A stretch of DNA of 62,292 nucleotides, filler included. It is 4 parts of 4 records of this genome, joined end to end, with 100 filler letters (N's around TTAATTAATTAA, not from the genome) between each part and the next. Parts side by side here need not be neighbours in the genome. Positions count along the whole stretch, not along the records: positions 1 to 26,539 come from SRR20825006_1506; 3 more parts are not named here. One strand, given 5' to 3'. This document shows, piece by piece, positions 1 through 62,292 of this stretch. The notes under the pieces were generated by a model, which saw nothing but the letters and a program-made list of their open reading frames with translations, had not been told where the DNA came from and did no database searches. A program made the translations under genes and the position numbers. How positions within the stretch are numbered: position 1 is the stretch's first letter; each line of letters opens with the position of its first letter.

Positions 1-102
1 GTCGGATTACGCCTTTAGGCTCTCTGTGCCGCTACATTCGTAGATCCGTAGGTCGAATTAGCCTAAAGGCGTAATCCGACATCCAAAGCTAACTCAACCT
101 AC
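1..102. repeat. GTAG-type REP cluster (inverted REP pair plus a degenerate half copy)
   Basis: 1-21 GTCGGATTACGCCTTTAGGCT is the exact reverse complement of 60-80. 48-80 is GTAG followed by an imperfect palindrome. 88-102 matches the reverse complement of 48-62 at 13/15. Confidence 0.8.
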
Positions 103-110
103 AAAGCCCA

Positions 111-1067
111 CTAGAATCGATAGCCACTGTCCGGCGTGGAAATGGGCGCTGGCACAGGTAACGCTGGCGGCTCCTCACTCTCGCCGGACGACTCGGGCAC
201 CTCTTTCGCTTTCGTCACCTCGGCAGCACAATCATTGTCCTGCATGAAATCCACCAAACGCTGCTGCACCGCCGGATCCCGAGTACTTTCCGTGTGTCCG
301 CCACGCAGTTTCTGGAAGGTTTTGGGTTGCTCTGCGGCCGCGTACAGCCGCTCGCCGTGAGCGAAGGGAATCACCGGGTCATCTTCACTGTGCATCACCA
401 GCAAGGGCGTCGGCGCAATGTCAGCCACCCGCGCCTCCGGGTCCAGTGCGCGGTCCGGCATGGTAGGCACCACCATCCAGCGCAGTGGCCACAGCAACCA
501 GCTACGCTTCATCACATCGCTGGTGATATCCCGGTAGCTGGCAAACGCCGCCTCCAGAATCACGCAATCTGCCGCCCCGGCATTGGCCTCTTCGCCCAAC
601 ACGCTGGCGGCCATGGACGCACCCAGGCTCTGCCCGAATACCACCAACGGCGCACCTTCCGTGCGCTGGGCATGGCGTAGCCAGTCCAGTCCCAGTTGCA
701 CATCATCGAAAACATCCGGCAGCCGCGGCTTGCCTTCCGACAGCCCATAGCCCCGGTAATCCAGCAGGAAGACGTTATAGCCCCGCGCCGGCAGCCACTG
801 CACATTGGCCAGATGGGTGCTGATATTCTGGGCGTTACCGTGCAGAAAATAGACCGTGCCACGGGCCGGCGCATCATCGGCCGCCGGTAGCCACCAACCG
901 TGGATACGCATGCCGCGCGGATGTATCAGTACAATATCTTCGTACTGCAACCCCTGGTTTTCCGGGTTCTGCACCCACGGAGACATGGGGTAGAAAAACA
1001 GTTTGCTGCACCCTGCCAGCAGCAGGCCCAGCAGCAACGCTGCGCTTAATCGTAATACCATCGCCAT
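111..1067 (-). CDS. Alpha/beta hydrolase lipoprotein (YfhR/ABHD13-ABHD17-like)
   Basis: Lipobox LAGC; HGNA oxyanion motif, DYRGYG, nucleophile GQSLG, HSEDD acid, GGH histidine. Confidence 0.9.
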   Translation of the reverse strand: MAMVLRLSAALLLGLLLAGCSKLFFYPMSPWVQNPENQGLQYEDIVLIHPRGMRIHGWWLPAADDAPARGTVYFLHGNAQNISTHLANVQWLPARGYNVFLLDYRGYGLSEGKPRLPDVFDDVQLGLDWLRHAQRTEGAPLVVFGQSLGASMAASVLGEEANAGAADCVILEAAFASYRDITSDVMKRSWLLWPLRWMVVPTMPDRALDPEARVADIAPTPLLVMHSEDDPVIPFAHGERLYAAAEQPKTFQKLRGGHTESTRDPAVQQRLVDFMQDNDCAAEVTKAKEVPESSGESEEPPALPVPAPISTPDSGYRF

Positions 1068-2869
1068 TGGAGTTTGAACTCGTCATCGTAACCGCCCCGT
1101 CTGTTCTCGCGCTCCAGCGAAGCGCGCAAGCCGTGCTGGCGGGTCATTGCCCACTGCACCGCAAACTGGGAGGTGTATCGATATTCATCGTTGGTGAAAT
1201 AATGCCCCACACTACCTAACTGCCACTGCCAGTCGCCACGGTGATACAAAATGCCCGTGTCCAGACCGGCCCCCGGGGTCAGGAAGGTGCCGAACTCGCT
1301 ATTATTCTCCATTCGCACGCTGGTTAACAGATACGGCTGCCAGTTCCCCCACAGCCAACTGCCGCCAGCACCACCCTGCATGTAGCGCACCAGCCGGCGG
1401 CGCCCCGCCCAGGCACGCTCCAGGCCACCTTCCACGTACCAGCTCAGAGGCTTCATAAACCGGTTGCGCGGTGCCAGGGAACGGATGCTCACCACGTCCA
1501 GCTCTTCCAGCTTGACCTGCCCGGACTCGGTGCTACGCAAAGTCAGGTCCAGCCCTTCGATCTGTGCCCCGCGCAGAAAGCCGTATTGATTGTCGAGCAA
1601 ATCATGGTAGGTGAGCCGGTAAGTCAGCTCGCCAAAATCCTGCTCGCCTGCGCGCTGCCCACCACTAACCCCCAGCATCTGGGTGCCGTGCCCTTTTTCC
1701 GGTGGCTCGGGGTTCTCGGTTTCCGGCACCGGTGCGGCGGGCAGGCTGTTCATCAACGTCAGTAGCGCAAAGGAGCGTTTCGCCACATCCGGGGTTCGCT
1801 CTTCCTTGCGATGGGTCAGCCTGATGTAGCGATAAGCCACCGCCGCCATAATCGCCCGGGTTTCTTCCGGTTCAGCCCTAAAGGCAGGCGATTCGGCCAG
1901 GTCAGGGTCATCCGCCAGCGCCCTTGCCAGTTTTTGCTGCGCACCATCCAGTTGCCTGCGCAGATTATCCAACTCTACGGATTTGGAGGGCCGATAATGG
2001 CGGCTGTTAATAATGTCGCGCTCATCCAGCGCGCGCACTGTGTTCACCGGCACTTCGGCAAACCGCAACTCGCTGAGCAATTCGGATCCCGGACGCGCCA
2101 CTTCCACCAGCTCTAGCAGGCGAAACGAACAATTTTCATCAAAAAAGTAGTAATCGAAGTTGATGTCTTTCAATTCCCAGAGATGATCAATCAGCCAATC
2201 GATTTCCGTCTGATCAAGATCCAGGGTGTATTCCCACATATCCCGGTTTTCCATGTGCGAATATTCCTGAATCTTCTGCACATAGGGCACCAACGCAAAA
2301 CGGCCGGGGTAACCGCCAGCCAAACCGCGATACATATAGAAAAACGAATTGTCGGCTTCAGTAGAAACCGCACCAAAATTCACCGCCCAGGACAGCCACA
2401 CCGCACTGTCTTCACCCTGGTCCAGGCGTAGCAAGGTATGTCCGAACATGGACGAAGGGCTGTTCAAATAGGCTGCGGGGAAAACCAGCACCGCACGGTT
2501 GGCATGAATCGCGCCGCGCCATTCGTTGTAGTCAGCGCAGTGTGAAAAGGGTGCCTCGTCCTGCCAACCCAGGTGCTCAGACAGAAAACGATAGCGCGCC
2601 GGAAAACGGCAACGCGCCAGGGAACCCGCCGCATGAAGAGCCCTCTCGGTGGCCTCAAGCTCGGCTAACGGGTCGGTCTTCCCGGAATCGGCGAGAAAAA
2701 ACGTATCGTCATCCACATAACTCTGGTGTTTGTCACGCAGAGTCGCACCGGGGTTGATATGCAATAACGCCTGCCAGCGAGGAGTTTCCGCCAGTTCGGC
2801 CAAGGTAGGGGTTGCAGCAAACGCCGGCATAAACCAGCACAGCAGCACACAGAAAAGACCAGTGCGCAT
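1046..2869 (-). CDS. DUF4105 (Lnb N-terminal-like) domain protein with probable C-terminal outer-membrane beta-barrel
   Basis: Signal peptide; SMFGHTLLR and YYFFDENCS motifs; ENRDMWEY; alternating aromatic/hydrophobic strands in the last ~210 aa ending FKLQWRWYYD. Confidence 0.85.
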   Translation of the reverse strand: MRTGLFCVLLCWFMPAFAATPTLAELAETPRWQALLHINPGATLRDKHQSYVDDDTFFLADSGKTDPLAELEATERALHAAGSLARCRFPARYRFLSEHLGWQDEAPFSHCADYNEWRGAIHANRAVLVFPAAYLNSPSSMFGHTLLRLDQGEDSAVWLSWAVNFGAVSTEADNSFFYMYRGLAGGYPGRFALVPYVQKIQEYSHMENRDMWEYTLDLDQTEIDWLIDHLWELKDINFDYYFFDENCSFRLLELVEVARPGSELLSELRFAEVPVNTVRALDERDIINSRHYRPSKSVELDNLRRQLDGAQQKLARALADDPDLAESPAFRAEPEETRAIMAAVAYRYIRLTHRKEERTPDVAKRSFALLTLMNSLPAAPVPETENPEPPEKGHGTQMLGVSGGQRAGEQDFGELTYRLTYHDLLDNQYGFLRGAQIEGLDLTLRSTESGQVKLEELDVVSIRSLAPRNRFMKPLSWYVEGGLERAWAGRRRLVRYMQGGAGGSWLWGNWQPYLLTSVRMENNSEFGTFLTPGAGLDTGILYHRGDWQWQLGSVGHYFTNDEYRYTSQFAVQWAMTRQHGLRASLERENRRGGYDDEFKLQWRWYYD

Positions 2870-2923
2870 CCGGATTCATCCGTCTAGATTAACAAGCCGA
2901 CAACAGTGTCAGAAAAGAGGATC

Positions 2924-2952
2924 AAAAAAACAAAACCCCGCCAGAAGCGGGG
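2924..2952 (-). terminator. Intrinsic terminator between DUF3015 and DUF4105 genes
   Basis: Minus strand CCCCGC-ttctg-GCGGGG followed by TTTTGTTTTTTT, about 22 nt after the DUF3015 stop. Confidence 0.7.
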
Positions 2953-2974
2953 CCCTGATGGAACTTTTTGCCAA

Positions 2975-3457
2975 TTAGGCCAGGTACTTGGACAGCGCCT
3001 GATCCTGCTTCATTACGTCAGTGATGCTTGCCATTACGTCGGCAGCGGTCACGTCCTGGTTCGGGAAAATGGTCGCGAAGTTTTCATGCATCAGCGCATT
3101 GAAGCGTGCACGGTCTTCAGCCTGAATACCCATGGAAACAGACAGGGCAGTCAGGGCTTCACCGTCGCCGGTAGCCATGTCCTGGGCCACTTCTTCCATT
3201 ACACCCGTCATGCCCAGCAGGCTTTGGCCACTGTAAGTCAGGGCGCCGCTGGTATCACAACCGTTAGTCCCTGTGGTTATGCCGAAAGTAGCGTTACCGG
3301 TCGAACCGTTAAAGGTGACACCCAACAGATGCATGGGCATGCCGGATTTACCTTCGAACAGCAAATTGCCCCAACCACAGCCCGGACCACCCGGAGCCAC
3401 AGCCATGGCCGATGTTGAAGCGCCCAGCAGAGCGGCAGCGATAAGTGTCTTTTTCAT
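2975..3457 (-). CDS. DUF3015 family secreted protein
   Basis: Signal peptide ending AMA; GCGWG, TFGITTGTNGC and DMAxGxGE motifs; GGAG RBS. Confidence 0.85.
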   Translation of the reverse strand: MKKTLIAAALLGASTSAMAVAPGGPGCGWGNLLFEGKSGMPMHLLGVTFNGSTGNATFGITTGTNGCDTSGALTYSGQSLLGMTGVMEEVAQDMATGDGEALTALSVSMGIQAEDRARFNALMHENFATIFPNQDVTAADVMASITDVMKQDQALSKYLA

Positions 3458-3621
3458 CCTGAAATCTCCCAGTCTTTATTTAGAATCCTAGGGGGAGCGC
3501 GCTGGTCTTCACTGCCAATCATCAGCGTTGCGAGACCGCTTACGTCCCCGCCGCATTCTTTGCGGCTGGTTTCATCATAAACAAGGCGTATGCCGTTGCA
3601 ATCGATAAAACGGCACGCCCG

Positions 3622-4059
3622 TCACACCGAAAGCATAAAAGTCACCGGGCCATCATTCACCAGATGCACCTGCATATCCGCGCCGAACTCCCCCGTCGCT
3701 ACGGATAGATGCTTTTCTTCCAGCGCCTCGACAAATTTCTCATACAGCCGACGCCCCTCCGCCGGTACCGCTGCACTGCTAAAACTGGGCCGCCGGCCCT
3801 TGCGGGTATCAGCGGCCAGGGTAAATTGCGACACCACCAACAATGCCCCCTGTACATCCCGAATATCCAGATTCATTTTCCCTTCCGCATCGCTGAACAG
3901 GCGATAGCTCAGTACCCGTTCAGCCATGCGCACAATGGCCGCATCGTCATCACCCTTCTCGATCCCCACCAACAACAACATCCCGTGGCCAATCGCGCCA
4001 ACGGTTTCCTCTGCCACAACCACGTGGGCCTCACGACATCGCTGAACAAGAACTTTCAT
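3622..4059 (-). CDS. dtd: D-aminoacyl-tRNA deacylase
   Basis: MKVLVQR start, SQFTL and NDGPVT signature motifs. Confidence 0.97.
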   Translation of the reverse strand: MKVLVQRCREAHVVVAEETVGAIGHGMLLLVGIEKGDDDAAIVRMAERVLSYRLFSDAEGKMNLDIRDVQGALLVVSQFTLAADTRKGRRPSFSSAAVPAEGRRLYEKFVEALEEKHLSVATGEFGADMQVHLVNDGPVTFMLSV

Positions 4060-4115
4060 ATTCACCTGCTGACTGAACGAGATTCTGGCTGTGTGCCTAG
4101 AGGAACAAGGGTATG

Positions 4116-4235
4116 TATAATCGCCCCTTGGACAAGCGCCCCCAACGATTTGCCATGCCGCTGGGGCCGCAACGTGCCTCCAAACGCCAGGGAACGGGCA
4201 ATGCGGGGCACAGCAGACACTCGAAAATCATTATA
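4116..4235. promoter_or_regulatory. Candidate divergent sigma70 -10 elements for the aryl-polyene cluster (+) and dtd (-)
   Basis: TATAAT on + at 4116-4121 and on - at 4230-4235 in the only intergenic gap; -35 boxes are weak. Confidence 0.35.
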
Positions 4236-4302
4236 ACCATCTGCTTTTAGTCGTTCATTTCGCCGGGTCGGCATGACACCCGGTGCGAGCAGTCGGGGAA
4301 CC

Positions 4303-5010
4303 ATGCCAGAACTGACCATCACAGTGAGCCACTGGGCCGCCTGGGCGCCAGGGATAAGCAGCCCGCCGCAATGGGCACGCTGGGTGCCGGGCCAGCCCCC
4401 GGGCGAGGGCACGCCAGATGTGAGCTGGTTACCGGCGCTGCAACGGCGGCGCCTGTCTCCCCTTGCCCGCAGCGTTTTCCATGTGGTCAACGAAATTGCC
4501 CAGCAACATAACGTGAGCACCTTGCCCACCGTGCTGGCGTCACGCCATGGCGAAATCGCCCGCACCCAGACCCTGCTGGAAAATCTGGCCGATCGGGAAC
4601 CCTTGTCCCCGGCCACCTTCAGCCTGTCCGTCCATAATGCTATTGGCGGCCAGCTCAGCATTGCCCTGGGCAACCAGCAACCGGTCAGCAGCGTGGCACT
4701 GGGCGAAGAAGGGCTGGGCTCCGCGTTGCTGGAAGCGGCCTGCCTGCAGGACGGCGACACACCCGTGTTGGTTTTGGTCTACGACGGCCCCCTGCCGGCA
4801 TACTATCTGCCCTACGGTGACAGCGAGCCCTTTACCTGGGCCATTGCCCTGCTGCTGGGCGGCGACGGCCCCCGCTTCCGGCTCAGTCCCGGGCCAGCCA
4901 GCCCCGACACAGTCGCGCAGGGGCCGCACCTGGCCCGCGCCCTGGCCCGGGACGACACGCATATTGCCCTGCCCGGTCAACGCAGCGGCTGGCAGCTGGA
5001 GAGACTATGA
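4303..5010 (+). CDS. Beta-ketoacyl synthase chain-length factor (ApeC-like)
   Basis: RRRLS, SRHGE and SPATFSLSVHNA motifs; no catalytic Cys motif; GGGGAA RBS before ATG 4303. Confidence 0.9.
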   Translation: MPELTITVSHWAAWAPGISSPPQWARWVPGQPPGEGTPDVSWLPALQRRRLSPLARSVFHVVNEIAQQHNVSTLPTVLASRHGEIARTQTLLENLADREPLSPATFSLSVHNAIGGQLSIALGNQQPVSSVALGEEGLGSALLEAACLQDGDTPVLVLVYDGPLPAYYLPYGDSEPFTWAIALLLGGDGPRFRLSPGPASPDTVAQGPHLARALARDDTHIALPGQRSGWQLERL

Positions 5011-5846
5011 GTTCAACCTCGCAAACCGAAACCCCGGGGCTGCCGAAAAGCCTGCGCCTGGTCAGTACCGCCATCAGCTTTGCCGGCTTTGGCGCTGGCG
5101 GGTTGGTGATCGCCGTATTGATGACACTCAGCCGGTTGCTGCCCGGCTCGCAGCAAAAGCGGGCCCAGCGCGGCCAGTTCATCGTGCACACCGCGTTTCG
5201 GCTGCATATCTGGCTGATGGAAAGTCTGGGAGTCATGCGCCTGCAGCTGCGCGGTGAAAACAAGCTGAACCAACCCGGGCAACTGGTCATCGCCAATCAC
5301 CCCAGCTTGATTGATGTGGTCTGCCTGATCAGCCGGATCCCCCACGCCAACTGCATCGTCAAACACCAGCTCTTCAATAACCCCTTTACCTGGGGGCCGG
5401 TCACCGGTGCCGGCTTCATCAGCAACAAAGACCCGGAAACCATGATCAACGAAGCGGTAGACTGGCTCAACGCCGGCGGCACCATGGTGATCTTTCCGGA
5501 AGGCACCCGTACCCGGCCGGGCGAACCACTGCGGTTTCAGCGCGGCACCGCCAATATTGCCCTGCGTGCCAACTGCCGCCTGAGCCCGGTGACCATTCGC
5601 TGCACCCCGACCACCCTGACCAAGGCCGAACCCTGGTACCGGATACCGGCGCGGCGCTTCACCATGGACCTGCAAGTGCAGGACGATATCGCGCTGGCCC
5701 CCTTCAAGGATGACGGCGCCTCCCCCCTGGCGGTGCGCCGCCTGACCCGTTTTCTGGAACAGTACTTCAACGAGGAGATCAACGCCGATGAGCGACACTC
5801 TGGAACACGAACTCAAGGCGCTGATTATCAGCACTCTGGATCTTGA
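5007..5846 (+). CDS. Lysophospholipid acyltransferase, PlsC family (ApeD-like)
   Basis: NHPSLID (HX4D) and FPEGTR motifs. Confidence 0.92.
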   Translation: MSSTSQTETPGLPKSLRLVSTAISFAGFGAGGLVIAVLMTLSRLLPGSQQKRAQRGQFIVHTAFRLHIWLMESLGVMRLQLRGENKLNQPGQLVIANHPSLIDVVCLISRIPHANCIVKHQLFNNPFTWGPVTGAGFISNKDPETMINEAVDWLNAGGTMVIFPEGTRTRPGEPLRFQRGTANIALRANCRLSPVTIRCTPTTLTKAEPWYRIPARRFTMDLQVQDDIALAPFKDDGASPLAVRRLTRFLEQYFNEEINADERHSGTRTQGADYQHSGS

Positions 5847-6045
5847 GGATATCACTCCCGCAGATATCGACAGCGAAGCCCCGTTGTTTGGCGACGGTCT
5901 GGGCCTGGATTCCATCGACGCGCTGGAGCTGGGTCTGGCCATTGCCAAGACCTACGACGTAAAAATGGATGCAGACAACGAAGAAACCCGTCAGCACTTT
6001 GCCAGCATCAAGGCCCTGGCGGCTTTTGTACAAGAGAACCGGTGA
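5788..6045 (+). CDS. Acyl carrier protein (ApeE-like)
   Basis: GLGLDSIDALEL phosphopantetheine site; acidic 85 aa; GAGGAG RBS. Confidence 0.95.
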   Translation: MSDTLEHELKALIISTLDLEDITPADIDSEAPLFGDGLGLDSIDALELGLAIAKTYDVKMDADNEETRQHFASIKALAAFVQENR

Positions 6046-6050
6046 TAGCC

Positions 6051-6299
6051 ATGCAGAACTATGACGATATTTTTCCGCTGGTGCGCGACATTCTGGTCGA
6101 CATGTTTGAACTGGACGCGGAGCAAATCCAGCCGGATGCCAAGCTCTATGACGACCTGGATATCGACAGCATCGACGCCGTCGACCTGGTGGTAAAAATC
6201 AAGGAAGTCACCGGGCGCAAGGTCAAACCGGAAGACTTCAAAAGCGTGCGCACCATTGATGACGTGGTGATCGCCGTACAGAAACTGCTGGAAGACTGA
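6051..6299 (+). CDS. Acyl carrier protein (ApeF-like)
   Basis: DLDIDSIDAVDL phosphopantetheine site. Confidence 0.95.
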   Translation: MQNYDDIFPLVRDILVDMFELDAEQIQPDAKLYDDLDIDSIDAVDLVVKIKEVTGRKVKPEDFKSVRTIDDVVIAVQKLLED

Positions 6300-6851
6300 A
6301 TGCTGCGCGGCACCTTGCTGACCCTGCTGATCGCCCTCACTGTGGCCTACCCGCTGGCGGTTTACTATGGGCTGCAGCACGTTTCGCCACGGATAATGGC
6401 CGCCGCGTTGGCCGCCATTATCGGCCTGCGCCTGCTGGCTGATCGGCAACGCCGTTTCCTGCCGGTGGGCCTGGTGCTGCTGGTCTTCAGCGCGGTGGCA
6501 ATCTGGCGCGATGACCTGACCACGCTGCGTCTCTACCCGGTACTGGTAAACCTGGTCATGCTTGGCCTGTTCAGCTGGACCTTGCTGTTTCCGCCCTCAT
6601 TGATCGAACGCCTGGCGCGACTGAAAGAGCCAGACCTGCCACCCAGCGGCGTACGCTATACCCGCCGGGTGACCCAGGTGTGGTGTGGCTTTTTTGTGCT
6701 CAACGGCAGCATCGCGGCTTATACCGCCCTGTACAGCAGCCTGGCCACCTGGACCCTGTACAACGGCCTGATCAGCTACCTGCTGATGGGTACCCTGTTC
6801 GGCGGTGAATTTTTGCTGCGCCTGCGTATTCGCAAACAACCCGCGCCATGA
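6300..6851 (+). CDS. COG4648-type membrane protein (ApeG-like)
   Basis: Multiple TM segments; LYPVLVN, IERLARL, YTRRVT and WTLYNG motifs. Confidence 0.88.
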   Translation: MLRGTLLTLLIALTVAYPLAVYYGLQHVSPRIMAAALAAIIGLRLLADRQRRFLPVGLVLLVFSAVAIWRDDLTTLRLYPVLVNLVMLGLFSWTLLFPPSLIERLARLKEPDLPPSGVRYTRRVTQVWCGFFVLNGSIAAYTALYSSLATWTLYNGLISYLLMGTLFGGEFLLRLRIRKQPAP

Positions 6852-8539
6852 TGATGCTTACTCACCTGTTCCCCTCATTAGCCGATGACCATCTGATTGG
6901 CTGGCACCAGAACCAGCCCATCCGGGGCGAACAGCTGTGCGCGGATGTGGCCGCACTGAGTGGCCAGCTGGACACACTCCCGGCGCGCCACTGGGCGGTC
7001 TTTCATGGTCACGCCTACCCAACGCTGGTGGCGCTGCTGGCCCTGTGGCAAACCGGACGCAGCGCCTGGTTGCCCGGCAATAATCTGCCCTCCACCGAAG
7101 CCGCGTTGGCCGATCACTGCCAGGGCTTCCTGGGCGAATGGCAAACACCCACCCCCCTACCCAATGGCGACACGTTGACTCTCGGCAACGCCAGCCCGGA
7201 CGCCGAACTGGTAATTTTCACCTCTGGCTCCAGCGGCGAACCCAAGGCGATCCACAAGCAATACCGCCAGCTCCTTAATGAGCTGGACACCCTGGAACAG
7301 GCCTTCGGCCACCGGCTCACCGCCGACACTGTGTTCGCAGGCACCGTCAGTCACCAGCACATTTATGGCCTGTTGTTCCGGCTGCTATGGCCCCTGGCCA
7401 GCGGTCGTCCACTGGTCAGCGAACAGCTGCAGGACCCTCTCAGCCTGCTCACCCGAGCCCAGTCGCAGCCTACTGCCTGGGTGGCCAGCCCGGCGCACCT
7501 GAAACGGCTACGCCACGATCTGCCCTGGCAAAAAACTCCACCGCTGCAGGCGATCTTTTCCTCCGGCGGCCCACTGCCCCGTGACATCGCCCTGCAGATG
7601 GCACAACAACATGGCCAACCGGTGACTGAAGTCTATGGCTCCAGCGAAACCGGCGGCATCGCCTGGCGCTGCCAGCAACCGGATGACGATAGCTGGGCAC
7701 CGTTGCCCGGCATCCATGTAAAGACAGAACACGGGCGCGCCACCCTGTACTCCCCCCATCTTCCGGACGGCCAGCCCTGCCCGCTGGATGACCAGATAGA
7801 AGAGCAGTCCAACGGCCGTTTCCGGCTTGGCCCCCGCAAGGACAGCATCGTGAAAATTGAAGGCAAGCGCCTGTCGCTCAACACCCTGCGCAGCGCCCTG
7901 AACAACGCCGAGTGGGTGGCCGAAGCCGATGTCATCGTGCTGCCCGACCAGCGACTGGGCGCCATCGTGGTGTTGACCGCCGCCGGCAGACAGGTCCTGG
8001 CCGAACAGGGTCGTCGCGCGCTCAGTCAAACGCTGCGCGCGCACCTGGCACCGCACGTGGATGCCGTGGGCCTGCCCCGCCGGTGGCGCTTTGTGGCGCG
8101 CTTGCCGGAAACCCCCCAGGGCAAACGCCCGCTGGCGCAGTTGCAGGCTCTGTTCACCAGCAGCCAGTCCCTGCTGCCCGAGCCGCTACCCGCAGAACCC
8201 CAGCCCGACCTCGCGGACAACACCGTTACCCTGGCCCTGCCCATCGACCACGACCTGCCCTGGTTCAGCGGCCACTTTGCCCAGCAAGGCGTGCTCCCCG
8301 GCGTGGTACAAATCGATTGGGCCGAAGGCTTTGCCCGGCAACACTTTTCGCTGCCCGGCACCCTCAGCCACCTGGAAGTCATCAAGTTCAACAGCCTGAT
8401 CACCCCCGGCAACCCGGTGCAACTGAAGCTGGAATGGAAGCCGGACAGCGGCAAGCTGTTGTTTGCTTTTCGCAGCCTGGACGATGACCGCCCACACAGC
8501 AGCGGCCGGCTGGTGTTCCACCCGGACAGCCCGTCATGA
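6848..8539 (+). CDS. AMP-dependent acyl-ACP synthetase fused to a FabA/FabZ-like dehydratase (ApeH-ApeI fusion)
   Basis: FTSGSSGEPK and YGSSETGG adenylation motifs; C-terminal FSGHF...LPGVVQI hotdog motif. Confidence 0.9.
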   Translation: MMMLTHLFPSLADDHLIGWHQNQPIRGEQLCADVAALSGQLDTLPARHWAVFHGHAYPTLVALLALWQTGRSAWLPGNNLPSTEAALADHCQGFLGEWQTPTPLPNGDTLTLGNASPDAELVIFTSGSSGEPKAIHKQYRQLLNELDTLEQAFGHRLTADTVFAGTVSHQHIYGLLFRLLWPLASGRPLVSEQLQDPLSLLTRAQSQPTAWVASPAHLKRLRHDLPWQKTPPLQAIFSSGGPLPRDIALQMAQQHGQPVTEVYGSSETGGIAWRCQQPDDDSWAPLPGIHVKTEHGRATLYSPHLPDGQPCPLDDQIEEQSNGRFRLGPRKDSIVKIEGKRLSLNTLRSALNNAEWVAEADVIVLPDQRLGAIVVLTAAGRQVLAEQGRRALSQTLRAHLAPHVDAVGLPRRWRFVARLPETPQGKRPLAQLQALFTSSQSLLPEPLPAEPQPDLADNTVTLALPIDHDLPWFSGHFAQQGVLPGVVQIDWAEGFARQHFSLPGTLSHLEVIKFNSLITPGNPVQLKLEWKPDSGKLLFAFRSLDDDRPHSSGRLVFHPDSPS

Positions 8540-9285
8540 ATGCCTGCATCGTGATTCCGGTATTCAATCATGGCGCCACCCTGGCCGGTGTACTGGCGCA
8601 GCTGCAACCGTTCGGGCTGCCGGTAATATTGGTGGATGACGGCAGCGATGCGGATACGGCCCGCACCTTGCGACAGCTGGCCAACGGCCATCCCGAACGC
8701 ATCACGCTGTACACGCGCACGGAGAATGGCGGCAAAGGCGCGGCGGTGATGGACGGCCTGCGCCAGGCCCGCCAGCTCGGCTTCAGCCACGCTCTGCAGA
8801 TTGATGCCGATGGCCAGCACCGCAGCGCCGACCTGCCCCGTTTTCTGGACGCCGCCCGCACCAACCCGAATGCGCTGATCACCGGCACACCGCAATACGA
8901 TGCCTCCGTGCCCAAGGGCCGACTGTATGGCCGCTACCTGACCCACGTGTGGGTCTGGATCAACACCCTGTCGCTGGATATTCGCGATTCCATGTGTGGG
9001 TTCCGGGTCTACCCACTGGTCCCCACCATGGCCATCATCGACCGTGTGGCCCTGGGCAAACGCATGGAATTCGACTGCGAAATCCTGGTCCGCCTGCACT
9101 GGCAGGGCACGCCCATCATCAACCTGCCCACGGCCGTCCAGTATCCGGAAAACGGGCTCTCCCACTTCCGCTTGCTGAAAGACAACCTGCTGATCAGCAA
9201 CATGCACGCCCGCCTGTTTTTCGGCATGCTGGTGCGCCTGCCATGGATCCTGTGGCGACGAATTCCGGGGCGGCGGCTGACATGA
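8536..9285 (+). CDS. Glycosyltransferase family 2
   Basis: VIPVFN, VDDGS, NGGKG and IDADGQH motifs. Confidence 0.93.
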   Translation: MNACIVIPVFNHGATLAGVLAQLQPFGLPVILVDDGSDADTARTLRQLANGHPERITLYTRTENGGKGAAVMDGLRQARQLGFSHALQIDADGQHRSADLPRFLDAARTNPNALITGTPQYDASVPKGRLYGRYLTHVWVWINTLSLDIRDSMCGFRVYPLVPTMAIIDRVALGKRMEFDCEILVRLHWQGTPIINLPTAVQYPENGLSHFRLLKDNLLISNMHARLFFGMLVRLPWILWRRIPGRRLT

Positions 9286-10211
9286 GTAACGGCAAGACCT
9301 GGTTCCACTTTGAAGAGCGCGGCGTGTTCTGGGGCATGCGCCTGATCCTGGCCACCTACGGCTTGCTGGGCCGCGCCGTGTGCCTGTGTCTGGTCAACGC
9401 CGTGGTGCTCTATTACTGGCTCAGCCACAGCAAGGCCCGCGCCGCCAGCACCGATTATCTGCAGCGCATCGCGCAACATCCCAACAGCACCGTGGTCGCC
9501 GACCGCCGCACCAGCCTGCGCCACTTTATGCAGTTCGGCGCCGCTGTGGTCGATAAATTTGCCGCCTGGCGCGGCGATATCACCTTCGAACAGGTCCATA
9601 TTCCCGACCGCAGCCCACTGGAACGCATCCTCGACACCGGCCGCGGCGGCGTACTGATCGGCGCCCACCTGGGCAACATGGACGTGTGCCGGGCCATGTC
9701 GCAAATGCGCGACGACATCCGCCTGAATGTGCTGGTGCACACTCGCCATGCGGAAAAATTCAATCGCCTGCTGGGCGAAATCAGTGACAACGTGAACCTG
9801 GCGCTGATTCAGGTCAGCGAACTGAGTCCGGCTACCGCCATCCTGTTACAGCAACGGGTGGATGCCGGCGAACTGGTGGTCATCATGGGCGACCGGGTGC
9901 CGCTCAGTGGCGGCCAACGCACTGTGCCCGCCCCGTTCCTTGGCGAGCCGGCCCCCTTTCCGCAAGGCCCTTTCATTCTCGCCAGCCTGCTCAAGTGCCC
10001 GGTGCTGACCCTGTTCTGCACCCGCGAAAAAAACCATTTCCAGATTGAATTCCGGCCCCTGGCCGACCGCATTATCCTGCCCCGCCGTGACCGCAACACA
10101 GCCATGGCCGGCTACATTCAGGATTATGCCGCGCAGCTGGAAGCACAGTGCCTGCGCTATCCACTGCAATGGTTCAACTTCTACGACTTCTGGCATCAGG
10201 ATACCCTCTGA
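9282..10211 (+). CDS. LpxL/LpxP-family acyltransferase
   Basis: AHLGNMD (HX4D), MGDR and PLQWFNFY motifs; ATG 9282 overlaps the GT2 stop. Confidence 0.88.
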   Translation: MSNGKTWFHFEERGVFWGMRLILATYGLLGRAVCLCLVNAVVLYYWLSHSKARAASTDYLQRIAQHPNSTVVADRRTSLRHFMQFGAAVVDKFAAWRGDITFEQVHIPDRSPLERILDTGRGGVLIGAHLGNMDVCRAMSQMRDDIRLNVLVHTRHAEKFNRLLGEISDNVNLALIQVSELSPATAILLQQRVDAGELVVIMGDRVPLSGGQRTVPAPFLGEPAPFPQGPFILASLLKCPVLTLFCTREKNHFQIEFRPLADRIILPRRDRNTAMAGYIQDYAAQLEAQCLRYPLQWFNFYDFWHQDTL

Positions 10212-10213
10212 CC

Positions 10214-11773
10214 GTGACTCAACCGCCCACCCCAACCGTTACCTTCGATGGCGCCCCGGTGACCCTGGAACAGGTCTGCCAACTTTCTCGCCGGCAGGCC
10301 AATAGCCGGCTCGGCAACGGCGAATTCCAGCAACGCATTGAGCGCGGCGCGACGTTTCTCGAACGTCTGCTGGCCCGCGAAGGGGTCATCTACGGTGTCA
10401 CCACTGGCTACGGTGACTCCTGCACCACCGCCATTCCGGAAGCCCTCACCGGGCAACTGTCGGAGAAAATATTCACCTTTCATGGCTGCGGGCTGGGCGC
10501 ACACTTTGATGCACAAAGCACCCGCGCCATTCTCGCCGCCCGCCTCACCAGCCTGTGCCGGGGTTATTCCGGAGTGCGCTATGAGCTGCTGCAGCAACTG
10601 CACCGGCTGCTCGACGAAGACCTGCTGCCCCTGATTCCCCAGGAAGGATCGGTGGGCGCCAGCGGCGACCTGACACCGCTTTCCTATGTCGCCGCCGCCC
10701 TGGCCGGGCAGCGCCAGCTACGACAGGGGGAGCAGATTCGCGAGGCATCCGAAGTCTTTGCGGAACGCCACATCCCCCCCCTGACCCTGCGCCCCAAGGA
10801 AGGTCTGGCGGTGATGAATGGCACCGCGGTGATGACCGGCCTCGCCTGCCTGGCGTTTGACCGGGCCAACTATCTGGTTTCCCTGGGCACCCGCATCACC
10901 GCCCTGGCCAGCCTGGCCATTCAGGGCAACGCCTACCATTTTGATGAAGTGCTGTTCTCGGTGAAGCCGCACCCGGGCTCCCAGCTGGCCGCCCGCCGCC
11001 TGCGCGCCGACCTGCAAGCCAGCAACGCCCCCAGCCACGAAGCCCGCCTTCAGGATCGCTACTCCCTGCGTTGCGCCCCCCATGTGCTGGGCGTGCTCAG
11101 CGACACCCTGAGCCAACTGCGCAGCTTCGTGGAAGTGGAACTGAACAGCGCCAATGACAATCCGATTATTGATGGCGACAACGAACGGGTGCTGCACGGC
11201 GGGCACTTCTACGGTGGCCACATCGGCCAGGCCATGGACAGCCTGAAAACCGCCACCGCCAGCGTCGCCGACCTGCTCGACCGGCAACTGGCGCAGCTGG
11301 TGGACGTGAAATTCAACCACGGTCTGCCCGCCAACCTGTCCGGCAGCAGCGGCCCCGGCGCCTGCCTGGACCACGGCTTCAAGGCGGTACAAATTGGCGC
11401 TTCGTCCTGGACCGCAGAAGCACTGAAACTGACCATGCCCGCCACCAGTTTTTCCCGCTCCACCGAGTGCCATAATCAGGACAAAGTCAGCATGGGCACC
11501 ACCGCCGCCCGCGACGCCCTGCGAGTGCTTGAGCTCAGCGAGCAAGTGGCCGCCGCCGGGCTGCTGGCCAGCTGTCAGGCCGTGGAACTGCGCCTGGCAC
11601 AGGACGGGCGCGACATTCACAGCCTGCCACCGGCCCTGCGCGACACCCTGCTGGCGGTGCGCGAAGACAGCGCCCGCATCAACGAAGACCGGGCTCTGGA
11701 ACCGGAACTACGGCAGCTGCTCAGCCGCATCCGCCAACAACACTGGAACCTGTATGCCGACACCAGCGAATAA
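10214..11773 (+). CDS. Aromatic amino acid ammonia-lyase (HAL/PAL/TAL, MIO enzyme)
   Basis: YGVTTGYG, GSVGASGDL (MIO-forming ASG), QDRYSLRC and HNQDKVSMG. Start assigned to GTG 10214, uncertain. Confidence 0.93.
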   Translation: MTQPPTPTVTFDGAPVTLEQVCQLSRRQANSRLGNGEFQQRIERGATFLERLLAREGVIYGVTTGYGDSCTTAIPEALTGQLSEKIFTFHGCGLGAHFDAQSTRAILAARLTSLCRGYSGVRYELLQQLHRLLDEDLLPLIPQEGSVGASGDLTPLSYVAAALAGQRQLRQGEQIREASEVFAERHIPPLTLRPKEGLAVMNGTAVMTGLACLAFDRANYLVSLGTRITALASLAIQGNAYHFDEVLFSVKPHPGSQLAARRLRADLQASNAPSHEARLQDRYSLRCAPHVLGVLSDTLSQLRSFVEVELNSANDNPIIDGDNERVLHGGHFYGGHIGQAMDSLKTATASVADLLDRQLAQLVDVKFNHGLPANLSGSSGPGACLDHGFKAVQIGASSWTAEALKLTMPATSFSRSTECHNQDKVSMGTTAARDALRVLELSEQVAAAGLLASCQAVELRLAQDGRDIHSLPPALRDTLLAVREDSARINEDRALEPELRQLLSRIRQQHWNLYADTSE

Positions 11774-12188
11774 ACGCCTGCAACACAGCATCCAGATTGA
11801 GGTGCCCTTCCACGATGTGGACATGATGGAAGTGGCCTGGCACGGCCACTATGTGAAGTACTTTGAAGTGGCCCGCTGCGCGCTGCTGGAGCAGTTCAAC
11901 TACAACTACCTGCAAATGCGCGAGTCCGGCTACGCCTGGCCAGTCATCGACCTGCACCTGCGTTACGCCCGCCCGGCCCGTTTTGGCCAGACCATCACCG
12001 TCACCGCCACCGTGCGCGAGTGGGAAAACCGGCTGAAAATCAGCTACCTGATCAGCGATGAAAACGGTCAGCGCCTTACCCGTGGCCACAGCATTCAGGT
12101 GGCTGTGGACATGACCAACGAGGAAATGCTCTACGTCAGCCCGCCCGTTCTTCTGCAACGGCTGGGTGTGGAAGGGGAACAGGAATGA
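11754..12188 (+). CDS. Acyl-CoA thioesterase, 4HBT family (ApeK-like)
   Basis: VPFHDVDMMEVAWHGHYVKYFE motif. Confidence 0.9.
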   Translation: MPTPANKRLQHSIQIEVPFHDVDMMEVAWHGHYVKYFEVARCALLEQFNYNYLQMRESGYAWPVIDLHLRYARPARFGQTITVTATVREWENRLKISYLISDENGQRLTRGHSIQVAVDMTNEEMLYVSPPVLLQRLGVEGEQE

Positions 12189-12772
12189 AGCGGCGCGCAC
12201 TGCAATGGATGGTGACGCTGACCCTGCTGCCGTTGTTCGCCCACGCCCTGACACTGGCGGAGATTGAGCAACAACTGGACCCGGCACCAGTCTTGAACGC
12301 AGACTTCCGCCAGCAGCAACACCTGGCCATGCTGTCGCGGCCACTGGTCTCCACCGGCTCGCTGTTATTGATCAAGGGCCACGGCCTGCAATGGCAAATG
12401 AAAGCACCTTTTACCAGCGATCTGAAACTGATCGACGGCACCCTCTACAGCAACGGCCAGGCAGACAGCCTACCCGGTGGCGACGCCTTTTCGCGACGGC
12501 TGATGATGGTTCTGTCCGGCGATTTTTCCGCCCTGGACAACGCCTTTGAGATTGAGGCCAGCGGCCAACCGGAGCAATGGACCCTGACACTGGAACCGCG
12601 TAACGCCACTCTCAAGAAAGTCCTGCACGGCCTGTCCGTTTCTGGCGGCCGCACCCCGGAACAGTTCCGCTTGAACTATCCCAATGGCGATTACAGCGTG
12701 ACCACGCTCAGCAATATCCAGCTCACCGATACCCCCACGGACGACGAGGAGCAGAGGCTTGCGCGCCCCTGA
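12185..12772 (+). CDS. LolA-like lipoprotein/lipid carrier (ApeL-like)
   Basis: Signal peptide; FRQQQHL, PLVSTG, LQWQMKAPF and WTLTLEP motifs. Confidence 0.85.
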   Translation: MKRRALQWMVTLTLLPLFAHALTLAEIEQQLDPAPVLNADFRQQQHLAMLSRPLVSTGSLLLIKGHGLQWQMKAPFTSDLKLIDGTLYSNGQADSLPGGDAFSRRLMMVLSGDFSALDNAFEIEASGQPEQWTLTLEPRNATLKKVLHGLSVSGGRTPEQFRLNYPNGDYSVTTLSNIQLTDTPTDDEEQRLARP

Positions 12773-15116
12773 TCGTCTTGCCGGTTTTCGCCTGAACCGC
12801 CCGCTGGGTGCAGCACTGTGGTGCCTGCTGATTCTGCTCGGCATCACCCTGGCCGCCTCTGGCCTGCGCTCACCCCACTGGCTGAACAGCAACCTGCTCG
12901 CCATGCTGCCACAGGACACCGTGCCCGCAGCGACCCGGCAGGTCAGCGATCGCTACCGGCAAACCTTGTCCTCGACAACCCTGTGGCTGACCCCCGGCGA
13001 CAGCCCCGCCGACGCCGCCCGCCGCACCGAACAACTGCGCCGGGCCCTTGGCGGCAGCGCCCTGTTCGACGAGATCGGCCCGACCCTGTCCGAGCAGGAT
13101 CTGCAGCAACGTTACCGGGCGCTGGCCCCGTACCGCTATCAGCTACTCACCCCCACCGACCGGCAAGCCGCGCTCTCGCAACCGGACGCCCTGATTCAAC
13201 AGGCGCTGGCACGGCTCTATCGTCCCTCCGGCGCCTCCAGCCAGCAGTGGCAAGCGGATCCACTATTCCTTTTCGAACGCTACCTGGCGTCCCTGTCGCG
13301 CAATAGCACAGCGCTGCATAACGGCATCGCCATGCTTTCCCACGGCGACCGCTACTGGGGCATGAGCCTGGCCAGCACTCGCCACGACAGTTTTGCCATC
13401 GATCAGCAAACACAGCTGGATGCGTTCCGCCGGCAGATGCAACAGGATTTCCCCGACACCCTGTTCACTGGCATGCCGTTTTATGCCGCCGCAGGTGCGG
13501 TGAGCGCGGAACGGGAAATTCGCACCGTGGGGCTGTTTTCGCTTGTCTGCATCGTGTTGCTGTTTGTGCTGGTGTTTGCCAGCTTGCGCCCCTTGCTGCT
13601 GGCCCTGATCAGCATCGCCAGCGGCGTCCTCTGGGGGCTGGCCGCCAGCCTGTGGCTATTCGGCGAACTGCATCTGCTGGCGCTGGTGTTCGGCGCCAGC
13701 CTGATCGGCGTGTCGGTGGATTACAGCATTCATTATTTCTGCCATTTACGCGGGCAGCCGGACGCCGCCCCCATTACGGTCCGCAACCGCCTGTTGCCAC
13801 CGCTGGGACTGGCCCTGCTCAGCAGCGTGCTGGGCTACTCCGCCATGGCCTGGGCACAATTCCCCGGACTGCGGCAAGTGGCCGTATTCTCCATCAGCGG
13901 GCTGGTGATGGCCTGGCTCACCGTGATGCTGCTGTTCCCGGCATTGAGCCGACAAACCGGCGCGACCCTGTCGCCCTGGGTGGCGCGTCTGCACCGGATC
14001 ATGGCCCACTGGCAGCGCCTGATCCTGCGCTTTCGCTGGCTGGCACTGGCCGCCGGAGCGGCCATCGTGTCCGGCATGCTGTGGCTGTCTGCAAGTGACG
14101 ATGTGCATGATTACCAGACGCCCCCGGCACACCTGCAGGCCATGCAGACCCAGCTTGGCAAAATCACCGACAACGCACCCGGTGCCTATTTCGTGGTGCA
14201 CGGTCGCGATATCCAGCACTGGTGGCAACGGGAACAACAACTGCACGACGCACTGCAGGCCGCCCATATCGATAGTGATGCCCTGTCGCGCTACTGGGTA
14301 CCGGCGCAACAACAACACACGATCCATACCGCATTGGCCGACGGTGTTTTCCAGCACCCACGCTTTACCCGCTTCAGTGACACCGTGGGCATGACTGACG
14401 CTGCCCGGCAAAAAGTGCAGGCCGATTTCGACCAGCCGGTAACGCCCCTGTCGCTGCCCGACTGGCTACAACGGCTGGACAACCCGGCCCTTTCGCAACT
14501 GTGGCACGGCTGCGACGATCAAGGTTGTCGCAGCCTGGTGCTGGTTCGCGGCAAGGTGGATTCACCGCACGAGACACCACTCGCCACCTTCAACGCGCCG
14601 GATCAGGGCATCACCCTGATCGACGACGCCAGCAGCATCAGCTCGCTGATGGGTACCCTGCGTGACCACCTGCACCTGCTGCTGATTGCTGCCTACGCCC
14701 TCAGCGCCATGCTGCTCACCCTGGCCCGAGGCCCGGTGTTTGCCCTGCGGCTGCTGGCGGTACCCGCGCTGGCCAGCCTGGTAGTGCTGGGCAGCCTGGG
14801 CTGGCTCACCGGCCACTACGGCCTGATCCATGTGCTCGCCCTGTTCCTGATCCTGGGTATTGGCATCGACTACGCCATTTTCTATCAGCAGGATGGCCAT
14901 ACCCCCACTGCCACCCTGGCCGTGCTGTTTTCTGCCACCACCACCTCGCTAAGTTTCGGCCTGCTGGGGCTGAGCGATACCCAGGTGGTGCATGATTTTG
15001 GCTTCAGCGTCTTTATCGGTATTGTGGCCGCGGCCTTGCTGGCACCTCTGTTTGCCGTCACCCCTTCACCTTTACCCCCTGCTTCGGAGAACAGACGCCC
15101 CCATGACCGACACTGA
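12759..15116 (+). CDS. MMPL/RND-family exporter (ApeM-like)
   Basis: Two TM repeats with GVSVDYS and GIGIDYA motifs and large periplasmic loops; start uncertain. Confidence 0.9.
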   Translation: MRAPDRLAGFRLNRPLGAALWCLLILLGITLAASGLRSPHWLNSNLLAMLPQDTVPAATRQVSDRYRQTLSSTTLWLTPGDSPADAARRTEQLRRALGGSALFDEIGPTLSEQDLQQRYRALAPYRYQLLTPTDRQAALSQPDALIQQALARLYRPSGASSQQWQADPLFLFERYLASLSRNSTALHNGIAMLSHGDRYWGMSLASTRHDSFAIDQQTQLDAFRRQMQQDFPDTLFTGMPFYAAAGAVSAEREIRTVGLFSLVCIVLLFVLVFASLRPLLLALISIASGVLWGLAASLWLFGELHLLALVFGASLIGVSVDYSIHYFCHLRGQPDAAPITVRNRLLPPLGLALLSSVLGYSAMAWAQFPGLRQVAVFSISGLVMAWLTVMLLFPALSRQTGATLSPWVARLHRIMAHWQRLILRFRWLALAAGAAIVSGMLWLSASDDVHDYQTPPAHLQAMQTQLGKITDNAPGAYFVVHGRDIQHWWQREQQLHDALQAAHIDSDALSRYWVPAQQQHTIHTALADGVFQHPRFTRFSDTVGMTDAARQKVQADFDQPVTPLSLPDWLQRLDNPALSQLWHGCDDQGCRSLVLVRGKVDSPHETPLATFNAPDQGITLIDDASSISSLMGTLRDHLHLLLIAAYALSAMLLTLARGPVFALRLLAVPALASLVVLGSLGWLTGHYGLIHVLALFLILGIGIDYAIFYQQDGHTPTATLAVLFSATTTSLSFGLLGLSDTQVVHDFGFSVFIGIVAAALLAPLFAVTPSPLPPASENRRPHDRH

Positions 15117-16332
15117 TGTTCTTGTTATCGGCGCCGGCCCCGCCGGCACCATTGCCAGCACCCTGTTGAAGCGGGCCGGACACCGCGTGGCAGTGGTGGA
15201 AAAACAGCACTTCCCGCGCTTCTCCATCGGTGAAAGCCTGCTGCCACAGTGCATGGAATACCTGGAACAGGCGGGCATGCTGGCGGCGGTGGAAGCCGCC
15301 GGTTTCCAGAAAAAAGACGGCGCGGCGTTTGCCTGGGGAGAACGCTCCACCCAGTTCCGCTTTGATGAACAGTTCACTCCCGGCTGGGGCTACACCTACC
15401 AGGTAGAGCGCGACCGCTTTGATGCCCTGCTGGCCGATCAGGCACAACAGCAAGGCGTGCCGATCACTTTCGGCTGCTCACTGGCCGCCATCGAAACCGC
15501 CCACACCGGTATCACCGCGACCCTGGAGCACGAAGACGGCCAGCAACAGACCGTGCGGGCACGCTTTGCTCTCGATGCCAGTGGTTTCGGTCGTGTATTG
15601 CCACGATTGCTGAACCTGGAAAAGCCGAGTAATTTCCCGCGCCGCACGGCGGTCTTCAGCCATATCGATGACCACATCAGTGACCCACATTTCGATCGCA
15701 ACAAGATTCTGATCACCGTGCACCAGCAACGTCAGGACGTCTGGTTCTGGCTGATTCCGTTCCCCGATGGCAAAGCCTCTATTGGCGTAGTCGGCCCGGA
15801 TGACTTTTTTGCAGGCCTGCCCAGCGATAACAGCGACTGCCTGAACGCCGCGGTGGCCGGTGATACCCGGCTGGCTGCGCTATTATCCCGTGCCACCCTG
15901 CGCATGCCAGCCCGGCGTCAGGGCGGCTATTCTGCGTCAGTACGCAGCCTGCACGGTGAGGGCTACGCCCTGCTCGGCAATGCGGGGGAGTTTCTCGACC
16001 CGGTGTTTTCCTCCGGCGTTACCATTGCCATGCATTCCGCCAGCCTGGCCGCCGGCGTACTGGACCGCCAACTGCGTGGCGAAGCCACCGACTGGGAGCG
16101 GGAGTTCGCCCGCCCGCTACAACAAGGTGTGGACACCTTCCGCAGCTACGTGAGCGGCTGGTACGACGGGCGCTTCCAGAACGTGGTGTTCCACCCCAGT
16201 CCGCCGGAGGAGATCAAGCGAATGATCTGTTCCATTCTGGCTGGCTACGCCTGGGATCAGAACAACCCCTACGTACAACACCATCAACGGCGGCTGACCG
16301 CCTTGGCGGAAATATGTGCCGACTCCCTCTAA
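15103..16332 (+). CDS. Flavin-dependent halogenase-like oxidoreductase
   Basis: GAGPAG, FPRFSIGESL, FQKKDGAAF, WFWLIP (WxWxIP) and FLDPVFSSG. Confidence 0.85.
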   Translation: MTDTDVLVIGAGPAGTIASTLLKRAGHRVAVVEKQHFPRFSIGESLLPQCMEYLEQAGMLAAVEAAGFQKKDGAAFAWGERSTQFRFDEQFTPGWGYTYQVERDRFDALLADQAQQQGVPITFGCSLAAIETAHTGITATLEHEDGQQQTVRARFALDASGFGRVLPRLLNLEKPSNFPRRTAVFSHIDDHISDPHFDRNKILITVHQQRQDVWFWLIPFPDGKASIGVVGPDDFFAGLPSDNSDCLNAAVAGDTRLAALLSRATLRMPARRQGGYSASVRSLHGEGYALLGNAGEFLDPVFSSGVTIAMHSASLAAGVLDRQLRGEATDWEREFARPLQQGVDTFRSYVSGWYDGRFQNVVFHPSPPEEIKRMICSILAGYAWDQNNPYVQHHQRRLTALAEICADSL

Positions 16333-16865
16333 CAGCGTCGCTGCTGATAGCACTCCTGTTCAGCCTGCTCGGTGGCTGCCAACTGCTGGCACCGGCAGCG
16401 CCGCCACTCGCGGCCCCACTGCACCATGAGCATCAGCTGGAGCACCTGCTGACCCTCACCCATGACGGGCAACAACTGCGCCTGCGCTGCGTGCTGGAAA
16501 CCGGCAACGGGGAAACCCGGGTCGTTGCGCTGAATGAAGCCGGGCTGGTGCTGGTGCAGATGCGCCAGAACGAGCAGGGCCTGACAGTAGAGCGCTCCGC
16601 ACTGCTGCCCGATACCTTCCCCGCCGAACAGGTGATGGCCGATATTCAGCTGATTTTTTGGCCGGCCAGCGCCATCCAGGCCTCGCTGCCCACCGCCTGG
16701 TCACTGAGCGTCGAAGCCAATTCCCGCACCCTGTACCATAACGGCCAGCCGGTAACACAGGTGCACTATCAGGGCAGCCCCTGGCAGGCCCCCTCGGCGC
16801 TGAACAACCTGCGTTATCGCTACCAACTGAATCTGACGCCCTTGAGTCCAGACGCAACACCATGA
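16314..16865 (+). CDS. DUF3261 lipoprotein (ApeN-like)
   Basis: Lipobox LGGC; ADIQLIFWP motif; position in cluster. Confidence 0.8.
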   Translation: MCRLPLTASLLIALLFSLLGGCQLLAPAAPPLAAPLHHEHQLEHLLTLTHDGQQLRLRCVLETGNGETRVVALNEAGLVLVQMRQNEQGLTVERSALLPDTFPAEQVMADIQLIFWPASAIQASLPTAWSLSVEANSRTLYHNGQPVTQVHYQGSPWQAPSALNNLRYRYQLNLTPLSPDATP

Positions 16866-18046
16866 CAGACGTATATCTCAATCAGGTTGGCCTTCTTTGT
16901 GCCCTGGGCAACGACCGGGAAACGGTGCGCCAGCGCCTGCTGGCCGGCGACCGTAGTGGCCTGCAACTCAGCGACCAGTGGCACCCGGAGCACCCCAGCC
17001 CGGTAGGACAGGTGCACGCCACCCTGCCAGACATCCCGACAGCACTGGCTCGCTTTGCGTGTCGCAACAACCAGCTACTGATGGCGGCACTGGATCAACT
17101 TCGCCCTCAATGGAACGGCCTGACTCAATCAATCCCCCCCAGTCGTATCGGCATTGTGCTGGGCACCAGCACCTCCGGAGTCGACAACGGCGAGCAGGCC
17201 ATGAAAGCCTGGCGGACTCAACAAGCGGCCCCCGACAGCTACCATTATCAGCAGCAGGAACTGGGTAATGGCGCCGACTTCCTCGCCCGCTTGCTGGGCG
17301 TTGCTGGCCCGGCACTGACCCTGTCGACCGCCTGCTCATCAAGCGGCCGTGCACTGGCCACCGCCCGCAGCCTGATCCGCAAAGGCGTCTGCGATGTGGT
17401 CATCGCCGGCGGCGCCGACAGCCTCTGCGGACTAACCTTGCAGGGCTTCAGCAGTCTGGGCGCGGTGAGTCCGACACCTTGCAATCCGTTCAGCGCAAAT
17501 CGCGACGGGATCAACATCGGCGAAGGCGCCGCCCTGTTCTTGCTGTCGGCTACCCCCGGGCCGGTGCGACTGAGCGGCGTGGGCGCCAGCTCCGATGCCC
17601 ACCATATTTCCGGCCCCGACCCACATGGTCGAGGCGCCGTCGCCGCCATGGCCGCCGCGCTGCATGATGCTGGCCTTGCCCCGAACGACATCGACTATCT
17701 GAATCTGCATGGCACCGCCACGACCCAGAACGACATCATGGAAGCCAGAGCCGTTCATGAGCTGTTTGCCGGGCAGGTTCCCTGCAGCGCAACCAAGGCA
17801 CTCACCGGCCACTGCCTGGGCGCAGCGGCGGCTCTCGAAGCGGCACTGTGCTGGCTGTCACTCACTGCCGACCAGCCTGCCTGGCCGCCCCATTGCTACG
17901 ACGGCCAGCGCGATCCAGCTTTGCCGCCCATTAACCTGCTGGACGGCAGCCAACCGGCACCAGCTACCGCGCCACGGCGCTGCCAGAGCAACGCCTTTGC
18001 GTTCGGCGGCAACAACCTGTCACTGATCCTGGAGACCTGCCCATGA
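16862..18046 (+). CDS. Beta-ketoacyl-ACP synthase (ApeO-like)
   Basis: TACSSS, HGT, GHCLGA and FAFGGNN motifs. Confidence 0.95.
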   Translation: MTDVYLNQVGLLCALGNDRETVRQRLLAGDRSGLQLSDQWHPEHPSPVGQVHATLPDIPTALARFACRNNQLLMAALDQLRPQWNGLTQSIPPSRIGIVLGTSTSGVDNGEQAMKAWRTQQAAPDSYHYQQQELGNGADFLARLLGVAGPALTLSTACSSSGRALATARSLIRKGVCDVVIAGGADSLCGLTLQGFSSLGAVSPTPCNPFSANRDGINIGEGAALFLLSATPGPVRLSGVGASSDAHHISGPDPHGRGAVAAMAAALHDAGLAPNDIDYLNLHGTATTQNDIMEARAVHELFAGQVPCSATKALTGHCLGAAAALEAALCWLSLTADQPAWPPHCYDGQRDPALPPINLLDGSQPAPATAPRRCQSNAFAFGGNNLSLILETCP

Positions 18047-18531
18047 GTCCCCCTGTGCAGCAATCCGGCGAATTCCCCGCAGTGGCCGATCTGCTCCCCC
18101 ACAGCGGCGCACTGGTACTGCTGGACCGCATTGTGGCCGCCGATGATGAATCCCTCACCGCCACCGCGCAGGTCACCGCCGACGGTTTATACAACCAGGG
18201 CGACACCGTCCCCGCCTGGGTCAGCATGGAATATATGGCCCAGGCGGTGGCGGCCTTTGCCGGGCTGGCGCCTTACCACAGGGGGGAAGCCATTCCTCTG
18301 GGTTTCCTGCTGGGCAGCCGCCGAGTCGAGTTTAATTGCCCGCGTTTTCCCGTAGGCAGCACGCTCACCATCACCGTGGAAAAAATTCTGCAGGATGACA
18401 GCGGCATGGCCGTGTTTGAATGCCACCTGAGCGGTGATGACGCTCACCCCCAACGCATTCAGGCCAGTGCCCGCCTCAATCTTTACCAACCCACCGACAG
18501 CGATGCTTTTTTGCGAGACAACAATGACTAA
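18043..18531 (+). CDS. Hotdog-fold dehydratase partner (ApeP-like)
   Basis: LLPH, EYMAQAVAA and GFLLGSR motifs. Confidence 0.88.
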   Translation: MSPPVQQSGEFPAVADLLPHSGALVLLDRIVAADDESLTATAQVTADGLYNQGDTVPAWVSMEYMAQAVAAFAGLAPYHRGEAIPLGFLLGSRRVEFNCPRFPVGSTLTITVEKILQDDSGMAVFECHLSGDDAHPQRIQASARLNLYQPTDSDAFLRDNND

Positions 18532-19261
18532 TCCTCCCCGCCCCACCGTTCTGGTTACCGGCGCCAGCCGTGGCATCGGCAAAGCCATCTGCCTGCGCCT
18601 GGCCGAACAGGGCTACGATCTGGTGGTGCATTATCGCCACCAGGCAGAACTGGCCGAACAGGTGGCAGAACAAGTACGCCAACGCGGCGGCGAGGCACGC
18701 ACGCTGGCTTTCGACCTGGCCGACCGCAGCGGTGCCCGCCAGGCGCTGCTCGATGACGTGGAATCCCATGGTGCTTACTACGGCGTGGTCTGCAACGCCG
18801 GGCTCAGTGCCGACAACGCCTTCCCGGCACTCACCGACGAGCAATGGGACAGTGTTGTGCACACCAATCTGGACGGCTTCTACAACGTCTTACAGCCCCT
18901 CACCATGCCGATGATCCGGCGGCGCAAACCCGGCCGCATCGTGGTGTTGTCGTCCGTGTCGGGCATCATCGGCAACCGTGGCCAGGTTAACTACAGTGCC
19001 GCCAAGGCCGGCCTGATCGGCGCGGCCAAGGCACTGGCTGTGGAATTGGGCAAACGCAATATCACCGTTAACTGTGTGGCCCCCGGCCTGATCGAAACCG
19101 ACATGACCGATGAACTGCCCCTGGATGAAATCAAGAAAATGATTCCTGCCCGGCGCGTGGGCCGCCCGGAAGAAGTGGCCGCCACGGTAGCGTTCCTGCT
19201 TTCCGAAGACGCCGGCTACATCACCCGCCAGGTGATTGCCGTCAACGGCGGCCTGTGCTGA
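18524..19261 (+). CDS. fabG: 3-oxoacyl-ACP reductase (ApeQ-like)
   Basis: TGASRGIG, NAG, YSAAK and ITRQVIAVNGG motifs. Confidence 0.95.
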   Translation: MTNPPRPTVLVTGASRGIGKAICLRLAEQGYDLVVHYRHQAELAEQVAEQVRQRGGEARTLAFDLADRSGARQALLDDVESHGAYYGVVCNAGLSADNAFPALTDEQWDSVVHTNLDGFYNVLQPLTMPMIRRRKPGRIVVLSSVSGIIGNRGQVNYSAAKAGLIGAAKALAVELGKRNITVNCVAPGLIETDMTDELPLDEIKKMIPARRVGRPEEVAATVAFLLSEDAGYITRQVIAVNGGLC

Positions 19262-19337
19262 CAGGCGCAAAAGCCCCCCGCAGCGGCTGTGTTAACATGG
19301 CCGCCCTCAGTCCAGCAGGAAAGAATGGAGAACAGGA

Positions 19338-20564
19338 ATGCGTCGTGTGGTGGTTACCGGTATTGCCGGCATTTCCCCGATTGGAAACGACTGGGATAGC
19401 CTGCAAGGCAACCTCAAGGCCGGTCGCACCGGCATTCGACAAATGCCGGACTGGGTGCACTACGAAGGGCTAGGCACCCAGCTGGGCGCCCCTGCCATGT
19501 TCCACCCGCCAGCGCATTTCGATCGCAAAAAAACCCGCTCCATGGGCCGCGTGGCACAGATGGCCACCCACGTCAGCGAACAGGCTCTGGAGCGCGCCGG
19601 CCTGCTCGGCGATCCGCTCCTGAAAAACGGTCGCACCGGTGTGGCCTACGGCAGTTCCGCCGGCAGCACCGCCGCCGTGGCCGACTTCGGCGGCATGTTG
19701 ATCCACCGCTCTACCCAGGGGCTGAATGCCAACTCTTATCTAAAAATGATGGCTCACACCACGGCAGTGAACATTGGCGTCTACTTTGGCCTGCAAGGCC
19801 GGGTGCACACCACCAGCAGTGCCTGCACGTCCGGCAGCCAGGGCATCGGCTATGCCTGGGAAGCCATACGTTTCGGCCTGCAGGATGTGATGATCGCCGG
19901 CGGCGCGGAAGAACTGTGCCCCACCCAGGCGGCGGTGTTCGACACCCTGTTTGCTGCCAGCCAGGACAACGACCACCCATCACGCTCGCCACGCCCCTTC
20001 GATCGCGACCGGGACGGCCTGGTGATTGGCGAAGGCGCCTGTACCCTGATTCTGGAATCACTGGAGCATGCGAAACAGCGCGGCGCGCCGATTCTTGCCG
20101 AGCTGGTCGGCTATGGCACTAACAGCGATGGTCGCCATGTGACCCAGCCCAACCACGCCACCATGAAACAGGCCATGGTGCTGGCACTGGAAAGCGCTGA
20201 GCTGCATCCGGACCAGATTGGCTATGTCAGCGCCCACGGCACCGCCACCAGCCGCGGCGATGTGGCAGAAAGCCAGGCCACCGCGTCCCTGTTCGGGCCA
20301 CGCATGCCAATCAGCACATTAAAGAGTTTTACCGGCCATACCCTGGGGGCCTGCGGTGCACTGGAAGCCTGGACCGCCATCGAAATGATGAATAGCGGCT
20401 GGTTCCACCCCAACGCCAACCTGGAAGAACCGGACCCGGAGTGCGGCGAGCTGGATTACATCCGCGATGAAGGTCGCACGCTGGATTGCGACTATGTGAT
20501 GAGCAACAACTTTGCCTTTGGCGGCATCAATACTTCACTGATTTTTCGCCGCTGGAGTGAATAG
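19338..20564 (+). CDS. Beta-ketoacyl-ACP synthase II-like (ApeR-like)
   Basis: SACTSG, AHGTAT, GHTLGACG and NNFAFGG motifs. Confidence 0.95.
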   Translation: MRRVVVTGIAGISPIGNDWDSLQGNLKAGRTGIRQMPDWVHYEGLGTQLGAPAMFHPPAHFDRKKTRSMGRVAQMATHVSEQALERAGLLGDPLLKNGRTGVAYGSSAGSTAAVADFGGMLIHRSTQGLNANSYLKMMAHTTAVNIGVYFGLQGRVHTTSSACTSGSQGIGYAWEAIRFGLQDVMIAGGAEELCPTQAAVFDTLFAASQDNDHPSRSPRPFDRDRDGLVIGEGACTLILESLEHAKQRGAPILAELVGYGTNSDGRHVTQPNHATMKQAMVLALESAELHPDQIGYVSAHGTATSRGDVAESQATASLFGPRMPISTLKSFTGHTLGACGALEAWTAIEMMNSGWFHPNANLEEPDPECGELDYIRDEGRTLDCDYVMSNNFAFGGINTSLIFRRWSE

Positions 20565-20573
20565 AATACCGGA

Positions 20574-20618
20574 TGCCGGATACCCAAAAAAGGAAAGAAC
20601 CCAAACAGGTATCCGGCA
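20574..20618. terminator. Inverted repeat between convergent genes at the cluster's right end
   Basis: TGCCGGATACC-N23-GGTATCCGGCA, perfect 11-bp arms. Confidence 0.45.
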
Positions 20619-20632
20619 CGGACTAACACCGA

Positions 20633-21025
20633 TCAATAAACTTCATCCAGCAACTCTTCCTGAATGGAAGCCGACAGGTTAACGACCCAACGGTTGTAGT
20701 TGCGATGAATCTTGCCTCCGCTCTCATCCAGATTCTGACTGCTCTTGTAGATGATGTCGTAATCCGCCTGCGTATAAGGAATAGACACCACGGCCTGGTG
20801 CGTACGCACCTGAATGGACGCTTCCACTAACCCGGGTTTAACCACGCTGGGCACCCACCCTTTCTGGATGCTGCCTTTCATGATCGCCTCCTGAACCTGC
20901 TGCAGGCTTAACGTTTCCCCTGCTTGTGTCTGCGGGATAGTGCGATCATTCAGATCTATAATGGGCGCACTGGTACACGCTACCATCGCCATCGCGAATA
21001 CCATCACCAACAACCCTTTCTTCAT
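20633..21025 (-). CDS. Small conserved lipoprotein, function unknown
   Basis: GGAG RBS; MKK + hydrophobic stretch + MVAC lipobox; C-terminal IHRNYNRWV motif. Confidence 0.85.
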   Translation of the reverse strand: MKKGLLVMVFAMAMVACTSAPIIDLNDRTIPQTQAGETLSLQQVQEAIMKGSIQKGWVPSVVKPGLVEASIQVRTHQAVVSIPYTQADYDIIYKSSQNLDESGGKIHRNYNRWVVNLSASIQEELLDEVY

Positions 21026-21108
21026 TATTTTCTCCTTGAACAGTTTCCCGTAACAGGAATGAACGCTACCGCGCATTCTCCCCAAGCTCAATTCACAATC
21101 CACCGTTT

Positions 21109-22038
21109 TCATTTCGCGCCAAGGATGCGTTCCATCATTCGGCTCACACTTGCCACCAGCGCCTGGGCCACGCCCGGATCCATAGAAGAATGACCACCAT
21201 GCTCGACCCAATTGAGCACGCTGTTTGGCAGCACCTGATGCAACGCCAGCGCCTGCTCCGGCGGGCAGACAAAATCCCGGCTGCCATGCACAATTTCCAC
21301 CGGCACGGCACTGCCGGCGCAAGCCTCAAGCAACGGCTGCTCCACAAAGCCATCGGCAAGGAAATAATGGGTTTCCTGGCGAGCCATGCACAACTCGTCA
21401 TCACTACCCGGCCCCGGTGGCTGGGTTGGCATCAGCGCCAGGGTGGCTTCCCAATTACACCAGGCCCGGGCATAACGGCGAGCATGCTCGCCTTGCAACC
21501 CCTGATAATAACGTTCCAGCAAGCTGCCGCTGCCCGGCGGCGCTTGCTGTTGCAAGGCTTGCCAGGCCTCCGGGAACATTCTGGCCGCTCCCGCTTCGGT
21601 ATAAAGCCAATCGCGATCCTGGCGACGACACAGAAAAATGCCACGCAACACCATGCCCACAATACGCTGTGGACACGCCGCCAGATAAGCCAGCGCCAGT
21701 GTCGCGCCCCAGGAACCGCCAAATACCATCCAGCTTTCAACCTGTAACGCCTGTCGAATCTGTTCGAGATCTGCCAGCAAATGGCTCAAGGTATTATCAT
21801 CAATAGACGCCAGTGGCCGGCTTTGACCAGCTCCGCGCTGATCAAACAGAATAATCCGAAACCGTTGCGGATCGAAAAAACGCCGCAGCGCTGGAGAGCA
21901 ACCGCCACCGGGGCCACCATGCAACACCACCACGGGAATACCCTGCGGATTACCACTCTCTTCCACATATAACTGATGCCCCTGCCCAACCGGGAGGTAG
22001 CATTGCCGATACGGCTCGAGAAAAGGAAATAAGGCCAT
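21109..22038 (-). CDS. pip: Prolyl aminopeptidase
   Basis: HGGPG, DQRGAG, GGSWG and GGHS motifs. Confidence 0.93.
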   Translation of the reverse strand: MALFPFLEPYRQCYLPVGQGHQLYVEESGNPQGIPVVVLHGGPGGGCSPALRRFFDPQRFRIILFDQRGAGQSRPLASIDDNTLSHLLADLEQIRQALQVESWMVFGGSWGATLALAYLAACPQRIVGMVLRGIFLCRRQDRDWLYTEAGAARMFPEAWQALQQQAPPGSGSLLERYYQGLQGEHARRYARAWCNWEATLALMPTQPPGPGSDDELCMARQETHYFLADGFVEQPLLEACAGSAVPVEIVHGSRDFVCPPEQALALHQVLPNSVLNWVEHGGHSSMDPGVAQALVASVSRMMERILGAK

Positions 22039-22489
22039 GAGTCAGGTTCTGACAGGAAGAAGAATTTCAGCATACCTGTTGCTGATTTTGCTGCAAGGGC
22101 TGCTGGTGGCGTGTGATAACACGCCCCCGGAGCAGGCCATCAAGGATGCTCTTGCTGAAATCGAAACGGCCATCGAAGACGGCGACACCGGCACAGTGAT
22201 GGATAGGCTAAGCGATAATGTGGTCATTGAACGGCGCGGCAGAACCCTGCAACGCAAGGACATTCACCGCACCCTGGTGGGCATTTTCTTTCGCTACCCG
22301 AACCGCAACCTCACTTTTACACGCATCCAGATTGATCTGGACCCGGTGACAAAAAAGCAGGCCAGGGTGCAATTTACCGCACTGGCCTGGGGCGGAAAAA
22401 ATGTGCTCCCGGATGATGCCGACAGCTACCAGATAGACAGCCATTGGCAACTGGACGGAGAGTGGAAAATAGAGAGCCTGACAGAATAA
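22037..22489 (+). CDS. Lipoprotein with probable NTF2/SnoaL-like fold
   Basis: RR + hydrophobic stretch + LVAC lipobox; terminal W-x-x-DGEWKI strand; AGGA RBS. Confidence 0.75.
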   Translation: MSQVLTGRRISAYLLLILLQGLLVACDNTPPEQAIKDALAEIETAIEDGDTGTVMDRLSDNVVIERRGRTLQRKDIHRTLVGIFFRYPNRNLTFTRIQIDLDPVTKKQARVQFTALAWGGKNVLPDDADSYQIDSHWQLDGEWKIESLTE

Positions 22490-22536
22490 ACCGTGCGCGT
22501 TTTGCGTCCGGCACTCTCAACACACCCAACACACCC

Positions 22537-22576
22537 AAAAAAAGAGGCCGCGCCCAATCTGCAGGCACGGCCTCTT
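22537..22576 (-). terminator. Intrinsic terminator after ntrC
   Basis: Minus strand AAGAGGCCGTGCC-N9-GGCGCGGCCTCTT followed by a T run. Confidence 0.75.
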
Positions 22577-22627
22577 GTGTTGTCGATCCGGAACCCAGCC
22601 GGGGGAGATGAAAAGAAAAGTTAACCT

Positions 22628-24061
22628 TCAGTCTTCATCGCCGCCATTGAGCTGGCTTTCCATATCCAGCTCCTTGATCTTGCGGGTCAACGTATTGCGT
22701 CCCCAGCCCAGCAGCGCCGCCGCATCACGCTTGCGCCCGCCGGTGTGCTGCAAAGCCACTTCGATCATGGTTCGCTCAAACCCCGGCACTGCCTGCTCAA
22801 GGATACTGCGCTCGCCCTGAGCCAGCGCCCGGTCGGCCCAGTTGCGCAGGGATTTGAGCCAGTCGCCGCTCACATCCGTGCCCTTGGCGGCGCCGGTTTC
22901 TTTCAACTCCGGGGGCAAATCATCCACCAGCACTTCCCGCCCGGATGCCATTACGGTCAACCAGCGACAGGTATTTTCCAGCTGCCGCACGTTGCCCGGC
23001 CAGGTTTGCGCCGACAGATATTTTTCCGTGTCCTTGTGCAGAATTTTCGGCTCCACCCCCAGCTCGCTGCCGGCACGCTGCAGAAAGTAATTGGCCAGCC
23101 GGGGAATATCTTCCCGGCGCTCCGCCATACGCGGAATATGGATGCGAATAACGTTAAGGCGGTGAAACAAATCCTCGCGAAAATCGCCTTCTTTCACCAG
23201 CTTTTCCAGATCCTGGTGGGTGGCGGCAATAATGCGCACGTCCACGTGAATCGGCGTGGTCCCACCCACGCGATAGAATTCACTTTCCTGAAGCACCCGC
23301 AACAAACGGGTCTGGGCTTCCAGTGGCATGTCGCCGATTTCATCCAGAAACAGGGTGCCGCCATTGGCCTGCTCAAAACGGCCCACGCGCTGATTATTGG
23401 CGCCGGTGAAGGCTCCCTTTTCATGACCGAACAACTCTGACTCGATCAGGTCTTTGGGAATGGCCGCCATGTTCAGGGCAACGAAGTTTTTCTCGCGCCG
23501 CATGGAATGGCGGTGCAAAGCCCGGGCTACCAGCTCCTTACCGGTACCGGACTGACCATTGATCAACACCGTCACATTGGAGTGACTCAACCGGCCAATG
23601 GCACGAAACACTTCCTGCATGGCCGGGGCTTCACCGATAATTTCGGTGGGCGCTTCTTCAACCGGTTCAGGAAAATCGCCACGGGACTCTTCCCGATGCT
23701 TGATGGCCCGGCGCACCAGCGCCACCGCCTCATCCACATCAAACGGTTTCGGCAGGTATTCAAACGCGCCACCCTGGTAGGACGCCACGGCAGAATCCAG
23801 ATCGGAATGCGCCGTCATGATGATCACCGGCAAATCCGGATTCTTGCGCTGTAGAATTTTCAGCATCCGCAACCCGTCCGTGCCGGGCATGCGCACGTCG
23901 CTGATCAGCACTTCCGGTTCCTGCCCGCCCTGTTCCAGGGTATTGAGCGCTTCATCCGCATCTTCAAAGCAGGTCACCGCGTAGCCTTCCTGGCCCAGCG
24001 CCTTTTCCAACACCCAGCGAATGGAGCGGTCATCATCCACAACCCAAATACTGACACTCAT
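22628..24061 (-). CDS. glnG: Nitrogen regulation response regulator NtrC
   Basis: Receiver domain, GQSGTGKE Walker A, GAFTGA, C-terminal LGWGRNTL HTH. Confidence 0.97.
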   Translation of the reverse strand: MSVSIWVVDDDRSIRWVLEKALGQEGYAVTCFEDADEALNTLEQGGQEPEVLISDVRMPGTDGLRMLKILQRKNPDLPVIIMTAHSDLDSAVASYQGGAFEYLPKPFDVDEAVALVRRAIKHREESRGDFPEPVEEAPTEIIGEAPAMQEVFRAIGRLSHSNVTVLINGQSGTGKELVARALHRHSMRREKNFVALNMAAIPKDLIESELFGHEKGAFTGANNQRVGRFEQANGGTLFLDEIGDMPLEAQTRLLRVLQESEFYRVGGTTPIHVDVRIIAATHQDLEKLVKEGDFREDLFHRLNVIRIHIPRMAERREDIPRLANYFLQRAGSELGVEPKILHKDTEKYLSAQTWPGNVRQLENTCRWLTVMASGREVLVDDLPPELKETGAAKGTDVSGDWLKSLRNWADRALAQGERSILEQAVPGFERTMIEVALQHTGGRKRDAAALLGWGRNTLTRKIKELDMESQLNGGDED

Positions 24062-24148
24062 GACCTGCTACTCCTGTTGTTTCCATCGCCACCGCAATCA
24101 GCGGCCGGCTTGTATGGCGTCGCTCTGTTCAAAGCAGCGCAATTAACG

Positions 24149-25240
24149 CTATGTCGGTTTCTCTGTTTCATCCAGCTGCTCCATGGGCAGCAGGATGCTA
24201 AACACGGTTTCGCCCGGCTGACTCTCGCACTCGATCAACCCCTGATGCTGGCTGATGATGGACTGTGCAATGGAAAGTCCCAGCCCGGTGCCGCTGGCAC
24301 GGCCACTGACCATGGGATAGAACAGGGTTTCCTGCACATCCTCGGCAATGCCCGGGCCGTTATCGATAATGTCCATGCGCAACACCAAACGGTGTCGCTG
24401 GGCGCCAATGGTGAACTGGCGCAACACCCGGGTACGCATGGTGATGCGCGGTGCCGGCGTCTTCGATTCCAGCAACGCCTGGGTGGCGTTGCGGATAAGG
24501 TTCAGTAATACCTGAATCAGCTGGTCCCGGTCGGCGATCACATCCGGCAAGCTGATGTCGTAATCGCGCCAGATCGCCACGCCTTTGGGGTATTCCGCCA
24601 GCAGCAATTGGCGCACATGCTCCAGGCACTCGTGCACATTTACCGCACGGAACTCGGGCGGCTTGCGCGGGCCGAGCATGCGGTCCGCCACCGACCGCAG
24701 CCGGTCGGCTTCATCGATAATGACCTTGGTGTACTCGGTCAGCTCCGGGTCAGGCAGCGCCCGCTCCAGCAACTGGGCCGCACCGCGGATGCCACCCAGC
24801 GGATTCTTGATTTCATGGGCCACACCCCGCACCAATGCCCGCGTAGCCTGGTGCGCATGAATCAGCGCTTCTTCACGACTGATCCGCAGCAAACGATCCA
24901 GTGACTGCATTTCCATCAGCAGACACAAAGGCTGGCCCGGCTCGTTAATCGGGCTGACCGAATAATCCACCATGATTTCATGGCCCGGCGCCACCGACAG
25001 CCGCGCTTCACGCTGGGTGAAGGGGTGCTCATCATCAATGCACTGCTGAATGGCGAGGCGGGCTTCTTCATCATCGAAAAAGTAATCGGGCAGAGGCTGA
25101 CCGACGGCACGGCTGGTGCTGGTCGCCAGCAACATTTCTGCCGCCGGGTTCAGGTAGCGCACGCACAAGGCATCGTCCAGCATGATCACTGCGGTACGCA
25201 GGTGATCCAGTAGTCGTTTGTGCAACGTAATGTCACCCAT
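24149..25240 (-). CDS. glnL: Nitrogen regulation sensor kinase NtrB
   Basis: PAS domain, AHEIKNPLGGIRGAAQLL, DNGPG and GTGLGL; start assigned to ATG 25240. Confidence 0.95.
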   Translation of the reverse strand: MGDITLHKRLLDHLRTAVIMLDDALCVRYLNPAAEMLLATSTSRAVGQPLPDYFFDDEEARLAIQQCIDDEHPFTQREARLSVAPGHEIMVDYSVSPINEPGQPLCLLMEMQSLDRLLRISREEALIHAHQATRALVRGVAHEIKNPLGGIRGAAQLLERALPDPELTEYTKVIIDEADRLRSVADRMLGPRKPPEFRAVNVHECLEHVRQLLLAEYPKGVAIWRDYDISLPDVIADRDQLIQVLLNLIRNATQALLESKTPAPRITMRTRVLRQFTIGAQRHRLVLRMDIIDNGPGIAEDVQETLFYPMVSGRASGTGLGLSIAQSIISQHQGLIECESQPGETVFSILLPMEQLDETEKPT

Positions 25241-25376
25241 CAGAAATTGGCCCATAACAGGGCATAAGCAATTATCAGGCCATCTGTAGATCAGCCCGAA
25301 AAAGCGGGTATCAGCGGCCTGCAGCACAGGCGTAAAAGCCTGCTATTGATGAGTTTAAAGGGAAGGAGGGGCGAAA

Positions 25377-25393
25377 TGCACCATTAGGGTGCA
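25377..25393. promoter_or_regulatory. NtrC-binding site upstream of ntrB
   Basis: TGCACCATTAGGGTGCA, one mismatch to TGCACCA-N3-TGGTGCA. Confidence 0.85.
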
Positions 25394-25396
25394 TTA

Positions 25397-26158
25397 TTAG
25401 TTGCTGCGAATGCTCCGATTCGGTTTTGCCGGCTGGGCTGCGGTGCCCCGATCTGCACCACCGCCCACGCTGGCAGCGCCCCCGGTTGAAGCACTGCCTC
25501 CCACATTGGCGGAACCACCACGGTCCGCTGCACCACCGACTTGCGCAGCACCGCCGTTACTCCCGCCACCGGGGACATTGCGGAAATCACTGACCGTGCT
25601 GCGGTGAATGTACACTTCCACCGGCTCGGAGGTGATGCGGGTTTCGCCCTCCTCACTCACTACTTTCACGATCAGGTTATGCACTCCGCGTTCCGGCGCA
25701 TCCAGCTGCAGGGCGGGCTGCTCCACGCCATTATCCAGCAACACCAGGCTATCGCCGGGCTGCAGCCCGGGCTGCAAATTCACGGACACATACACAGCAT
25801 CGGTCGGGTTACGTAGCGTAGAGCCGCTTTCCGGGGAAGTAATCGTCAGCGATGTGTACTCCTCTACCGAGGGGTCCGCCGCCTCTTCCTCTGGCGCCGA
25901 CAGCGCCTCCGGCATTTCCACCTTCTTGATTGGCACTGTATTGGTGGTTTTCAGTTTCACTTCCTCGGAGCGGCTACTCTCTCCGGGTTGATCGGTGAAT
26001 ACCACATTGCCCTTTTCATCGGTGGTCCGGTAAATCTTCGACGCCGGCGCGTCGGAGGCCTCCGCCCTGTTGGCGCCATCCCCATCTTCCGCCGTGGCCG
26101 CCAGACTTAATCCAGAGACCAGACCCAAGGCAACCACCGCAATCAGCGACTTTTTCAT
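25397..26158 (-). CDS. DUF4124 secreted protein with Ig-like middle domain and Gly/Ala repeat tail
   Basis: Signal peptide; IYRTTDEKGNVVFTDQP DUF4124 motif; lies between glnA and glnL. Confidence 0.85.
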   Translation of the reverse strand: MKKSLIAVVALGLVSGLSLAATAEDGDGANRAEASDAPASKIYRTTDEKGNVVFTDQPGESSRSEEVKLKTTNTVPIKKVEMPEALSAPEEEAADPSVEEYTSLTITSPESGSTLRNPTDAVYVSVNLQPGLQPGDSLVLLDNGVEQPALQLDAPERGVHNLIVKVVSEEGETRITSEPVEVYIHRSTVSDFRNVPGGGSNGGAAQVGGAADRGGSANVGGSASTGGAASVGGGADRGTAAQPAKPNRSIRSN

Positions 26159-26248
26159 TGTTATCTCCCTATGACTGCCCTTGATTCTGGCCCGGCTGGG
26201 CCGCCCAGAAAAGGGGGAAGCGCACAAAATAGCACGCTTTTTTCCAGC

Positions 26249-26275
26249 AAAAAAAAGCCCCCGACAAGCGGGGGC
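26249..26275 (-). terminator. Intrinsic terminator after glnA
   Basis: Minus strand GCCCCCG-cttgt-CGGGGGC followed by T8. Confidence 0.85.
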
Positions 26276-26302
26276 CTCTTTTCTGCTGTTTCCCGAAGGA
26301 TA

Positions 26303-26539
26303 TTAGCAGGAGTAGTACATATCGAACTCAACCGGGTGCGGGGTCATGTTCAAACGCTCAACCTCGGCACGCTTGAGTGCGATGTAGCCTTCCAGCATGT
26401 CCTTGGTGAACACGTCACCTTCGGTCAGGAAGTCCATGTCTTCTTCCAGACAATCCAGCGCCATGGTCAGAGTGTGAGCCACGGTGGGGATGTCTTTGGC
26501 TTCTTCAGCCGGCAGATCGTACAGATCCTTGTCCATGGC
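26303..26539 (-). CDS. glnA: Glutamine synthetase type I, C-terminal fragment (truncated by contig end)
   Basis: DKDLYDLP adenylylation site and [11 protein letters not shown] terminus. Confidence 0.97.
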
Positions 26540-26639
26540 NNNNNNNNNNNNNNNNNNNNNNNNNNNNNNNNNNNNNNNNNNNNTTAATTAATTAANNNNN
26601 NNNNNNNNNNNNNNNNNNNNNNNNNNNNNNNNNNNNNNN
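26540..26639. other. Artificial contig linker
   Basis: N44-TTAATTAATTAA-N44, giving stops in all six frames. Confidence 0.99.
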
Positions 26640-26703
26640 TTGGGCGTTAGCCCCGGTTGTACGTGGGAGCAACGACGCTACTCAAAAAAACAACTGCTGT
26701 AAG
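26640..26703 (+). repeat. Planctomycete REP/MITE-like repeat at contig start
   Basis: TGGGCGTTAGCCCCGGTT matches the reverse complement of 47857-47874 at 17/18. Confidence 0.65.
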
Positions 26704-27517
26704 ACTCCTGCCCAAACTGCTTAGATGCGAACAATCTTCACGTGTTCCTTGAGGTAGAACGCACAAAAACGAATGGACGACAACATGCCGTCTTGTCGTG
26801 TGGCTAATTCTTCGATTTTACCGGACGTGAATCGCGGGATGGCTGATTCGTTCAGTCGCGGCTTCGCGTTCTGGTTGACATACGAATCGGATCTCTCGCT
26901 TCGTGGCGTGTGAGCGCCACCATCTCAATCATTCTGCCAAGTGTACGAAGCGCACACGCGTTCGACGTACTCCGCCTGATCGAACTGGACCATTCGATCG
27001 CTCTCGCTAACTGAGAATCGTGCTCATTCGGCGGAACGGAAACGTAGCCCCCCGCCCCTTCGTTGCGTTAGGCAAAGACGCGTTCTTTTTGAGCATCACT
27101 GCGGACTTTCTGATCACTGCTTTCCGCCGGAAATCAACAGACTTTGCACTTCAACTGAAAGCAATTCACCCTCGTTCTTCAATTCTCCAAATATAGACTT
27201 TGTGGTTGGCATCCCGCAGTGAAACCAGCCCGCTGTAACGAGACGTTACGTGAGACAAATCCCCGCAGGTATTCCATGTTGTCTATGGATTACGAACAAA
27301 CCAGTCAAGTTGATCGGAATGGTCCGCCCGTTGCTTAACGGTGCGTCCCAAGACCGGATCTCATCTCCAGACCAATAAGCGACTTGGATCGATCCGTAGC
27401 GATCGTCAGCGATGGCGCTGCTGCCGTCCATGCAACGAGACGAACGAATTCTCGCTGTTTCGTTGTGGTCACTCGTTCAACTTGTTCTTCATCCATGCCT
27501 ACTGAAAGGGAAATCTA

Positions 27518-28549
27518 GTGAGCATCGCTCGAAACGCCAAAACACAATCTCGTGCCGCTTTTACACTCGTCGAACTGCTTGTGGTTATCGCCATCATCGG
27601 CGTCCTCGTCGGCCTTCTTCTACCAGCGGTTCAATCGGCCCGAGAAGCCGCTCGTCGAATGCAGTGCAGTAACAACATGCGGCAGCTAGCGCTCGCTTGC
27701 CACAACTACGAAAGCAGCTACAAACAGTTTCCCGCGTCGGCCGACAACCGCGATTTCGTTGGTGTTGGCCGGACTTGGATTCGCGGCATTCTGCCTTATG
27801 TGGAACAGTCTGCATTGGACACCGATGACTTGATGCTCTACGGCCCAAGCTTCGATGCTGACGCGATCCTCACTGAAGTGCCGATGCTGAACTGCCCCAG
27901 TGACCCACTGTCACAAACGCCGGTCAACGTCGGTTTTGGAAGTACCGTGATCGCCACCAGCGCCGGCACCAACTACTTCGGAAACGCGGGCCACTACGGT
28001 CGTTCTTCGAATCAATATCACGGTACCGACGCTTCCGGTTTTCGCGGGTTTCCGGCCGCGTTCAAGTTTTCAGCCGACGGAATGTTCCACAGCCAGGGAT
28101 CCGCATTCGGGCCTGTTCGCTTCGCATCGGTGATCGACGGTACCAGCAACACTTTGCTGATTGGTGAACGCGGACTCTTTCCCGCGAAAGCAGGATCGGT
28201 TCAGACCGGGGGTTGGTTGACGACCTACACCGGAGCACCTTTTGGAATGGGGCACTCTGTTCTTTGCTACGACTCACCCGACGAAGCGGGTGGTGGATTC
28301 ATTCCCTATTACGGTTTCCCCGTCAATTCGGATGGCGTTGGCGGCATCCTGGACGACGCAGATTTGACTGGCGGACTGGGCAACCTACCCGACAACGATG
28401 AACACTTCTTCTTCAGCTATCACCCGGGTGGTTCACACTTCGTGATGGCCGATGGATCGACCAAGTTCGTCACGTACTCGATCGCACAAGATGTTCTGAC
28501 GGCCTTTTTGACCAAGGCTGGTCATGAGGTCAATACGTACCAGGAATAG
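27518..28549 (+). CDS. DUF1559 prepilin-type protein with H-X9-DG C-terminal motif
   Basis: AFTLVELLVVIAIIGVLVGLLLPAVQSAREAARRMQCSNN, DGTSNT and HPGGSHFVMADG. Confidence 0.95.
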   Translation: MSIARNAKTQSRAAFTLVELLVVIAIIGVLVGLLLPAVQSAREAARRMQCSNNMRQLALACHNYESSYKQFPASADNRDFVGVGRTWIRGILPYVEQSALDTDDLMLYGPSFDADAILTEVPMLNCPSDPLSQTPVNVGFGSTVIATSAGTNYFGNAGHYGRSSNQYHGTDASGFRGFPAAFKFSADGMFHSQGSAFGPVRFASVIDGTSNTLLIGERGLFPAKAGSVQTGGWLTTYTGAPFGMGHSVLCYDSPDEAGGGFIPYYGFPVNSDGVGGILDDADLTGGLGNLPDNDEHFFFSYHPGGSHFVMADGSTKFVTYSIAQDVLTAFLTKAGHEVNTYQE

Positions 28550-28640
28550 TCTCTGCGACCAGCCAACGTTTCGGTATTTCCATTGGAACGCCTTTCTGTT
28601 CCCTTCCCTAATAACGCCTTTCGGTCATCACACCAAATCT

Positions 28641-29111
28641 ATGTTACGTACGACTTCTGTCCCGGATTGCCTTTGTGCAGTCTTGTTTCTCAGTGCTTTG
28701 AGCACGTTCGTCGCCTGCGGTCCATCAGGCATTTCCCTCTCGGGTACCGCAACGATCGATGGATCTCCCATCGAGAAAGGCAAAATCAGCTTGGTACCCA
28801 AGGCAAACGTCGACTCACCGACGGCGATGGCGCCCATCATCGATGGCAAATTCACCATCCCGCCTGAATCGCAATTGCGGGAAGGCAGCTTTGATTTGCG
28901 TGTCAGCGTCACCGCCGACCGAACTCCCAAGGCTCAATTGACCTTCTTGAAAGGAGGCAACAAGGCGGCTGTTGGGACTGCTATTAACCAAGCTCTGAAA
29001 GATGCCCCACCATCCGAAGAAAGTTTTACATCTGAATTCGAGGTTTCCGGATCGGACGATGAAATCCAGCTCGAGTTCAAACGCGAAACGGTTCCGCCAA
29101 AGCGACGATAG
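28641..29111 (+). CDS. Small lipoprotein, carboxypeptidase-regulatory-like type that typically follows DUF1559
   Basis: FVAC lipobox; SGTATIDGSPIEKGKI and IIDGKFTI motifs. Confidence 0.75.
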   Translation: MLRTTSVPDCLCAVLFLSALSTFVACGPSGISLSGTATIDGSPIEKGKISLVPKANVDSPTAMAPIIDGKFTIPPESQLREGSFDLRVSVTADRTPKAQLTFLKGGNKAAVGTAINQALKDAPPSEESFTSEFEVSGSDDEIQLEFKRETVPPKRR

Positions 29112-29527
29112 CGTTCAGCGAATCCGACCTGGGCGATAGCAGCAATCGGCCGCGACATGACGCTCTCGCTCGACTCCATATTGGGCAAGATGAGTGCAAC
29201 GAAAATGCTCCATCTAGAGATTGGCGCAGGTTGCCCTGCCAGCAACGACCGAACGGAAAGCTCCGCCAATGATTCAGCACAAAGCGTCCAGCTCAATCGT
29301 TTCGTTGCTCGCATGAGAAGTCATCTCTGATTGGCGAAATTGCTTCGCCCGATGGCGCTGACCGATGGCGATTGAGGCGGACATTCATTAGCTTCAGGCG
29401 AGCTCGCTTTGTTCTTTCGCAAAGCATTCTGCAACTTGCCTCAAAATCACTCGACACGATCTATCGATACGACCTCAAGTTTGTATCTGCACCCCTGATC
29501 CCACATCCAAAGTTAAATCGATTGCCC

Positions 29528-31642
29528 ATGCTCGTTCGTTGCCTTCTTGCGTACCTGCTCCTTGCCTCGACCACTTTCATTGCCGCGGCCGAGGTATCCA
29601 TCGTTCCATTGCCGACCAAGGTCGAACCGGGCGACGGCGTGAATCTGATTCTGCCAAGCATGATCTCCGTCGAGTCGCCGCCCATTTCGGGCTGGAGCGA
29701 TCATCTGGAGATTTTTGGCGAGCATCTCGAACGCATGACCGCCGGGAAGCATCAGTTGCAAACTTCCGACGCGAACAATCCTGTGCTTCTGATATCGCAC
29801 GCACCAAACCTGTCTCCGGAAGCCTACACGCTTTCGATCACTCAAGAGCAAATCCAGATAGAAGCCTCGTCAATCAAGGGCTTCGCTCACTCCACCGCGA
29901 CACTTCTGCAACTGATTGGCGGAAGCCAATCGGATTCGATTCCTCCAATGCGTATCGAAGACGCACCCAAGGTGTCGTATCGCAATTTCATGATCGACAT
30001 GGGACGCAACCCTCACAGTCTTGCGTTGTTGAAGGAAGCGATCGACCTGCTTTGGTTCTACAAAATCGATTCAGTGCAACTGCACCTCACTGATGACCAA
30101 CGCATCGCCTTTCCGTCCACCGCCTTTCCCAAACTGTGGGACGGAAAAATCACACTGCCCGAATTCATCGAACTCGAACGATACGCGGTCCAACGAGGCG
30201 TGACGATCATTCCCGAATTAGAAGTCCCCGGCCACTCGGAATTGCTACGACGCAACTATCCCGAGGTCTTTGGCAAAACGGGAACGGACCTGACGAAATC
30301 ACCCAAAGCCATCGAAGGCATCAAAACTTTGTTGGACGAGATGATTGCGGTTTTTTCTTCCTCACCCTACATCCATATCGGTGGCGACGAGGCGTTTGGC
30401 GTTCCTGAGAATCTGCAGCGTGATCTGATCAATGAATTGCACGCTTACTTGAGGACTCGAGGCAAGGAAACTTTGGTCTGGGAAGGCCCCGCCCCAGGCT
30501 CAGGCGACAACCGAGTCCATCCGGAAGTGATTCATCTCAATTGGCGAACAATCAACTATCCGGCCGATCAGATGGTCAAAAATGGACATCGAGTGATCAA
30601 CGCTTCCTGGGATCCGTTGTACTTGGTGGATCATTATCCGCGCACCAATTTCACGATGACTTCGCCTCAGCACATCTATGAAACGATGTCGCTAACGAAG
30701 TTCAAACATGTGAATCCACAAATCCAAACGTACGCGAATCCAATCGAGGTTGATTCCACCGACAAACTCATCGGCTTCTGCATGCCATGGTGGGAAGGTC
30801 GCGAAGAGAACTTCGTTCAGCAGACCTTTCCACGGTTGATCTCATTTGCCGAAGTCGCATGGAACCCCGACACGAAACGCGATTACCAGAACTTTCAACA
30901 ACGCACGTCGCAAACCGAACTTGCTCGCATTGCCGCGTTCTATCCGGTTTCGATCGAAACGACCCGAATGCTCGTCCCTGACGATGGCATCTTCGATCGA
31001 TCGACGCAGGTGACACTTCAAATGCCGAACGTCAGCGGTGCCTCCTCCCAATCGGGCGTCGAGATCCGCTACACAACCGATGGTTCGGAACCAACGAAAG
31101 ATTCCACTGTCTACCAACAACAATTCACGCTAATCGACGATGCAACCGTTCGCGCGACCGCATTCATCGGCGATTCGTCGATTGGCCATGGCAGCAGACA
31201 AAATCTGACGATGGTGGACAGCCAGGCTAACCTCGCGTTGCACAAACCGGTCACATCGAGCACAACCTCAGGCTCTCCATTTTCGGTCGAAAGAATCACC
31301 GATGGCGGCACAAACAACCTCGGCTTTTACCTGGGGTATCCTGCCGATCCGGAACCAATCCTTCTGACGATCGATTTGGAAGACGTTCAGACGGTCGAGC
31401 GAGTCAAGGTGTTCGCCTACAGCATTGCGGGCTCGTTTGAAAAGTACAGCATCGAAACATCCGTCAACGGAGTCGACTTTGAGGAGGTAGCGTCTCGAAT
31501 GGAGAAGCCCGCAGATCCCACTTCTCCGGTCGAGCATCGTTTTACTGCACGCCAAGTTCGCTATGTTCGTATCCGAACGCATGGCAACAAGGGTTACGTT
31601 TTCGATTCGTTCTCAAAGATCGTCGAAGTGCAAGTCTTCTGA
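29528..31642 (+). CDS. GH20 beta-N-acetylhexosaminidase with chitobiase C-terminal and F5/8 type C (CBM32-like) domains
   Basis: Signal peptide; RNFMIDMGR, HLTDDQ, PELEVPGH, catalytic HIGGDE; IRYTTDGSEPT; NLALHKPV...RYVRI. Confidence 0.93.
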   Translation: MLVRCLLAYLLLASTTFIAAAEVSIVPLPTKVEPGDGVNLILPSMISVESPPISGWSDHLEIFGEHLERMTAGKHQLQTSDANNPVLLISHAPNLSPEAYTLSITQEQIQIEASSIKGFAHSTATLLQLIGGSQSDSIPPMRIEDAPKVSYRNFMIDMGRNPHSLALLKEAIDLLWFYKIDSVQLHLTDDQRIAFPSTAFPKLWDGKITLPEFIELERYAVQRGVTIIPELEVPGHSELLRRNYPEVFGKTGTDLTKSPKAIEGIKTLLDEMIAVFSSSPYIHIGGDEAFGVPENLQRDLINELHAYLRTRGKETLVWEGPAPGSGDNRVHPEVIHLNWRTINYPADQMVKNGHRVINASWDPLYLVDHYPRTNFTMTSPQHIYETMSLTKFKHVNPQIQTYANPIEVDSTDKLIGFCMPWWEGREENFVQQTFPRLISFAEVAWNPDTKRDYQNFQQRTSQTELARIAAFYPVSIETTRMLVPDDGIFDRSTQVTLQMPNVSGASSQSGVEIRYTTDGSEPTKDSTVYQQQFTLIDDATVRATAFIGDSSIGHGSRQNLTMVDSQANLALHKPVTSSTTSGSPFSVERITDGGTNNLGFYLGYPADPEPILLTIDLEDVQTVERVKVFAYSIAGSFEKYSIETSVNGVDFEEVASRMEKPADPTSPVEHRFTARQVRYVRIRTHGNKGYVFDSFSKIVEVQVF

Positions 31643-31714
31643 GATCATTGAATCCACTCTCGAGCGGCATCTTCCTTCGCTGCTCGCACCTAAATCACCA
31701 ACCTGTGCAGGGAC

Positions 31715-33523
31715 ATGGCACTTTCACACGTCGACTACGCGATCATCATCGCGTTTTTTGTCATCACAACCTCGATCGGGCTTTTCGCGAGTCGGCGAGC
31801 GGGCAAAAGCTTCGCCGAATACTTTCTAGCCGGCGGCCAGATGAGTTGGTGGATGCTTGGCATCTCCATGGTCGCGACGACCTTTGCCGCCGATACACCC
31901 AACTTGGTCACCGGGATTGTTCGACGCGATGGCGTCAGCGGCAACTGGGTGTGGTGGGCCTTTTTGTTAACGGGTTTGCTGACCGTCTTTGTCTACGCCA
32001 GACTTTGGAAACGCAGCGGTGTTTCCACGGATCTTGAATTTTACGAACTTCGGTACAGTGGCAAGACAGCCGGATTTCTTCGTGGATTTCGTGCAATCTA
32101 TCTCGGCGTCATCTTCAATTGCTTGGTCATGGCCAACGTCATTTTGGCCGGCATTAAACTAGGTGGTGTCCTGGTCGGAGCGACTCCGATCCAGGTCGTG
32201 CTGGTCACCGGCACCATCACCGTCATCTACACGTTGCTGGGTGGCTTACGCGGCGTGATCTTGACGGATTGTTTCCAGTTCATCGTTGCGATGTTCGGCG
32301 CGATCGCGGCGGCCTACGTGGTTTGCAATTTGCCTGAGGTCGGCGGTTTCTCCAACCTGCTTCAACATGAAGAGGTCCGATCCAAAACAGCGTTGCTGCC
32401 CAACTTCAGCGACATGGACGCATTGATACCGCTCATGATCATTCCGTTTGCCGTGCAATGGTGGAGCGGTTGGTACCCCGGATCGGAACCGGGCGGCGGC
32501 GGCTATGTGGCTCAGCGAATGTTGGGGGCACGCAGCGAAAAAGACGCCACGTTGGCAACGCTGCTGTTTCAAGCGGCCCACTACGCATTGCGACCGTGGC
32601 CGTGGATCATCGTGGCTCTCGCTTCGATCGTTGTATTCCCAAACCTAGAAAGCATTCAGGTTGCTTTTCCCGACATCGATCCACAGATTGTCCAAGACGA
32701 TCTCGCCTATCCAGCAATGCTGACTTATCTGCCCAGCGGATTGCTGGGGATCGTAATCGCCAGTTTGATTGCGGCGTTCATGTCAACGATTTCAACGCAT
32801 TTGAACTGGGGCGCGTCGTACATCGCACACGATTTCTACCGACGTTTTGTGAATCCAGACGCGACCGAACAACGCTTGGTAGCCACAGGACGCTGGGCCA
32901 CGGTCGGTTTGATGATTGTCGCGGGCGCGGTTGCATTGACCCTGGAAAGTGCAATGGAAAGCTTTGGGATCATTCTCCAAATTGGTGCTGGCACTGGGCT
33001 GATCTACATCTTGCGATGGTTTTGGTGGCGGATCAATGCATTCACCGAAATCACTGGCATGGCGGTCTCATTAGCTATCGCGATGTTCTTCAAGTTTGGA
33101 TACTCGCACACGGGGCTACCCGAACTGAATTCATGGCAACAGCTTTTGACAGGCGTCGTGATCACGACGGTGTCTTGGATGCTGGTCACATTCCTTTCTC
33201 CGCCGACCGACCGCGAAACTCTCAAACGATTTGTCACGAAGATTCGACCCGGCGGTGCTGGATGGAAATCGATCCGAGATGAGTTGGCCGACAGCGGAAT
33301 CCACGTTGCAACCGGCGATTCAATCACCGCTGGCTTGAAAGCTATGATGGCATCAACATTCCTGGTCTATTCCGCGTTGTTCAGCACGGGTTACTTGCTT
33401 TACCAATCGTGGTTGTGCCTAGCAGTTAGCCTGAGCGTATGCGTCGCATCGGCGATCGCATTGTGGAAAACTTGGCCGTCACTACAAATCGATGGACCTA
33501 TACGTGCATCCGACCAATCATAG
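31715..33523 (+). CDS. Sodium:solute symporter
   Basis: EYFLAG, SMVATTFAADTP, YVAQRML and AAFMST motifs; many TM helices. Confidence 0.93.
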   Translation: MALSHVDYAIIIAFFVITTSIGLFASRRAGKSFAEYFLAGGQMSWWMLGISMVATTFAADTPNLVTGIVRRDGVSGNWVWWAFLLTGLLTVFVYARLWKRSGVSTDLEFYELRYSGKTAGFLRGFRAIYLGVIFNCLVMANVILAGIKLGGVLVGATPIQVVLVTGTITVIYTLLGGLRGVILTDCFQFIVAMFGAIAAAYVVCNLPEVGGFSNLLQHEEVRSKTALLPNFSDMDALIPLMIIPFAVQWWSGWYPGSEPGGGGYVAQRMLGARSEKDATLATLLFQAAHYALRPWPWIIVALASIVVFPNLESIQVAFPDIDPQIVQDDLAYPAMLTYLPSGLLGIVIASLIAAFMSTISTHLNWGASYIAHDFYRRFVNPDATEQRLVATGRWATVGLMIVAGAVALTLESAMESFGIILQIGAGTGLIYILRWFWWRINAFTEITGMAVSLAIAMFFKFGYSHTGLPELNSWQQLLTGVVITTVSWMLVTFLSPPTDRETLKRFVTKIRPGGAGWKSIRDELADSGIHVATGDSITAGLKAMMASTFLVYSALFSTGYLLYQSWLCLAVSLSVCVASAIALWKTWPSLQIDGPIRASDQS

Positions 33524-33565
33524 TTGACGGCGGTACAAGTTCGCACATCTTGATTCAAGCGATCG

Positions 33566-34390
33566 TCATTGCTTTGCCTCTGACAAAACGTCTGCCAATT
33601 CGTTCAAGTCGTTGACAATCACGTCGGGCTCTTGGACGTTGGAATACAAAACCGCACCTGGCCTTTTCACGAATGCGGTTTGCAACCCGACGTTCTTCGC
33701 CCCAGCCAAATCCCACGCATGCGCGGCGACCATCAAAACCTCGCCGGGCTGAACACCCAAGTCATCCAAAACCATTTGATAGGTGTCTGGGTGAGGCTTG
33801 TACTTCTTGATTTGATCGATGCTGTAGCGCTTTTCGAACAGCTCAGTGAGGCCGGCGTTCTTCAATTGCGTCTCAACACCAACCTTCGAAGAGTTCGTCA
33901 AACTCACCAATCGAAACCCCTGTTTTAACAGCCGTTCCAATCCTTCTCGAACGTCCGCGTGAGCAGGCAAGGACCGCAAGGAATGACCGATCGCAGCATT
34001 CGCGGATTCTCGATCCAGCTCGATCCCTTCTCGTTCGGCAACCATCATCAACGCGGCCGTTCCGATTTCACTAAAGTCGTGATATTCACCCGACATTGTT
34101 TCCACCAACGAGTAGTGCAGCATATTGGAGAACCACAGCGGCAGAAGGTCTTCTCGACCATTCAAAGCCTCTCCAACCGACTTCGTCAGTCCCGCCAGAT
34201 CGAGCAACGTTTCATTCACATCAAACACGATCACTTTGGGAGCTGTCACCTTTGAGTCCTTTTCTGTTTGAATGGCGGCGGACGATTGCTTCGCGTTTGC
34301 AGCCTCGTTTTGCGTCTCTTGAGCTCGCGAAATGTTCGCGAAAACAATTGCAATCAGTGGGGCAAGAAGAAGAAAGGATCGCATTGGCAT
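33566..34390 (-). CDS. Haloacid dehalogenase type II with N-terminal signal peptide
   Basis: FDVNETLLD, LTNS, YKPHP and AAHAWD motifs. Confidence 0.9.
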   Translation of the reverse strand: MPMRSFLLLAPLIAIVFANISRAQETQNEAANAKQSSAAIQTEKDSKVTAPKVIVFDVNETLLDLAGLTKSVGEALNGREDLLPLWFSNMLHYSLVETMSGEYHDFSEIGTAALMMVAEREGIELDRESANAAIGHSLRSLPAHADVREGLERLLKQGFRLVSLTNSSKVGVETQLKNAGLTELFEKRYSIDQIKKYKPHPDTYQMVLDDLGVQPGEVLMVAAHAWDLAGAKNVGLQTAFVKRPGAVLYSNVQEPDVIVNDLNELADVLSEAKQ

Positions 34391-34528
34391 GAAAACACCG
34401 ACAGGGAATCAAATAGAGAGACAGTGTGCAAGCGTTGTGTGCTCGCTGCTCTTCAAAATGATTATCGCCGTGGACGAACCGCCGAGACAAAGTCGAACGT
34501 TCACGTCGCTACGGCGAATTGCGATCAC

Positions 34529-35110
34529 TTAAGCAAGCATTCGTTCGGCCTGGTTCGCAACCTGCCGCAAAGCCAATCCGTCAAACACACCGCGACCGAG
34601 AACACGCGTACCGACCAGCATCGCGACCAACGCTTTCGCGGTCGATGCAGGTTCGTTGGTTGCCGGAATGGTCTTCAAATCTTGTCCCCGACGGATGGAT
34701 GCTTCGAAGAAGCCCACGATTTCCTCGAAAGCGACCGCCACCATTTGCTGGACCTTTGCTTCGTGCCGGGAATAGTCCAAAGCCGTGTTCACCAGGAAGC
34801 ACCCCCGCTTGCATGGGTCTTCAAGCGAATCCGTCACCACACCGTCAAAGAACAACAGGATCGCTTGCTTTGGATCGTCGACCTCTCGTAACCGATTGAG
34901 AATCGTTTGCCGTGTGGCTTGGTCGTATCGCAACAACGACTCCACAAACAATTCATCCTTGCCATCGAACGCGTTGTACAAACTGCCACGTTGAATACCG
35001 GTTGCACGAGTGATGTCGGAGATGGAAGTGGCGGCATAGCCCTTCTCCCAAAACAGATGCATCGACTGCTCGACGACGTCGGACTTTTCAAATGACTTTT
35101 CCCAGGGCAT
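34529..35110 (-). CDS. TetR/AcrR family regulator (ComR/NemR-like)
   Basis: FWEKGYAATS...SLYNAFDGK HTH; GCFLVN. Confidence 0.93.
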   Translation of the reverse strand: MPWEKSFEKSDVVEQSMHLFWEKGYAATSISDITRATGIQRGSLYNAFDGKDELFVESLLRYDQATRQTILNRLREVDDPKQAILLFFDGVVTDSLEDPCKRGCFLVNTALDYSRHEAKVQQMVAVAFEEIVGFFEASIRRGQDLKTIPATNEPASTAKALVAMLVGTRVLGRGVFDGLALRQVANQAERMLA

Positions 35111-35151
35111 CAGCGTTCCTTGTGCAGCGGACTCAGTTTGTGATAACCAGC

Positions 35152-35165
35152 TTGATCGCGGTCAA
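35152..35165. promoter_or_regulatory. Candidate TetR operator
   Basis: TTGATCGCGGTCAA near-palindrome (6 of 7 pairs) about 40 nt upstream of the TetR start. Confidence 0.4.
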
Positions 35166-35238
35166 TGTCTTGTGAATGTCTTCATGCAGTCATCAAACCA
35201 CTCGTTTGGCGGGTGAATCCAAAGCGTTTAAAAATGCG

Positions 35239-35266
35239 TTGACAGCCAAAGGCTCGTAGATAGAAT
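35239..35266 (+). promoter_or_regulatory. Sigma70 promoter for the riboswitch transcript
   Basis: TTGACA-N16-TAGAAT ending 7 nt before riboswitch P1. Confidence 0.75.
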
Positions 35267-35273
35267 CGCCGAC

Positions 35274-35497
35274 GTCCGAGGTGACTGATTTGGTTTCTGC
35301 CGAGTCAGTGAACAGGGAACTCCGGTGAAATTCCGGGACGGTCCGGCCGCTGTGTGCCGCCAGAGATCTTCCAAGTGAAGTCTCATTGTTTGCTTTTCTA
35401 TTCAGCCATTGCTCGTGTTTTCGCGTTTCAACGTGAACGTGAGTGAGAAGGCCATGAGCGAACAAAATGGTGGTGAGTCAGAAGACCTACCTCGTAC
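35274..35497 (+). ncRNA. Cobalamin (B12) riboswitch
   Basis: AACAGGGAActccGGTGAAATTCCgggACGGTCCGGCCGCTGT core, GCCATTG, GAGAAGGC, B12 box AGTCAGAAGACCTACC; P1 pairing of 35274-35282 with 35489-35497. Confidence 0.93.
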
Positions 35498-35748
35498 AAG
35501 ACGTTTTGGTGCCTTCTTGGATTAAGGCGAACGTTGCAACGTGAATCGACAAGAACGCAATGCTTTTATCGAGCTTGCAATGGTCGACACGTTGGATTTC
35601 CGTCACCAGCTTCTGAATCCTGTTCTCGACACTCGCGTTCTCCCACGCTAATCGTCTCACATTCGCACGGCCAATTTCGCCGCGGAAGTTGAGTCTACGA
35701 GGAAGATATGCGCTGCCGGAATCTGGTTCAAAGCGGAGCCCGTTTCGA

Positions 35749-36732
35749 ATGTCAATCATGCTCAAGCTTCCCTCGAGTCTCCATCTCCACCTGCGAAACC
35801 TATTTAACACCCCACAGTCAAAACGCAGTCACTGCCTGATCATTTTTGCACTCCTATCACTTTGGCAAATCGCGGCGCCACCCGCGAAAGCCGATGTGGT
35901 GGTTGATTTTGAAAGCCAGGATTTGGGAGGTTCGGGTGTCTACAATGGCCCTGTCCCGAACGCCGACGTCGTTCCTGGTACATACGGTGGAAATGATCAC
36001 ATCGGTGTTTTCTCCGCCGATGGAATCGGCTTTTCCAACAGCTACAACGACTTATACGGAAGCTGGAGCGGTTTCGCGGTTTCCAATCACACCGATAACT
36101 TGACGCCGGGATATACCAATCAATTCAGCGCCTTTGCGGGTTCTGGATCGGGTGGATCAGACAACTACGCGGTCGCGTTTGGCTACGCCAACTCAACGCC
36201 GACAAACGTCAACACGTTGACGGCCTTACCGAGCATCTATTTGCCGGATGGGGAAACAGCGAGCAGCGCAGACATAACCAACGCCACCTACGCTGGTCTA
36301 TCAATGCGCGATGGCGACTCGTTCGCAAAGCAATTTGGTGGAGTCACAGGGTCGGCCCCGGACTTCTTCAAACTTTCGATATTTGGCATAGATGCCAACA
36401 ACCAAATACTCGACACGACGATCGATGTTTTCCTGGCAGACTTCCGGTTCACAGATTCTCTTCAGGACTACATTCTGGACGACTGGATAACGATCGATCT
36501 CAGTTCGATGTCAGATGCTAGAAGTTTGCATTTCAATCTTTCATCCAGTGATGTCGGCCCATACGGAATGAACACACCCGGCTACTTCGCGTTGGACAAC
36601 TTTGCCACCGTGACGGCGGTTCCCGAACCGAGCTCGTTGGCGATCATCGGAAGCGTGCTATTGGGAACCGTCATCCGACGACGTCGACTATCCAAACGCA
36701 TCCAAGAAACCGCCGGAACTGAACTTGTTTGA
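35749..36732 (+). CDS. DUF4465 domain protein with PEP-CTERM sorting signal (putative B12-binding surface protein)
   Basis: Signal peptide ending AKA; WSGFAVSN, TNATYA, FLADFR and GMNTPGYFALDN DUF4465 motifs; VPEPSS-TM-RRRR tail. Start uncertain (35749 or 35758). Confidence 0.88.
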   Translation: MSIMLKLPSSLHLHLRNLFNTPQSKRSHCLIIFALLSLWQIAAPPAKADVVVDFESQDLGGSGVYNGPVPNADVVPGTYGGNDHIGVFSADGIGFSNSYNDLYGSWSGFAVSNHTDNLTPGYTNQFSAFAGSGSGGSDNYAVAFGYANSTPTNVNTLTALPSIYLPDGETASSADITNATYAGLSMRDGDSFAKQFGGVTGSAPDFFKLSIFGIDANNQILDTTIDVFLADFRFTDSLQDYILDDWITIDLSSMSDARSLHFNLSSSDVGPYGMNTPGYFALDNFATVTAVPEPSSLAIIGSVLLGTVIRRRRLSKRIQETAGTELV

Positions 36733-36738
36733 CCGAGA

Positions 36739-38241
36739 TCAGTCGCCGGCGCGTCGCTTGAGTGAACCACTTTCGGCATCAACGATCGCATTGAATTGAG
36801 AGATAAGTTTCTCATCGCCGAGACGACGTAGATTTTCTGCCAAAGCAACGTTGTCGGCGATACGAACGAAACGCTCATACTTGACCTTCGTTTTCGCTTG
36901 GTCCGTATCGGTTTCAGCAAGCAATTCGCGATACCTTGGATAGTCTGGGTGGTCTTCAATCGCTTCCACAAATTCGTCCTGGCGACTGGTCAACAGATCG
37001 ATCGAAACCGGGTTCAACACGTTCGCTAGCTCTGGCCATTTCCGTTCCAAATCTCTCGTGATCCGCCGACGCAAACCTTCTTCGGGTGACGAGCGTCGCC
37101 GGCGACGACTCGAACCACGGTTTTGATCCGATTGCGTTGTTTTCCAGGCGTCGGTGATCCTTTGATCTCCGGTTAACTCCAGTTGCTCGGACAAACCTTC
37201 CAAGATCGCTCGCTGAGAAGGCGTCGCCAGGCTCAGGATCAATGCGTACGACTCGTCGTTTCTCAATAACTTGGGATCGTCTTCGTCGAAGAAGCTGTGA
37301 ATACTCAGAAACTCACCCGAACTCATCACTGGTAAATCGATCGTGTCAGCGGTGATCACCGTGTAGGCGTGTGCTTCATCGAAGGACACCACACCATCGC
37401 CGTTGTAATCCGGGCGTTCAATCAAGCGTCCAGAACGATTTCGGCCCGACAGCGCAGCCCAAAAGTACGTGCTGTATTCAACGTAGCTGGCCTCGTCAAC
37501 TTCGGGCGTGCACCCTGATGCGGGACGATCGTGGACTGTTGCGAAAAAGCCAACTCGATTTTGGTCTGACAATCCTTTCTCAGGATCCCCTTCATTGAAA
37601 ATAAATCTAGCAAACCCGCCGGCATGGCACTGAACCATGATCGCAACAACCTCAACACCTTTGGGCAAGCCATCCAACATCTCGACGAACTCAGTCATGC
37701 GAATCACGCTGTTGTTCCAAGTCGCAATGGTCGTGTCATAAGGCGATTGACGATCGCTGCTTCGGCTTCCGTGAGCTGTAACATAAACGTAAAGTCGGTC
37801 GCCCGACTTCATCGTCTGCCCCACACCGCCAAACCATTTTCGGATGTTGTCGGGCTCGGTGCTGCCTTTCACATTTGGAATGTTGTGGTTCCGATATGAC
37901 AGCCCCAAGTCGTTGCTGCTACCAAAGAACTCCGCCATCAACCGGTTGGCTTTGGGAACCGAATTCGGATCCATCACTTGGAGGTCTTTGCCGACCGCAT
38001 CACCGTCAGAAAAGAAGACGTCGTTGTGCTCACCCAAAACACCTTGTTCGCCAAGCGCGCGCTGAGCGAACATCACGTTGTTCTCAAGCGATGCCTGATT
38101 GCCGGAGGGAGAGTAGCCACCGCCAATTGTCAGAAAGAAGTCTTCTGCACCGACAGCGGAGCAGCATCCCAACAGTAGAACTGGCACCAACCAGCAGAAA
38201 GATCGACGCATCTGAAGAAACAACCATGGTCGCGAGAGCAC
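36739..38241 (-). CDS. Secreted caspase/legumain-like (clan CD) cysteine peptidase
   Basis: Signal peptide; VYVTAHG and IMVQCHAGGF His/Cys dyad; DYNGDGVVSFDEA EF-hand-like loop. Confidence 0.7.
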   Translation of the reverse strand: MLSRPWLFLQMRRSFCWLVPVLLLGCCSAVGAEDFFLTIGGGYSPSGNQASLENNVMFAQRALGEQGVLGEHNDVFFSDGDAVGKDLQVMDPNSVPKANRLMAEFFGSSNDLGLSYRNHNIPNVKGSTEPDNIRKWFGGVGQTMKSGDRLYVYVTAHGSRSSDRQSPYDTTIATWNNSVIRMTEFVEMLDGLPKGVEVVAIMVQCHAGGFARFIFNEGDPEKGLSDQNRVGFFATVHDRPASGCTPEVDEASYVEYSTYFWAALSGRNRSGRLIERPDYNGDGVVSFDEAHAYTVITADTIDLPVMSSGEFLSIHSFFDEDDPKLLRNDESYALILSLATPSQRAILEGLSEQLELTGDQRITDAWKTTQSDQNRGSSRRRRRSSPEEGLRRRITRDLERKWPELANVLNPVSIDLLTSRQDEFVEAIEDHPDYPRYRELLAETDTDQAKTKVKYERFVRIADNVALAENLRRLGDEKLISQFNAIVDAESGSLKRRAGD

Positions 38242-38311
38242 GATGCCAACCGGGATTCGGTCAACGGAATCCGCAGTTTACCAAGCCAGCTCTCGTTGGT
38301 TTGTATCCTCT

Positions 38312-40216
38312 TTAGAGCTGACGCAACCAGGTTTCGAGCACCAGCAGATTCCACAACCGGTAGCCGTGATTTTGCTCGCCGGTTTCGTGGCTGCGGACCA
38401 AATCGGCGATCGCTTCGGGACGAAAGTACGCATTGATCCGAGCGTCCGATGCCAACATCGTGTCATGGACCAATGGTTTAAAATCTTCGCGAAACCATTG
38501 TCCGATGGGGATTCCGAAACCCATTTTGGGTCGAGTGAAGATCGACGAGGGTATTCGATCGCCAAACGCATCTTGCAAGATCAATTTGCCTCGTCGCCCT
38601 CGGAACTTGTGCTCGACGGGCATCGATGCCGCCAACTCAACGAATCGATAATCCAACATTGGTTGCCGCACTTCTAAACCGTGAGCCATCGACGCGATAT
38701 CGACTTTGGTGCACAGATCACACGGCAGATACGACAGGATGTCCGAAGTGGATGCCCGCGTGACGACATCGCGTCCTTCACTGCGAGCCCAGACGGATTC
38801 CAAGAAGTCGACCGGATCATGCCCCGGCAACGCCTGAACAAATTCGTCGTTGTACATCGACGCCCGCATTGATTCCGGAAAGATCTGAAGCCAATTCATG
38901 TAACGTCGAACAACGGGTTGGTCGATAGCTTCCAAGAATCGCTTGGCACGACGAACGACGGAACGCCGACGATTGGAATCAGGCAATCGCTGGATCAATC
39001 CAATGCCCGGGAACTTGTTTAGCGGGAACAACCGAGCGATCTTTTGACTCATCCACAACGCACGGTAACGTTCATAGCCGGCGAACAGCTCGTCGCCACC
39101 ATCGCCTGACAAAGCCACCTTCACACTTTCGCGAGTGAGTTTGGACAGGTACCAAGTCGGAACGGCAGATGAGTCACCGTAGGGTTCGTCATAATGCCAC
39201 ACCAGCTTTTCAAGAATATCGATCCCGCTGGGTTGAACCTCAAACCGTGTGTGGTCGGTCTGCAAGTGCTCGGCAACTTGCGCGGCGTAGCGAGTCTCAT
39301 CAAAATCAGCGACGGGAAAACCGATGCTGAACGTTCGCAATGGCGTGTCGGTATGATCGCCCGCCAAAGCCGTGATCAACGACGAATCGATGCCACCGGA
39401 CAAGAAAGATCCCAGTGGAACATCGCTTCGCATCCGCAGGCGAACAGAATCGGCTAGCAGATCACGAACCTTCTCGATCGCCTCTTCTCGACCGAGCGGA
39501 CGTTCGATCGAAGGATCAAAGTTCCAATATCGTTCCACACGCAACCCACGCTCATCCAACACCGCAAAGTGTCCCGGCGGCAGCTTGTGCACGCCTTTAA
39601 AAATCGTGCCGGGATGCGGGATGTATTGATACGTCAGGAACTCGTCAATCGCGTTGGGGTCCACTTCTTCGCAAACACCAGGCACTAACCTCAACGCCTT
39701 CAATTCACTGGCGAAAACCAAACGCCCGTTCTTGTACGAGTAATACAAAGGCTTTTGACCGATCCGGTCGCGTGCTAGCACAATTCGATTGCGTCTGGCA
39801 TCCCAAATCGCGATCGCGAACATTCCGTTGAGCGATGAAAAACAATCGGTTCCGATGTCTTCATACAGGTGAACGATCGATTCGCCGTCGCCTTGGGTCG
39901 CGAATTGGTGGCCGGCACCCTGCAAGCGTTTGCGGAGCACTTCGTAGTTGTAGATCTCGCCATTGAAGACCATTCGGACCCGGCCATCTTCGTTCGAAAG
40001 AGGTTGGCGAGCTCCTTCCACGTCGATGATCGAGAGCCGGCGGAATCCTAAGCCGACGCCCATCGGTCGCCCGGTCGCGTCGCGATGTTCAGGGTCCATC
40101 CAGATCTGCGAATCATCCGGACCACGATGAGCAATTTCGTTGGTCATCCTGGACAACAAATCGGCGTTGATCGCTTGGTCGTCGCGTTGCCAGAGTCCGC
40201 CGGTGAAACCGCACAT
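38312..40216 (-). CDS. asnB: Asparagine synthase (glutamine-hydrolysing) family amidotransferase
   Basis: MCG start, HRGPD, FNGEIYN, LSGGIDSS and SGDGGDELFAGY. Confidence 0.95.
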   Translation of the reverse strand: MCGFTGGLWQRDDQAINADLLSRMTNEIAHRGPDDSQIWMDPEHRDATGRPMGVGLGFRRLSIIDVEGARQPLSNEDGRVRMVFNGEIYNYEVLRKRLQGAGHQFATQGDGESIVHLYEDIGTDCFSSLNGMFAIAIWDARRNRIVLARDRIGQKPLYYSYKNGRLVFASELKALRLVPGVCEEVDPNAIDEFLTYQYIPHPGTIFKGVHKLPPGHFAVLDERGLRVERYWNFDPSIERPLGREEAIEKVRDLLADSVRLRMRSDVPLGSFLSGGIDSSLITALAGDHTDTPLRTFSIGFPVADFDETRYAAQVAEHLQTDHTRFEVQPSGIDILEKLVWHYDEPYGDSSAVPTWYLSKLTRESVKVALSGDGGDELFAGYERYRALWMSQKIARLFPLNKFPGIGLIQRLPDSNRRRSVVRRAKRFLEAIDQPVVRRYMNWLQIFPESMRASMYNDEFVQALPGHDPVDFLESVWARSEGRDVVTRASTSDILSYLPCDLCTKVDIASMAHGLEVRQPMLDYRFVELAASMPVEHKFRGRRGKLILQDAFGDRIPSSIFTRPKMGFGIPIGQWFREDFKPLVHDTMLASDARINAYFRPEAIADLVRSHETGEQNHGYRLWNLLVLETWLRQL

Positions 40217-40288
40217 AGAAAACGAGAGGGCTAAAGTCAGGAAGGAATTTCAAATGACGGGGTGCTAACTCGACCGCCTGATTGCGAC

Positions 40289-41581
40289 CTAGCCGACACG
40301 TTGGCTTTCACCATTGGTTCGACGAATCCGCATGTTTTCGATCTTTCGATTGGTCGCGTGCAACACTTCGACTTCCCAATGACCGACATTGAGCAAATGT
40401 CCGGCGGTGGGAATCATTCCGGTGTGATGCAGCACCCAACCGGCGACGGTTTCGTAATCATCGCTCTCCGGCAAATCCCAGTGAACCAGATCGTTGACAT
40501 CGTCGATCATGACACGTCCGTCGACATCGATGGTGTCGTCATCGATCACTCGAATTTCGAATTCTTCTTCTTCGTCCGATTCGTCAACGATCTCGCCAAC
40601 AATTTCTTCCAAAGCGTCTTCGATCGTGACAACGCCTGCCGTTTGTTGAAATTCATCGAGCACAATTGCCATGTGAGAGCGACTGTGAAGGAACTCTCGC
40701 AGCAACAAATCCACGCTGCGGTCCTTGGGAACCGACCAAGGCCGACGGCAGAGATCCAGCAACGGCTTGTTGGGCAAACCTTCACCAGCCAAATACGGCA
40801 GCAAGTCTTTCACGAACAACACACCAACCACGTTGTCGATGGTGTCTTCGTAAACAGGGTAACGAGTCCGCCCGGTTTCGATGATTGACTCGATGGCTTC
40901 TTCCCAAGTCGCCGTGACCGCAATTGCGTTGACGTCGACCCGAGGAGTCATGATGTGACCGACCGTGTCTTCGTGAAGCTCCATCACGCCTTGGATCATT
41001 TCGCGAACCCCGGGTGCGAAGAAACCTTCTCGGGTTCCCGCCGCCACAATGGTTCGGATTTCATCTTCGAGCTGTTCTTCGTCTTCGTCCTCGGTCTCTT
41101 CGACACCGGCCAAACGGCGTGAAATGATTTCCAGCAGTTCCCCTGGCGCGTGGAGCGGACGCATCACAAACGACATCGTCCGCCAGAACGGCCATGTGTG
41201 ATAAAGCAGCGGCGCCGATGCAAACCGCGTCACCGCATTGGGCAACCAAGTGTGAGTCAACATCGTCAATCCAGCCGCCGCGATCCCCCAAGCGAGAAGC
41301 GTGTTGAGATCCACATCGACTCGGTTGACGACAACGATCGTCCCGAACAACACGAACATCACCGAACCGATGACGTGCAAATACGCCCCCGCTCGAATCA
41401 CCGTGTCCTGGTGATCCAGAACCGAACCGAAACGTTCTCGATTCTTTTTGACTCGGCAATAAATCTCCAGCGAACGCCCCGCAAACCGGTCCAACAACTC
41501 ACTTCCTAGACCGCCGATACTGCCAAGAACAAAGCCCACCGCAGCGAGCGGCATCGCGTTCAAATCCGCTAGTTCGCTCAT
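40289..41581 (-). CDS. Hemolysin/CorC (CNNM-CBS-CorC) family transporter
   Basis: TM region, IMTPR, CBS pair, TIEDALEEIVGEIVDE and CorC C-terminus. Confidence 0.92.
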   Translation of the reverse strand: MSELADLNAMPLAAVGFVLGSIGGLGSELLDRFAGRSLEIYCRVKKNRERFGSVLDHQDTVIRAGAYLHVIGSVMFVLFGTIVVVNRVDVDLNTLLAWGIAAAGLTMLTHTWLPNAVTRFASAPLLYHTWPFWRTMSFVMRPLHAPGELLEIISRRLAGVEETEDEDEEQLEDEIRTIVAAGTREGFFAPGVREMIQGVMELHEDTVGHIMTPRVDVNAIAVTATWEEAIESIIETGRTRYPVYEDTIDNVVGVLFVKDLLPYLAGEGLPNKPLLDLCRRPWSVPKDRSVDLLLREFLHSRSHMAIVLDEFQQTAGVVTIEDALEEIVGEIVDESDEEEEFEIRVIDDDTIDVDGRVMIDDVNDLVHWDLPESDDYETVAGWVLHHTGMIPTAGHLLNVGHWEVEVLHATNRKIENMRIRRTNGESQRVG

Positions 41582-42162
41582 GACACACCTCCACTCATGA
41601 TCCCACCGGAGGAATCACTCGCGTCATCATCGAACGAGTCGTCTTGTTCTGGTGCCGAGTCCTCATCATTGCTCAGCGGCAATTCGATCCCAATCAGTTT
41701 CATCGCGGCAATTTCTGCTCGTCGCATCGCTGCGCGAGGTTCGGGTGACTGATCATCGTGACCGACGATGTGCAACGTTCCATGAACAACGTAGAGCAAC
41801 AACTCTTCGCGTGGTGACAACGGATTGCTCGGTTCGCTGGCGTTTTCAATCGCTGTTTCAAAGCTGGCGACGAGCTCGCCTTCGACCATCGGAGGTTCCA
41901 ACTCGTACGGGAAACTGATCACGTCGGTCGGGTAATCATGCTGCAAAAATTCGCGATTGATGGGATGGATCGTCGCATCGTCGCAAATCCGGACTCCAAC
42001 TGAACCGCGATCACACCCTTCGACTGACGCAGCAGCAATCGCCGCTTGGGCAAGTTCGGTGCGTGCAGTTTCGAGGCAACCAAACCAGATCGATAAGTCA
42101 GGTTCCGCTTCCTCATCGATGAGAACATCCGCGGTCAAGTTGGTTGAAGGCTGTTCCATCAC
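41578..42162 (-). CDS. ybeY: rRNA maturation RNase YbeY
   Basis: NREF, PTDVISF and HGTLHIVGHDD motifs; phoH operon context. Confidence 0.93.
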   Translation of the reverse strand: MMEQPSTNLTADVLIDEEAEPDLSIWFGCLETARTELAQAAIAAASVEGCDRGSVGVRICDDATIHPINREFLQHDYPTDVISFPYELEPPMVEGELVASFETAIENASEPSNPLSPREELLLYVVHGTLHIVGHDDQSPEPRAAMRRAEIAAMKLIGIELPLSNDEDSAPEQDDSFDDDASDSSGGIMSGGVS

Positions 42163-44543
42163 GCCGATTGTTGTCCAGGATACTTCACGCGTGCGTGATA
42201 AATCGCCGTCAGCGACTTCACCAAACTTTGCCGGACACGATGCAACTGAGCAAAGGTGATCCCACAGTCATCGAACTGACCATCGGCGACCTTCTTTTGA
42301 GCGATCGCGTCGACCAACCCTTGAATTCGAGCAGGCGTCGGATCGACCAACGTTCTCGACGCACTCTCAACCGTGTCCGCTAACATCAAAACGGCCGCTT
42401 CCAAAGTTTGCGGCTTTGGCCCCGGATAACGAAAATCTTTGTCGCTGACCGCTTCACGATTGGGATCTTCTTCGCTGCGTTTAGCGGCTTCGCGATAGAA
42501 GTATTCAACCAGCGTTGTGCCATGATGCTGAAGAATGAAATCGATGATCGGTTCAGGCAAGTGGTGATTGCGAGCCAAATCGGCTCCGTCTTTCACGTGC
42601 GCGATGATAACCAATGTGCTCATCGCGGGCTGCAACGAATCGTGCTGGTTGATTCCCGCCGATTGATTCTCGATGAAGTATTCCGGTTTGAACATCTTGC
42701 CGATGTCGTGGAAGTACGCTCCCACGCGAACCAGCAAACCGTTTGCTCCGATCGCATCCGCCGCGGCTTCGGCGATCGACGCAACGTTGATCGAGTGGTT
42801 GTAGGTCCCCGGTGCACGCTGAGCCAAACGGCGCAGCAACGGATGCGATGCATCCCCGAGCTCCAACAAACTGAGGTCGGTCTGCACACCAAACGCTTTC
42901 TCGACCAGAGGCAGCAAGCCGGTCATCGCCAAGGACGAGAACAAAATGCAAACGCCCGCCCAGCCGGCTTCGGCAACCAAGCCGTTGACGACGTGATTCA
43001 AAGATCCGCCGCTCAGCATTCCTTCCAAGTTTCCGCCCGGTGCGCCAGACGAAAGCGTTTGTCCGGTCACAATTCCAACGCCCACAACCGTGAACATGGT
43101 GATCGTCGCTGAGATCAAACCAACCGTGACCAAGTGAGTTCGCGAACGAATGCGGCCCGTCAACAAGGTGCACGTGGTGCAGGCCGCCGTCACGACGACC
43201 AAGTTCGGAATGTCCGCTCCGAGCAAAAGAATGACGGACAAACAGACCGACGCCAGCAACAGAATCGCGAGTTCGCGTCCGTAGACCACCGCGGCGGTGA
43301 TCGATGCCAAAACAAGGGGTACCAGCTCGGCTCGCCAAGCATCTCGTGACGCGTGATAAGCCAAAACAATCGTGACCACCATCAACGCGAGCAGCTTGAC
43401 CAGCTTGTTGCGATCCAACAGCAACGAACGATCATCGACGAACCAGATATAGGAACCGCACAGCAAATACAACGCGGCGATCATTCCGGCGTAGGCCGCG
43501 ACGCGAGCGACTCGGTCGCCCCAACGCATCGATTCGACCAACTTGGACCACTCACTTCGAAGCAGACCCAATTCGCGGCCGGTCAGCGGTTTGCCCGCGT
43601 CAGCCAATTTCGTTTGGCCCGCATAGAAAGTCATCATCACGTCTTCGACCGCCGCGGCCGCTTGATCGCGAACCTTTTGGCTGGCTTCGTCGTCGTATTT
43701 CAGCGTTTCAAATTCCGGCAACCGAGTTCGTAACCAGTCACCGATCATGTCCGCAGCGATCAAACCTTCGTCGCCAGGGAAACGCGAACGGAATTGGTCG
43801 CGGAGTTCTTTGACCAATTGATTGCCGGCTTCGGCGATGATGACTTTTGACAATTCCACCGGCACGGCTTCATCGGTTTGGTCACCGGTGAAGACACGAA
43901 TCATCCGCTGCGAACCTTTTTCGGGCGGGTGCTGCGGGGCTTGAAGGATGCCGTTTTTGTAGAGCTTCAGCATTGCGGAATCGACCGCGGCTTCTAAAGT
44001 CGCCAAGTCCTTGTCTTTGCTGAAGACTCGCTTGAGCAACGCGAATCTTTCGGCGGGTGATTCGCCGTCGGGCGCGGTCTCGCTGCCCTCATAGAATTCG
44101 GTCAGAGCGGATCGTTCTTCTTTGCCAAGCTGCTCATAGTTGGCCGCACCAAGAACTAGGAACAATCGGTTTTTCAGTGCCGCACGCAACTGTTCCAACC
44201 GCTGTGGCGAATTCCGGTACAGCGTCATCACTTCACGACGGCGACGTTCTTTCAAATCACCCGTGGCAATCGCATCGGCAACTTGAAAGTCCACTCGCGA
44301 AATTAAATCCCGCGCCGGGATCGCACCGCTTCGGTAACTGAACGCTGGTTTCCAAGTAAAACACAGGACCAGAATCGTACACGCGGCGATCAGTGTCATT
44401 CCGACGCGAAGCGACCACTCCGCTTTGTCTTTGCGGTCCCACCAAGTCGCCCATTTGGACTTCGGGATCCCTAGCGACTCGATGCGTTCTTTGCCCGCAC
44501 GTTGTTTGCCTTTGGTCGTCCCGCTTTTGCTCGCACCGCTCAT
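42159..44543 (-). CDS. 7TM-HD phosphohydrolase (PgpH-like cyclic-di-AMP phosphodiesterase family)
   Basis: Extracellular domain, multi-TM region, APGTYNHS, HDIGK, HHGT, FRYPGPKP and MLADTVE. Confidence 0.9.
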   Translation of the reverse strand: MSGASKSGTTKGKQRAGKERIESLGIPKSKWATWWDRKDKAEWSLRVGMTLIAACTILVLCFTWKPAFSYRSGAIPARDLISRVDFQVADAIATGDLKERRRREVMTLYRNSPQRLEQLRAALKNRLFLVLGAANYEQLGKEERSALTEFYEGSETAPDGESPAERFALLKRVFSKDKDLATLEAAVDSAMLKLYKNGILQAPQHPPEKGSQRMIRVFTGDQTDEAVPVELSKVIIAEAGNQLVKELRDQFRSRFPGDEGLIAADMIGDWLRTRLPEFETLKYDDEASQKVRDQAAAAVEDVMMTFYAGQTKLADAGKPLTGRELGLLRSEWSKLVESMRWGDRVARVAAYAGMIAALYLLCGSYIWFVDDRSLLLDRNKLVKLLALMVVTIVLAYHASRDAWRAELVPLVLASITAAVVYGRELAILLLASVCLSVILLLGADIPNLVVVTAACTTCTLLTGRIRSRTHLVTVGLISATITMFTVVGVGIVTGQTLSSGAPGGNLEGMLSGGSLNHVVNGLVAEAGWAGVCILFSSLAMTGLLPLVEKAFGVQTDLSLLELGDASHPLLRRLAQRAPGTYNHSINVASIAEAAADAIGANGLLVRVGAYFHDIGKMFKPEYFIENQSAGINQHDSLQPAMSTLVIIAHVKDGADLARNHHLPEPIIDFILQHHGTTLVEYFYREAAKRSEEDPNREAVSDKDFRYPGPKPQTLEAAVLMLADTVESASRTLVDPTPARIQGLVDAIAQKKVADGQFDDCGITFAQLHRVRQSLVKSLTAIYHARVKYPGQQSA

Positions 44544-45688
44544 TCGCTCGGTTGAGTCTCCGAATCAGAGTTCGTGATCGGCTCGGATGCCGAGCTGGAC
44601 GCTGCCGAATCGCTGGAGGGTCGATCCTGCGATTGGGTGAACGTCTCTAAATCACCTGAATTGGCTTCGGTCAAACCTTCGTCTGATCCTTCCGTTGCGG
44701 AGCTGTCGGAGTCCGACTTTTCCGAATCAGCTTCATACGCTGCAACGATCTGCTGAACCAAACGGTGACGAACGATATCGGCGGCTCCAAGGCGAATCTG
44801 TGCGATCCCCTTGATGCTGCTGAGTCGGTACACCGCGTCGTGAAGTCCACTGCGAACGCCACGCGGCAAATCGAGCTGCGTTGCATCGCCACTGACCACC
44901 ATCTTGCTCCGTTCACCCATCCGGGTCAGGAACATCTTCATTTGTGCAACAGTCGTGTTTTGAGCTTCGTCCAAGATGATGAACGCATCGTTCAACGTCC
45001 GACCTCGCATGTACGCCAGGGGAACGATTTCGATGACATCTTGTTCCATCAATGCACGGGCTTGGTCATAGTCAACCATTTCGCCGAGTGCATCGAGCAG
45101 CGGTCGTAGATAAGGATTCAGCTTGGCTCGCAAATCACCCGGTAAAAAACCAAGGCTTTCGCCAGCTTCCACGGCTGGCCGAACGAGCACGATCTTCTTG
45201 ATGGATTCGTTTCGCAAAGCCTCGACCGCGGTGGCCACGGCCAAATAAGTCTTGCCGCAACCTGCCGGCCCCGTTGCGATAGTTAGATCGTTTTGCCGGA
45301 TGGCTTCGACATAGCGAGCTTGTCCGGGAGTTCGCGGTGCGATTTTGCGACCCGCGTTTTGTAAGTTGATCGCTTCGCCACTCGGCGTCGGTGGCCGACC
45401 GTTTTCGATCTTGGCACCTTCTTCCGCCGCCGCGGTCTCGATATCGCCGATGCTGAGCGAGCCTTTCTTGCGGCACAGCAAACGCAGTTTTTCCAGCGTG
45501 CGCATCGCAGCACCGACGCCAGTCTCTTCTCCGGCGACGCGGATTTTCCCAGCTCGATGCGTGATGTCGACGCCAAACAGCCGTCGCAGCTTGCGCACGT
45601 GTTGATCGCGAGGACCGAACAACGTCAGGACTTCATTGGGACCCGCTGTCGACAGCGTGGCTTCGTTCATTGCAGATTGGACCGACAT
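44540..45688 (-). CDS. phoH: PhoH family ATPase
   Basis: GPAGCGKT, RPAVEAGE, YMRGRT and DEAQN. Confidence 0.95.
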   Translation of the reverse strand: MSVQSAMNEATLSTAGPNEVLTLFGPRDQHVRKLRRLFGVDITHRAGKIRVAGEETGVGAAMRTLEKLRLLCRKKGSLSIGDIETAAAEEGAKIENGRPPTPSGEAINLQNAGRKIAPRTPGQARYVEAIRQNDLTIATGPAGCGKTYLAVATAVEALRNESIKKIVLVRPAVEAGESLGFLPGDLRAKLNPYLRPLLDALGEMVDYDQARALMEQDVIEIVPLAYMRGRTLNDAFIILDEAQNTTVAQMKMFLTRMGERSKMVVSGDATQLDLPRGVRSGLHDAVYRLSSIKGIAQIRLGAADIVRHRLVQQIVAAYEADSEKSDSDSSATEGSDEGLTEANSGDLETFTQSQDRPSSDSAASSSASEPITNSDSETQPSE

Positions 45689-45794
45689 GCGTCAGAGCGT
45701 TTCATAAAGAGTGACTAATTCTAACCGTCCCACACGTGGTCCGACCATCGTGCGACGTTGGATTGAGCAGAATTCACGGGAGGCCAACGGGCCG

Positions 45795-46841
45795 TCATGC
45801 CGCGGCCGCTAAACAAAGAAAAGCCGGCAAAATCGCAGCAATCAACGAATCCGTCACATCCCAGACTCCCCCCAAACCGGGAAGCCAATTTCCGGAATCT
45901 TTTGCCCCACAGTCTCGTTTGAACATCGATTCCGCCAAATCACCGACCATTCCGGTGATTGCAAGGGCCGGGCCAAAGATGAACGCCCAACTGGTCGACG
46001 GCAGCGAACTCAACGGAATCGCGTCGGAAACCAACGCTGGAAACAACCACCGCAAACAAGCCATCGCCACCAATGTCGACATCACGACACCGCCAACCGC
46101 TCCCTCCCAAGTCTTTCCTGGACTTAGTCGCGGGATCAGCTTGTGACGACCAAACGCCTTGCCGGCGAAGTACGCCCCCGCATCGGCAGACTTGGTCGTC
46201 GCGATCATCGTCAGCAACGCTGCCAATCCCCAAGACGTGCTGATGTCGCTTCCCAAACCGCGAATCGCGAAAAGCAAACTCATTGGCAACCCGACGTACA
46301 GGGAGACAAACGCCGCCCGCATGGTTCGGTCAATACTGCTGGAAGCCGGTAACACAACGGAGTCCACCTTCGCGGTCGACGCATCCAACTGCTCAGGAAC
46401 AACCGCAACGTACGACCGCATTTCGCGAATGAGCAGCGCAAACACCGAAGCAATCGCCATGGTGATCACCCAACCCAATTGTCCGATGGGGCAATCCCTT
46501 GGGTAGGCACCTATCGCACCACCGCTGAGCTGCGACGCCGCATTGACCAGCGCCGGAATGGCGGGGCCCAGACTGATCGCACCAACCGCGATCATACACC
46601 CGGCTCGCCAAACATCTCGACCAGACGACATCAACAACGAGGTGACATCCCAGGTCGTTCCCAGTGCGAAAAAAAGCAACAACGGAACAAGAAGCAAACC
46701 TTCCGTTCCGGCGGTGCTGAATTTCGCGTCAACGAACAAGCATCCCAATGCGATCGCAATCAACACCGCTGCGCTGCGAAGCCGGTCGATCAACAATGAA
46801 TGGGATCCTTGCGAAAAGTCAGATTCAAAATTGTCCGTCAA
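45795..46841 (-). CDS. cdsA: Phosphatidate cytidylyltransferase
   Basis: SPGKTWEG, GDLAESMFKR and KDSG...PGLGGVWD; start uncertain. Confidence 0.9.
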   Translation of the reverse strand: MTDNFESDFSQGSHSLLIDRLRSAAVLIAIALGCLFVDAKFSTAGTEGLLLVPLLLFFALGTTWDVTSLLMSSGRDVWRAGCMIAVGAISLGPAIPALVNAASQLSGGAIGAYPRDCPIGQLGWVITMAIASVFALLIREMRSYVAVVPEQLDASTAKVDSVVLPASSSIDRTMRAAFVSLYVGLPMSLLFAIRGLGSDISTSWGLAALLTMIATTKSADAGAYFAGKAFGRHKLIPRLSPGKTWEGAVGGVVMSTLVAMACLRWLFPALVSDAIPLSSLPSTSWAFIFGPALAITGMVGDLAESMFKRDCGAKDSGNWLPGLGGVWDVTDSLIAAILPAFLCLAAAA

Positions 46842-46932
46842 AGCCCAAAACAGCGAACGTCATTCTCAAGACGATCACCGTGTGACTCAAACATCATCGC
46901 CCAATACGCCAACGGCCAGGGCGTTGGTTCAA

Positions 46933-47451
46933 CTAGCCAACCAAATCTTTCAGAGCCTGCAGGGCTCCGTCGTAGTTTGGTTCTTCGGTGACTTCGGACA
47001 CGATTTGCTTGTAAACAACCTTTCCGTCGGCATCCAAAACGATGACGGCACGACTCAGCAACTTCAGCTCTTCGATTTCGACTCCGTAGTCTTCACCGAA
47101 TGCGTGGGTTTGGTAATCGCTGGCGGTTCGCATTTGAACGTTTTCTGCACCGCAGAAACGTGCTTGAGCAAATGGCAAATCGCGGCTGACCGTCACGGCG
47201 TTGATCTTGTCGCCCAATTCGCCCAACTGCTCGTTGAACTTCTTCGTTTGAGTCGCGCAAGTTGGCGTGTCCAAGCTGGGCACGATGCTGATCATCGAAG
47301 GTTTTCCCTTCAGATCGGCCAACTTCAATTCCTTCAAACCTTCGTGGGCGTAGTGCAGGCTGAAATCCGGAGCTGCCTGACCGACGGCCAATTCGCTGCC
47401 AGCGAGAGTCATCGGATTGCCTTTGAACGTGATCACACCACTTTGACTCAT
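46933..47451 (-). CDS. tpx: Thiol peroxidase
   Basis: PSLDTPTC and SRDLPFAQARFC. Confidence 0.96.
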   Translation of the reverse strand: MSQSGVITFKGNPMTLAGSELAVGQAAPDFSLHYAHEGLKELKLADLKGKPSMISIVPSLDTPTCATQTKKFNEQLGELGDKINAVTVSRDLPFAQARFCGAENVQMRTASDYQTHAFGEDYGVEIEELKLLSRAVIVLDADGKVVYKQIVSEVTEEPNYDGALQALKDLVG

Positions 47452-47800
47452 CGAAATTCACTTTGATTGAGAGAACAGGTCGGACGGGAAGTCGGCAGTA
47501 TGCGCATCGCCGTTCCGGTCGTGAACCCCCGGCGATGCCCCTGCTCGAATCACGCCACTTTGCCGTCAATTTGATGCTTTCGACGACCGTGTCCAGCAAC
47601 CGGCCAAAAGAACATTTGAAATCTTTGTGAATCTAGAGCGGTATCTGACGCAATTGACGTACTTTCAGGTTGCAAACTGCTCTCAGGGATGCGCAAATGG
47701 GGTAATTCGGTCAGACGCAGGTTTCCCCAAACCGACAACGAGCTAGACTACGCAAAGTGGTGGTGGGATACGCCTAACCACCATGAAGCCCCCCATCGAC

Positions 47801-47880
47801 TAACGGGCTGTTGATTGAATGAGCCGTACCGCGTTGGCGGCGGTTAGCCAAATGCCAACCAGGGCTAACGCCCATCGGCT
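47801..47880 (-). repeat. Planctomycete REP/MITE-like palindromic repeat at contig end
   Basis: Imperfect hairpin AGCCG..GCGTT..GGTT / AACC..AACGC..CGGCT preceded by TAACGGGCTGTTGA; same family as 26640-26703. Confidence 0.7.
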
Positions 47881-47891
47881 AATTGTTGTCA

Positions 47892-47991
47892 NNNNNNNNN
47901 NNNNNNNNNNNNNNNNNNNNNNNNNNNNNNNNNNNTTAATTAATTAANNNNNNNNNNNNNNNNNNNNNNNNNNNNNNNNNNNNNNNNNNNN
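47892..47991. other. Artificial contig linker
   Basis: N44-TTAATTAATTAA-N44. Confidence 0.99.
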
Positions 47992-48295
47992 CCATTAATT
48001 GATATTTTAGTTTGTTTGAAATTTTAGATACCTCTGATCAATCTTGTCAATCGATTTTTCAACTTGTAAAAATTATTAAAAATCAAAAGCCTAATTGAAA
48101 ATTTTAATTCCAGACGCTGAAACTTGTAATCAACCGGGAAATGATCTTTGACCTATCGGGGACGCAAAATCAGAAATTGGCCGCCGTCGAATGTGCGTAA
48201 AATCCGATCACATTTGCCGGTCATATTTGGCAGGCAGGTACGATCTCGCCCGACGTTCAGGCTTTTTTTGCCACACCCAAATCCCATATGCTTTA

Positions 48296-49435
48296 ATGAA
48301 GGAAGTCATTATCTTACAAGATGATGGACCTTCGGGTGATCTGGAAAACCAAAAAGCGGAGACGATTTTGACCTTCTGCGAGAAGTGCGACCAAATACCG
48401 GAAATGGCCCCAAATGAAGGCCGCCTTTACCTTTGGCCTCCTGTTGCACATACAACGGGGAAAATTCTTACCAATATCAAGAAGTCCGGGCACTCCGCAG
48501 AAAAAAGCACATCCGTTGCAACGCTTTATCTTGATTATGTCCGTCCGGGTCTGCGCCCGCTGATTGACGCGATTTCCGAAAATCTGCTGCCCGAAGAAAT
48601 CACTGACACCAAGGCGCTGATCATGCCCGGCAATAGGGAACCCCAACTTGACGACATTGCGCGCGTCACGTCGCTTGGCGCCATACGCGCACAGATCGGC
48701 GCGGAATGGCTTGGCGACATGCTGCGGGAAAATCGCCTGAATTCCGTTTTCCAACCGATTTTTGCCGTTGGAAACATCACAAAACCCTATGCCCATGAAT
48801 GCCTGATCCGCGGGACCGATAAAACCGGCAATGTCATCACACCAGATAAACTATTCGGCGCGGCCCAATCAGCCGATCTGCTGTTCCAGCTTGACCGGGC
48901 AGCCCGGGCTGCAAATGTCCGTAACGCGCACAAAGCAGGGATTTCGGGAAATCTGTTTATCAACTTCACGCCAAGTTCGATCTACGATCCGGATTCCTGC
49001 CTGCGCACAACGATTGATGTGGTGTCGGAATGCGGGTTGGATCGCAACAATGTTGTCTTTGAAGTTATCGAAACTGAAAAAGTCCGCAGTATTGAACATC
49101 TTGGTGCGATCCTGAAATCCTATCGCGATTCTGGTTTTCGGGTTGCACTGGACGATGTTGGATCGGGCTATTCGACCCTGAACATGTTGCCGCAACTGCA
49201 ACCCGACATCATTAAAATCGACCGTGAACTGATCGACCATGTTGATCAGGATAAATACAAACAGGCCATTGTCAGCAAGCTGATCGATCTGGCCAAGCAA
49301 CTCGACATTGACGTCGTCGCAGAAGGGATAGAACGCCAGGGCGAACTTGATTTCCTGACCAATCACGGCGTGGATTATGTTCAGGGATATCTGCTTGGTC
49401 GCCCTGAAGCTTTGCCCTTTGTCGCCAGCGCGTAA
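48296..49435 (+). CDS. EAL domain c-di-GMP phosphodiesterase
   Basis: FQPI, ECLIR, FINF, FEVIE, LDDVGSGYS, IKIDR, AEGIE and QGY; start uncertain. Confidence 0.92.
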   Translation: MKEVIILQDDGPSGDLENQKAETILTFCEKCDQIPEMAPNEGRLYLWPPVAHTTGKILTNIKKSGHSAEKSTSVATLYLDYVRPGLRPLIDAISENLLPEEITDTKALIMPGNREPQLDDIARVTSLGAIRAQIGAEWLGDMLRENRLNSVFQPIFAVGNITKPYAHECLIRGTDKTGNVITPDKLFGAAQSADLLFQLDRAARAANVRNAHKAGISGNLFINFTPSSIYDPDSCLRTTIDVVSECGLDRNNVVFEVIETEKVRSIEHLGAILKSYRDSGFRVALDDVGSGYSTLNMLPQLQPDIIKIDRELIDHVDQDKYKQAIVSKLIDLAKQLDIDVVAEGIERQGELDFLTNHGVDYVQGYLLGRPEALPFVASA

Positions 49436-49756
49436 CCAATACTCGCTGCCATACCCGGTTTCCGATTGCCAAAGCGGCTTTGCAAGCTGGTGGGTCCTGC
49501 AAAAGCCGGATCAGAACTGCTTCTCATTCTGTCGCAGAATCTGATTATTCCCTGGTCGGAATCACCATCGGCGAAGGGGCCGGAGGGCGAGATCGCCATA
49601 TATGCGGCAAACAGCCTAATTGAAACGCCAAATAGCCGCCGCGATGTTGCTGCATATTACGGCAACTGGCTAAGCCTAGAATTTTCTGCATCACCTGACG
49701 GGCTGATCCCGCCCTGATCCGGAACTCTACCCCCAAAGATATGACACCGAGCGTTC

Positions 49757-50386
49757 TCAGAGGTTCAGCATCGCCTCTAACTCGCGTCGTGTCATGGCCT
49801 TGTAACCCGCTACAACCCGTTTTCCTTCATCTCTGGAAACCGAAATTGCCAGACGCATGGTAGATTCGCACATATACATGATCAAAAGGCATCGTGCCGC
49901 GATATCCTCTTTATGTGCACGGGCTGCCGGTGCCAGTCGAAAGATGGTTTGGCACAGGAAATCGGCATGGGATCGGCTGACTTCAAGCTCCATATCGCGC
50001 AGGGTTTTGTCGGCCTGGGTGCCCGACCAGATGTCGCAAATTACCGGCTCCGCCAGAAACAGTTCGTAATAAATATCAACCAGCCGTTCAAACGCCGGAA
50101 CCAGCGCGTCTGCACTGGTAACCACGCCAAGACCGTCTTCAATACAATGGCGCGATTCCGCATTATAGCGATCAGCCAATGCGTGAATGATCGCCGCCTT
50201 GTCGGGAAAATACTGATATAGCGACCCAATCGAGACTCCGGCGCGTTCCGCTAGTTCCCCCATCTTCATCAGGTCACTTCCCTGCACCGAAATCAGCTCG
50301 CACGCGGCATTGAGGATATTTTCCACCCGTTCGCGGCTGCGTTTCTGCGTCGGTGCCCGGCGCATGGATTTTGCGTTTTCCGGCAA
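49757..50386 (-). CDS. TetR/AcrR family regulator
   Basis: PTQKRSRERV and AGVSIGSLYQYFPDK HTH. Confidence 0.93.
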   Translation of the reverse strand: MPENAKSMRRAPTQKRSRERVENILNAACELISVQGSDLMKMGELAERAGVSIGSLYQYFPDKAAIIHALADRYNAESRHCIEDGLGVVTSADALVPAFERLVDIYYELFLAEPVICDIWSGTQADKTLRDMELEVSRSHADFLCQTIFRLAPAARAHKEDIAARCLLIMYMCESTMRLAISVSRDEGKRVVAGYKAMTRRELEAMLNL

Positions 50387-50473
50387 TATCTTGACCCTTT
50401 ATTCATTCGCTGGCTCACGCCCGTTTTCCGATTGGCTTTCGGCATCTTTGCAACATTAGCCTCTTGACGAACA

Positions 50474-50521
50474 AAATACGAGGATTTATCACATTTACAA
50501 ATATGAGGATTATTCACGTTT
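50474..50521. promoter_or_regulatory. Tandem TetR operators in the divergent promoter
   Basis: AAATACGAGGATTTATCACATTT and AAATATGAGGATTATTCACGTTT, period 25, just after TTGACG (50464-50469). Confidence 0.65.
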
Positions 50522-50548
50522 AAAACCCGACAACAGGAGCCGAAAGTG

Positions 50549-51385
50549 ATGGACCCAAACCGCTATCTTATCCTTGGTGCCACCGCCAAAACCGGTCGGC
50601 GTGTTGCCGCCAAACTCGACAAGATGGGCTGCTATACCCGCGCCTTATCGCGCAGCACCACCCCGTCCTTCGACTGGACCCGCCCCGAAACCTGGGATGC
50701 CGCCCTTGAGGGTGTTAGTGCTGCCTACATTACCTTCCAGCCCGATCTCGCCGTCCCGGGATCGGTCGACATCATTACCGACTTTTCCAAACGCGCTCTC
50801 AAACATGGTGCGAAACGACTGGTGATGTTATCGGGCCGTGGCGAGTATGAAGCCCATCGGGCAGAAGATGCATTGCGCCAATCGGGTGCGGACTGGACCG
50901 TGCTGCGTGCCAACTGGTTTTTCCAGAATTTCGACGAGGATCTGTTCCTACCCTATTTGCAACAGGGCACTCTGGCGCTGCCGGCCGGTGACGTGCTCGA
51001 ACCGTTTATCGATGCTAACGATATTGCCGATTGTGCCGTCGCGGCACTCGTCGAACCTGTTCACATTGGCAAAACATATGAATTGTCCGGTCCAAAGGCA
51101 CTGACCTTTGCCGAGGTCACGACGCTGATCGCCGACGCAACCGGACGCGACATTGTCTTTGCCCCAATCACACTTGACGAACTTGATGCGGGCCTTGCCG
51201 CAGATGGTATCCCGGATGACTTCCGTCATCTGATCCGCTATCTGTTTTCCGAGGTCCTTGATGGCCGCAACAGCGCGACCACAGGCGATGTCGAAAAAAT
51301 CCTTGGCCGCCCACCGCGCGACTTTGCCGACTATGTTCGCGAAACGGCCCGGACCGGCATCTGGAATCAGGTTTCAGATACCTGA
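50549..51385 (+). CDS. NmrA-like NAD(P)H-binding protein
   Basis: LGATAKTGRRV, FDW, WFFQNF and IDANDIA; AGGAG RBS. Confidence 0.9.
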   Translation: MDPNRYLILGATAKTGRRVAAKLDKMGCYTRALSRSTTPSFDWTRPETWDAALEGVSAAYITFQPDLAVPGSVDIITDFSKRALKHGAKRLVMLSGRGEYEAHRAEDALRQSGADWTVLRANWFFQNFDEDLFLPYLQQGTLALPAGDVLEPFIDANDIADCAVAALVEPVHIGKTYELSGPKALTFAEVTTLIADATGRDIVFAPITLDELDAGLAADGIPDDFRHLIRYLFSEVLDGRNSATTGDVEKILGRPPRDFADYVRETARTGIWNQVSDT

Positions 51386-51440
51386 TAACCCCGCCCGTAT
51401 TTATGCAATGATTGCGATATAAAAATAAGGCAGGCGCGCC

Positions 51441-52334
51441 CTACCCGGCGACGGAGCGGAACCTGGCCGGGGTCAGGCCGGTAAAGCTGCTGAACCGCGT
51501 GGTCAGATGGGCCTGGCTTGAAAAACCGGTGGCGAGCGCGATATCGGCAACCGACAATGCCGGATCGCGCAGCATCCGTTTGGCGGCCTCAATCCGGCGG
51601 CGCAGAACATATTTATGCGGTGCCTCGCCCACCGACTGGCGGAACATGCGCGCAAAGTGATAGGGCGAAAGCCCTGCCTCGGATGAAATCTGTTCGAGTG
51701 ACAACGGCTGATCCAAATTGGCCTCGATAAAATCAAACACCCGGCGTCTGATTTGCGGAGACAGGCCGCCGCGCACCCGGAATTCCAGATCGCGTTTCGA
51801 CGAATAGCTGCGCAGCATATGCCCCATCAGCATCTGCCCAGCGCTCGACATTGCCATACGATCGGCCGGGGCACTCCAGTCCAGCGGCAACATCGCATGG
51901 CGGATTGTCTGCTCGATCAGCGTATCAAGGAAGAATGTCTTTTCAGGGACCTCAACGGCGTTGGGTTCAATATCAAACGCCTCGACCACCGCGCGTTCCC
52001 ACGCGGAATGCGGGATATAGAGGTGGAACAGTTCGACCTCGCCATTGACCACCCAGTCCGATGTCAGATGGGCCGGCATCAGGCAACAGCGCCCCGGCCC
52101 GCCACCGGTTAGCGGATCAGGTCCGATCTGGCGTTTAATGCCCGTACCACCATTGACATAAAGGCTGATGGTGTGATGGTCAGGGTCGGTATAGCGGGTC
52201 ATGACATCGGCATTACGCCGCCAGTGTGCCGCCGAAATGCTGTCGCCAAAATCACCCGCATTCAGCAGTTCGGCATCACCGATCAGCTGATTGTAGACTT
52301 CAAAATTCTGGTATCGGCCATTGGGCACAAACAT
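51441..52334 (-). CDS. AraC family transcriptional regulator
   Basis: LSPYHFARMF and GFSSQAHL double HTH; AGGA RBS before ATG 52334. Confidence 0.93.
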   Translation of the reverse strand: MFVPNGRYQNFEVYNQLIGDAELLNAGDFGDSISAAHWRRNADVMTRYTDPDHHTISLYVNGGTGIKRQIGPDPLTGGGPGRCCLMPAHLTSDWVVNGEVELFHLYIPHSAWERAVVEAFDIEPNAVEVPEKTFFLDTLIEQTIRHAMLPLDWSAPADRMAMSSAGQMLMGHMLRSYSSKRDLEFRVRGGLSPQIRRRVFDFIEANLDQPLSLEQISSEAGLSPYHFARMFRQSVGEAPHKYVLRRRIEAAKRMLRDPALSVADIALATGFSSQAHLTTRFSSFTGLTPARFRSVAG

Positions 52335-52418
52335 CGGCACGTCCTGTTTCCAAGGCACAATCATCGCATTGCAGCACCATATTGCAAAGCCCAGCGTGCG
52401 AAGGACTGCATTGATTTG

Positions 52419-52453
52419 CGCAAGATTGTGAAAAACACCGCAAGTTCGTGAAA
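52419..52453 (+). promoter_or_regulatory. Tandem direct repeat, candidate AraC-type binding sites
   Basis: CGCAAGATTGTGAAA and CGCAAGTTCGTGAAA, period 20, upstream of TATAAA (52476). Confidence 0.6.
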
Positions 52454-52544
52454 GCCCGTCCCCCTCAAAACGGTCTATAAACTGGCTTCGGATATGCCCC
52501 ACATATCATTCTCTCCCTCTCGCCACCGGAGTTACCGCTTTATC

Positions 52545-53453
52545 ATGACCGCATTGCTTTTTCTGATCGTCACGGCCTGCTGGGGATTTACCTGGTATGC
52601 GATCAAGCTTCAGATCGGGCCGATCCCGATTGAAATGTCGATCTTCTATCGCTTTTTGCTGGCTGCTGTCGTGCTGTGCGGTTTCCTGATCCTGTCGCGT
52701 AAATGGCGGCCGGTTCCGTGGCGGGCCCATCCGTGGATCGTGCTGCTGGGATGCGGGCTGTTTGGCATCAACTTTATCCTGATGTATTCGGCGACCGGCT
52801 ATATCGCATCGGGGATCGTTGCGGTGATCTTTACCACATCGACCATTTTCAATGCGCTGGGCAATTGGGCGTTCTATGGCCAACGGCCGGGTCTTCGCTT
52901 TGTTTTCGGGGCGGCGTTTGGCCTTGGCGGCATTGCGTGCCTGTTTGCCAATCAGATTTATGCCCTGTCGCATAATCCGCATGCCATCACCGGCCTTTTG
53001 TTTGCGCTTGGCGGGACGGCGGTGTTTAGCATGGGCAACATGGTTTCGGTCAAACTGAACGCGATGGGTATTCCCAACCGCGATGCGGTCGCGCGTGGCA
53101 TGGCTTATGGTGCGGTCATGCTTCTGATCTTTGCCCTGCTGCGCGGTCAGACGCCGATCCTGCCGACCGACCCGGTTTATATTGGCGGGCTTCTGTATCT
53201 GGCCATTCCGGGGTCGGTCGTTGCCTTCATTGCCTATCTGGCACTGGTGCACCGGGTCGGTGCGGGGCGTGCGGCTTATGTCACCGTCCTGTTCCCGGTG
53301 GTGGCCCTTACGGTTTCGACCTTCCTTGAAGGCTATGTCTGGACGCCGATTGGGGCGACGGGGCTTGTGATGATCTTTCTTGGCAACATCACGATATTTG
53401 CCCGCCTGCCCGGAGCAAAAGCCAGAGCCGCCAAAGCCGCCGCCAAGGCATGA
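52545..53453 (+). CDS. DMT/EamA family transporter
   Basis: WGFTW, YRF, YLAIPGS and FPVVAL motifs; about 10 TM helices; GGAG RBS. Confidence 0.92.
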   Translation: MTALLFLIVTACWGFTWYAIKLQIGPIPIEMSIFYRFLLAAVVLCGFLILSRKWRPVPWRAHPWIVLLGCGLFGINFILMYSATGYIASGIVAVIFTTSTIFNALGNWAFYGQRPGLRFVFGAAFGLGGIACLFANQIYALSHNPHAITGLLFALGGTAVFSMGNMVSVKLNAMGIPNRDAVARGMAYGAVMLLIFALLRGQTPILPTDPVYIGGLLYLAIPGSVVAFIAYLALVHRVGAGRAAYVTVLFPVVALTVSTFLEGYVWTPIGATGLVMIFLGNITIFARLPGAKARAAKAAAKA

Positions 53454-53455
53454 AC

Positions 53456-53500
53456 AAAAAACGGTCGCCTGACGATATCGCAGGCGACCGTTTGCATTTT
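53456..53500. terminator. Bidirectional terminator
   Basis: AAACGGTCGCCTG-N9-CAGGCGACCGTTT between convergent genes. Confidence 0.8.
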
Positions 53501-53501
53501 C

Positions 53502-54497
53502 CTATGCCGGTTTGGCTTTGCGACCGTGCCAGACCTCGGGATTGATCATGTGGATCGGATCGCCGTTGGCATAAGCCACCACCTGATCGAAAATATCGCC
53601 AAACTGCATGTCCAGTTCATCCTCGGTCACGAAGCCGACATGCGGGGTTGCCAGAACGTTTGGATGGTTGGCAAAACGGTCATCGGCGTCGATCAGGGGT
53701 TCGGTATCAAGCACATCGACCGCCGCCTTCCCCGGACGTCCGGCATCAAGGGCCGCCAGAAGCGCGCCCGGTGCCACCAACCCGGCCCGCGATGTGTTGA
53801 CAAACAGGCTGCCGGGCCGCATCCGGGCGAGATCATCGGCGGTAATCGTCCCGCGGGTTTCCGGCGTCAGACGCATATGCACCGTAATGATATCGGGCGT
53901 GGCAAAGAATGCCTCGCGCGATGCGGCGACATCAAGGCCGTCCTCAGCCGCAGCCTTGCGCGATGCCTCTGACGCCCAGACCAGCACATTCATCCCGAAC
54001 GCCCTGGCATAGCCCGCCACCACGCGCGAAATCTTGCCATATCCAAGGATACCGAGGGTTCGCCCGCGCAATGTCTTGCCGATTCCCATCTGCCATTGGC
54101 CTGCTTTGAGCGATGCATTCTGTTCGACGATCTGGCGGGCGGATGCCATGATCAGCGCCCATGTCATTTCCGCCGCCGCATAGGATGGCGCCTTGCCCGC
54201 CCCCTGTTTCGAACACAGCAACACGCCGCGTTTGGTGCAGGCATCAACATCGATATGCGGATAGGCACTGCGCTGACTGATCAGTTTTACGCCTGGCAAA
54301 TGTGCCAGCAATTCATCGGTGATTTTGGTGCGTTCGCGAAACAGCACGACCGCCTCCGCATCGCCAATTGCGCCCGCCAGATCGGCCGGATCATCATATT
54401 TCTGCGTGAGGATGGTCACGTCATGCCCGGCCAGTTTTTCATAGCACGGCAGATGAAAAATGCTGTCGAGATAGTCGTCAAGAATTGCGATCTTCAT
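53502..54497 (-). CDS. D-2-hydroxyacid dehydrogenase family protein
   Basis: MKIAILDDY, GYGKIS, VNTSRA, AVDV and TPHVG. Confidence 0.93.
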   Translation of the reverse strand: MKIAILDDYLDSIFHLPCYEKLAGHDVTILTQKYDDPADLAGAIGDAEAVVLFRERTKITDELLAHLPGVKLISQRSAYPHIDVDACTKRGVLLCSKQGAGKAPSYAAAEMTWALIMASARQIVEQNASLKAGQWQMGIGKTLRGRTLGILGYGKISRVVAGYARAFGMNVLVWASEASRKAAAEDGLDVAASREAFFATPDIITVHMRLTPETRGTITADDLARMRPGSLFVNTSRAGLVAPGALLAALDAGRPGKAAVDVLDTEPLIDADDRFANHPNVLATPHVGFVTEDELDMQFGDIFDQVVAYANGDPIHMINPEVWHGRKAKPA

Positions 54498-54658
54498 TCC
54501 AAATCCCGCGTCGTTTGCGAATGCGTCCGTGATACTCGCATCACAGGAATACCGGCACAAGCCAGATCGGCGCAAATATCTGAAACCATCCTTGCCGTGA
54601 CTGACGGGTGGCTGATCGCACGCCACACACGCCACGCACGCCAGCGAAAGCCCCGAAC

Positions 54659-56488
54659 CTAATCCGCTTTCATCAATTCCATTAACCGTGTGACCGCATA
54701 TTCGTAATAATCCTTGTTAACGTGAATATTGGTCAGATTGTCACTCCCAGCGAACTCGTTTTTGGTAAAGCCGGTTTCGTTGCAAAGGTCCGGCCAGGGA
54801 TGGAGAATGAATTTTGTCCTGCCCAGATTATGGGCGAGCATTTTAAATGCCTCTGTGTATGCCCGTTTGTGGACATTGTAATAACCACCATCGACAAAGT
54901 GATCCCCCAACCGAAAGCGTGCAGTTTGTTCGGGCATGTCGGGCGAAACGATCCAGAATATCCGTTTATAGGCGGTCAGCTTTTCAAGCTGCATGCCGAA
55001 GACGAGATTGGGCGTGATTTTCTGGACATACATCTTTACCAGCTCAGGCGTGACTGCATCCAGACACGGCAGGGACGGTGTAATATCGCTGCCGCCCGCG
55101 CCCTTGATTTCAGGTTTCATCTCCCCGTGCGCACGGATGATGTTATCGCCAAACAAACCCACCCCGACCAGAACCAGATCCTGCGGATTCTGGACAAAAA
55201 AATCTTTGAAGTTGAAATGTTCCTTTCGGAACACAAATGTCCTGAAACGATGGATATTTATTTCGCGATGAGGATTGTTGGCAAGAAGCCGGATCGGGGC
55301 AAAGGCAAATTTTCCCTGCCGATCATATTGATCGATCATCTGGCTGCATGCCGTCAAATGGCTGTCACCGAACGCGACAATAACGTCCCTGCCATCCCCC
55401 CCGTTTTCATATTGCCGGTTGGCAAACCCTTCGAGCATTTCTTCCTCGCAATCGGCATCCATTGATTTTGGAACCGTTGTTGAGGCGCGCTTGTTATTTA
55501 CGGGCGGCAATTCTTCTTTGGCGGCGGTGCTGTCCTGATTTCGCACGATGCCATCGGGAAAGTAGCATGTCATGAAATGGGTCATGACAGTTTCGACCGC
55601 ATCGGATTTTACGGATCGGAGATTGTCTTCGAAAAAACTGCTTCTGGCGGCCGGATTATTGATGATCTCGAACGACGGGAAATAATCGGCAAACCCGTTT
55701 TCCGATGCAAAATCCCCGGCAACAGCACGCAACACTGCCTTGGAATAGGTTGTGGATTGCAGGATGTGCCTTTCTTCATAGGTCGCGGTCAAAGGTACTG
55801 GCGACACCGTCAGGATCAGCCTGAAATCCCGCCCCCCGCGCATTTCCCGGATTGCCGTGCAAAACTGTTCAAGGTCGGCACGTATTTCAGGATAGGTGAA
55901 GTTTACAAAACTGTATTTGAGCGGATCAAAATCTCCGCCCGCAACGCCGGGCGCGACCGGAAGAACCGTGCCACAGGCATTCACCTGCCATGCCTCGGTC
56001 AGACCAAGGGTGAAAACGAGAATATCAAGATCGGTAAATGCCTTCTCGACCGCCTTGAGATGGGCTTTGCGCAATTCACCAATCGCATCACCGCTGGCCA
56101 CCGGTGCCGCAAACACATTGGGGCGCAGCGGATCGACAAAACCATCTTGCGCCTGCCAGGCCGTATCGGAGCAGACCCGCAGCCCGGCGATTTCCGCAGT
56201 CAGTTGCAGGGCCTGCCTGACCGTATAGATATTGCCGTAATTGGCCGAGAAATTCCGCGATTTGATATTGTCATCGGTATCAAAGAACGGAACATTCAGA
56301 TCACGTTCGCGCAGCCATGTTGCAATATGCTGGGCAAAGCAACTGCCCATCGTCACAACCGTATCGTCCGGCGCAATTCCCCATTTCGGCGCATGAATAT
56401 TGGCAACATTGCGCGGGTCAGAAAGCGCAACCCCGTACCGCCAGAAACGTTCCTGTTTCAAATCTTTATAAGGGTTGATCAATGTCAT
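54659..56488 (-). CDS. GSCFA domain protein with a second SGNH-like C-terminal domain
   Basis: MGSCFAQHI, FTLGLTEAW, TVSPVPL and YFPSFEII; later VAFGDSH motif. Confidence 0.88.
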   Translation of the reverse strand: MTLINPYKDLKQERFWRYGVALSDPRNVANIHAPKWGIAPDDTVVTMGSCFAQHIATWLRERDLNVPFFDTDDNIKSRNFSANYGNIYTVRQALQLTAEIAGLRVCSDTAWQAQDGFVDPLRPNVFAAPVASGDAIGELRKAHLKAVEKAFTDLDILVFTLGLTEAWQVNACGTVLPVAPGVAGGDFDPLKYSFVNFTYPEIRADLEQFCTAIREMRGGRDFRLILTVSPVPLTATYEERHILQSTTYSKAVLRAVAGDFASENGFADYFPSFEIINNPAARSSFFEDNLRSVKSDAVETVMTHFMTCYFPDGIVRNQDSTAAKEELPPVNNKRASTTVPKSMDADCEEEMLEGFANRQYENGGDGRDVIVAFGDSHLTACSQMIDQYDRQGKFAFAPIRLLANNPHREINIHRFRTFVFRKEHFNFKDFFVQNPQDLVLVGVGLFGDNIIRAHGEMKPEIKGAGGSDITPSLPCLDAVTPELVKMYVQKITPNLVFGMQLEKLTAYKRIFWIVSPDMPEQTARFRLGDHFVDGGYYNVHKRAYTEAFKMLAHNLGRTKFILHPWPDLCNETGFTKNEFAGSDNLTNIHVNKDYYEYAVTRLMELMKAD

Positions 56489-56663
56489 TTCTCGCTGCAA
56501 AAGCCATGTAACGCAATATTGGAAACAGTTTTTATCGGATGGTCGATAAAATCAAATCCTTTCCCCCAGATTCCCGTTTCCAGCCGCATATAAAATTTCA
56601 TGAAAAAGTTCTTGATTTGTTCTTTTAACTATGTCATAAGATAAAAGTCAACGGGAGAAATGC

Positions 56664-56763
56664 NNNNNNNNNNNNNNNNNNNNNNNNNNNNNNNNNNNNN
56701 NNNNNNNTTAATTAATTAANNNNNNNNNNNNNNNNNNNNNNNNNNNNNNNNNNNNNNNNNNNN
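56664..56763. other. Artificial contig linker
   Basis: N44-TTAATTAATTAA-N44. Confidence 0.99.
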
Positions 56764-57021
56764 GTCCCAATTCATAAATTTATGAAGTCCACCGGCTTCT
56801 TCAAGTATTCCGGTACCCGGTCTCAAAAAAAGATGATAGGTGTTCCCCAAAATAATATCAGGATTAATTTCATCCTTTAACTCGCGCTGGTGCACGCCCT
56901 TTACCGAGGCAACGGTGCCAACCGGCATAAATATCGGGGTCTGAATGTTGCCGTTGTCGGTCTTCAACTCCCCTGCCCTAGCCTTAGTTTTGCTATCCTT
57001 TTGTAGTAAGGTAAAATCCAA
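56764..57021 (-). CDS. tgt: tRNA-guanine transglycosylase, N-terminal fragment (truncated by contig end)
   Basis: TPIFMPVGT, ILGNTYHL and GGLHKFMNW. Confidence 0.96.
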
Positions 57022-57039
57022 TTGTTCGTTTTAGAACCG

Positions 57040-57047
57040 CAAATATA
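57040..57047 (-). promoter_or_regulatory. Bacteroidota -7 promoter element for tgt
   Basis: TATATTTG on the minus strand (TAnnTTTG consensus). Confidence 0.7.
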
Positions 57048-57126
57048 ACTAACTCTATTTCGTTCATCCTTAACAAAAAAATAAAGTTTCTGAGCATAAG
57101 CCGTTTAATAAATGTACATTCAACAC

Positions 57127-57157
57127 TTGTTTTCTACGAATAATGCGATTACATTTG
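57127..57157 (+). promoter_or_regulatory. Bacteroidota promoter for the transketolase genes
   Basis: TTG-N20-TACATTTG. Confidence 0.7.
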
Positions 57158-57177
57158 ATATCTAAATTAGAAACACG

Positions 57178-58023
57178 ATGCCGAACACGCAAGAATTACA
57201 GGACCTGGTAGTACAGGTTAGAAGGGACATTTTACGCATGGTCCATAAGGTAAATTCGGGTCACCCAGGAGGTTCTTTGGGCTGTACCGAGTTTTTTGTA
57301 GCACTCTACAATGAGGTAATGGAATTAAAAGATGGATTTGACATGGATGGAATCGGGGAAGACGTATTTTTCCTCTCCAATGGCCATATTTCGCCCGTTT
57401 TTTATAGTGTACTAGCTCGAAGAGGTTATTTTCCCATCGAGGAACTCAACACCTTTAGGCTAATCGATTCCAGATTACAGGGGCACCCCACTACCCACGA
57501 AGGTTTGCCAGGGGTTCGTGTAGCATCAGGTTCCTTGGGACAGGGAATGTCCGTTGCCATTGGTGCCGCATTGGCCAAAAAATTGAACGGTGATGATCAT
57601 TTGGTATTCAGCCTACATGGAGATGGCGAGTTACAGGAAGGTCAGAACTGGGAGGCAATTATGTATGCCGCAGGTAACAAAGTGGACAACTTGATTTCAA
57701 CCGTTGATAGAAACGGACAACAAATCGACGGTGCCACAGAAGATGTATTACCCATTGGCGATGTTGCCGAAAAATTCAGGGTTTTTGGCTGGGATGTGTT
57801 GGAAATAGAAAACGGAAACGACATAGAGCAAGTTTTGGCAGGCCTTAAAGAAGCCAAAAGCAGAACTGGAAAGGGAAAACCTGTTTGTATTGTAATGACC
57901 ACCGAAATGGGCAATGGTGTCGATTTTATGATGCACACCCATGCATGGCACGGCAAAGCCCCTAGCGATGAGCAATTGGCAAACGCATTGGAACAGAACC
58001 CAGAGACTTTAGGCGATTACTAA
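57178..58023 (+). CDS. Transketolase, N-terminal (TPP-binding) subunit
   Basis: SGHPGGSL, LQGHP, GSLGQG and GDGELQEG. Confidence 0.95.
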   Translation: MPNTQELQDLVVQVRRDILRMVHKVNSGHPGGSLGCTEFFVALYNEVMELKDGFDMDGIGEDVFFLSNGHISPVFYSVLARRGYFPIEELNTFRLIDSRLQGHPTTHEGLPGVRVASGSLGQGMSVAIGAALAKKLNGDDHLVFSLHGDGELQEGQNWEAIMYAAGNKVDNLISTVDRNGQQIDGATEDVLPIGDVAEKFRVFGWDVLEIENGNDIEQVLAGLKEAKSRTGKGKPVCIVMTTEMGNGVDFMMHTHAWHGKAPSDEQLANALEQNPETLGDY

Positions 58024-58040
58024 TTATAGAAAAAGATACG

Positions 58041-58994
58041 ATGACTAAATATACAGATCAAGGAAAACAGGACACCCGAAGCGGATATGGTGCCGGAATG
58101 ACGGAACTGGGAAGAACCAATCCCAATGTAGTGGCCCTTTGTGCCGATTTGGTAGGTTCCCTTAAGATTGAAACCTTTATTGAAGAAAATCCAGAGCGTT
58201 TCTTTCAAGTAGGAATTGCAGAGGCCAATATGATGGGCATGGCGGCAGGTTTGACCATCGGTGGAAAAATCCCTTTTGCATCAACCTTTGCCAACTTTGC
58301 CACTGGACGTGTTTATGATCAAATCCGCCAATCCATTGCATATTCTGACAAAAACGTAAAAATATGCGCTTCCCACTCCGGATTGACCTTGGGCGAAGAT
58401 GGTGCGACCCACCAAATTTTGGAAGATATCGGTTTGATGAAAATGTTACCCGGGATGACGGTGATCAATCCTTGTGATTTCAACCAAACCAAGGCGGCCA
58501 CCATTGCCATCGCAGAACATCATGGCCCCGTATATCTTCGTTTTGGAAGACCAAAAGTGGCCAATTTTACTCCTGTTGACCAAAAATTTGAAATCGGGAA
58601 GGCCCTAATGCTCAACGAAGGTACCGATGTAACGATCATTGCAACTGGACATTTGGTATGGCAGGCACTACTTGCTGCTGAAAGTTTGGAAAACCAAGGA
58701 ATATCCGCGGAAGTGATCAATATTCACACCATTAAGCCTTTGGATGACAAAGCTATTTTGGATTCTGTGAAGAAAACCGGATGTGTGGTAACCGCTGAGG
58801 AACACAATTATTTAGGTGGACTTGGAGAGAGCGTGGCCCGTGTTTTGGCCAGCAATCATCCTGCTCCTCAAGAGTTTGTGGCCACACAGGATACCTTCGG
58901 GGAAAGTGGTACGCCAGAACAGTTGATGGAGAAATATGGCTTGAACAATAAAGCAATCGAAGCTGCCGTTTTAAAAGTGTTGAAACGTAAATAG
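58041..58994 (+). CDS. Transketolase, C-terminal subunit
   Basis: GIAEANM, GEDGATHQ, TIKPLD and EEH. Confidence 0.95.
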   Translation: MTKYTDQGKQDTRSGYGAGMTELGRTNPNVVALCADLVGSLKIETFIEENPERFFQVGIAEANMMGMAAGLTIGGKIPFASTFANFATGRVYDQIRQSIAYSDKNVKICASHSGLTLGEDGATHQILEDIGLMKMLPGMTVINPCDFNQTKAATIAIAEHHGPVYLRFGRPKVANFTPVDQKFEIGKALMLNEGTDVTIIATGHLVWQALLAAESLENQGISAEVINIHTIKPLDDKAILDSVKKTGCVVTAEEHNYLGGLGESVARVLASNHPAPQEFVATQDTFGESGTPEQLMEKYGLNNKAIEAAVLKVLKRK

Positions 58995-59041
58995 TTTCAG
59001 GTATCCCCTATGGGGATATTTCATCTTTTAAAACAACACTT

Positions 59042-59641
59042 ATGAAAAAAACTTTTTTAGTAGTGGCATTTGCCCTTATTGGCTCTACTGCCATGGCCCA
59101 GAGTGGCTCAGGATTCGGTGTAAAGGCCGGTCTCTCGTACAACAAGAATGGAGATTTGGTCAACACCGTAACAGATGCCGTTGATGATCCTGAAGGTAAA
59201 GCTGGATATCATTTTGGTTTTTGGGGCAAATTGGATTTTCCGAAAATTTATCTAAGGCCCGAATTGGTATATTCCAAAACAAAAAGTTCTTATGATATTA
59301 ATGGAAATTCACAAGACTACGATGTGTCCAAATTGGACATGCCCGTGCTTTTGGGCTATAAACTGATTGGACCCTTGCATATTTTTGCAGGTCCTGCATT
59401 CCAATATACCCTTAAAAACGATTTGGAAGGTTTGACAATCGAAGACGTAGAAAACGATTTTACAGTTGGTCTAAATGCCGGTATCGGTGTCAATCTTGGT
59501 AGGCTTGGACTGGATGTGCGTTATGAAAGAGGTTTTTCTAAAAATGAAGCCGAATTTATCGATGCCAATGTTGCCAATGTCGAAGGGAGGATAGATTCAA
59601 GACCTTCCCAAGTTATTTTTGCAGCATCGCTGAAATTATAA
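59042..59641 (+). CDS. Outer-membrane beta-barrel (porin/PorT-like) protein
   Basis: Signal peptide; FGVKAG, YLRPEL, AGPAF and LDVRYERG strands. Confidence 0.85.
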   Translation: MKKTFLVVAFALIGSTAMAQSGSGFGVKAGLSYNKNGDLVNTVTDAVDDPEGKAGYHFGFWGKLDFPKIYLRPELVYSKTKSSYDINGNSQDYDVSKLDMPVLLGYKLIGPLHIFAGPAFQYTLKNDLEGLTIEDVENDFTVGLNAGIGVNLGRLGLDVRYERGFSKNEAEFIDANVANVEGRIDSRPSQVIFAASLKL

Positions 59642-59658
59642 TATCCAATTAAGTACAT

Positions 59659-59697
59659 AAAAAAACCCGCTGCAATGCAGCGGGTTTTTATTTTTTA
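59659..59697. terminator. Bidirectional terminator
   Basis: AAAAACCCGCTGCA-A-TGCAGCGGGTTTTT flanked by A and T runs. Confidence 0.9.
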
Positions 59698-59708
59698 TAA
59701 GTTGTTTT

Positions 59709-60659
59709 TTAGTTGTCCGGATCTAAATAATCAGGGACTCCATCTCCGTCCGCATCTGGATATGGCTTTATAATATTGCCATTCCCATCGGATATCTCAT
59801 CCCGTGTGGGTATACCATCGCCATCGTCATCAGGGTCACGAAAATTGGCCAAACGACCATTGAAAGGCTCTACATCAAAGTCTGTGTTGTCATCAAACAA
59901 ATACCCATTACCGTTCAAATCTTCGTCAATTGAAGGAATACCATCATTATCACTATCGGTATCCTCAACAAAAGCACCCAACTCCACTTTAAAGATTAGA
60001 GGGGCATATCTTGGTATTACCGAGGTAGTTGGATTATGAAAATATCCAAGACCGGATGGCATAATAATCAACCCTATTCCGCTATCGGCAATACTGTAGG
60101 TACCATCTGGATTATCTATGATTTGGTCGGGTGTTCCCGCTTTCATTTTTGCAACACCATTGGAGTAACCTTGAACGCTAAAGGAAAGTTCTTGCCAAGT
60201 AAATTCGGCTCTTTGATCAAAGGGAGTCCCATTCAACAAGGTCCCTTCATATTTCAACAAAGTAGAATCCGCATAGGTTGGGCTTTCTCCGCCGCCTTCC
60301 CGCGCTTCAATATAATACAGTTTGTGAGCTATATTCTCTTCTCCCGCACTAAGGCCCAAAAAACTTGATGATACATTAAAAGTAATGGATTCAGCATCTT
60401 CCATTAAAGGTCGTTTGTCGGCATTCTCACCAGCTATGGTATCAATAACTATCCTATAATCAAAACCCTCAGGTGGTGTTTCAAATTCTTCATAGTTGTA
60501 AAAGTGGGTGTTCAAAAACTCCCTAATGGTTTCGTCATCCTCCGGTGCAACATCGCTCAATAAGCTTGGCGGTATGGCTTCGGGGCCTCCATTATCATCA
60601 TTTTTACAGGATAGCAGCGTTACCGCAAAACAAATAAATACTAAAATTCCGTACTTCAT
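59709..60659 (-). CDS. FKBP-type PPIase lipoprotein with acidic DxDxDG repeat tail
   Basis: LLSC lipobox; YEGTLLNGTPFD, PSGLGY and IPRYAPLIFKVEL; DSDNDG, DDDGDG and DADGDG repeats. Confidence 0.88.
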   Translation of the reverse strand: MKYGILVFICFAVTLLSCKNDDNGGPEAIPPSLLSDVAPEDDETIREFLNTHFYNYEEFETPPEGFDYRIVIDTIAGENADKRPLMEDAESITFNVSSSFLGLSAGEENIAHKLYYIEAREGGGESPTYADSTLLKYEGTLLNGTPFDQRAEFTWQELSFSVQGYSNGVAKMKAGTPDQIIDNPDGTYSIADSGIGLIIMPSGLGYFHNPTTSVIPRYAPLIFKVELGAFVEDTDSDNDGIPSIDEDLNGNGYLFDDNTDFDVEPFNGRLANFRDPDDDGDGIPTRDEISDGNGNIIKPYPDADGDGVPDYLDPDN

Positions 60660-60737
60660 CAAGTCTGTTATTTAGGCGCGCAAGATACAATTTTCCATTA
60701 TTTTTGTTCCGTCCGTTAACAAAGATTTGCGAAGACC

Positions 60738-61109
60738 ATGCGAATAGACAAGTACCTTTGGTGCACCAGATACTTTAAAACACGAAGCATTGCCTCCAAT
60801 GCGGTAAAAAAGGGCCATGTTAAGGTAAATGGCAGTGCCGTAAAGCCTTCACGGGATGTTTTCCCTATGGATAAAATCGTGGTACGGAAAAATCAAATCG
60901 ACTATCAACTTACGGTTTTGGACGTTCCCGAGAGCCGTGTAGGAGCCAAATTGGTGGATATTTACCGAAAGGATACCACGCCAAAAGATGCCTTTGAACA
61001 CAGCGAACTGCTTCAACATGCAAAAAAGCATTACCGAAAAAAAGGACTTGGTCGACCTACCAAAAAAGACCGTCGGGATTTGGACGACTTTTTGGACGAA
61101 TCGGAATAA
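60738..61109 (+). CDS. hslR: RNA-binding S4 domain protein (Hsp15)
   Basis: MRIDKYLW, FKTRS and GRPTKKDRR. Confidence 0.92.
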   Translation: MRIDKYLWCTRYFKTRSIASNAVKKGHVKVNGSAVKPSRDVFPMDKIVVRKNQIDYQLTVLDVPESRVGAKLVDIYRKDTTPKDAFEHSELLQHAKKHYRKKGLGRPTKKDRRDLDDFLDESE

Positions 61110-61146
61110 ACCGTTTTCATATCTTTGAATCAACTATTGCGCAACT

Positions 61147-61644
61147 ATGAGGAACCTTATTCTTAACCATGACCAGATACAGCACATTACCAAAAGAATC
61201 GCTTATCAGATTTATGAGACCAATGTGGACGAGGCTGAAATTGTGGTCGCCGGAATTAAAGGTGGCGGAGAAAGTTTTGCAAAAAAAATAGTCACCGTAC
61301 TCAAAAACATAACCGATGCCAACATTGTGTTGTGCAAAATGGATATGGACAAGAAAAATCCGTTGGAAAGCGGCGTCAGTACCTCCCTTGCGGAAGATGG
61401 TTATAAAAATAAATCAATCGTTTTGGTGGACGATGTGCTGAATTCCGGCACTACTTTGATATATGGAACCCATCATTTTCTCAAAACGCCCATAAAACAA
61501 CTTAAAACGGCCGTATTGGTGAACAGGAACCACAAAAAATATCCCATCAAGGCCGATTTTAAGGGTATTTCGTTATCCACCTCCTTGAACGAACATATAA
61601 AAGTTGATTTTGAGCCCAAGAACAATGCTGTCTACCTAGAGTAG
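61147..61644 (+). CDS. Phosphoribosyltransferase (PyrR-like)
   Basis: RIAYQIYE and VLVDDVLNSGTT PRPP-binding motif. Confidence 0.88.
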   Translation: MRNLILNHDQIQHITKRIAYQIYETNVDEAEIVVAGIKGGGESFAKKIVTVLKNITDANIVLCKMDMDKKNPLESGVSTSLAEDGYKNKSIVLVDDVLNSGTTLIYGTHHFLKTPIKQLKTAVLVNRNHKKYPIKADFKGISLSTSLNEHIKVDFEPKNNAVYLE

Positions 61645-62148
61645 TTCCTTGATTTCATCCACTACCGTTTCCACATCTTTGTCGTTGCAGTCCAAAATGT
61701 GTTTTGATTGTAAATAATAGGGCCTACGCTCAAACAAGTGCTTGCCTATAAATTCGGGAAGTTCCGAATCGGGAATATTTTTCACCAGCGGCCGGTTCAC
61801 TTTTTCTTTTGAAATCCGGTTCACCAAATTGGGAATGCTCAAGTCAAGATAAATGGATGCATCGGCCTGTTCCAAAATGGTGGCCATATTGGTTCCATAG
61901 CACGGTGTGCCGCCCCCGGTTGAAATTATAATAGACTCTTCCTTTTCCAGAACCTCTTTTAGCATTTGATGCTCCAACTTCCTGAAAAAAATCTCTCCTT
62001 TTTCAGAAAAAATATTTTTTATGGATTTTTTTTGATTGGCTTCAATATAGTCGTCCAAATCGATGAACTCCATCTGTAAATGACTGGCCAACAATCGTCC
62101 AACGGTCGACTTTCCACTCGCCATATATCCCACTAACACAATTTTCAT
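61636..62148 (-). CDS. aroK: Shikimate kinase
   Basis: GYMASGKST, DLD, GEIFFR, STGGG and RPL. Confidence 0.95.
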   Translation of the reverse strand: MKIVLVGYMASGKSTVGRLLASHLQMEFIDLDDYIEANQKKSIKNIFSEKGEIFFRKLEHQMLKEVLEKEESIIISTGGGTPCYGTNMATILEQADASIYLDLSIPNLVNRISKEKVNRPLVKNIPDSELPEFIGKHLFERRPYYLQSKHILDCNDKDVETVVDEIKELL

Positions 62149-62180
62149 ATTGATGAATTTTATCAGATTTCAAAAAAACA

Positions 62181-62188
62181 CAAATTTA
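62181..62188 (-). promoter_or_regulatory. Bacteroidota -7 promoter element for aroK
   Basis: TAAATTTG on the minus strand. Confidence 0.6.
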
Positions 62189-62201
62189 TCTATAATTCAC
62201 C

Positions 62202-62231
62202 TTGGAAAATAGATTATTGATGTTATATTTG
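62202..62231 (+). promoter_or_regulatory. Bacteroidota promoter for the tRNA gene
   Basis: TTG-N19-TATATTTG. Confidence 0.8.
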
Positions 62232-62266
62232 CACCCGCTTAGCCAAACAGCTAGGCACAACTTGAA

Positions 62267-62292
62267 GACCTGATAGCTCAGTTGGTAGAGCA
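62267..62292 (+). tRNA. 5' part of a tRNA gene (anticodon outside window; possibly Lys)
   Basis: 7-nt acceptor strand GACCTGA, TA, then D-arm GCTCAGTTGGTAGAGC. Confidence 0.85.

Follow-up and report, generated by a model that had tools for sequence, protein, structure and literature searches.

The lipoprotein N-acyltransferase Lnb of Bacteroides is a protein of 398 aa with five inner-membrane helices, whose catalytic residues are C148, H49 and N66 and whose Cys148 is required for lipoprotein N-acylation (PMC11573676). The same article presents LnsA/LnsB as a lipoprotein N-acylation system of Staphylococcus aureus. Tox-Act1, the clade sister to DUF4105, is a phospholipase that breaks PG and PE down to lysophospholipids and whose activity a partner immunity protein neutralises, according to PMC12994826, in which LRAT and the H-RAS-like suppressor enzymes are also described as permuted NlpC/P60 proteins that pass a phospholipid acyl chain by way of a Cys to an amine or alcohol.

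Here, we report an envelope module in which a 607-aa Lnb-like enzyme is paired with a small protein of the DUF3015 family and, at some loci, with a lipoprotein hydrolase. The module is widespread but unstudied, no description of the three together having been found in the literature searched, and it probably shuttles fatty acids between lipids of the membrane and an acceptor, either protein or lipid. Domain folds, conservation of catalytic residues, gene linkage, the DUF3015 terminator hairpin and predicted binding were all computed here. New are the C-terminus of the enzyme, predicted to form a 12-stranded outer-membrane barrel unlike that of Bacteroides Lnb, the tight pairing with DUF3015, the accessory hydrolase, the terminator hairpin after DUF3015 and the predicted binding of the two proteins. 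The window is the whole stretch of DNA analysed, 62,292 nucleotides in four joined parts, filler included.

Organization of the locus

3611-3629: terminator-like hairpin of dtd, directly before the promoter-like site of DUF3015
3574..3601, minus strand: weak promoter-like site (TTGCAA, 16 nt, TATGAT) upstream of DUF3015, a consensus match only
2975..3457, minus strand: DUF3015 gene, 160 aa (PF11220, E 1.5e-52)
2931..2957, minus strand: intrinsic-terminator-like hairpin of 12 pairs (7 G-C), then a T-run, between the DUF3015 stop and the enzyme start
1046..2869, minus strand: gene of the 607-aa Lnb-like enzyme, predicted to be an outer-membrane protein (DUF7843 + Lnb_N + DUF7840)
111..1067, minus strand: gene of the lipoprotein alpha/beta hydrolase, 318 aa (Hydrolase_4 and other alpha/beta-hydrolase families)

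An earlier sequence-only reading had described three co-oriented exported proteins, and the three open reading frames do lie in the same orientation on the minus strand, each with an exported product; the first 22 nt of the hydrolase gene are shared with the end of the enzyme gene. The promoter-like consensus occurred at 2 sites against 2.0 expected in shuffles. A hairpin with a T-run follows DUF3015 in 50 of 72 related loci, as opposed to 7 of 216 control windows, which were placed within the coding sequence of the enzyme and are hence lenient controls. DUF3015, small and Sec-exported, is probably made in excess, since it has a promoter-like site of its own and a terminator. Flanking genes vary between loci and only the trio recurs; when all ORFs of 56 loci were clustered blindly, the three gene families alone emerged as conserved neighbours, and no secretion-system or conflict context was found around the module.

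Linkage and distribution

The genes of DUF3015 and the enzyme are tightly linked. All 40 DUF3015-bearing genomes among the 300 Gammaproteobacteria scored carry the enzyme gene on the same strand within 2 kb, the same linkage was found in 14/14 tested genomes of a 401-genome phylum sample, and the pair stands together in 72 of 80 named loci, while the exceptions that were tested (5/5) have DUF3015 elsewhere in the genome. The co-occurrence across taxa on which the sequence-only reading had made its proposal depend is thereby found for the pair. Tandem copies of DUF3015 precede a single enzyme gene in 5/40 genomes. Related clades have a lipoprotein in the place of DUF3015 as the enzyme's partner, which at locus L036 combines a lipobox with the DUF3015 helical domain only and at loci L044 and L050 is a small lipoprotein. 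In a quick tree the enzyme clades correspond to these partner types, and two genomes have retained both types, one pair of each.

Three unrelated genes brought together without shared function might be suspected from the differing flanks and from the frequent absence of the hydrolase, but such chance neighbourhood is already contradicted by the linkage counts, as well as by the near restriction of the hydrolase subfamily to pair-bearing genomes and by the predicted complex between DUF3015 and the enzyme, and we consider it extremely improbable.

Many of the carriers are marine bacteria that degrade oil or lipids, such as Alcanivorax, Zhongshania and Litorivivens lipolytica.

The Lnb-like enzyme

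2021..2530, minus strand: Lnb_N (formerly DUF4105) permuted NlpC/P60 domain, by profile match and fold match
2438-2440, minus strand: codon of His144 (motif FGHTLL), catalytic-type residue of the Lnb_N domain
2129-2131, minus strand: codon of Cys247 (motif DENCS), catalytic-type residue of the Lnb_N domain
1745..1867, minus strand: helical hairpin, residues 335-375, with most of the predicted DUF3015 contacts
1049..1690, minus strand: 12-stranded outer-membrane beta-barrel (DUF7840) with the aromatic end …WYYD, from predicted structure and fold matches

The enzyme consists of a signal peptide (residues 1-18), DUF7843 (25-99; 71 bits), Lnb_N (PF13387, 114-283; 187.3 bits against a cut-off of 22.2, profile positions 2-174 of 175), a helical region (296-375) and the barrel (394-607; DUF7840, 205 bits), and its predicted structure has a pLDDT of 92.1 and a pTM of 0.90. 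It had been read as a DUF4105 protein with intact His and Cys, and this is confirmed: 43 of 44 relatives retain both H144 and C247, and the remaining one has neither. C87 and C111 are invariant, and Asn164, found in 35/44 relatives, is the likely third catalytic residue. His144 precedes Cys247, the order of permuted NlpC/P60 domains of the LRAT / TseH / YiiX type, and the fold is papain-like, residues 124-299 resembling TseH (6v98: Z 9.4, rmsd 3.7, 149 aligned) and the catalytic domain matching YiiX (2if6) at Z 8.1. Lnt is present in the nearest genome examined; the enzyme would thus not be the only N-acyltransferase there, which agrees with the earlier suggestion of a job beyond standard N-acylation.

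With a signal peptide, a closed antiparallel barrel of an even number of strands and an aromatic C-terminus, the protein has the marks of an outer-membrane barrel protein, and it is, on the predicted structure, anchored in the outer membrane by its C-terminal 12-stranded barrel. Foldseek matched the barrel to NanC, KdgM, FapF and intimin, and the fold score was highest for EstA (Z 15.1); Tsx (14.8), KdgM (14.2), NanC (13.6), NalP (13.3), LpxR (12.1), OMPLA (10.6), AaaA, AIDA-I and Hbp were also matched. Since the best match is the autotransporter EstA, with NalP, AaaA, AIDA-I and Hbp matching too, and many carriers degrade oil or lipids, the protein could be taken for an autotransporter-like surface enzyme: its N-terminal domains would leave the cell by way of the barrel or alongside it, and their targets would be external lipids or hydrocarbon esters, as with EstA, DUF3015 then being a periplasmic chaperone or export helper. 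We find this distinctly unlikely: the alignments to EstA and NalP begin at residue 394 and include no helix that would span the pore, prediction places the hairpin just ahead of the barrel in an exposed position and in contact with DUF3015, the fit to porins such as Tsx, KdgM and NanC is just as good, and the strand connections that would face outwards are very short (3, 4, 5, 8, 4 and 2 residues as read from the strand list). The catalytic domain, we infer, most likely lies at the periplasmic face.

DUF3015 and its predicted complex with the enzyme

The description of a small Gly-rich DUF3015 protein with two Cys was accurate. PF11220 is matched over its full length (177.7 bits against a cut-off of 25, profile positions 2-141 of 142), and a Sec-type signal peptide (A-x-A) precedes an apparent cleavage site after A19-x-A21. 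The N-terminal half is rich in Gly and Thr, and its loop, which C27 and C67 close, is the most conserved part of the protein; C27 is invariant (37/37 sequences) and the sole invariant nucleophile, and C67 is found in 35/37. The two may form a simple disulfide. A C-terminal helical bundle (residues 76-160) bears the motif DMAxGxGE, and in the AF2 model pLDDT is below 50 for residues 1-75 and about 87-97 for residues 81-160. Fold comparison of the bundle gave nothing significant among lipid-binding or immunity proteins (best Z 5.8), Rap and Tai4 scoring at the chance level of Z about 3.

Modelling of the complex, a check that had been proposed, supports binding between DUF3015 and the enzyme: the model of the two scored 0.73 and the best of 3 controls 0.13, at a mark reached by 51/78 solved complexes and 2/108 mismatched pairs, and passed by 7/44 blind-drawn neighbouring genes, the models having been run without alignments. 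At least 35% of contacts are shared between runs, and the partner has a pLDDT of at least 60. On the DUF3015 side the confident contacts lie mainly in the helical bundle, only residues 32 and 34-36 being listed from the Cys-containing loop, and on the enzyme side mostly in the hairpin 335-375 beside the catalytic domain. Interface residues were no more conserved than the remaining protein (permutation p 0.93, 0.31, 0.88 and 0.55).

An interface formed by the bundle next to the catalytic domain, and not by the Cys-loop, would also suit a DUF3015 that is no substrate but acts in stoichiometric amounts as cofactor or inhibitor on an outer-membrane phospholipase or acyltransferase, either presenting or extracting lipid like an activator protein or, like an immunity protein, silencing a potentially self-damaging lipase until envelope stress, in which case the true substrates would be outer-membrane lipids, for example phospholipids or lipoprotein acyl chains. 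The strict co-inheritance with clade-matched partners fits such a role, as does the excess of partner implied by the terminator, and the related Tox-Act1 is held in check by an immunity protein (PMC12994826). However, the trio stands outside any secretion-system or conflict context, the partner in related clades is a lipoprotein and so of Lnb's substrate class, the bundle resembles neither lipid-binding nor immunity folds significantly, and the most conserved part of DUF3015 is barely touched by the confident interface. A cofactor or inhibitor is possible, though in our judgement rather unlikely. Hints that DUF3015 is instead the enzyme's client are the terminator hairpin, the tandem copies, the invariant C27 and the lipoprotein partners of related clades.

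The accessory hydrolase

The third protein had been recognized as a Ser-hydrolase lipoprotein with an overlapping gene, and its signal peptide indeed ends in a lipobox (LLAGC, Cys20; motifs of the L-[AS]-G-C type among orthologues), while an alpha/beta-hydrolase fold (Hydrolase_4, 76.7 bits) carries an intact Ser-Asp-His triad. C20, S147 (in GQSLG), D230 and H258 are invariant in 20/20 orthologues. Fold and triad are shared with the ABHD17-type depalmitoylases, eukaryotic hydrolases that remove acyl chains from proteins. Its nearest solved relatives by sequence are an esterase (5g59, E 3.5e-9) and a monoacylglycerol lipase of M. tuberculosis (6eic, E 1.4e-8), esterase and monoacylglycerol lipases being found there and no protein deacylase. 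The lineage of the window has a Pro/Glu-rich tail at the C-terminus of this protein.

The hydrolase is an accessory part and not an integral third member of the module. It adjoins the pair in 24/40 genomes and 32/80 loci and is absent beside it in 16/40 and 48/80, the latter including all listed loci labelled Pseudomonas, Ectopseudomonas, Metapseudomonas, Halopseudomonas or Pseudomonadaceae, and 11 of the 16 genomes had no match anywhere at E 1e-10 or better to a single-protein query. The subfamily itself (at least 335 bits) was found in 25 of 300 genomes, of which 24 carry the pair, although this top score tier is partly circular, the hydrolase profile (A3) having been built from adjacent hydrolases.

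These counts bear on the sequence-only proposal of a substrate, a writer and an eraser, according to which the DUF4105 enzyme acylates DUF3015 or a lipid and the hydrolase specifically removes the acyl group, making lipidation reversible. Pair linkage and predicted binding support this proposal in part, and the hints of DUF3015 as client apply equally; translational coupling of the hydrolase gene to the enzyme gene, the subfamily's near confinement to pair-bearing genomes and the invariant triad and lipobox speak for it too. A fixed writer/eraser pair is nonetheless unlikely, because the hydrolase is so often missing beside the pair, and its kinship to esterases and monoacylglycerol lipases fits the clearing of lysolipids at least equally well.

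Proposed mechanism

We tentatively favour an outer-membrane acyl-transfer module in which DUF3015 is the acylated acceptor and the esterase mainly clears lysophospholipid. By the chemistry of the family we infer that Cys247 would be loaded, as a thioester, with a fatty acyl chain drawn from a glycerophospholipid of the outer membrane, and that the enzyme would then hand the chain to an acceptor, which may be DUF3015 itself. DUF3015 would dock by its helical bundle onto the hairpin beside the catalytic domain and so present the conserved N-terminal Cys-loop. The lipoprotein esterase, where present, would clear the lysophospholipid by-product or, less likely, remove the transferred acyl chain. 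In its boldest form, the proposal would amount to a second route of protein lipidation at the outer membrane, independent of Lgt/Lsp, in which DUF3015 processed by signal peptidase I is acylated at its N-terminal Cys-loop from an outer-membrane phospholipid donor, reversibly where the esterase is kept; this we regard as improbable.

Comparison with known systems

The enzyme shares with Bacteroides Lnb the family of the Lnb_N catalytic domain and a Cys/His(/Asn) set, residues being equated by spacing and the common Pfam domain without direct alignment, and the distance from His to Cys is 103 residues against 99 in Lnb by the residue numbers in PMC11573676. Like Lnb, it would, judged from its signal peptide, be exported and active outside the cytoplasm. 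An orthologue of Lnb it is not: the Lnb equivalog NF051878 of NCBIfam gave 28.8 bits against a cut-off of 550, over residues 140-258 only, and a beta-barrel replaces the five-helix membrane domain. Unlike Lnb, the longer enzyme has the N-terminal DUF7843, the helical hairpin and the predicted barrel, as well as a dedicated DUF3015 partner, and the Lnt of the nearest genome examined is a further contrast to the Lnb setting.

Tox-Act1 and TseH have the same fold and the same order of His before Cys (PDB 6v98; PMC12994826), attack lipid ester bonds and are each accompanied by a small partner protein, but they are described in that source as secreted T6SS toxins with immunity proteins in conflict loci, whereas the enzyme is chromosomal, predicted to be membrane-anchored and found without secretion-system context. 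In LnsA/LnsB, too, a protein of the NlpC/P60 superfamily depends on a second protein to transfer an acyl chain to the N-terminus of a protein; LnsB, however, is a membrane protein without sequence relation to DUF3015, and S. aureus, a Gram-positive bacterium, lacks an outer membrane. The eukaryotic LRAT/PLAAT enzymes parallel the chemistry proposed here, an alpha/beta hydrolase of the ABHD4 type then processing the lipid products of their route, but they are cytosolic or endomembrane proteins and act on lipids only.

PagP is an outer-membrane barrel enzyme acting on acyl chains of envelope lipids, and PldA (OMPLA) and LpxR likewise move or remove acyl chains of lipids on barrels, the latter two being among the fold matches listed above. 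To our knowledge, none of the three has a partner protein. Their active sites lie within the barrel, whereas the barrel of the enzyme described here seems to serve as anchor of a separate soluble Cys-His domain.

Results

Genes of the module

Three co-oriented exported proteins had been claimed for this region, and the open reading frames and their families were all recovered, on the minus strand, with a signal peptide read from the sequence at the N-terminus of each protein. Judged by the names given to its nearest proteins and loci, the window derives from a relative of Alloalcanivorax or Alcanivorax. The signal peptide of the hydrolase is closed by the lipobox LLAGC.

111-1067, minus strand: hydrolase, 318 aa, alpha/beta hydrolase (Hydrolase_4), its start overlapping the enzyme gene by 22 nt
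1046-2869, minus strand: Lnb-like enzyme, 607 aa, domains DUF7843, Lnb_N (formerly DUF4105) and DUF7840
2931-2957: strong terminator-like hairpin between the DUF3015 and enzyme genes, 12 pairs followed by a T-run
2975-3457, minus strand: DUF3015, 160 aa, full-length family match (E 1.5e-52)
3622-4065: dtd, upstream of DUF3015

The motifs named in the sequence-only reading were likewise all present, namely FGHTLL (His144) and DENCS (Cys247) in the enzyme, GQSLG in the hydrolase and the two cysteines of DUF3015. Rfam returned no RNA family within positions 1-4400 of the window.

Linkage of DUF3015 and the enzyme

DUF3015 was detected in 40 of the 300 scored genomes of a Gammaproteobacteria class sample (one genome was left unscored) and Lnb_N in 59 of 301, a tally that counts the unpublished genomes G040 and G142, which support none of the claims made here. 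A by-hand comparison of the two coordinate tables placed DUF3015 within 2 kb of Lnb_N, on the same contig and strand, in all 40 DUF3015 genomes, directly upstream in 38 and downstream in two (G301 and G193). When all open reading frames of 56 fetched loci were clustered blind, the enzyme, DUF3015 and the hydrolase were the only recurring families, the other neighbours differing among loci. In a sample of the whole phylum DUF3015 occurred in 33 of 401 genomes, and Lnb_N lay beside it in each of the 14 that were checked, 10 of them from other classes and four with weak DUF3015 matches. Matching stretches in one-genome-per-species records numbered over 600, and DUF3015 was directly upstream in 72 of the 80 best named loci. 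One of the remaining eight was interrupted by a contig end and seven, named as Pseudomonas, Ectopseudomonas or Metapseudomonas, had no DUF3015 within 4 kb; DUF3015 was found elsewhere in the genome for all five of these seven that were checked.

Some loci depart from the simple arrangement. Two barrel-type enzyme genes in tandem follow a single DUF3015 gene in L003 and in L067, L069 and L070, the last three from Salinisphaera and Spectribacter. At L025 (G193, contig C48, 7255-10106, minus strand) the DUF3015 match falls within an open frame of 817 aa, which overlaps the enzyme gene in another frame and may reflect either a frameshift or a fusion. The same genome also has a lone DUF3015 beside a hydrolase on a different contig (L026).

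The hydrolase as an accessory part

With an orthologue threshold of at least 160 bits, the hydrolase adjoins the pair in 24 of the 40 DUF3015 genomes, including one 71-aa fragment and one copy that adjoins a lone DUF3015 on a different contig. The best 80 named loci include 32 with an adjacent copy, and none of these is named Pseudomonas, Ectopseudomonas, Metapseudomonas, Halopseudomonas or Pseudomonadaceae. In five of the 16 genomes that lack an adjacent copy, a weaker match is present elsewhere. A profile of the adjacent hydrolases gave 25 scores of at least 335 bits over 300 genomes and a next tier (G040, G142 and G297 among it) of at most 209 bits, a clean split that is partly by construction because the profile was built from such sequences; the pair is present in 24 of the 25 top-tier genomes. 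The other top-tier copy (G290, contig C110, 8999-9799) is in a genome without DUF3015 or Lnb_N matches in the class searches.

Of the trio postulated in the sequence-only reading, the linkage of DUF3015 to the enzyme thus stood, whereas the hydrolase is an accessory part of the module. Residues C20, S147, D230 and H258 are kept in all 20 hydrolase orthologues, the closest solved structures are an esterase and monoacylglycerol lipases, and a protein atlas returned generic alpha/beta hydrolases only. The conserved residues would suit a strict writer/eraser scheme, in which DUF3015 or a lipid is the substrate, the enzyme the writer and the hydrolase the eraser; the many pairs with no hydrolase beside them do not, and we regard this strict version as improbable. 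The hydrolase of the window also has a C-terminal tail, some 40 residues long and rich in Pro and Glu (positions 111-240, minus strand; terminal GYRF), which is absent from the 19 aligned orthologues.

Fold and catalytic residues of the enzyme

The structure model of the enzyme (pLDDT 92.1, pTM 0.90) predicts a 12-stranded outer-membrane barrel for residues 394-607, matching the barrels of EstA (Z 15.1), Tsx (14.8), KdgM (14.2), NanC (13.6), NalP (13.3) and LpxR (12.1), and Foldseek concurs. Residues 124-299 resemble permuted NlpC/P60 proteins, namely TseH (Z 9.4, rmsd 3.7, 149 aligned) and YiiX (Z 8.1). The catalytic part would be periplasmic, since the connections of the modelled barrel that would face outward are very short and an exposed helical hairpin adjoins the barrel. 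A surface enzyme of autotransporter-like character would be compatible with a barrel resembling those of EstA and NalP, but these same short connections speak for the opposite face of the membrane, and we hold it very unlikely.

Among 44 relatives, H144 and C247 are each conserved in 43 and N164 in 35, while C87 and C111 are invariant. The sole exception at H144 and C247 is a barrel-type copy at L046 (6003-8033, minus strand) with Gln for His and Gly for Cys. It has no DUF3015 neighbour and, with both catalytic residues replaced, is probably an inactive paralogue.

A separate family of long Lnb_N proteins (646-728 aa) was also encountered (L047, 6365-8305; L048, 6208-8166; L049, 6058-8190; L052, 812-2998). 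The two that were scanned, L047 and L049, contain DUF7844 and Lnb_N, and in L048 and L052 other small secreted proteins are encoded just upstream. The short gammaproteobacterial Lnb_N proteins L055 and L056 match no NCBIfam model and were therefore unusable as stand-ins for Lnb in an alignment. A PDB sequence search with the enzyme and DUF3015 profiles gave nothing below E 0.3.

DUF3015 and its predicted binding to the enzyme

The N-terminal half of DUF3015, with the consensus xGCGxG…TTNGTSGNQTFGxTSGTxGC bounded by C27 and C67, is its best-conserved part and is modelled alone at pLDDT below 50, and residues 76-160 form a confidently modelled helical bundle. Fold searches with the model yielded nothing in Foldseek at E 0.001 or better and a best VIA Z of 5.8; type VI secretion immunity proteins (Rap2a, Rap1a, Tai4) and odorant-binding proteins were rejected as fold kin, their similarity being at chance level. 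The family comprises 3009 clusters at 50% identity and matches only itself in the protein atlas. No longer or fused forms were found, which is weak evidence, the best 150 representatives all measuring 115-243 aa.

Modelling of DUF3015 with the enzyme, put forward earlier as a check, predicted a complex with a score of 0.73 vs 0.13 for the best of three controls. Of solved complexes, 51 of 78 attain the binding mark, as do 2 of 108 mismatched pairs. Runs share at least 35% of contacts, with a partner pLDDT of at least 60. Confident contacts run from the helical bundle of DUF3015, including its DMAxGxGE motif, to the helical hairpin (343-379) and catalytic-domain loops (153-159 and 197-201) of the enzyme. 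Residues 367, 370 and 374 of the enzyme and 92, 95, 131 and 134 of DUF3015 are among the predicted contacts. These predictions support binding of DUF3015 to the enzyme; against them count a model built without alignments, blindly drawn neighbouring genes, which pass the same test in 7 of 44 cases, and a predicted interface no better conserved than the rest of the protein.

In a quick tree of 44 enzymes, all eight accompanied by a divergent four-Cys type of DUF3015 form one clade (100% support) and all 28 with the classical type another (95%); G108 and G156 each retain one pair of either type. At L036 the partner is a lipoprotein with the DUF3015 helical domain only, so that a lipid anchor can take the place of the N-terminal loop. 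As lipoproteins are the substrates of Lnb, this gives a hint, and no more, that the N-terminus of the partner may be what the enzyme acts on. Barrel enzymes without DUF3015 at L044 and L050 adjoin an unrelated small lipoprotein; no homology to DUF3015 was detected for the L044 lipoprotein or for a secreted protein at L048.

We tentatively favour DUF3015 as a client of the enzyme, a reading with which the anchored partners would agree. That it is instead a cofactor or inhibitor seems somewhat less likely; contacts reaching the catalytic-domain loops would fit such a role, and the hint from the N-terminus would not.

Layout for expression

The hairpin and a promoter-like site upstream of DUF3015 together suggest, from sequence, that the cell produces more DUF3015 than enzyme. 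Of 72 related loci, 50 have a hairpin with a T-run 3' of DUF3015, the hairpins being unrelated in sequence, compared to 7 of 216 control windows within the enzyme gene, a lenient control because such windows are coding. Metatranscriptome contigs from two runs of different studies (X8, 2984-3457; X9, 2960-3457) span DUF3015 alone and end near the hairpin, and one contig of a further run (X2, 1432-3648) bridges it; these are at most a weak hint, as contigs cannot rank expression.

The neighbouring aryl-polyene cluster

Beyond dtd, on the strand opposite to the trio, lies an aryl-polyene-type biosynthetic cluster (4273-20564, plus strand). It encodes a ketosynthase-like protein, a PlsC-type acyltransferase, two ACPs, an AMP-ligase fused to an ApeI-like dehydratase, a GT2, a lipid-A-type acyltransferase, an aromatic amino-acid lyase, a thioesterase, a halogenase-like flavoenzyme, and ketosynthase and KR proteins. 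For two of its open reading frames (12759-15116, plus strand, 785 aa; 6300-6851, plus strand, 183 aa), Pfam gave no family at E 1e-5. A functional link to the module was considered and rejected: the ketosynthase-like gene occurs at only 2 of 136 loci (L001 and L057), and the adjacency is thus local synteny.

Discussion

In Gram-negative bacteria the lipidation of proteins is generally attributed to Lgt, Lsp and Lnt (or Lnb), which act at the inner membrane, and PagP is to our knowledge the only well-studied acyltransferase of the outer membrane. The module described here is widespread, and its carriers include the oil degrader Alcanivorax and two groups that are easy to manipulate, those of Pseudomonas putida and P. 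fluorescens. In this module an Lnb-type acyl enzyme sits in the outer membrane and has a dedicated secreted partner; should acyl transfer occur there, the remodelling of envelope lipids or proteins would gain a new step, and three or four domains now without a known function would be assigned one.

The chemistry of the family and the anatomy of the protein lead us to propose an outer-membrane-anchored acyl enzyme. Lnb requires its Cys148 and is inferred to work through an acyl-Cys intermediate (PMC11573676), and phospholipase activity is described for the sister clade, Tox-Act1 (PMC12994826). The enzyme would take an acyl chain from an outer-membrane phospholipid and pass it to DUF3015, or to a lipid presented by DUF3015, and the lipoprotein esterase would then clear the lysolipid.

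Among the papers listed by the literature searches, none dealt with the barrel form, and DUF3015 appeared only as a gene-list entry, a row of a Leptospira expression table. The same searches returned no paper on Lnb with a beta-barrel and NlpC, and DUF7840, DUF7843, PF25222, PF11220 and PF13387 came up only in unrelated context.

By its sequence, the enzyme is not an orthologue of the Lnb of Bacteroides, scoring 28.8 bits against an Lnb cut-off of 550, and the nearest genome compared has an ordinary Lnt (299 bits). Where Lnb carries five membrane helices (PMC11573676), the present enzyme carries a barrel. What is new here is the setting of a known catalytic domain, which is placed in a different membrane, in a new architecture and with a dedicated partner.
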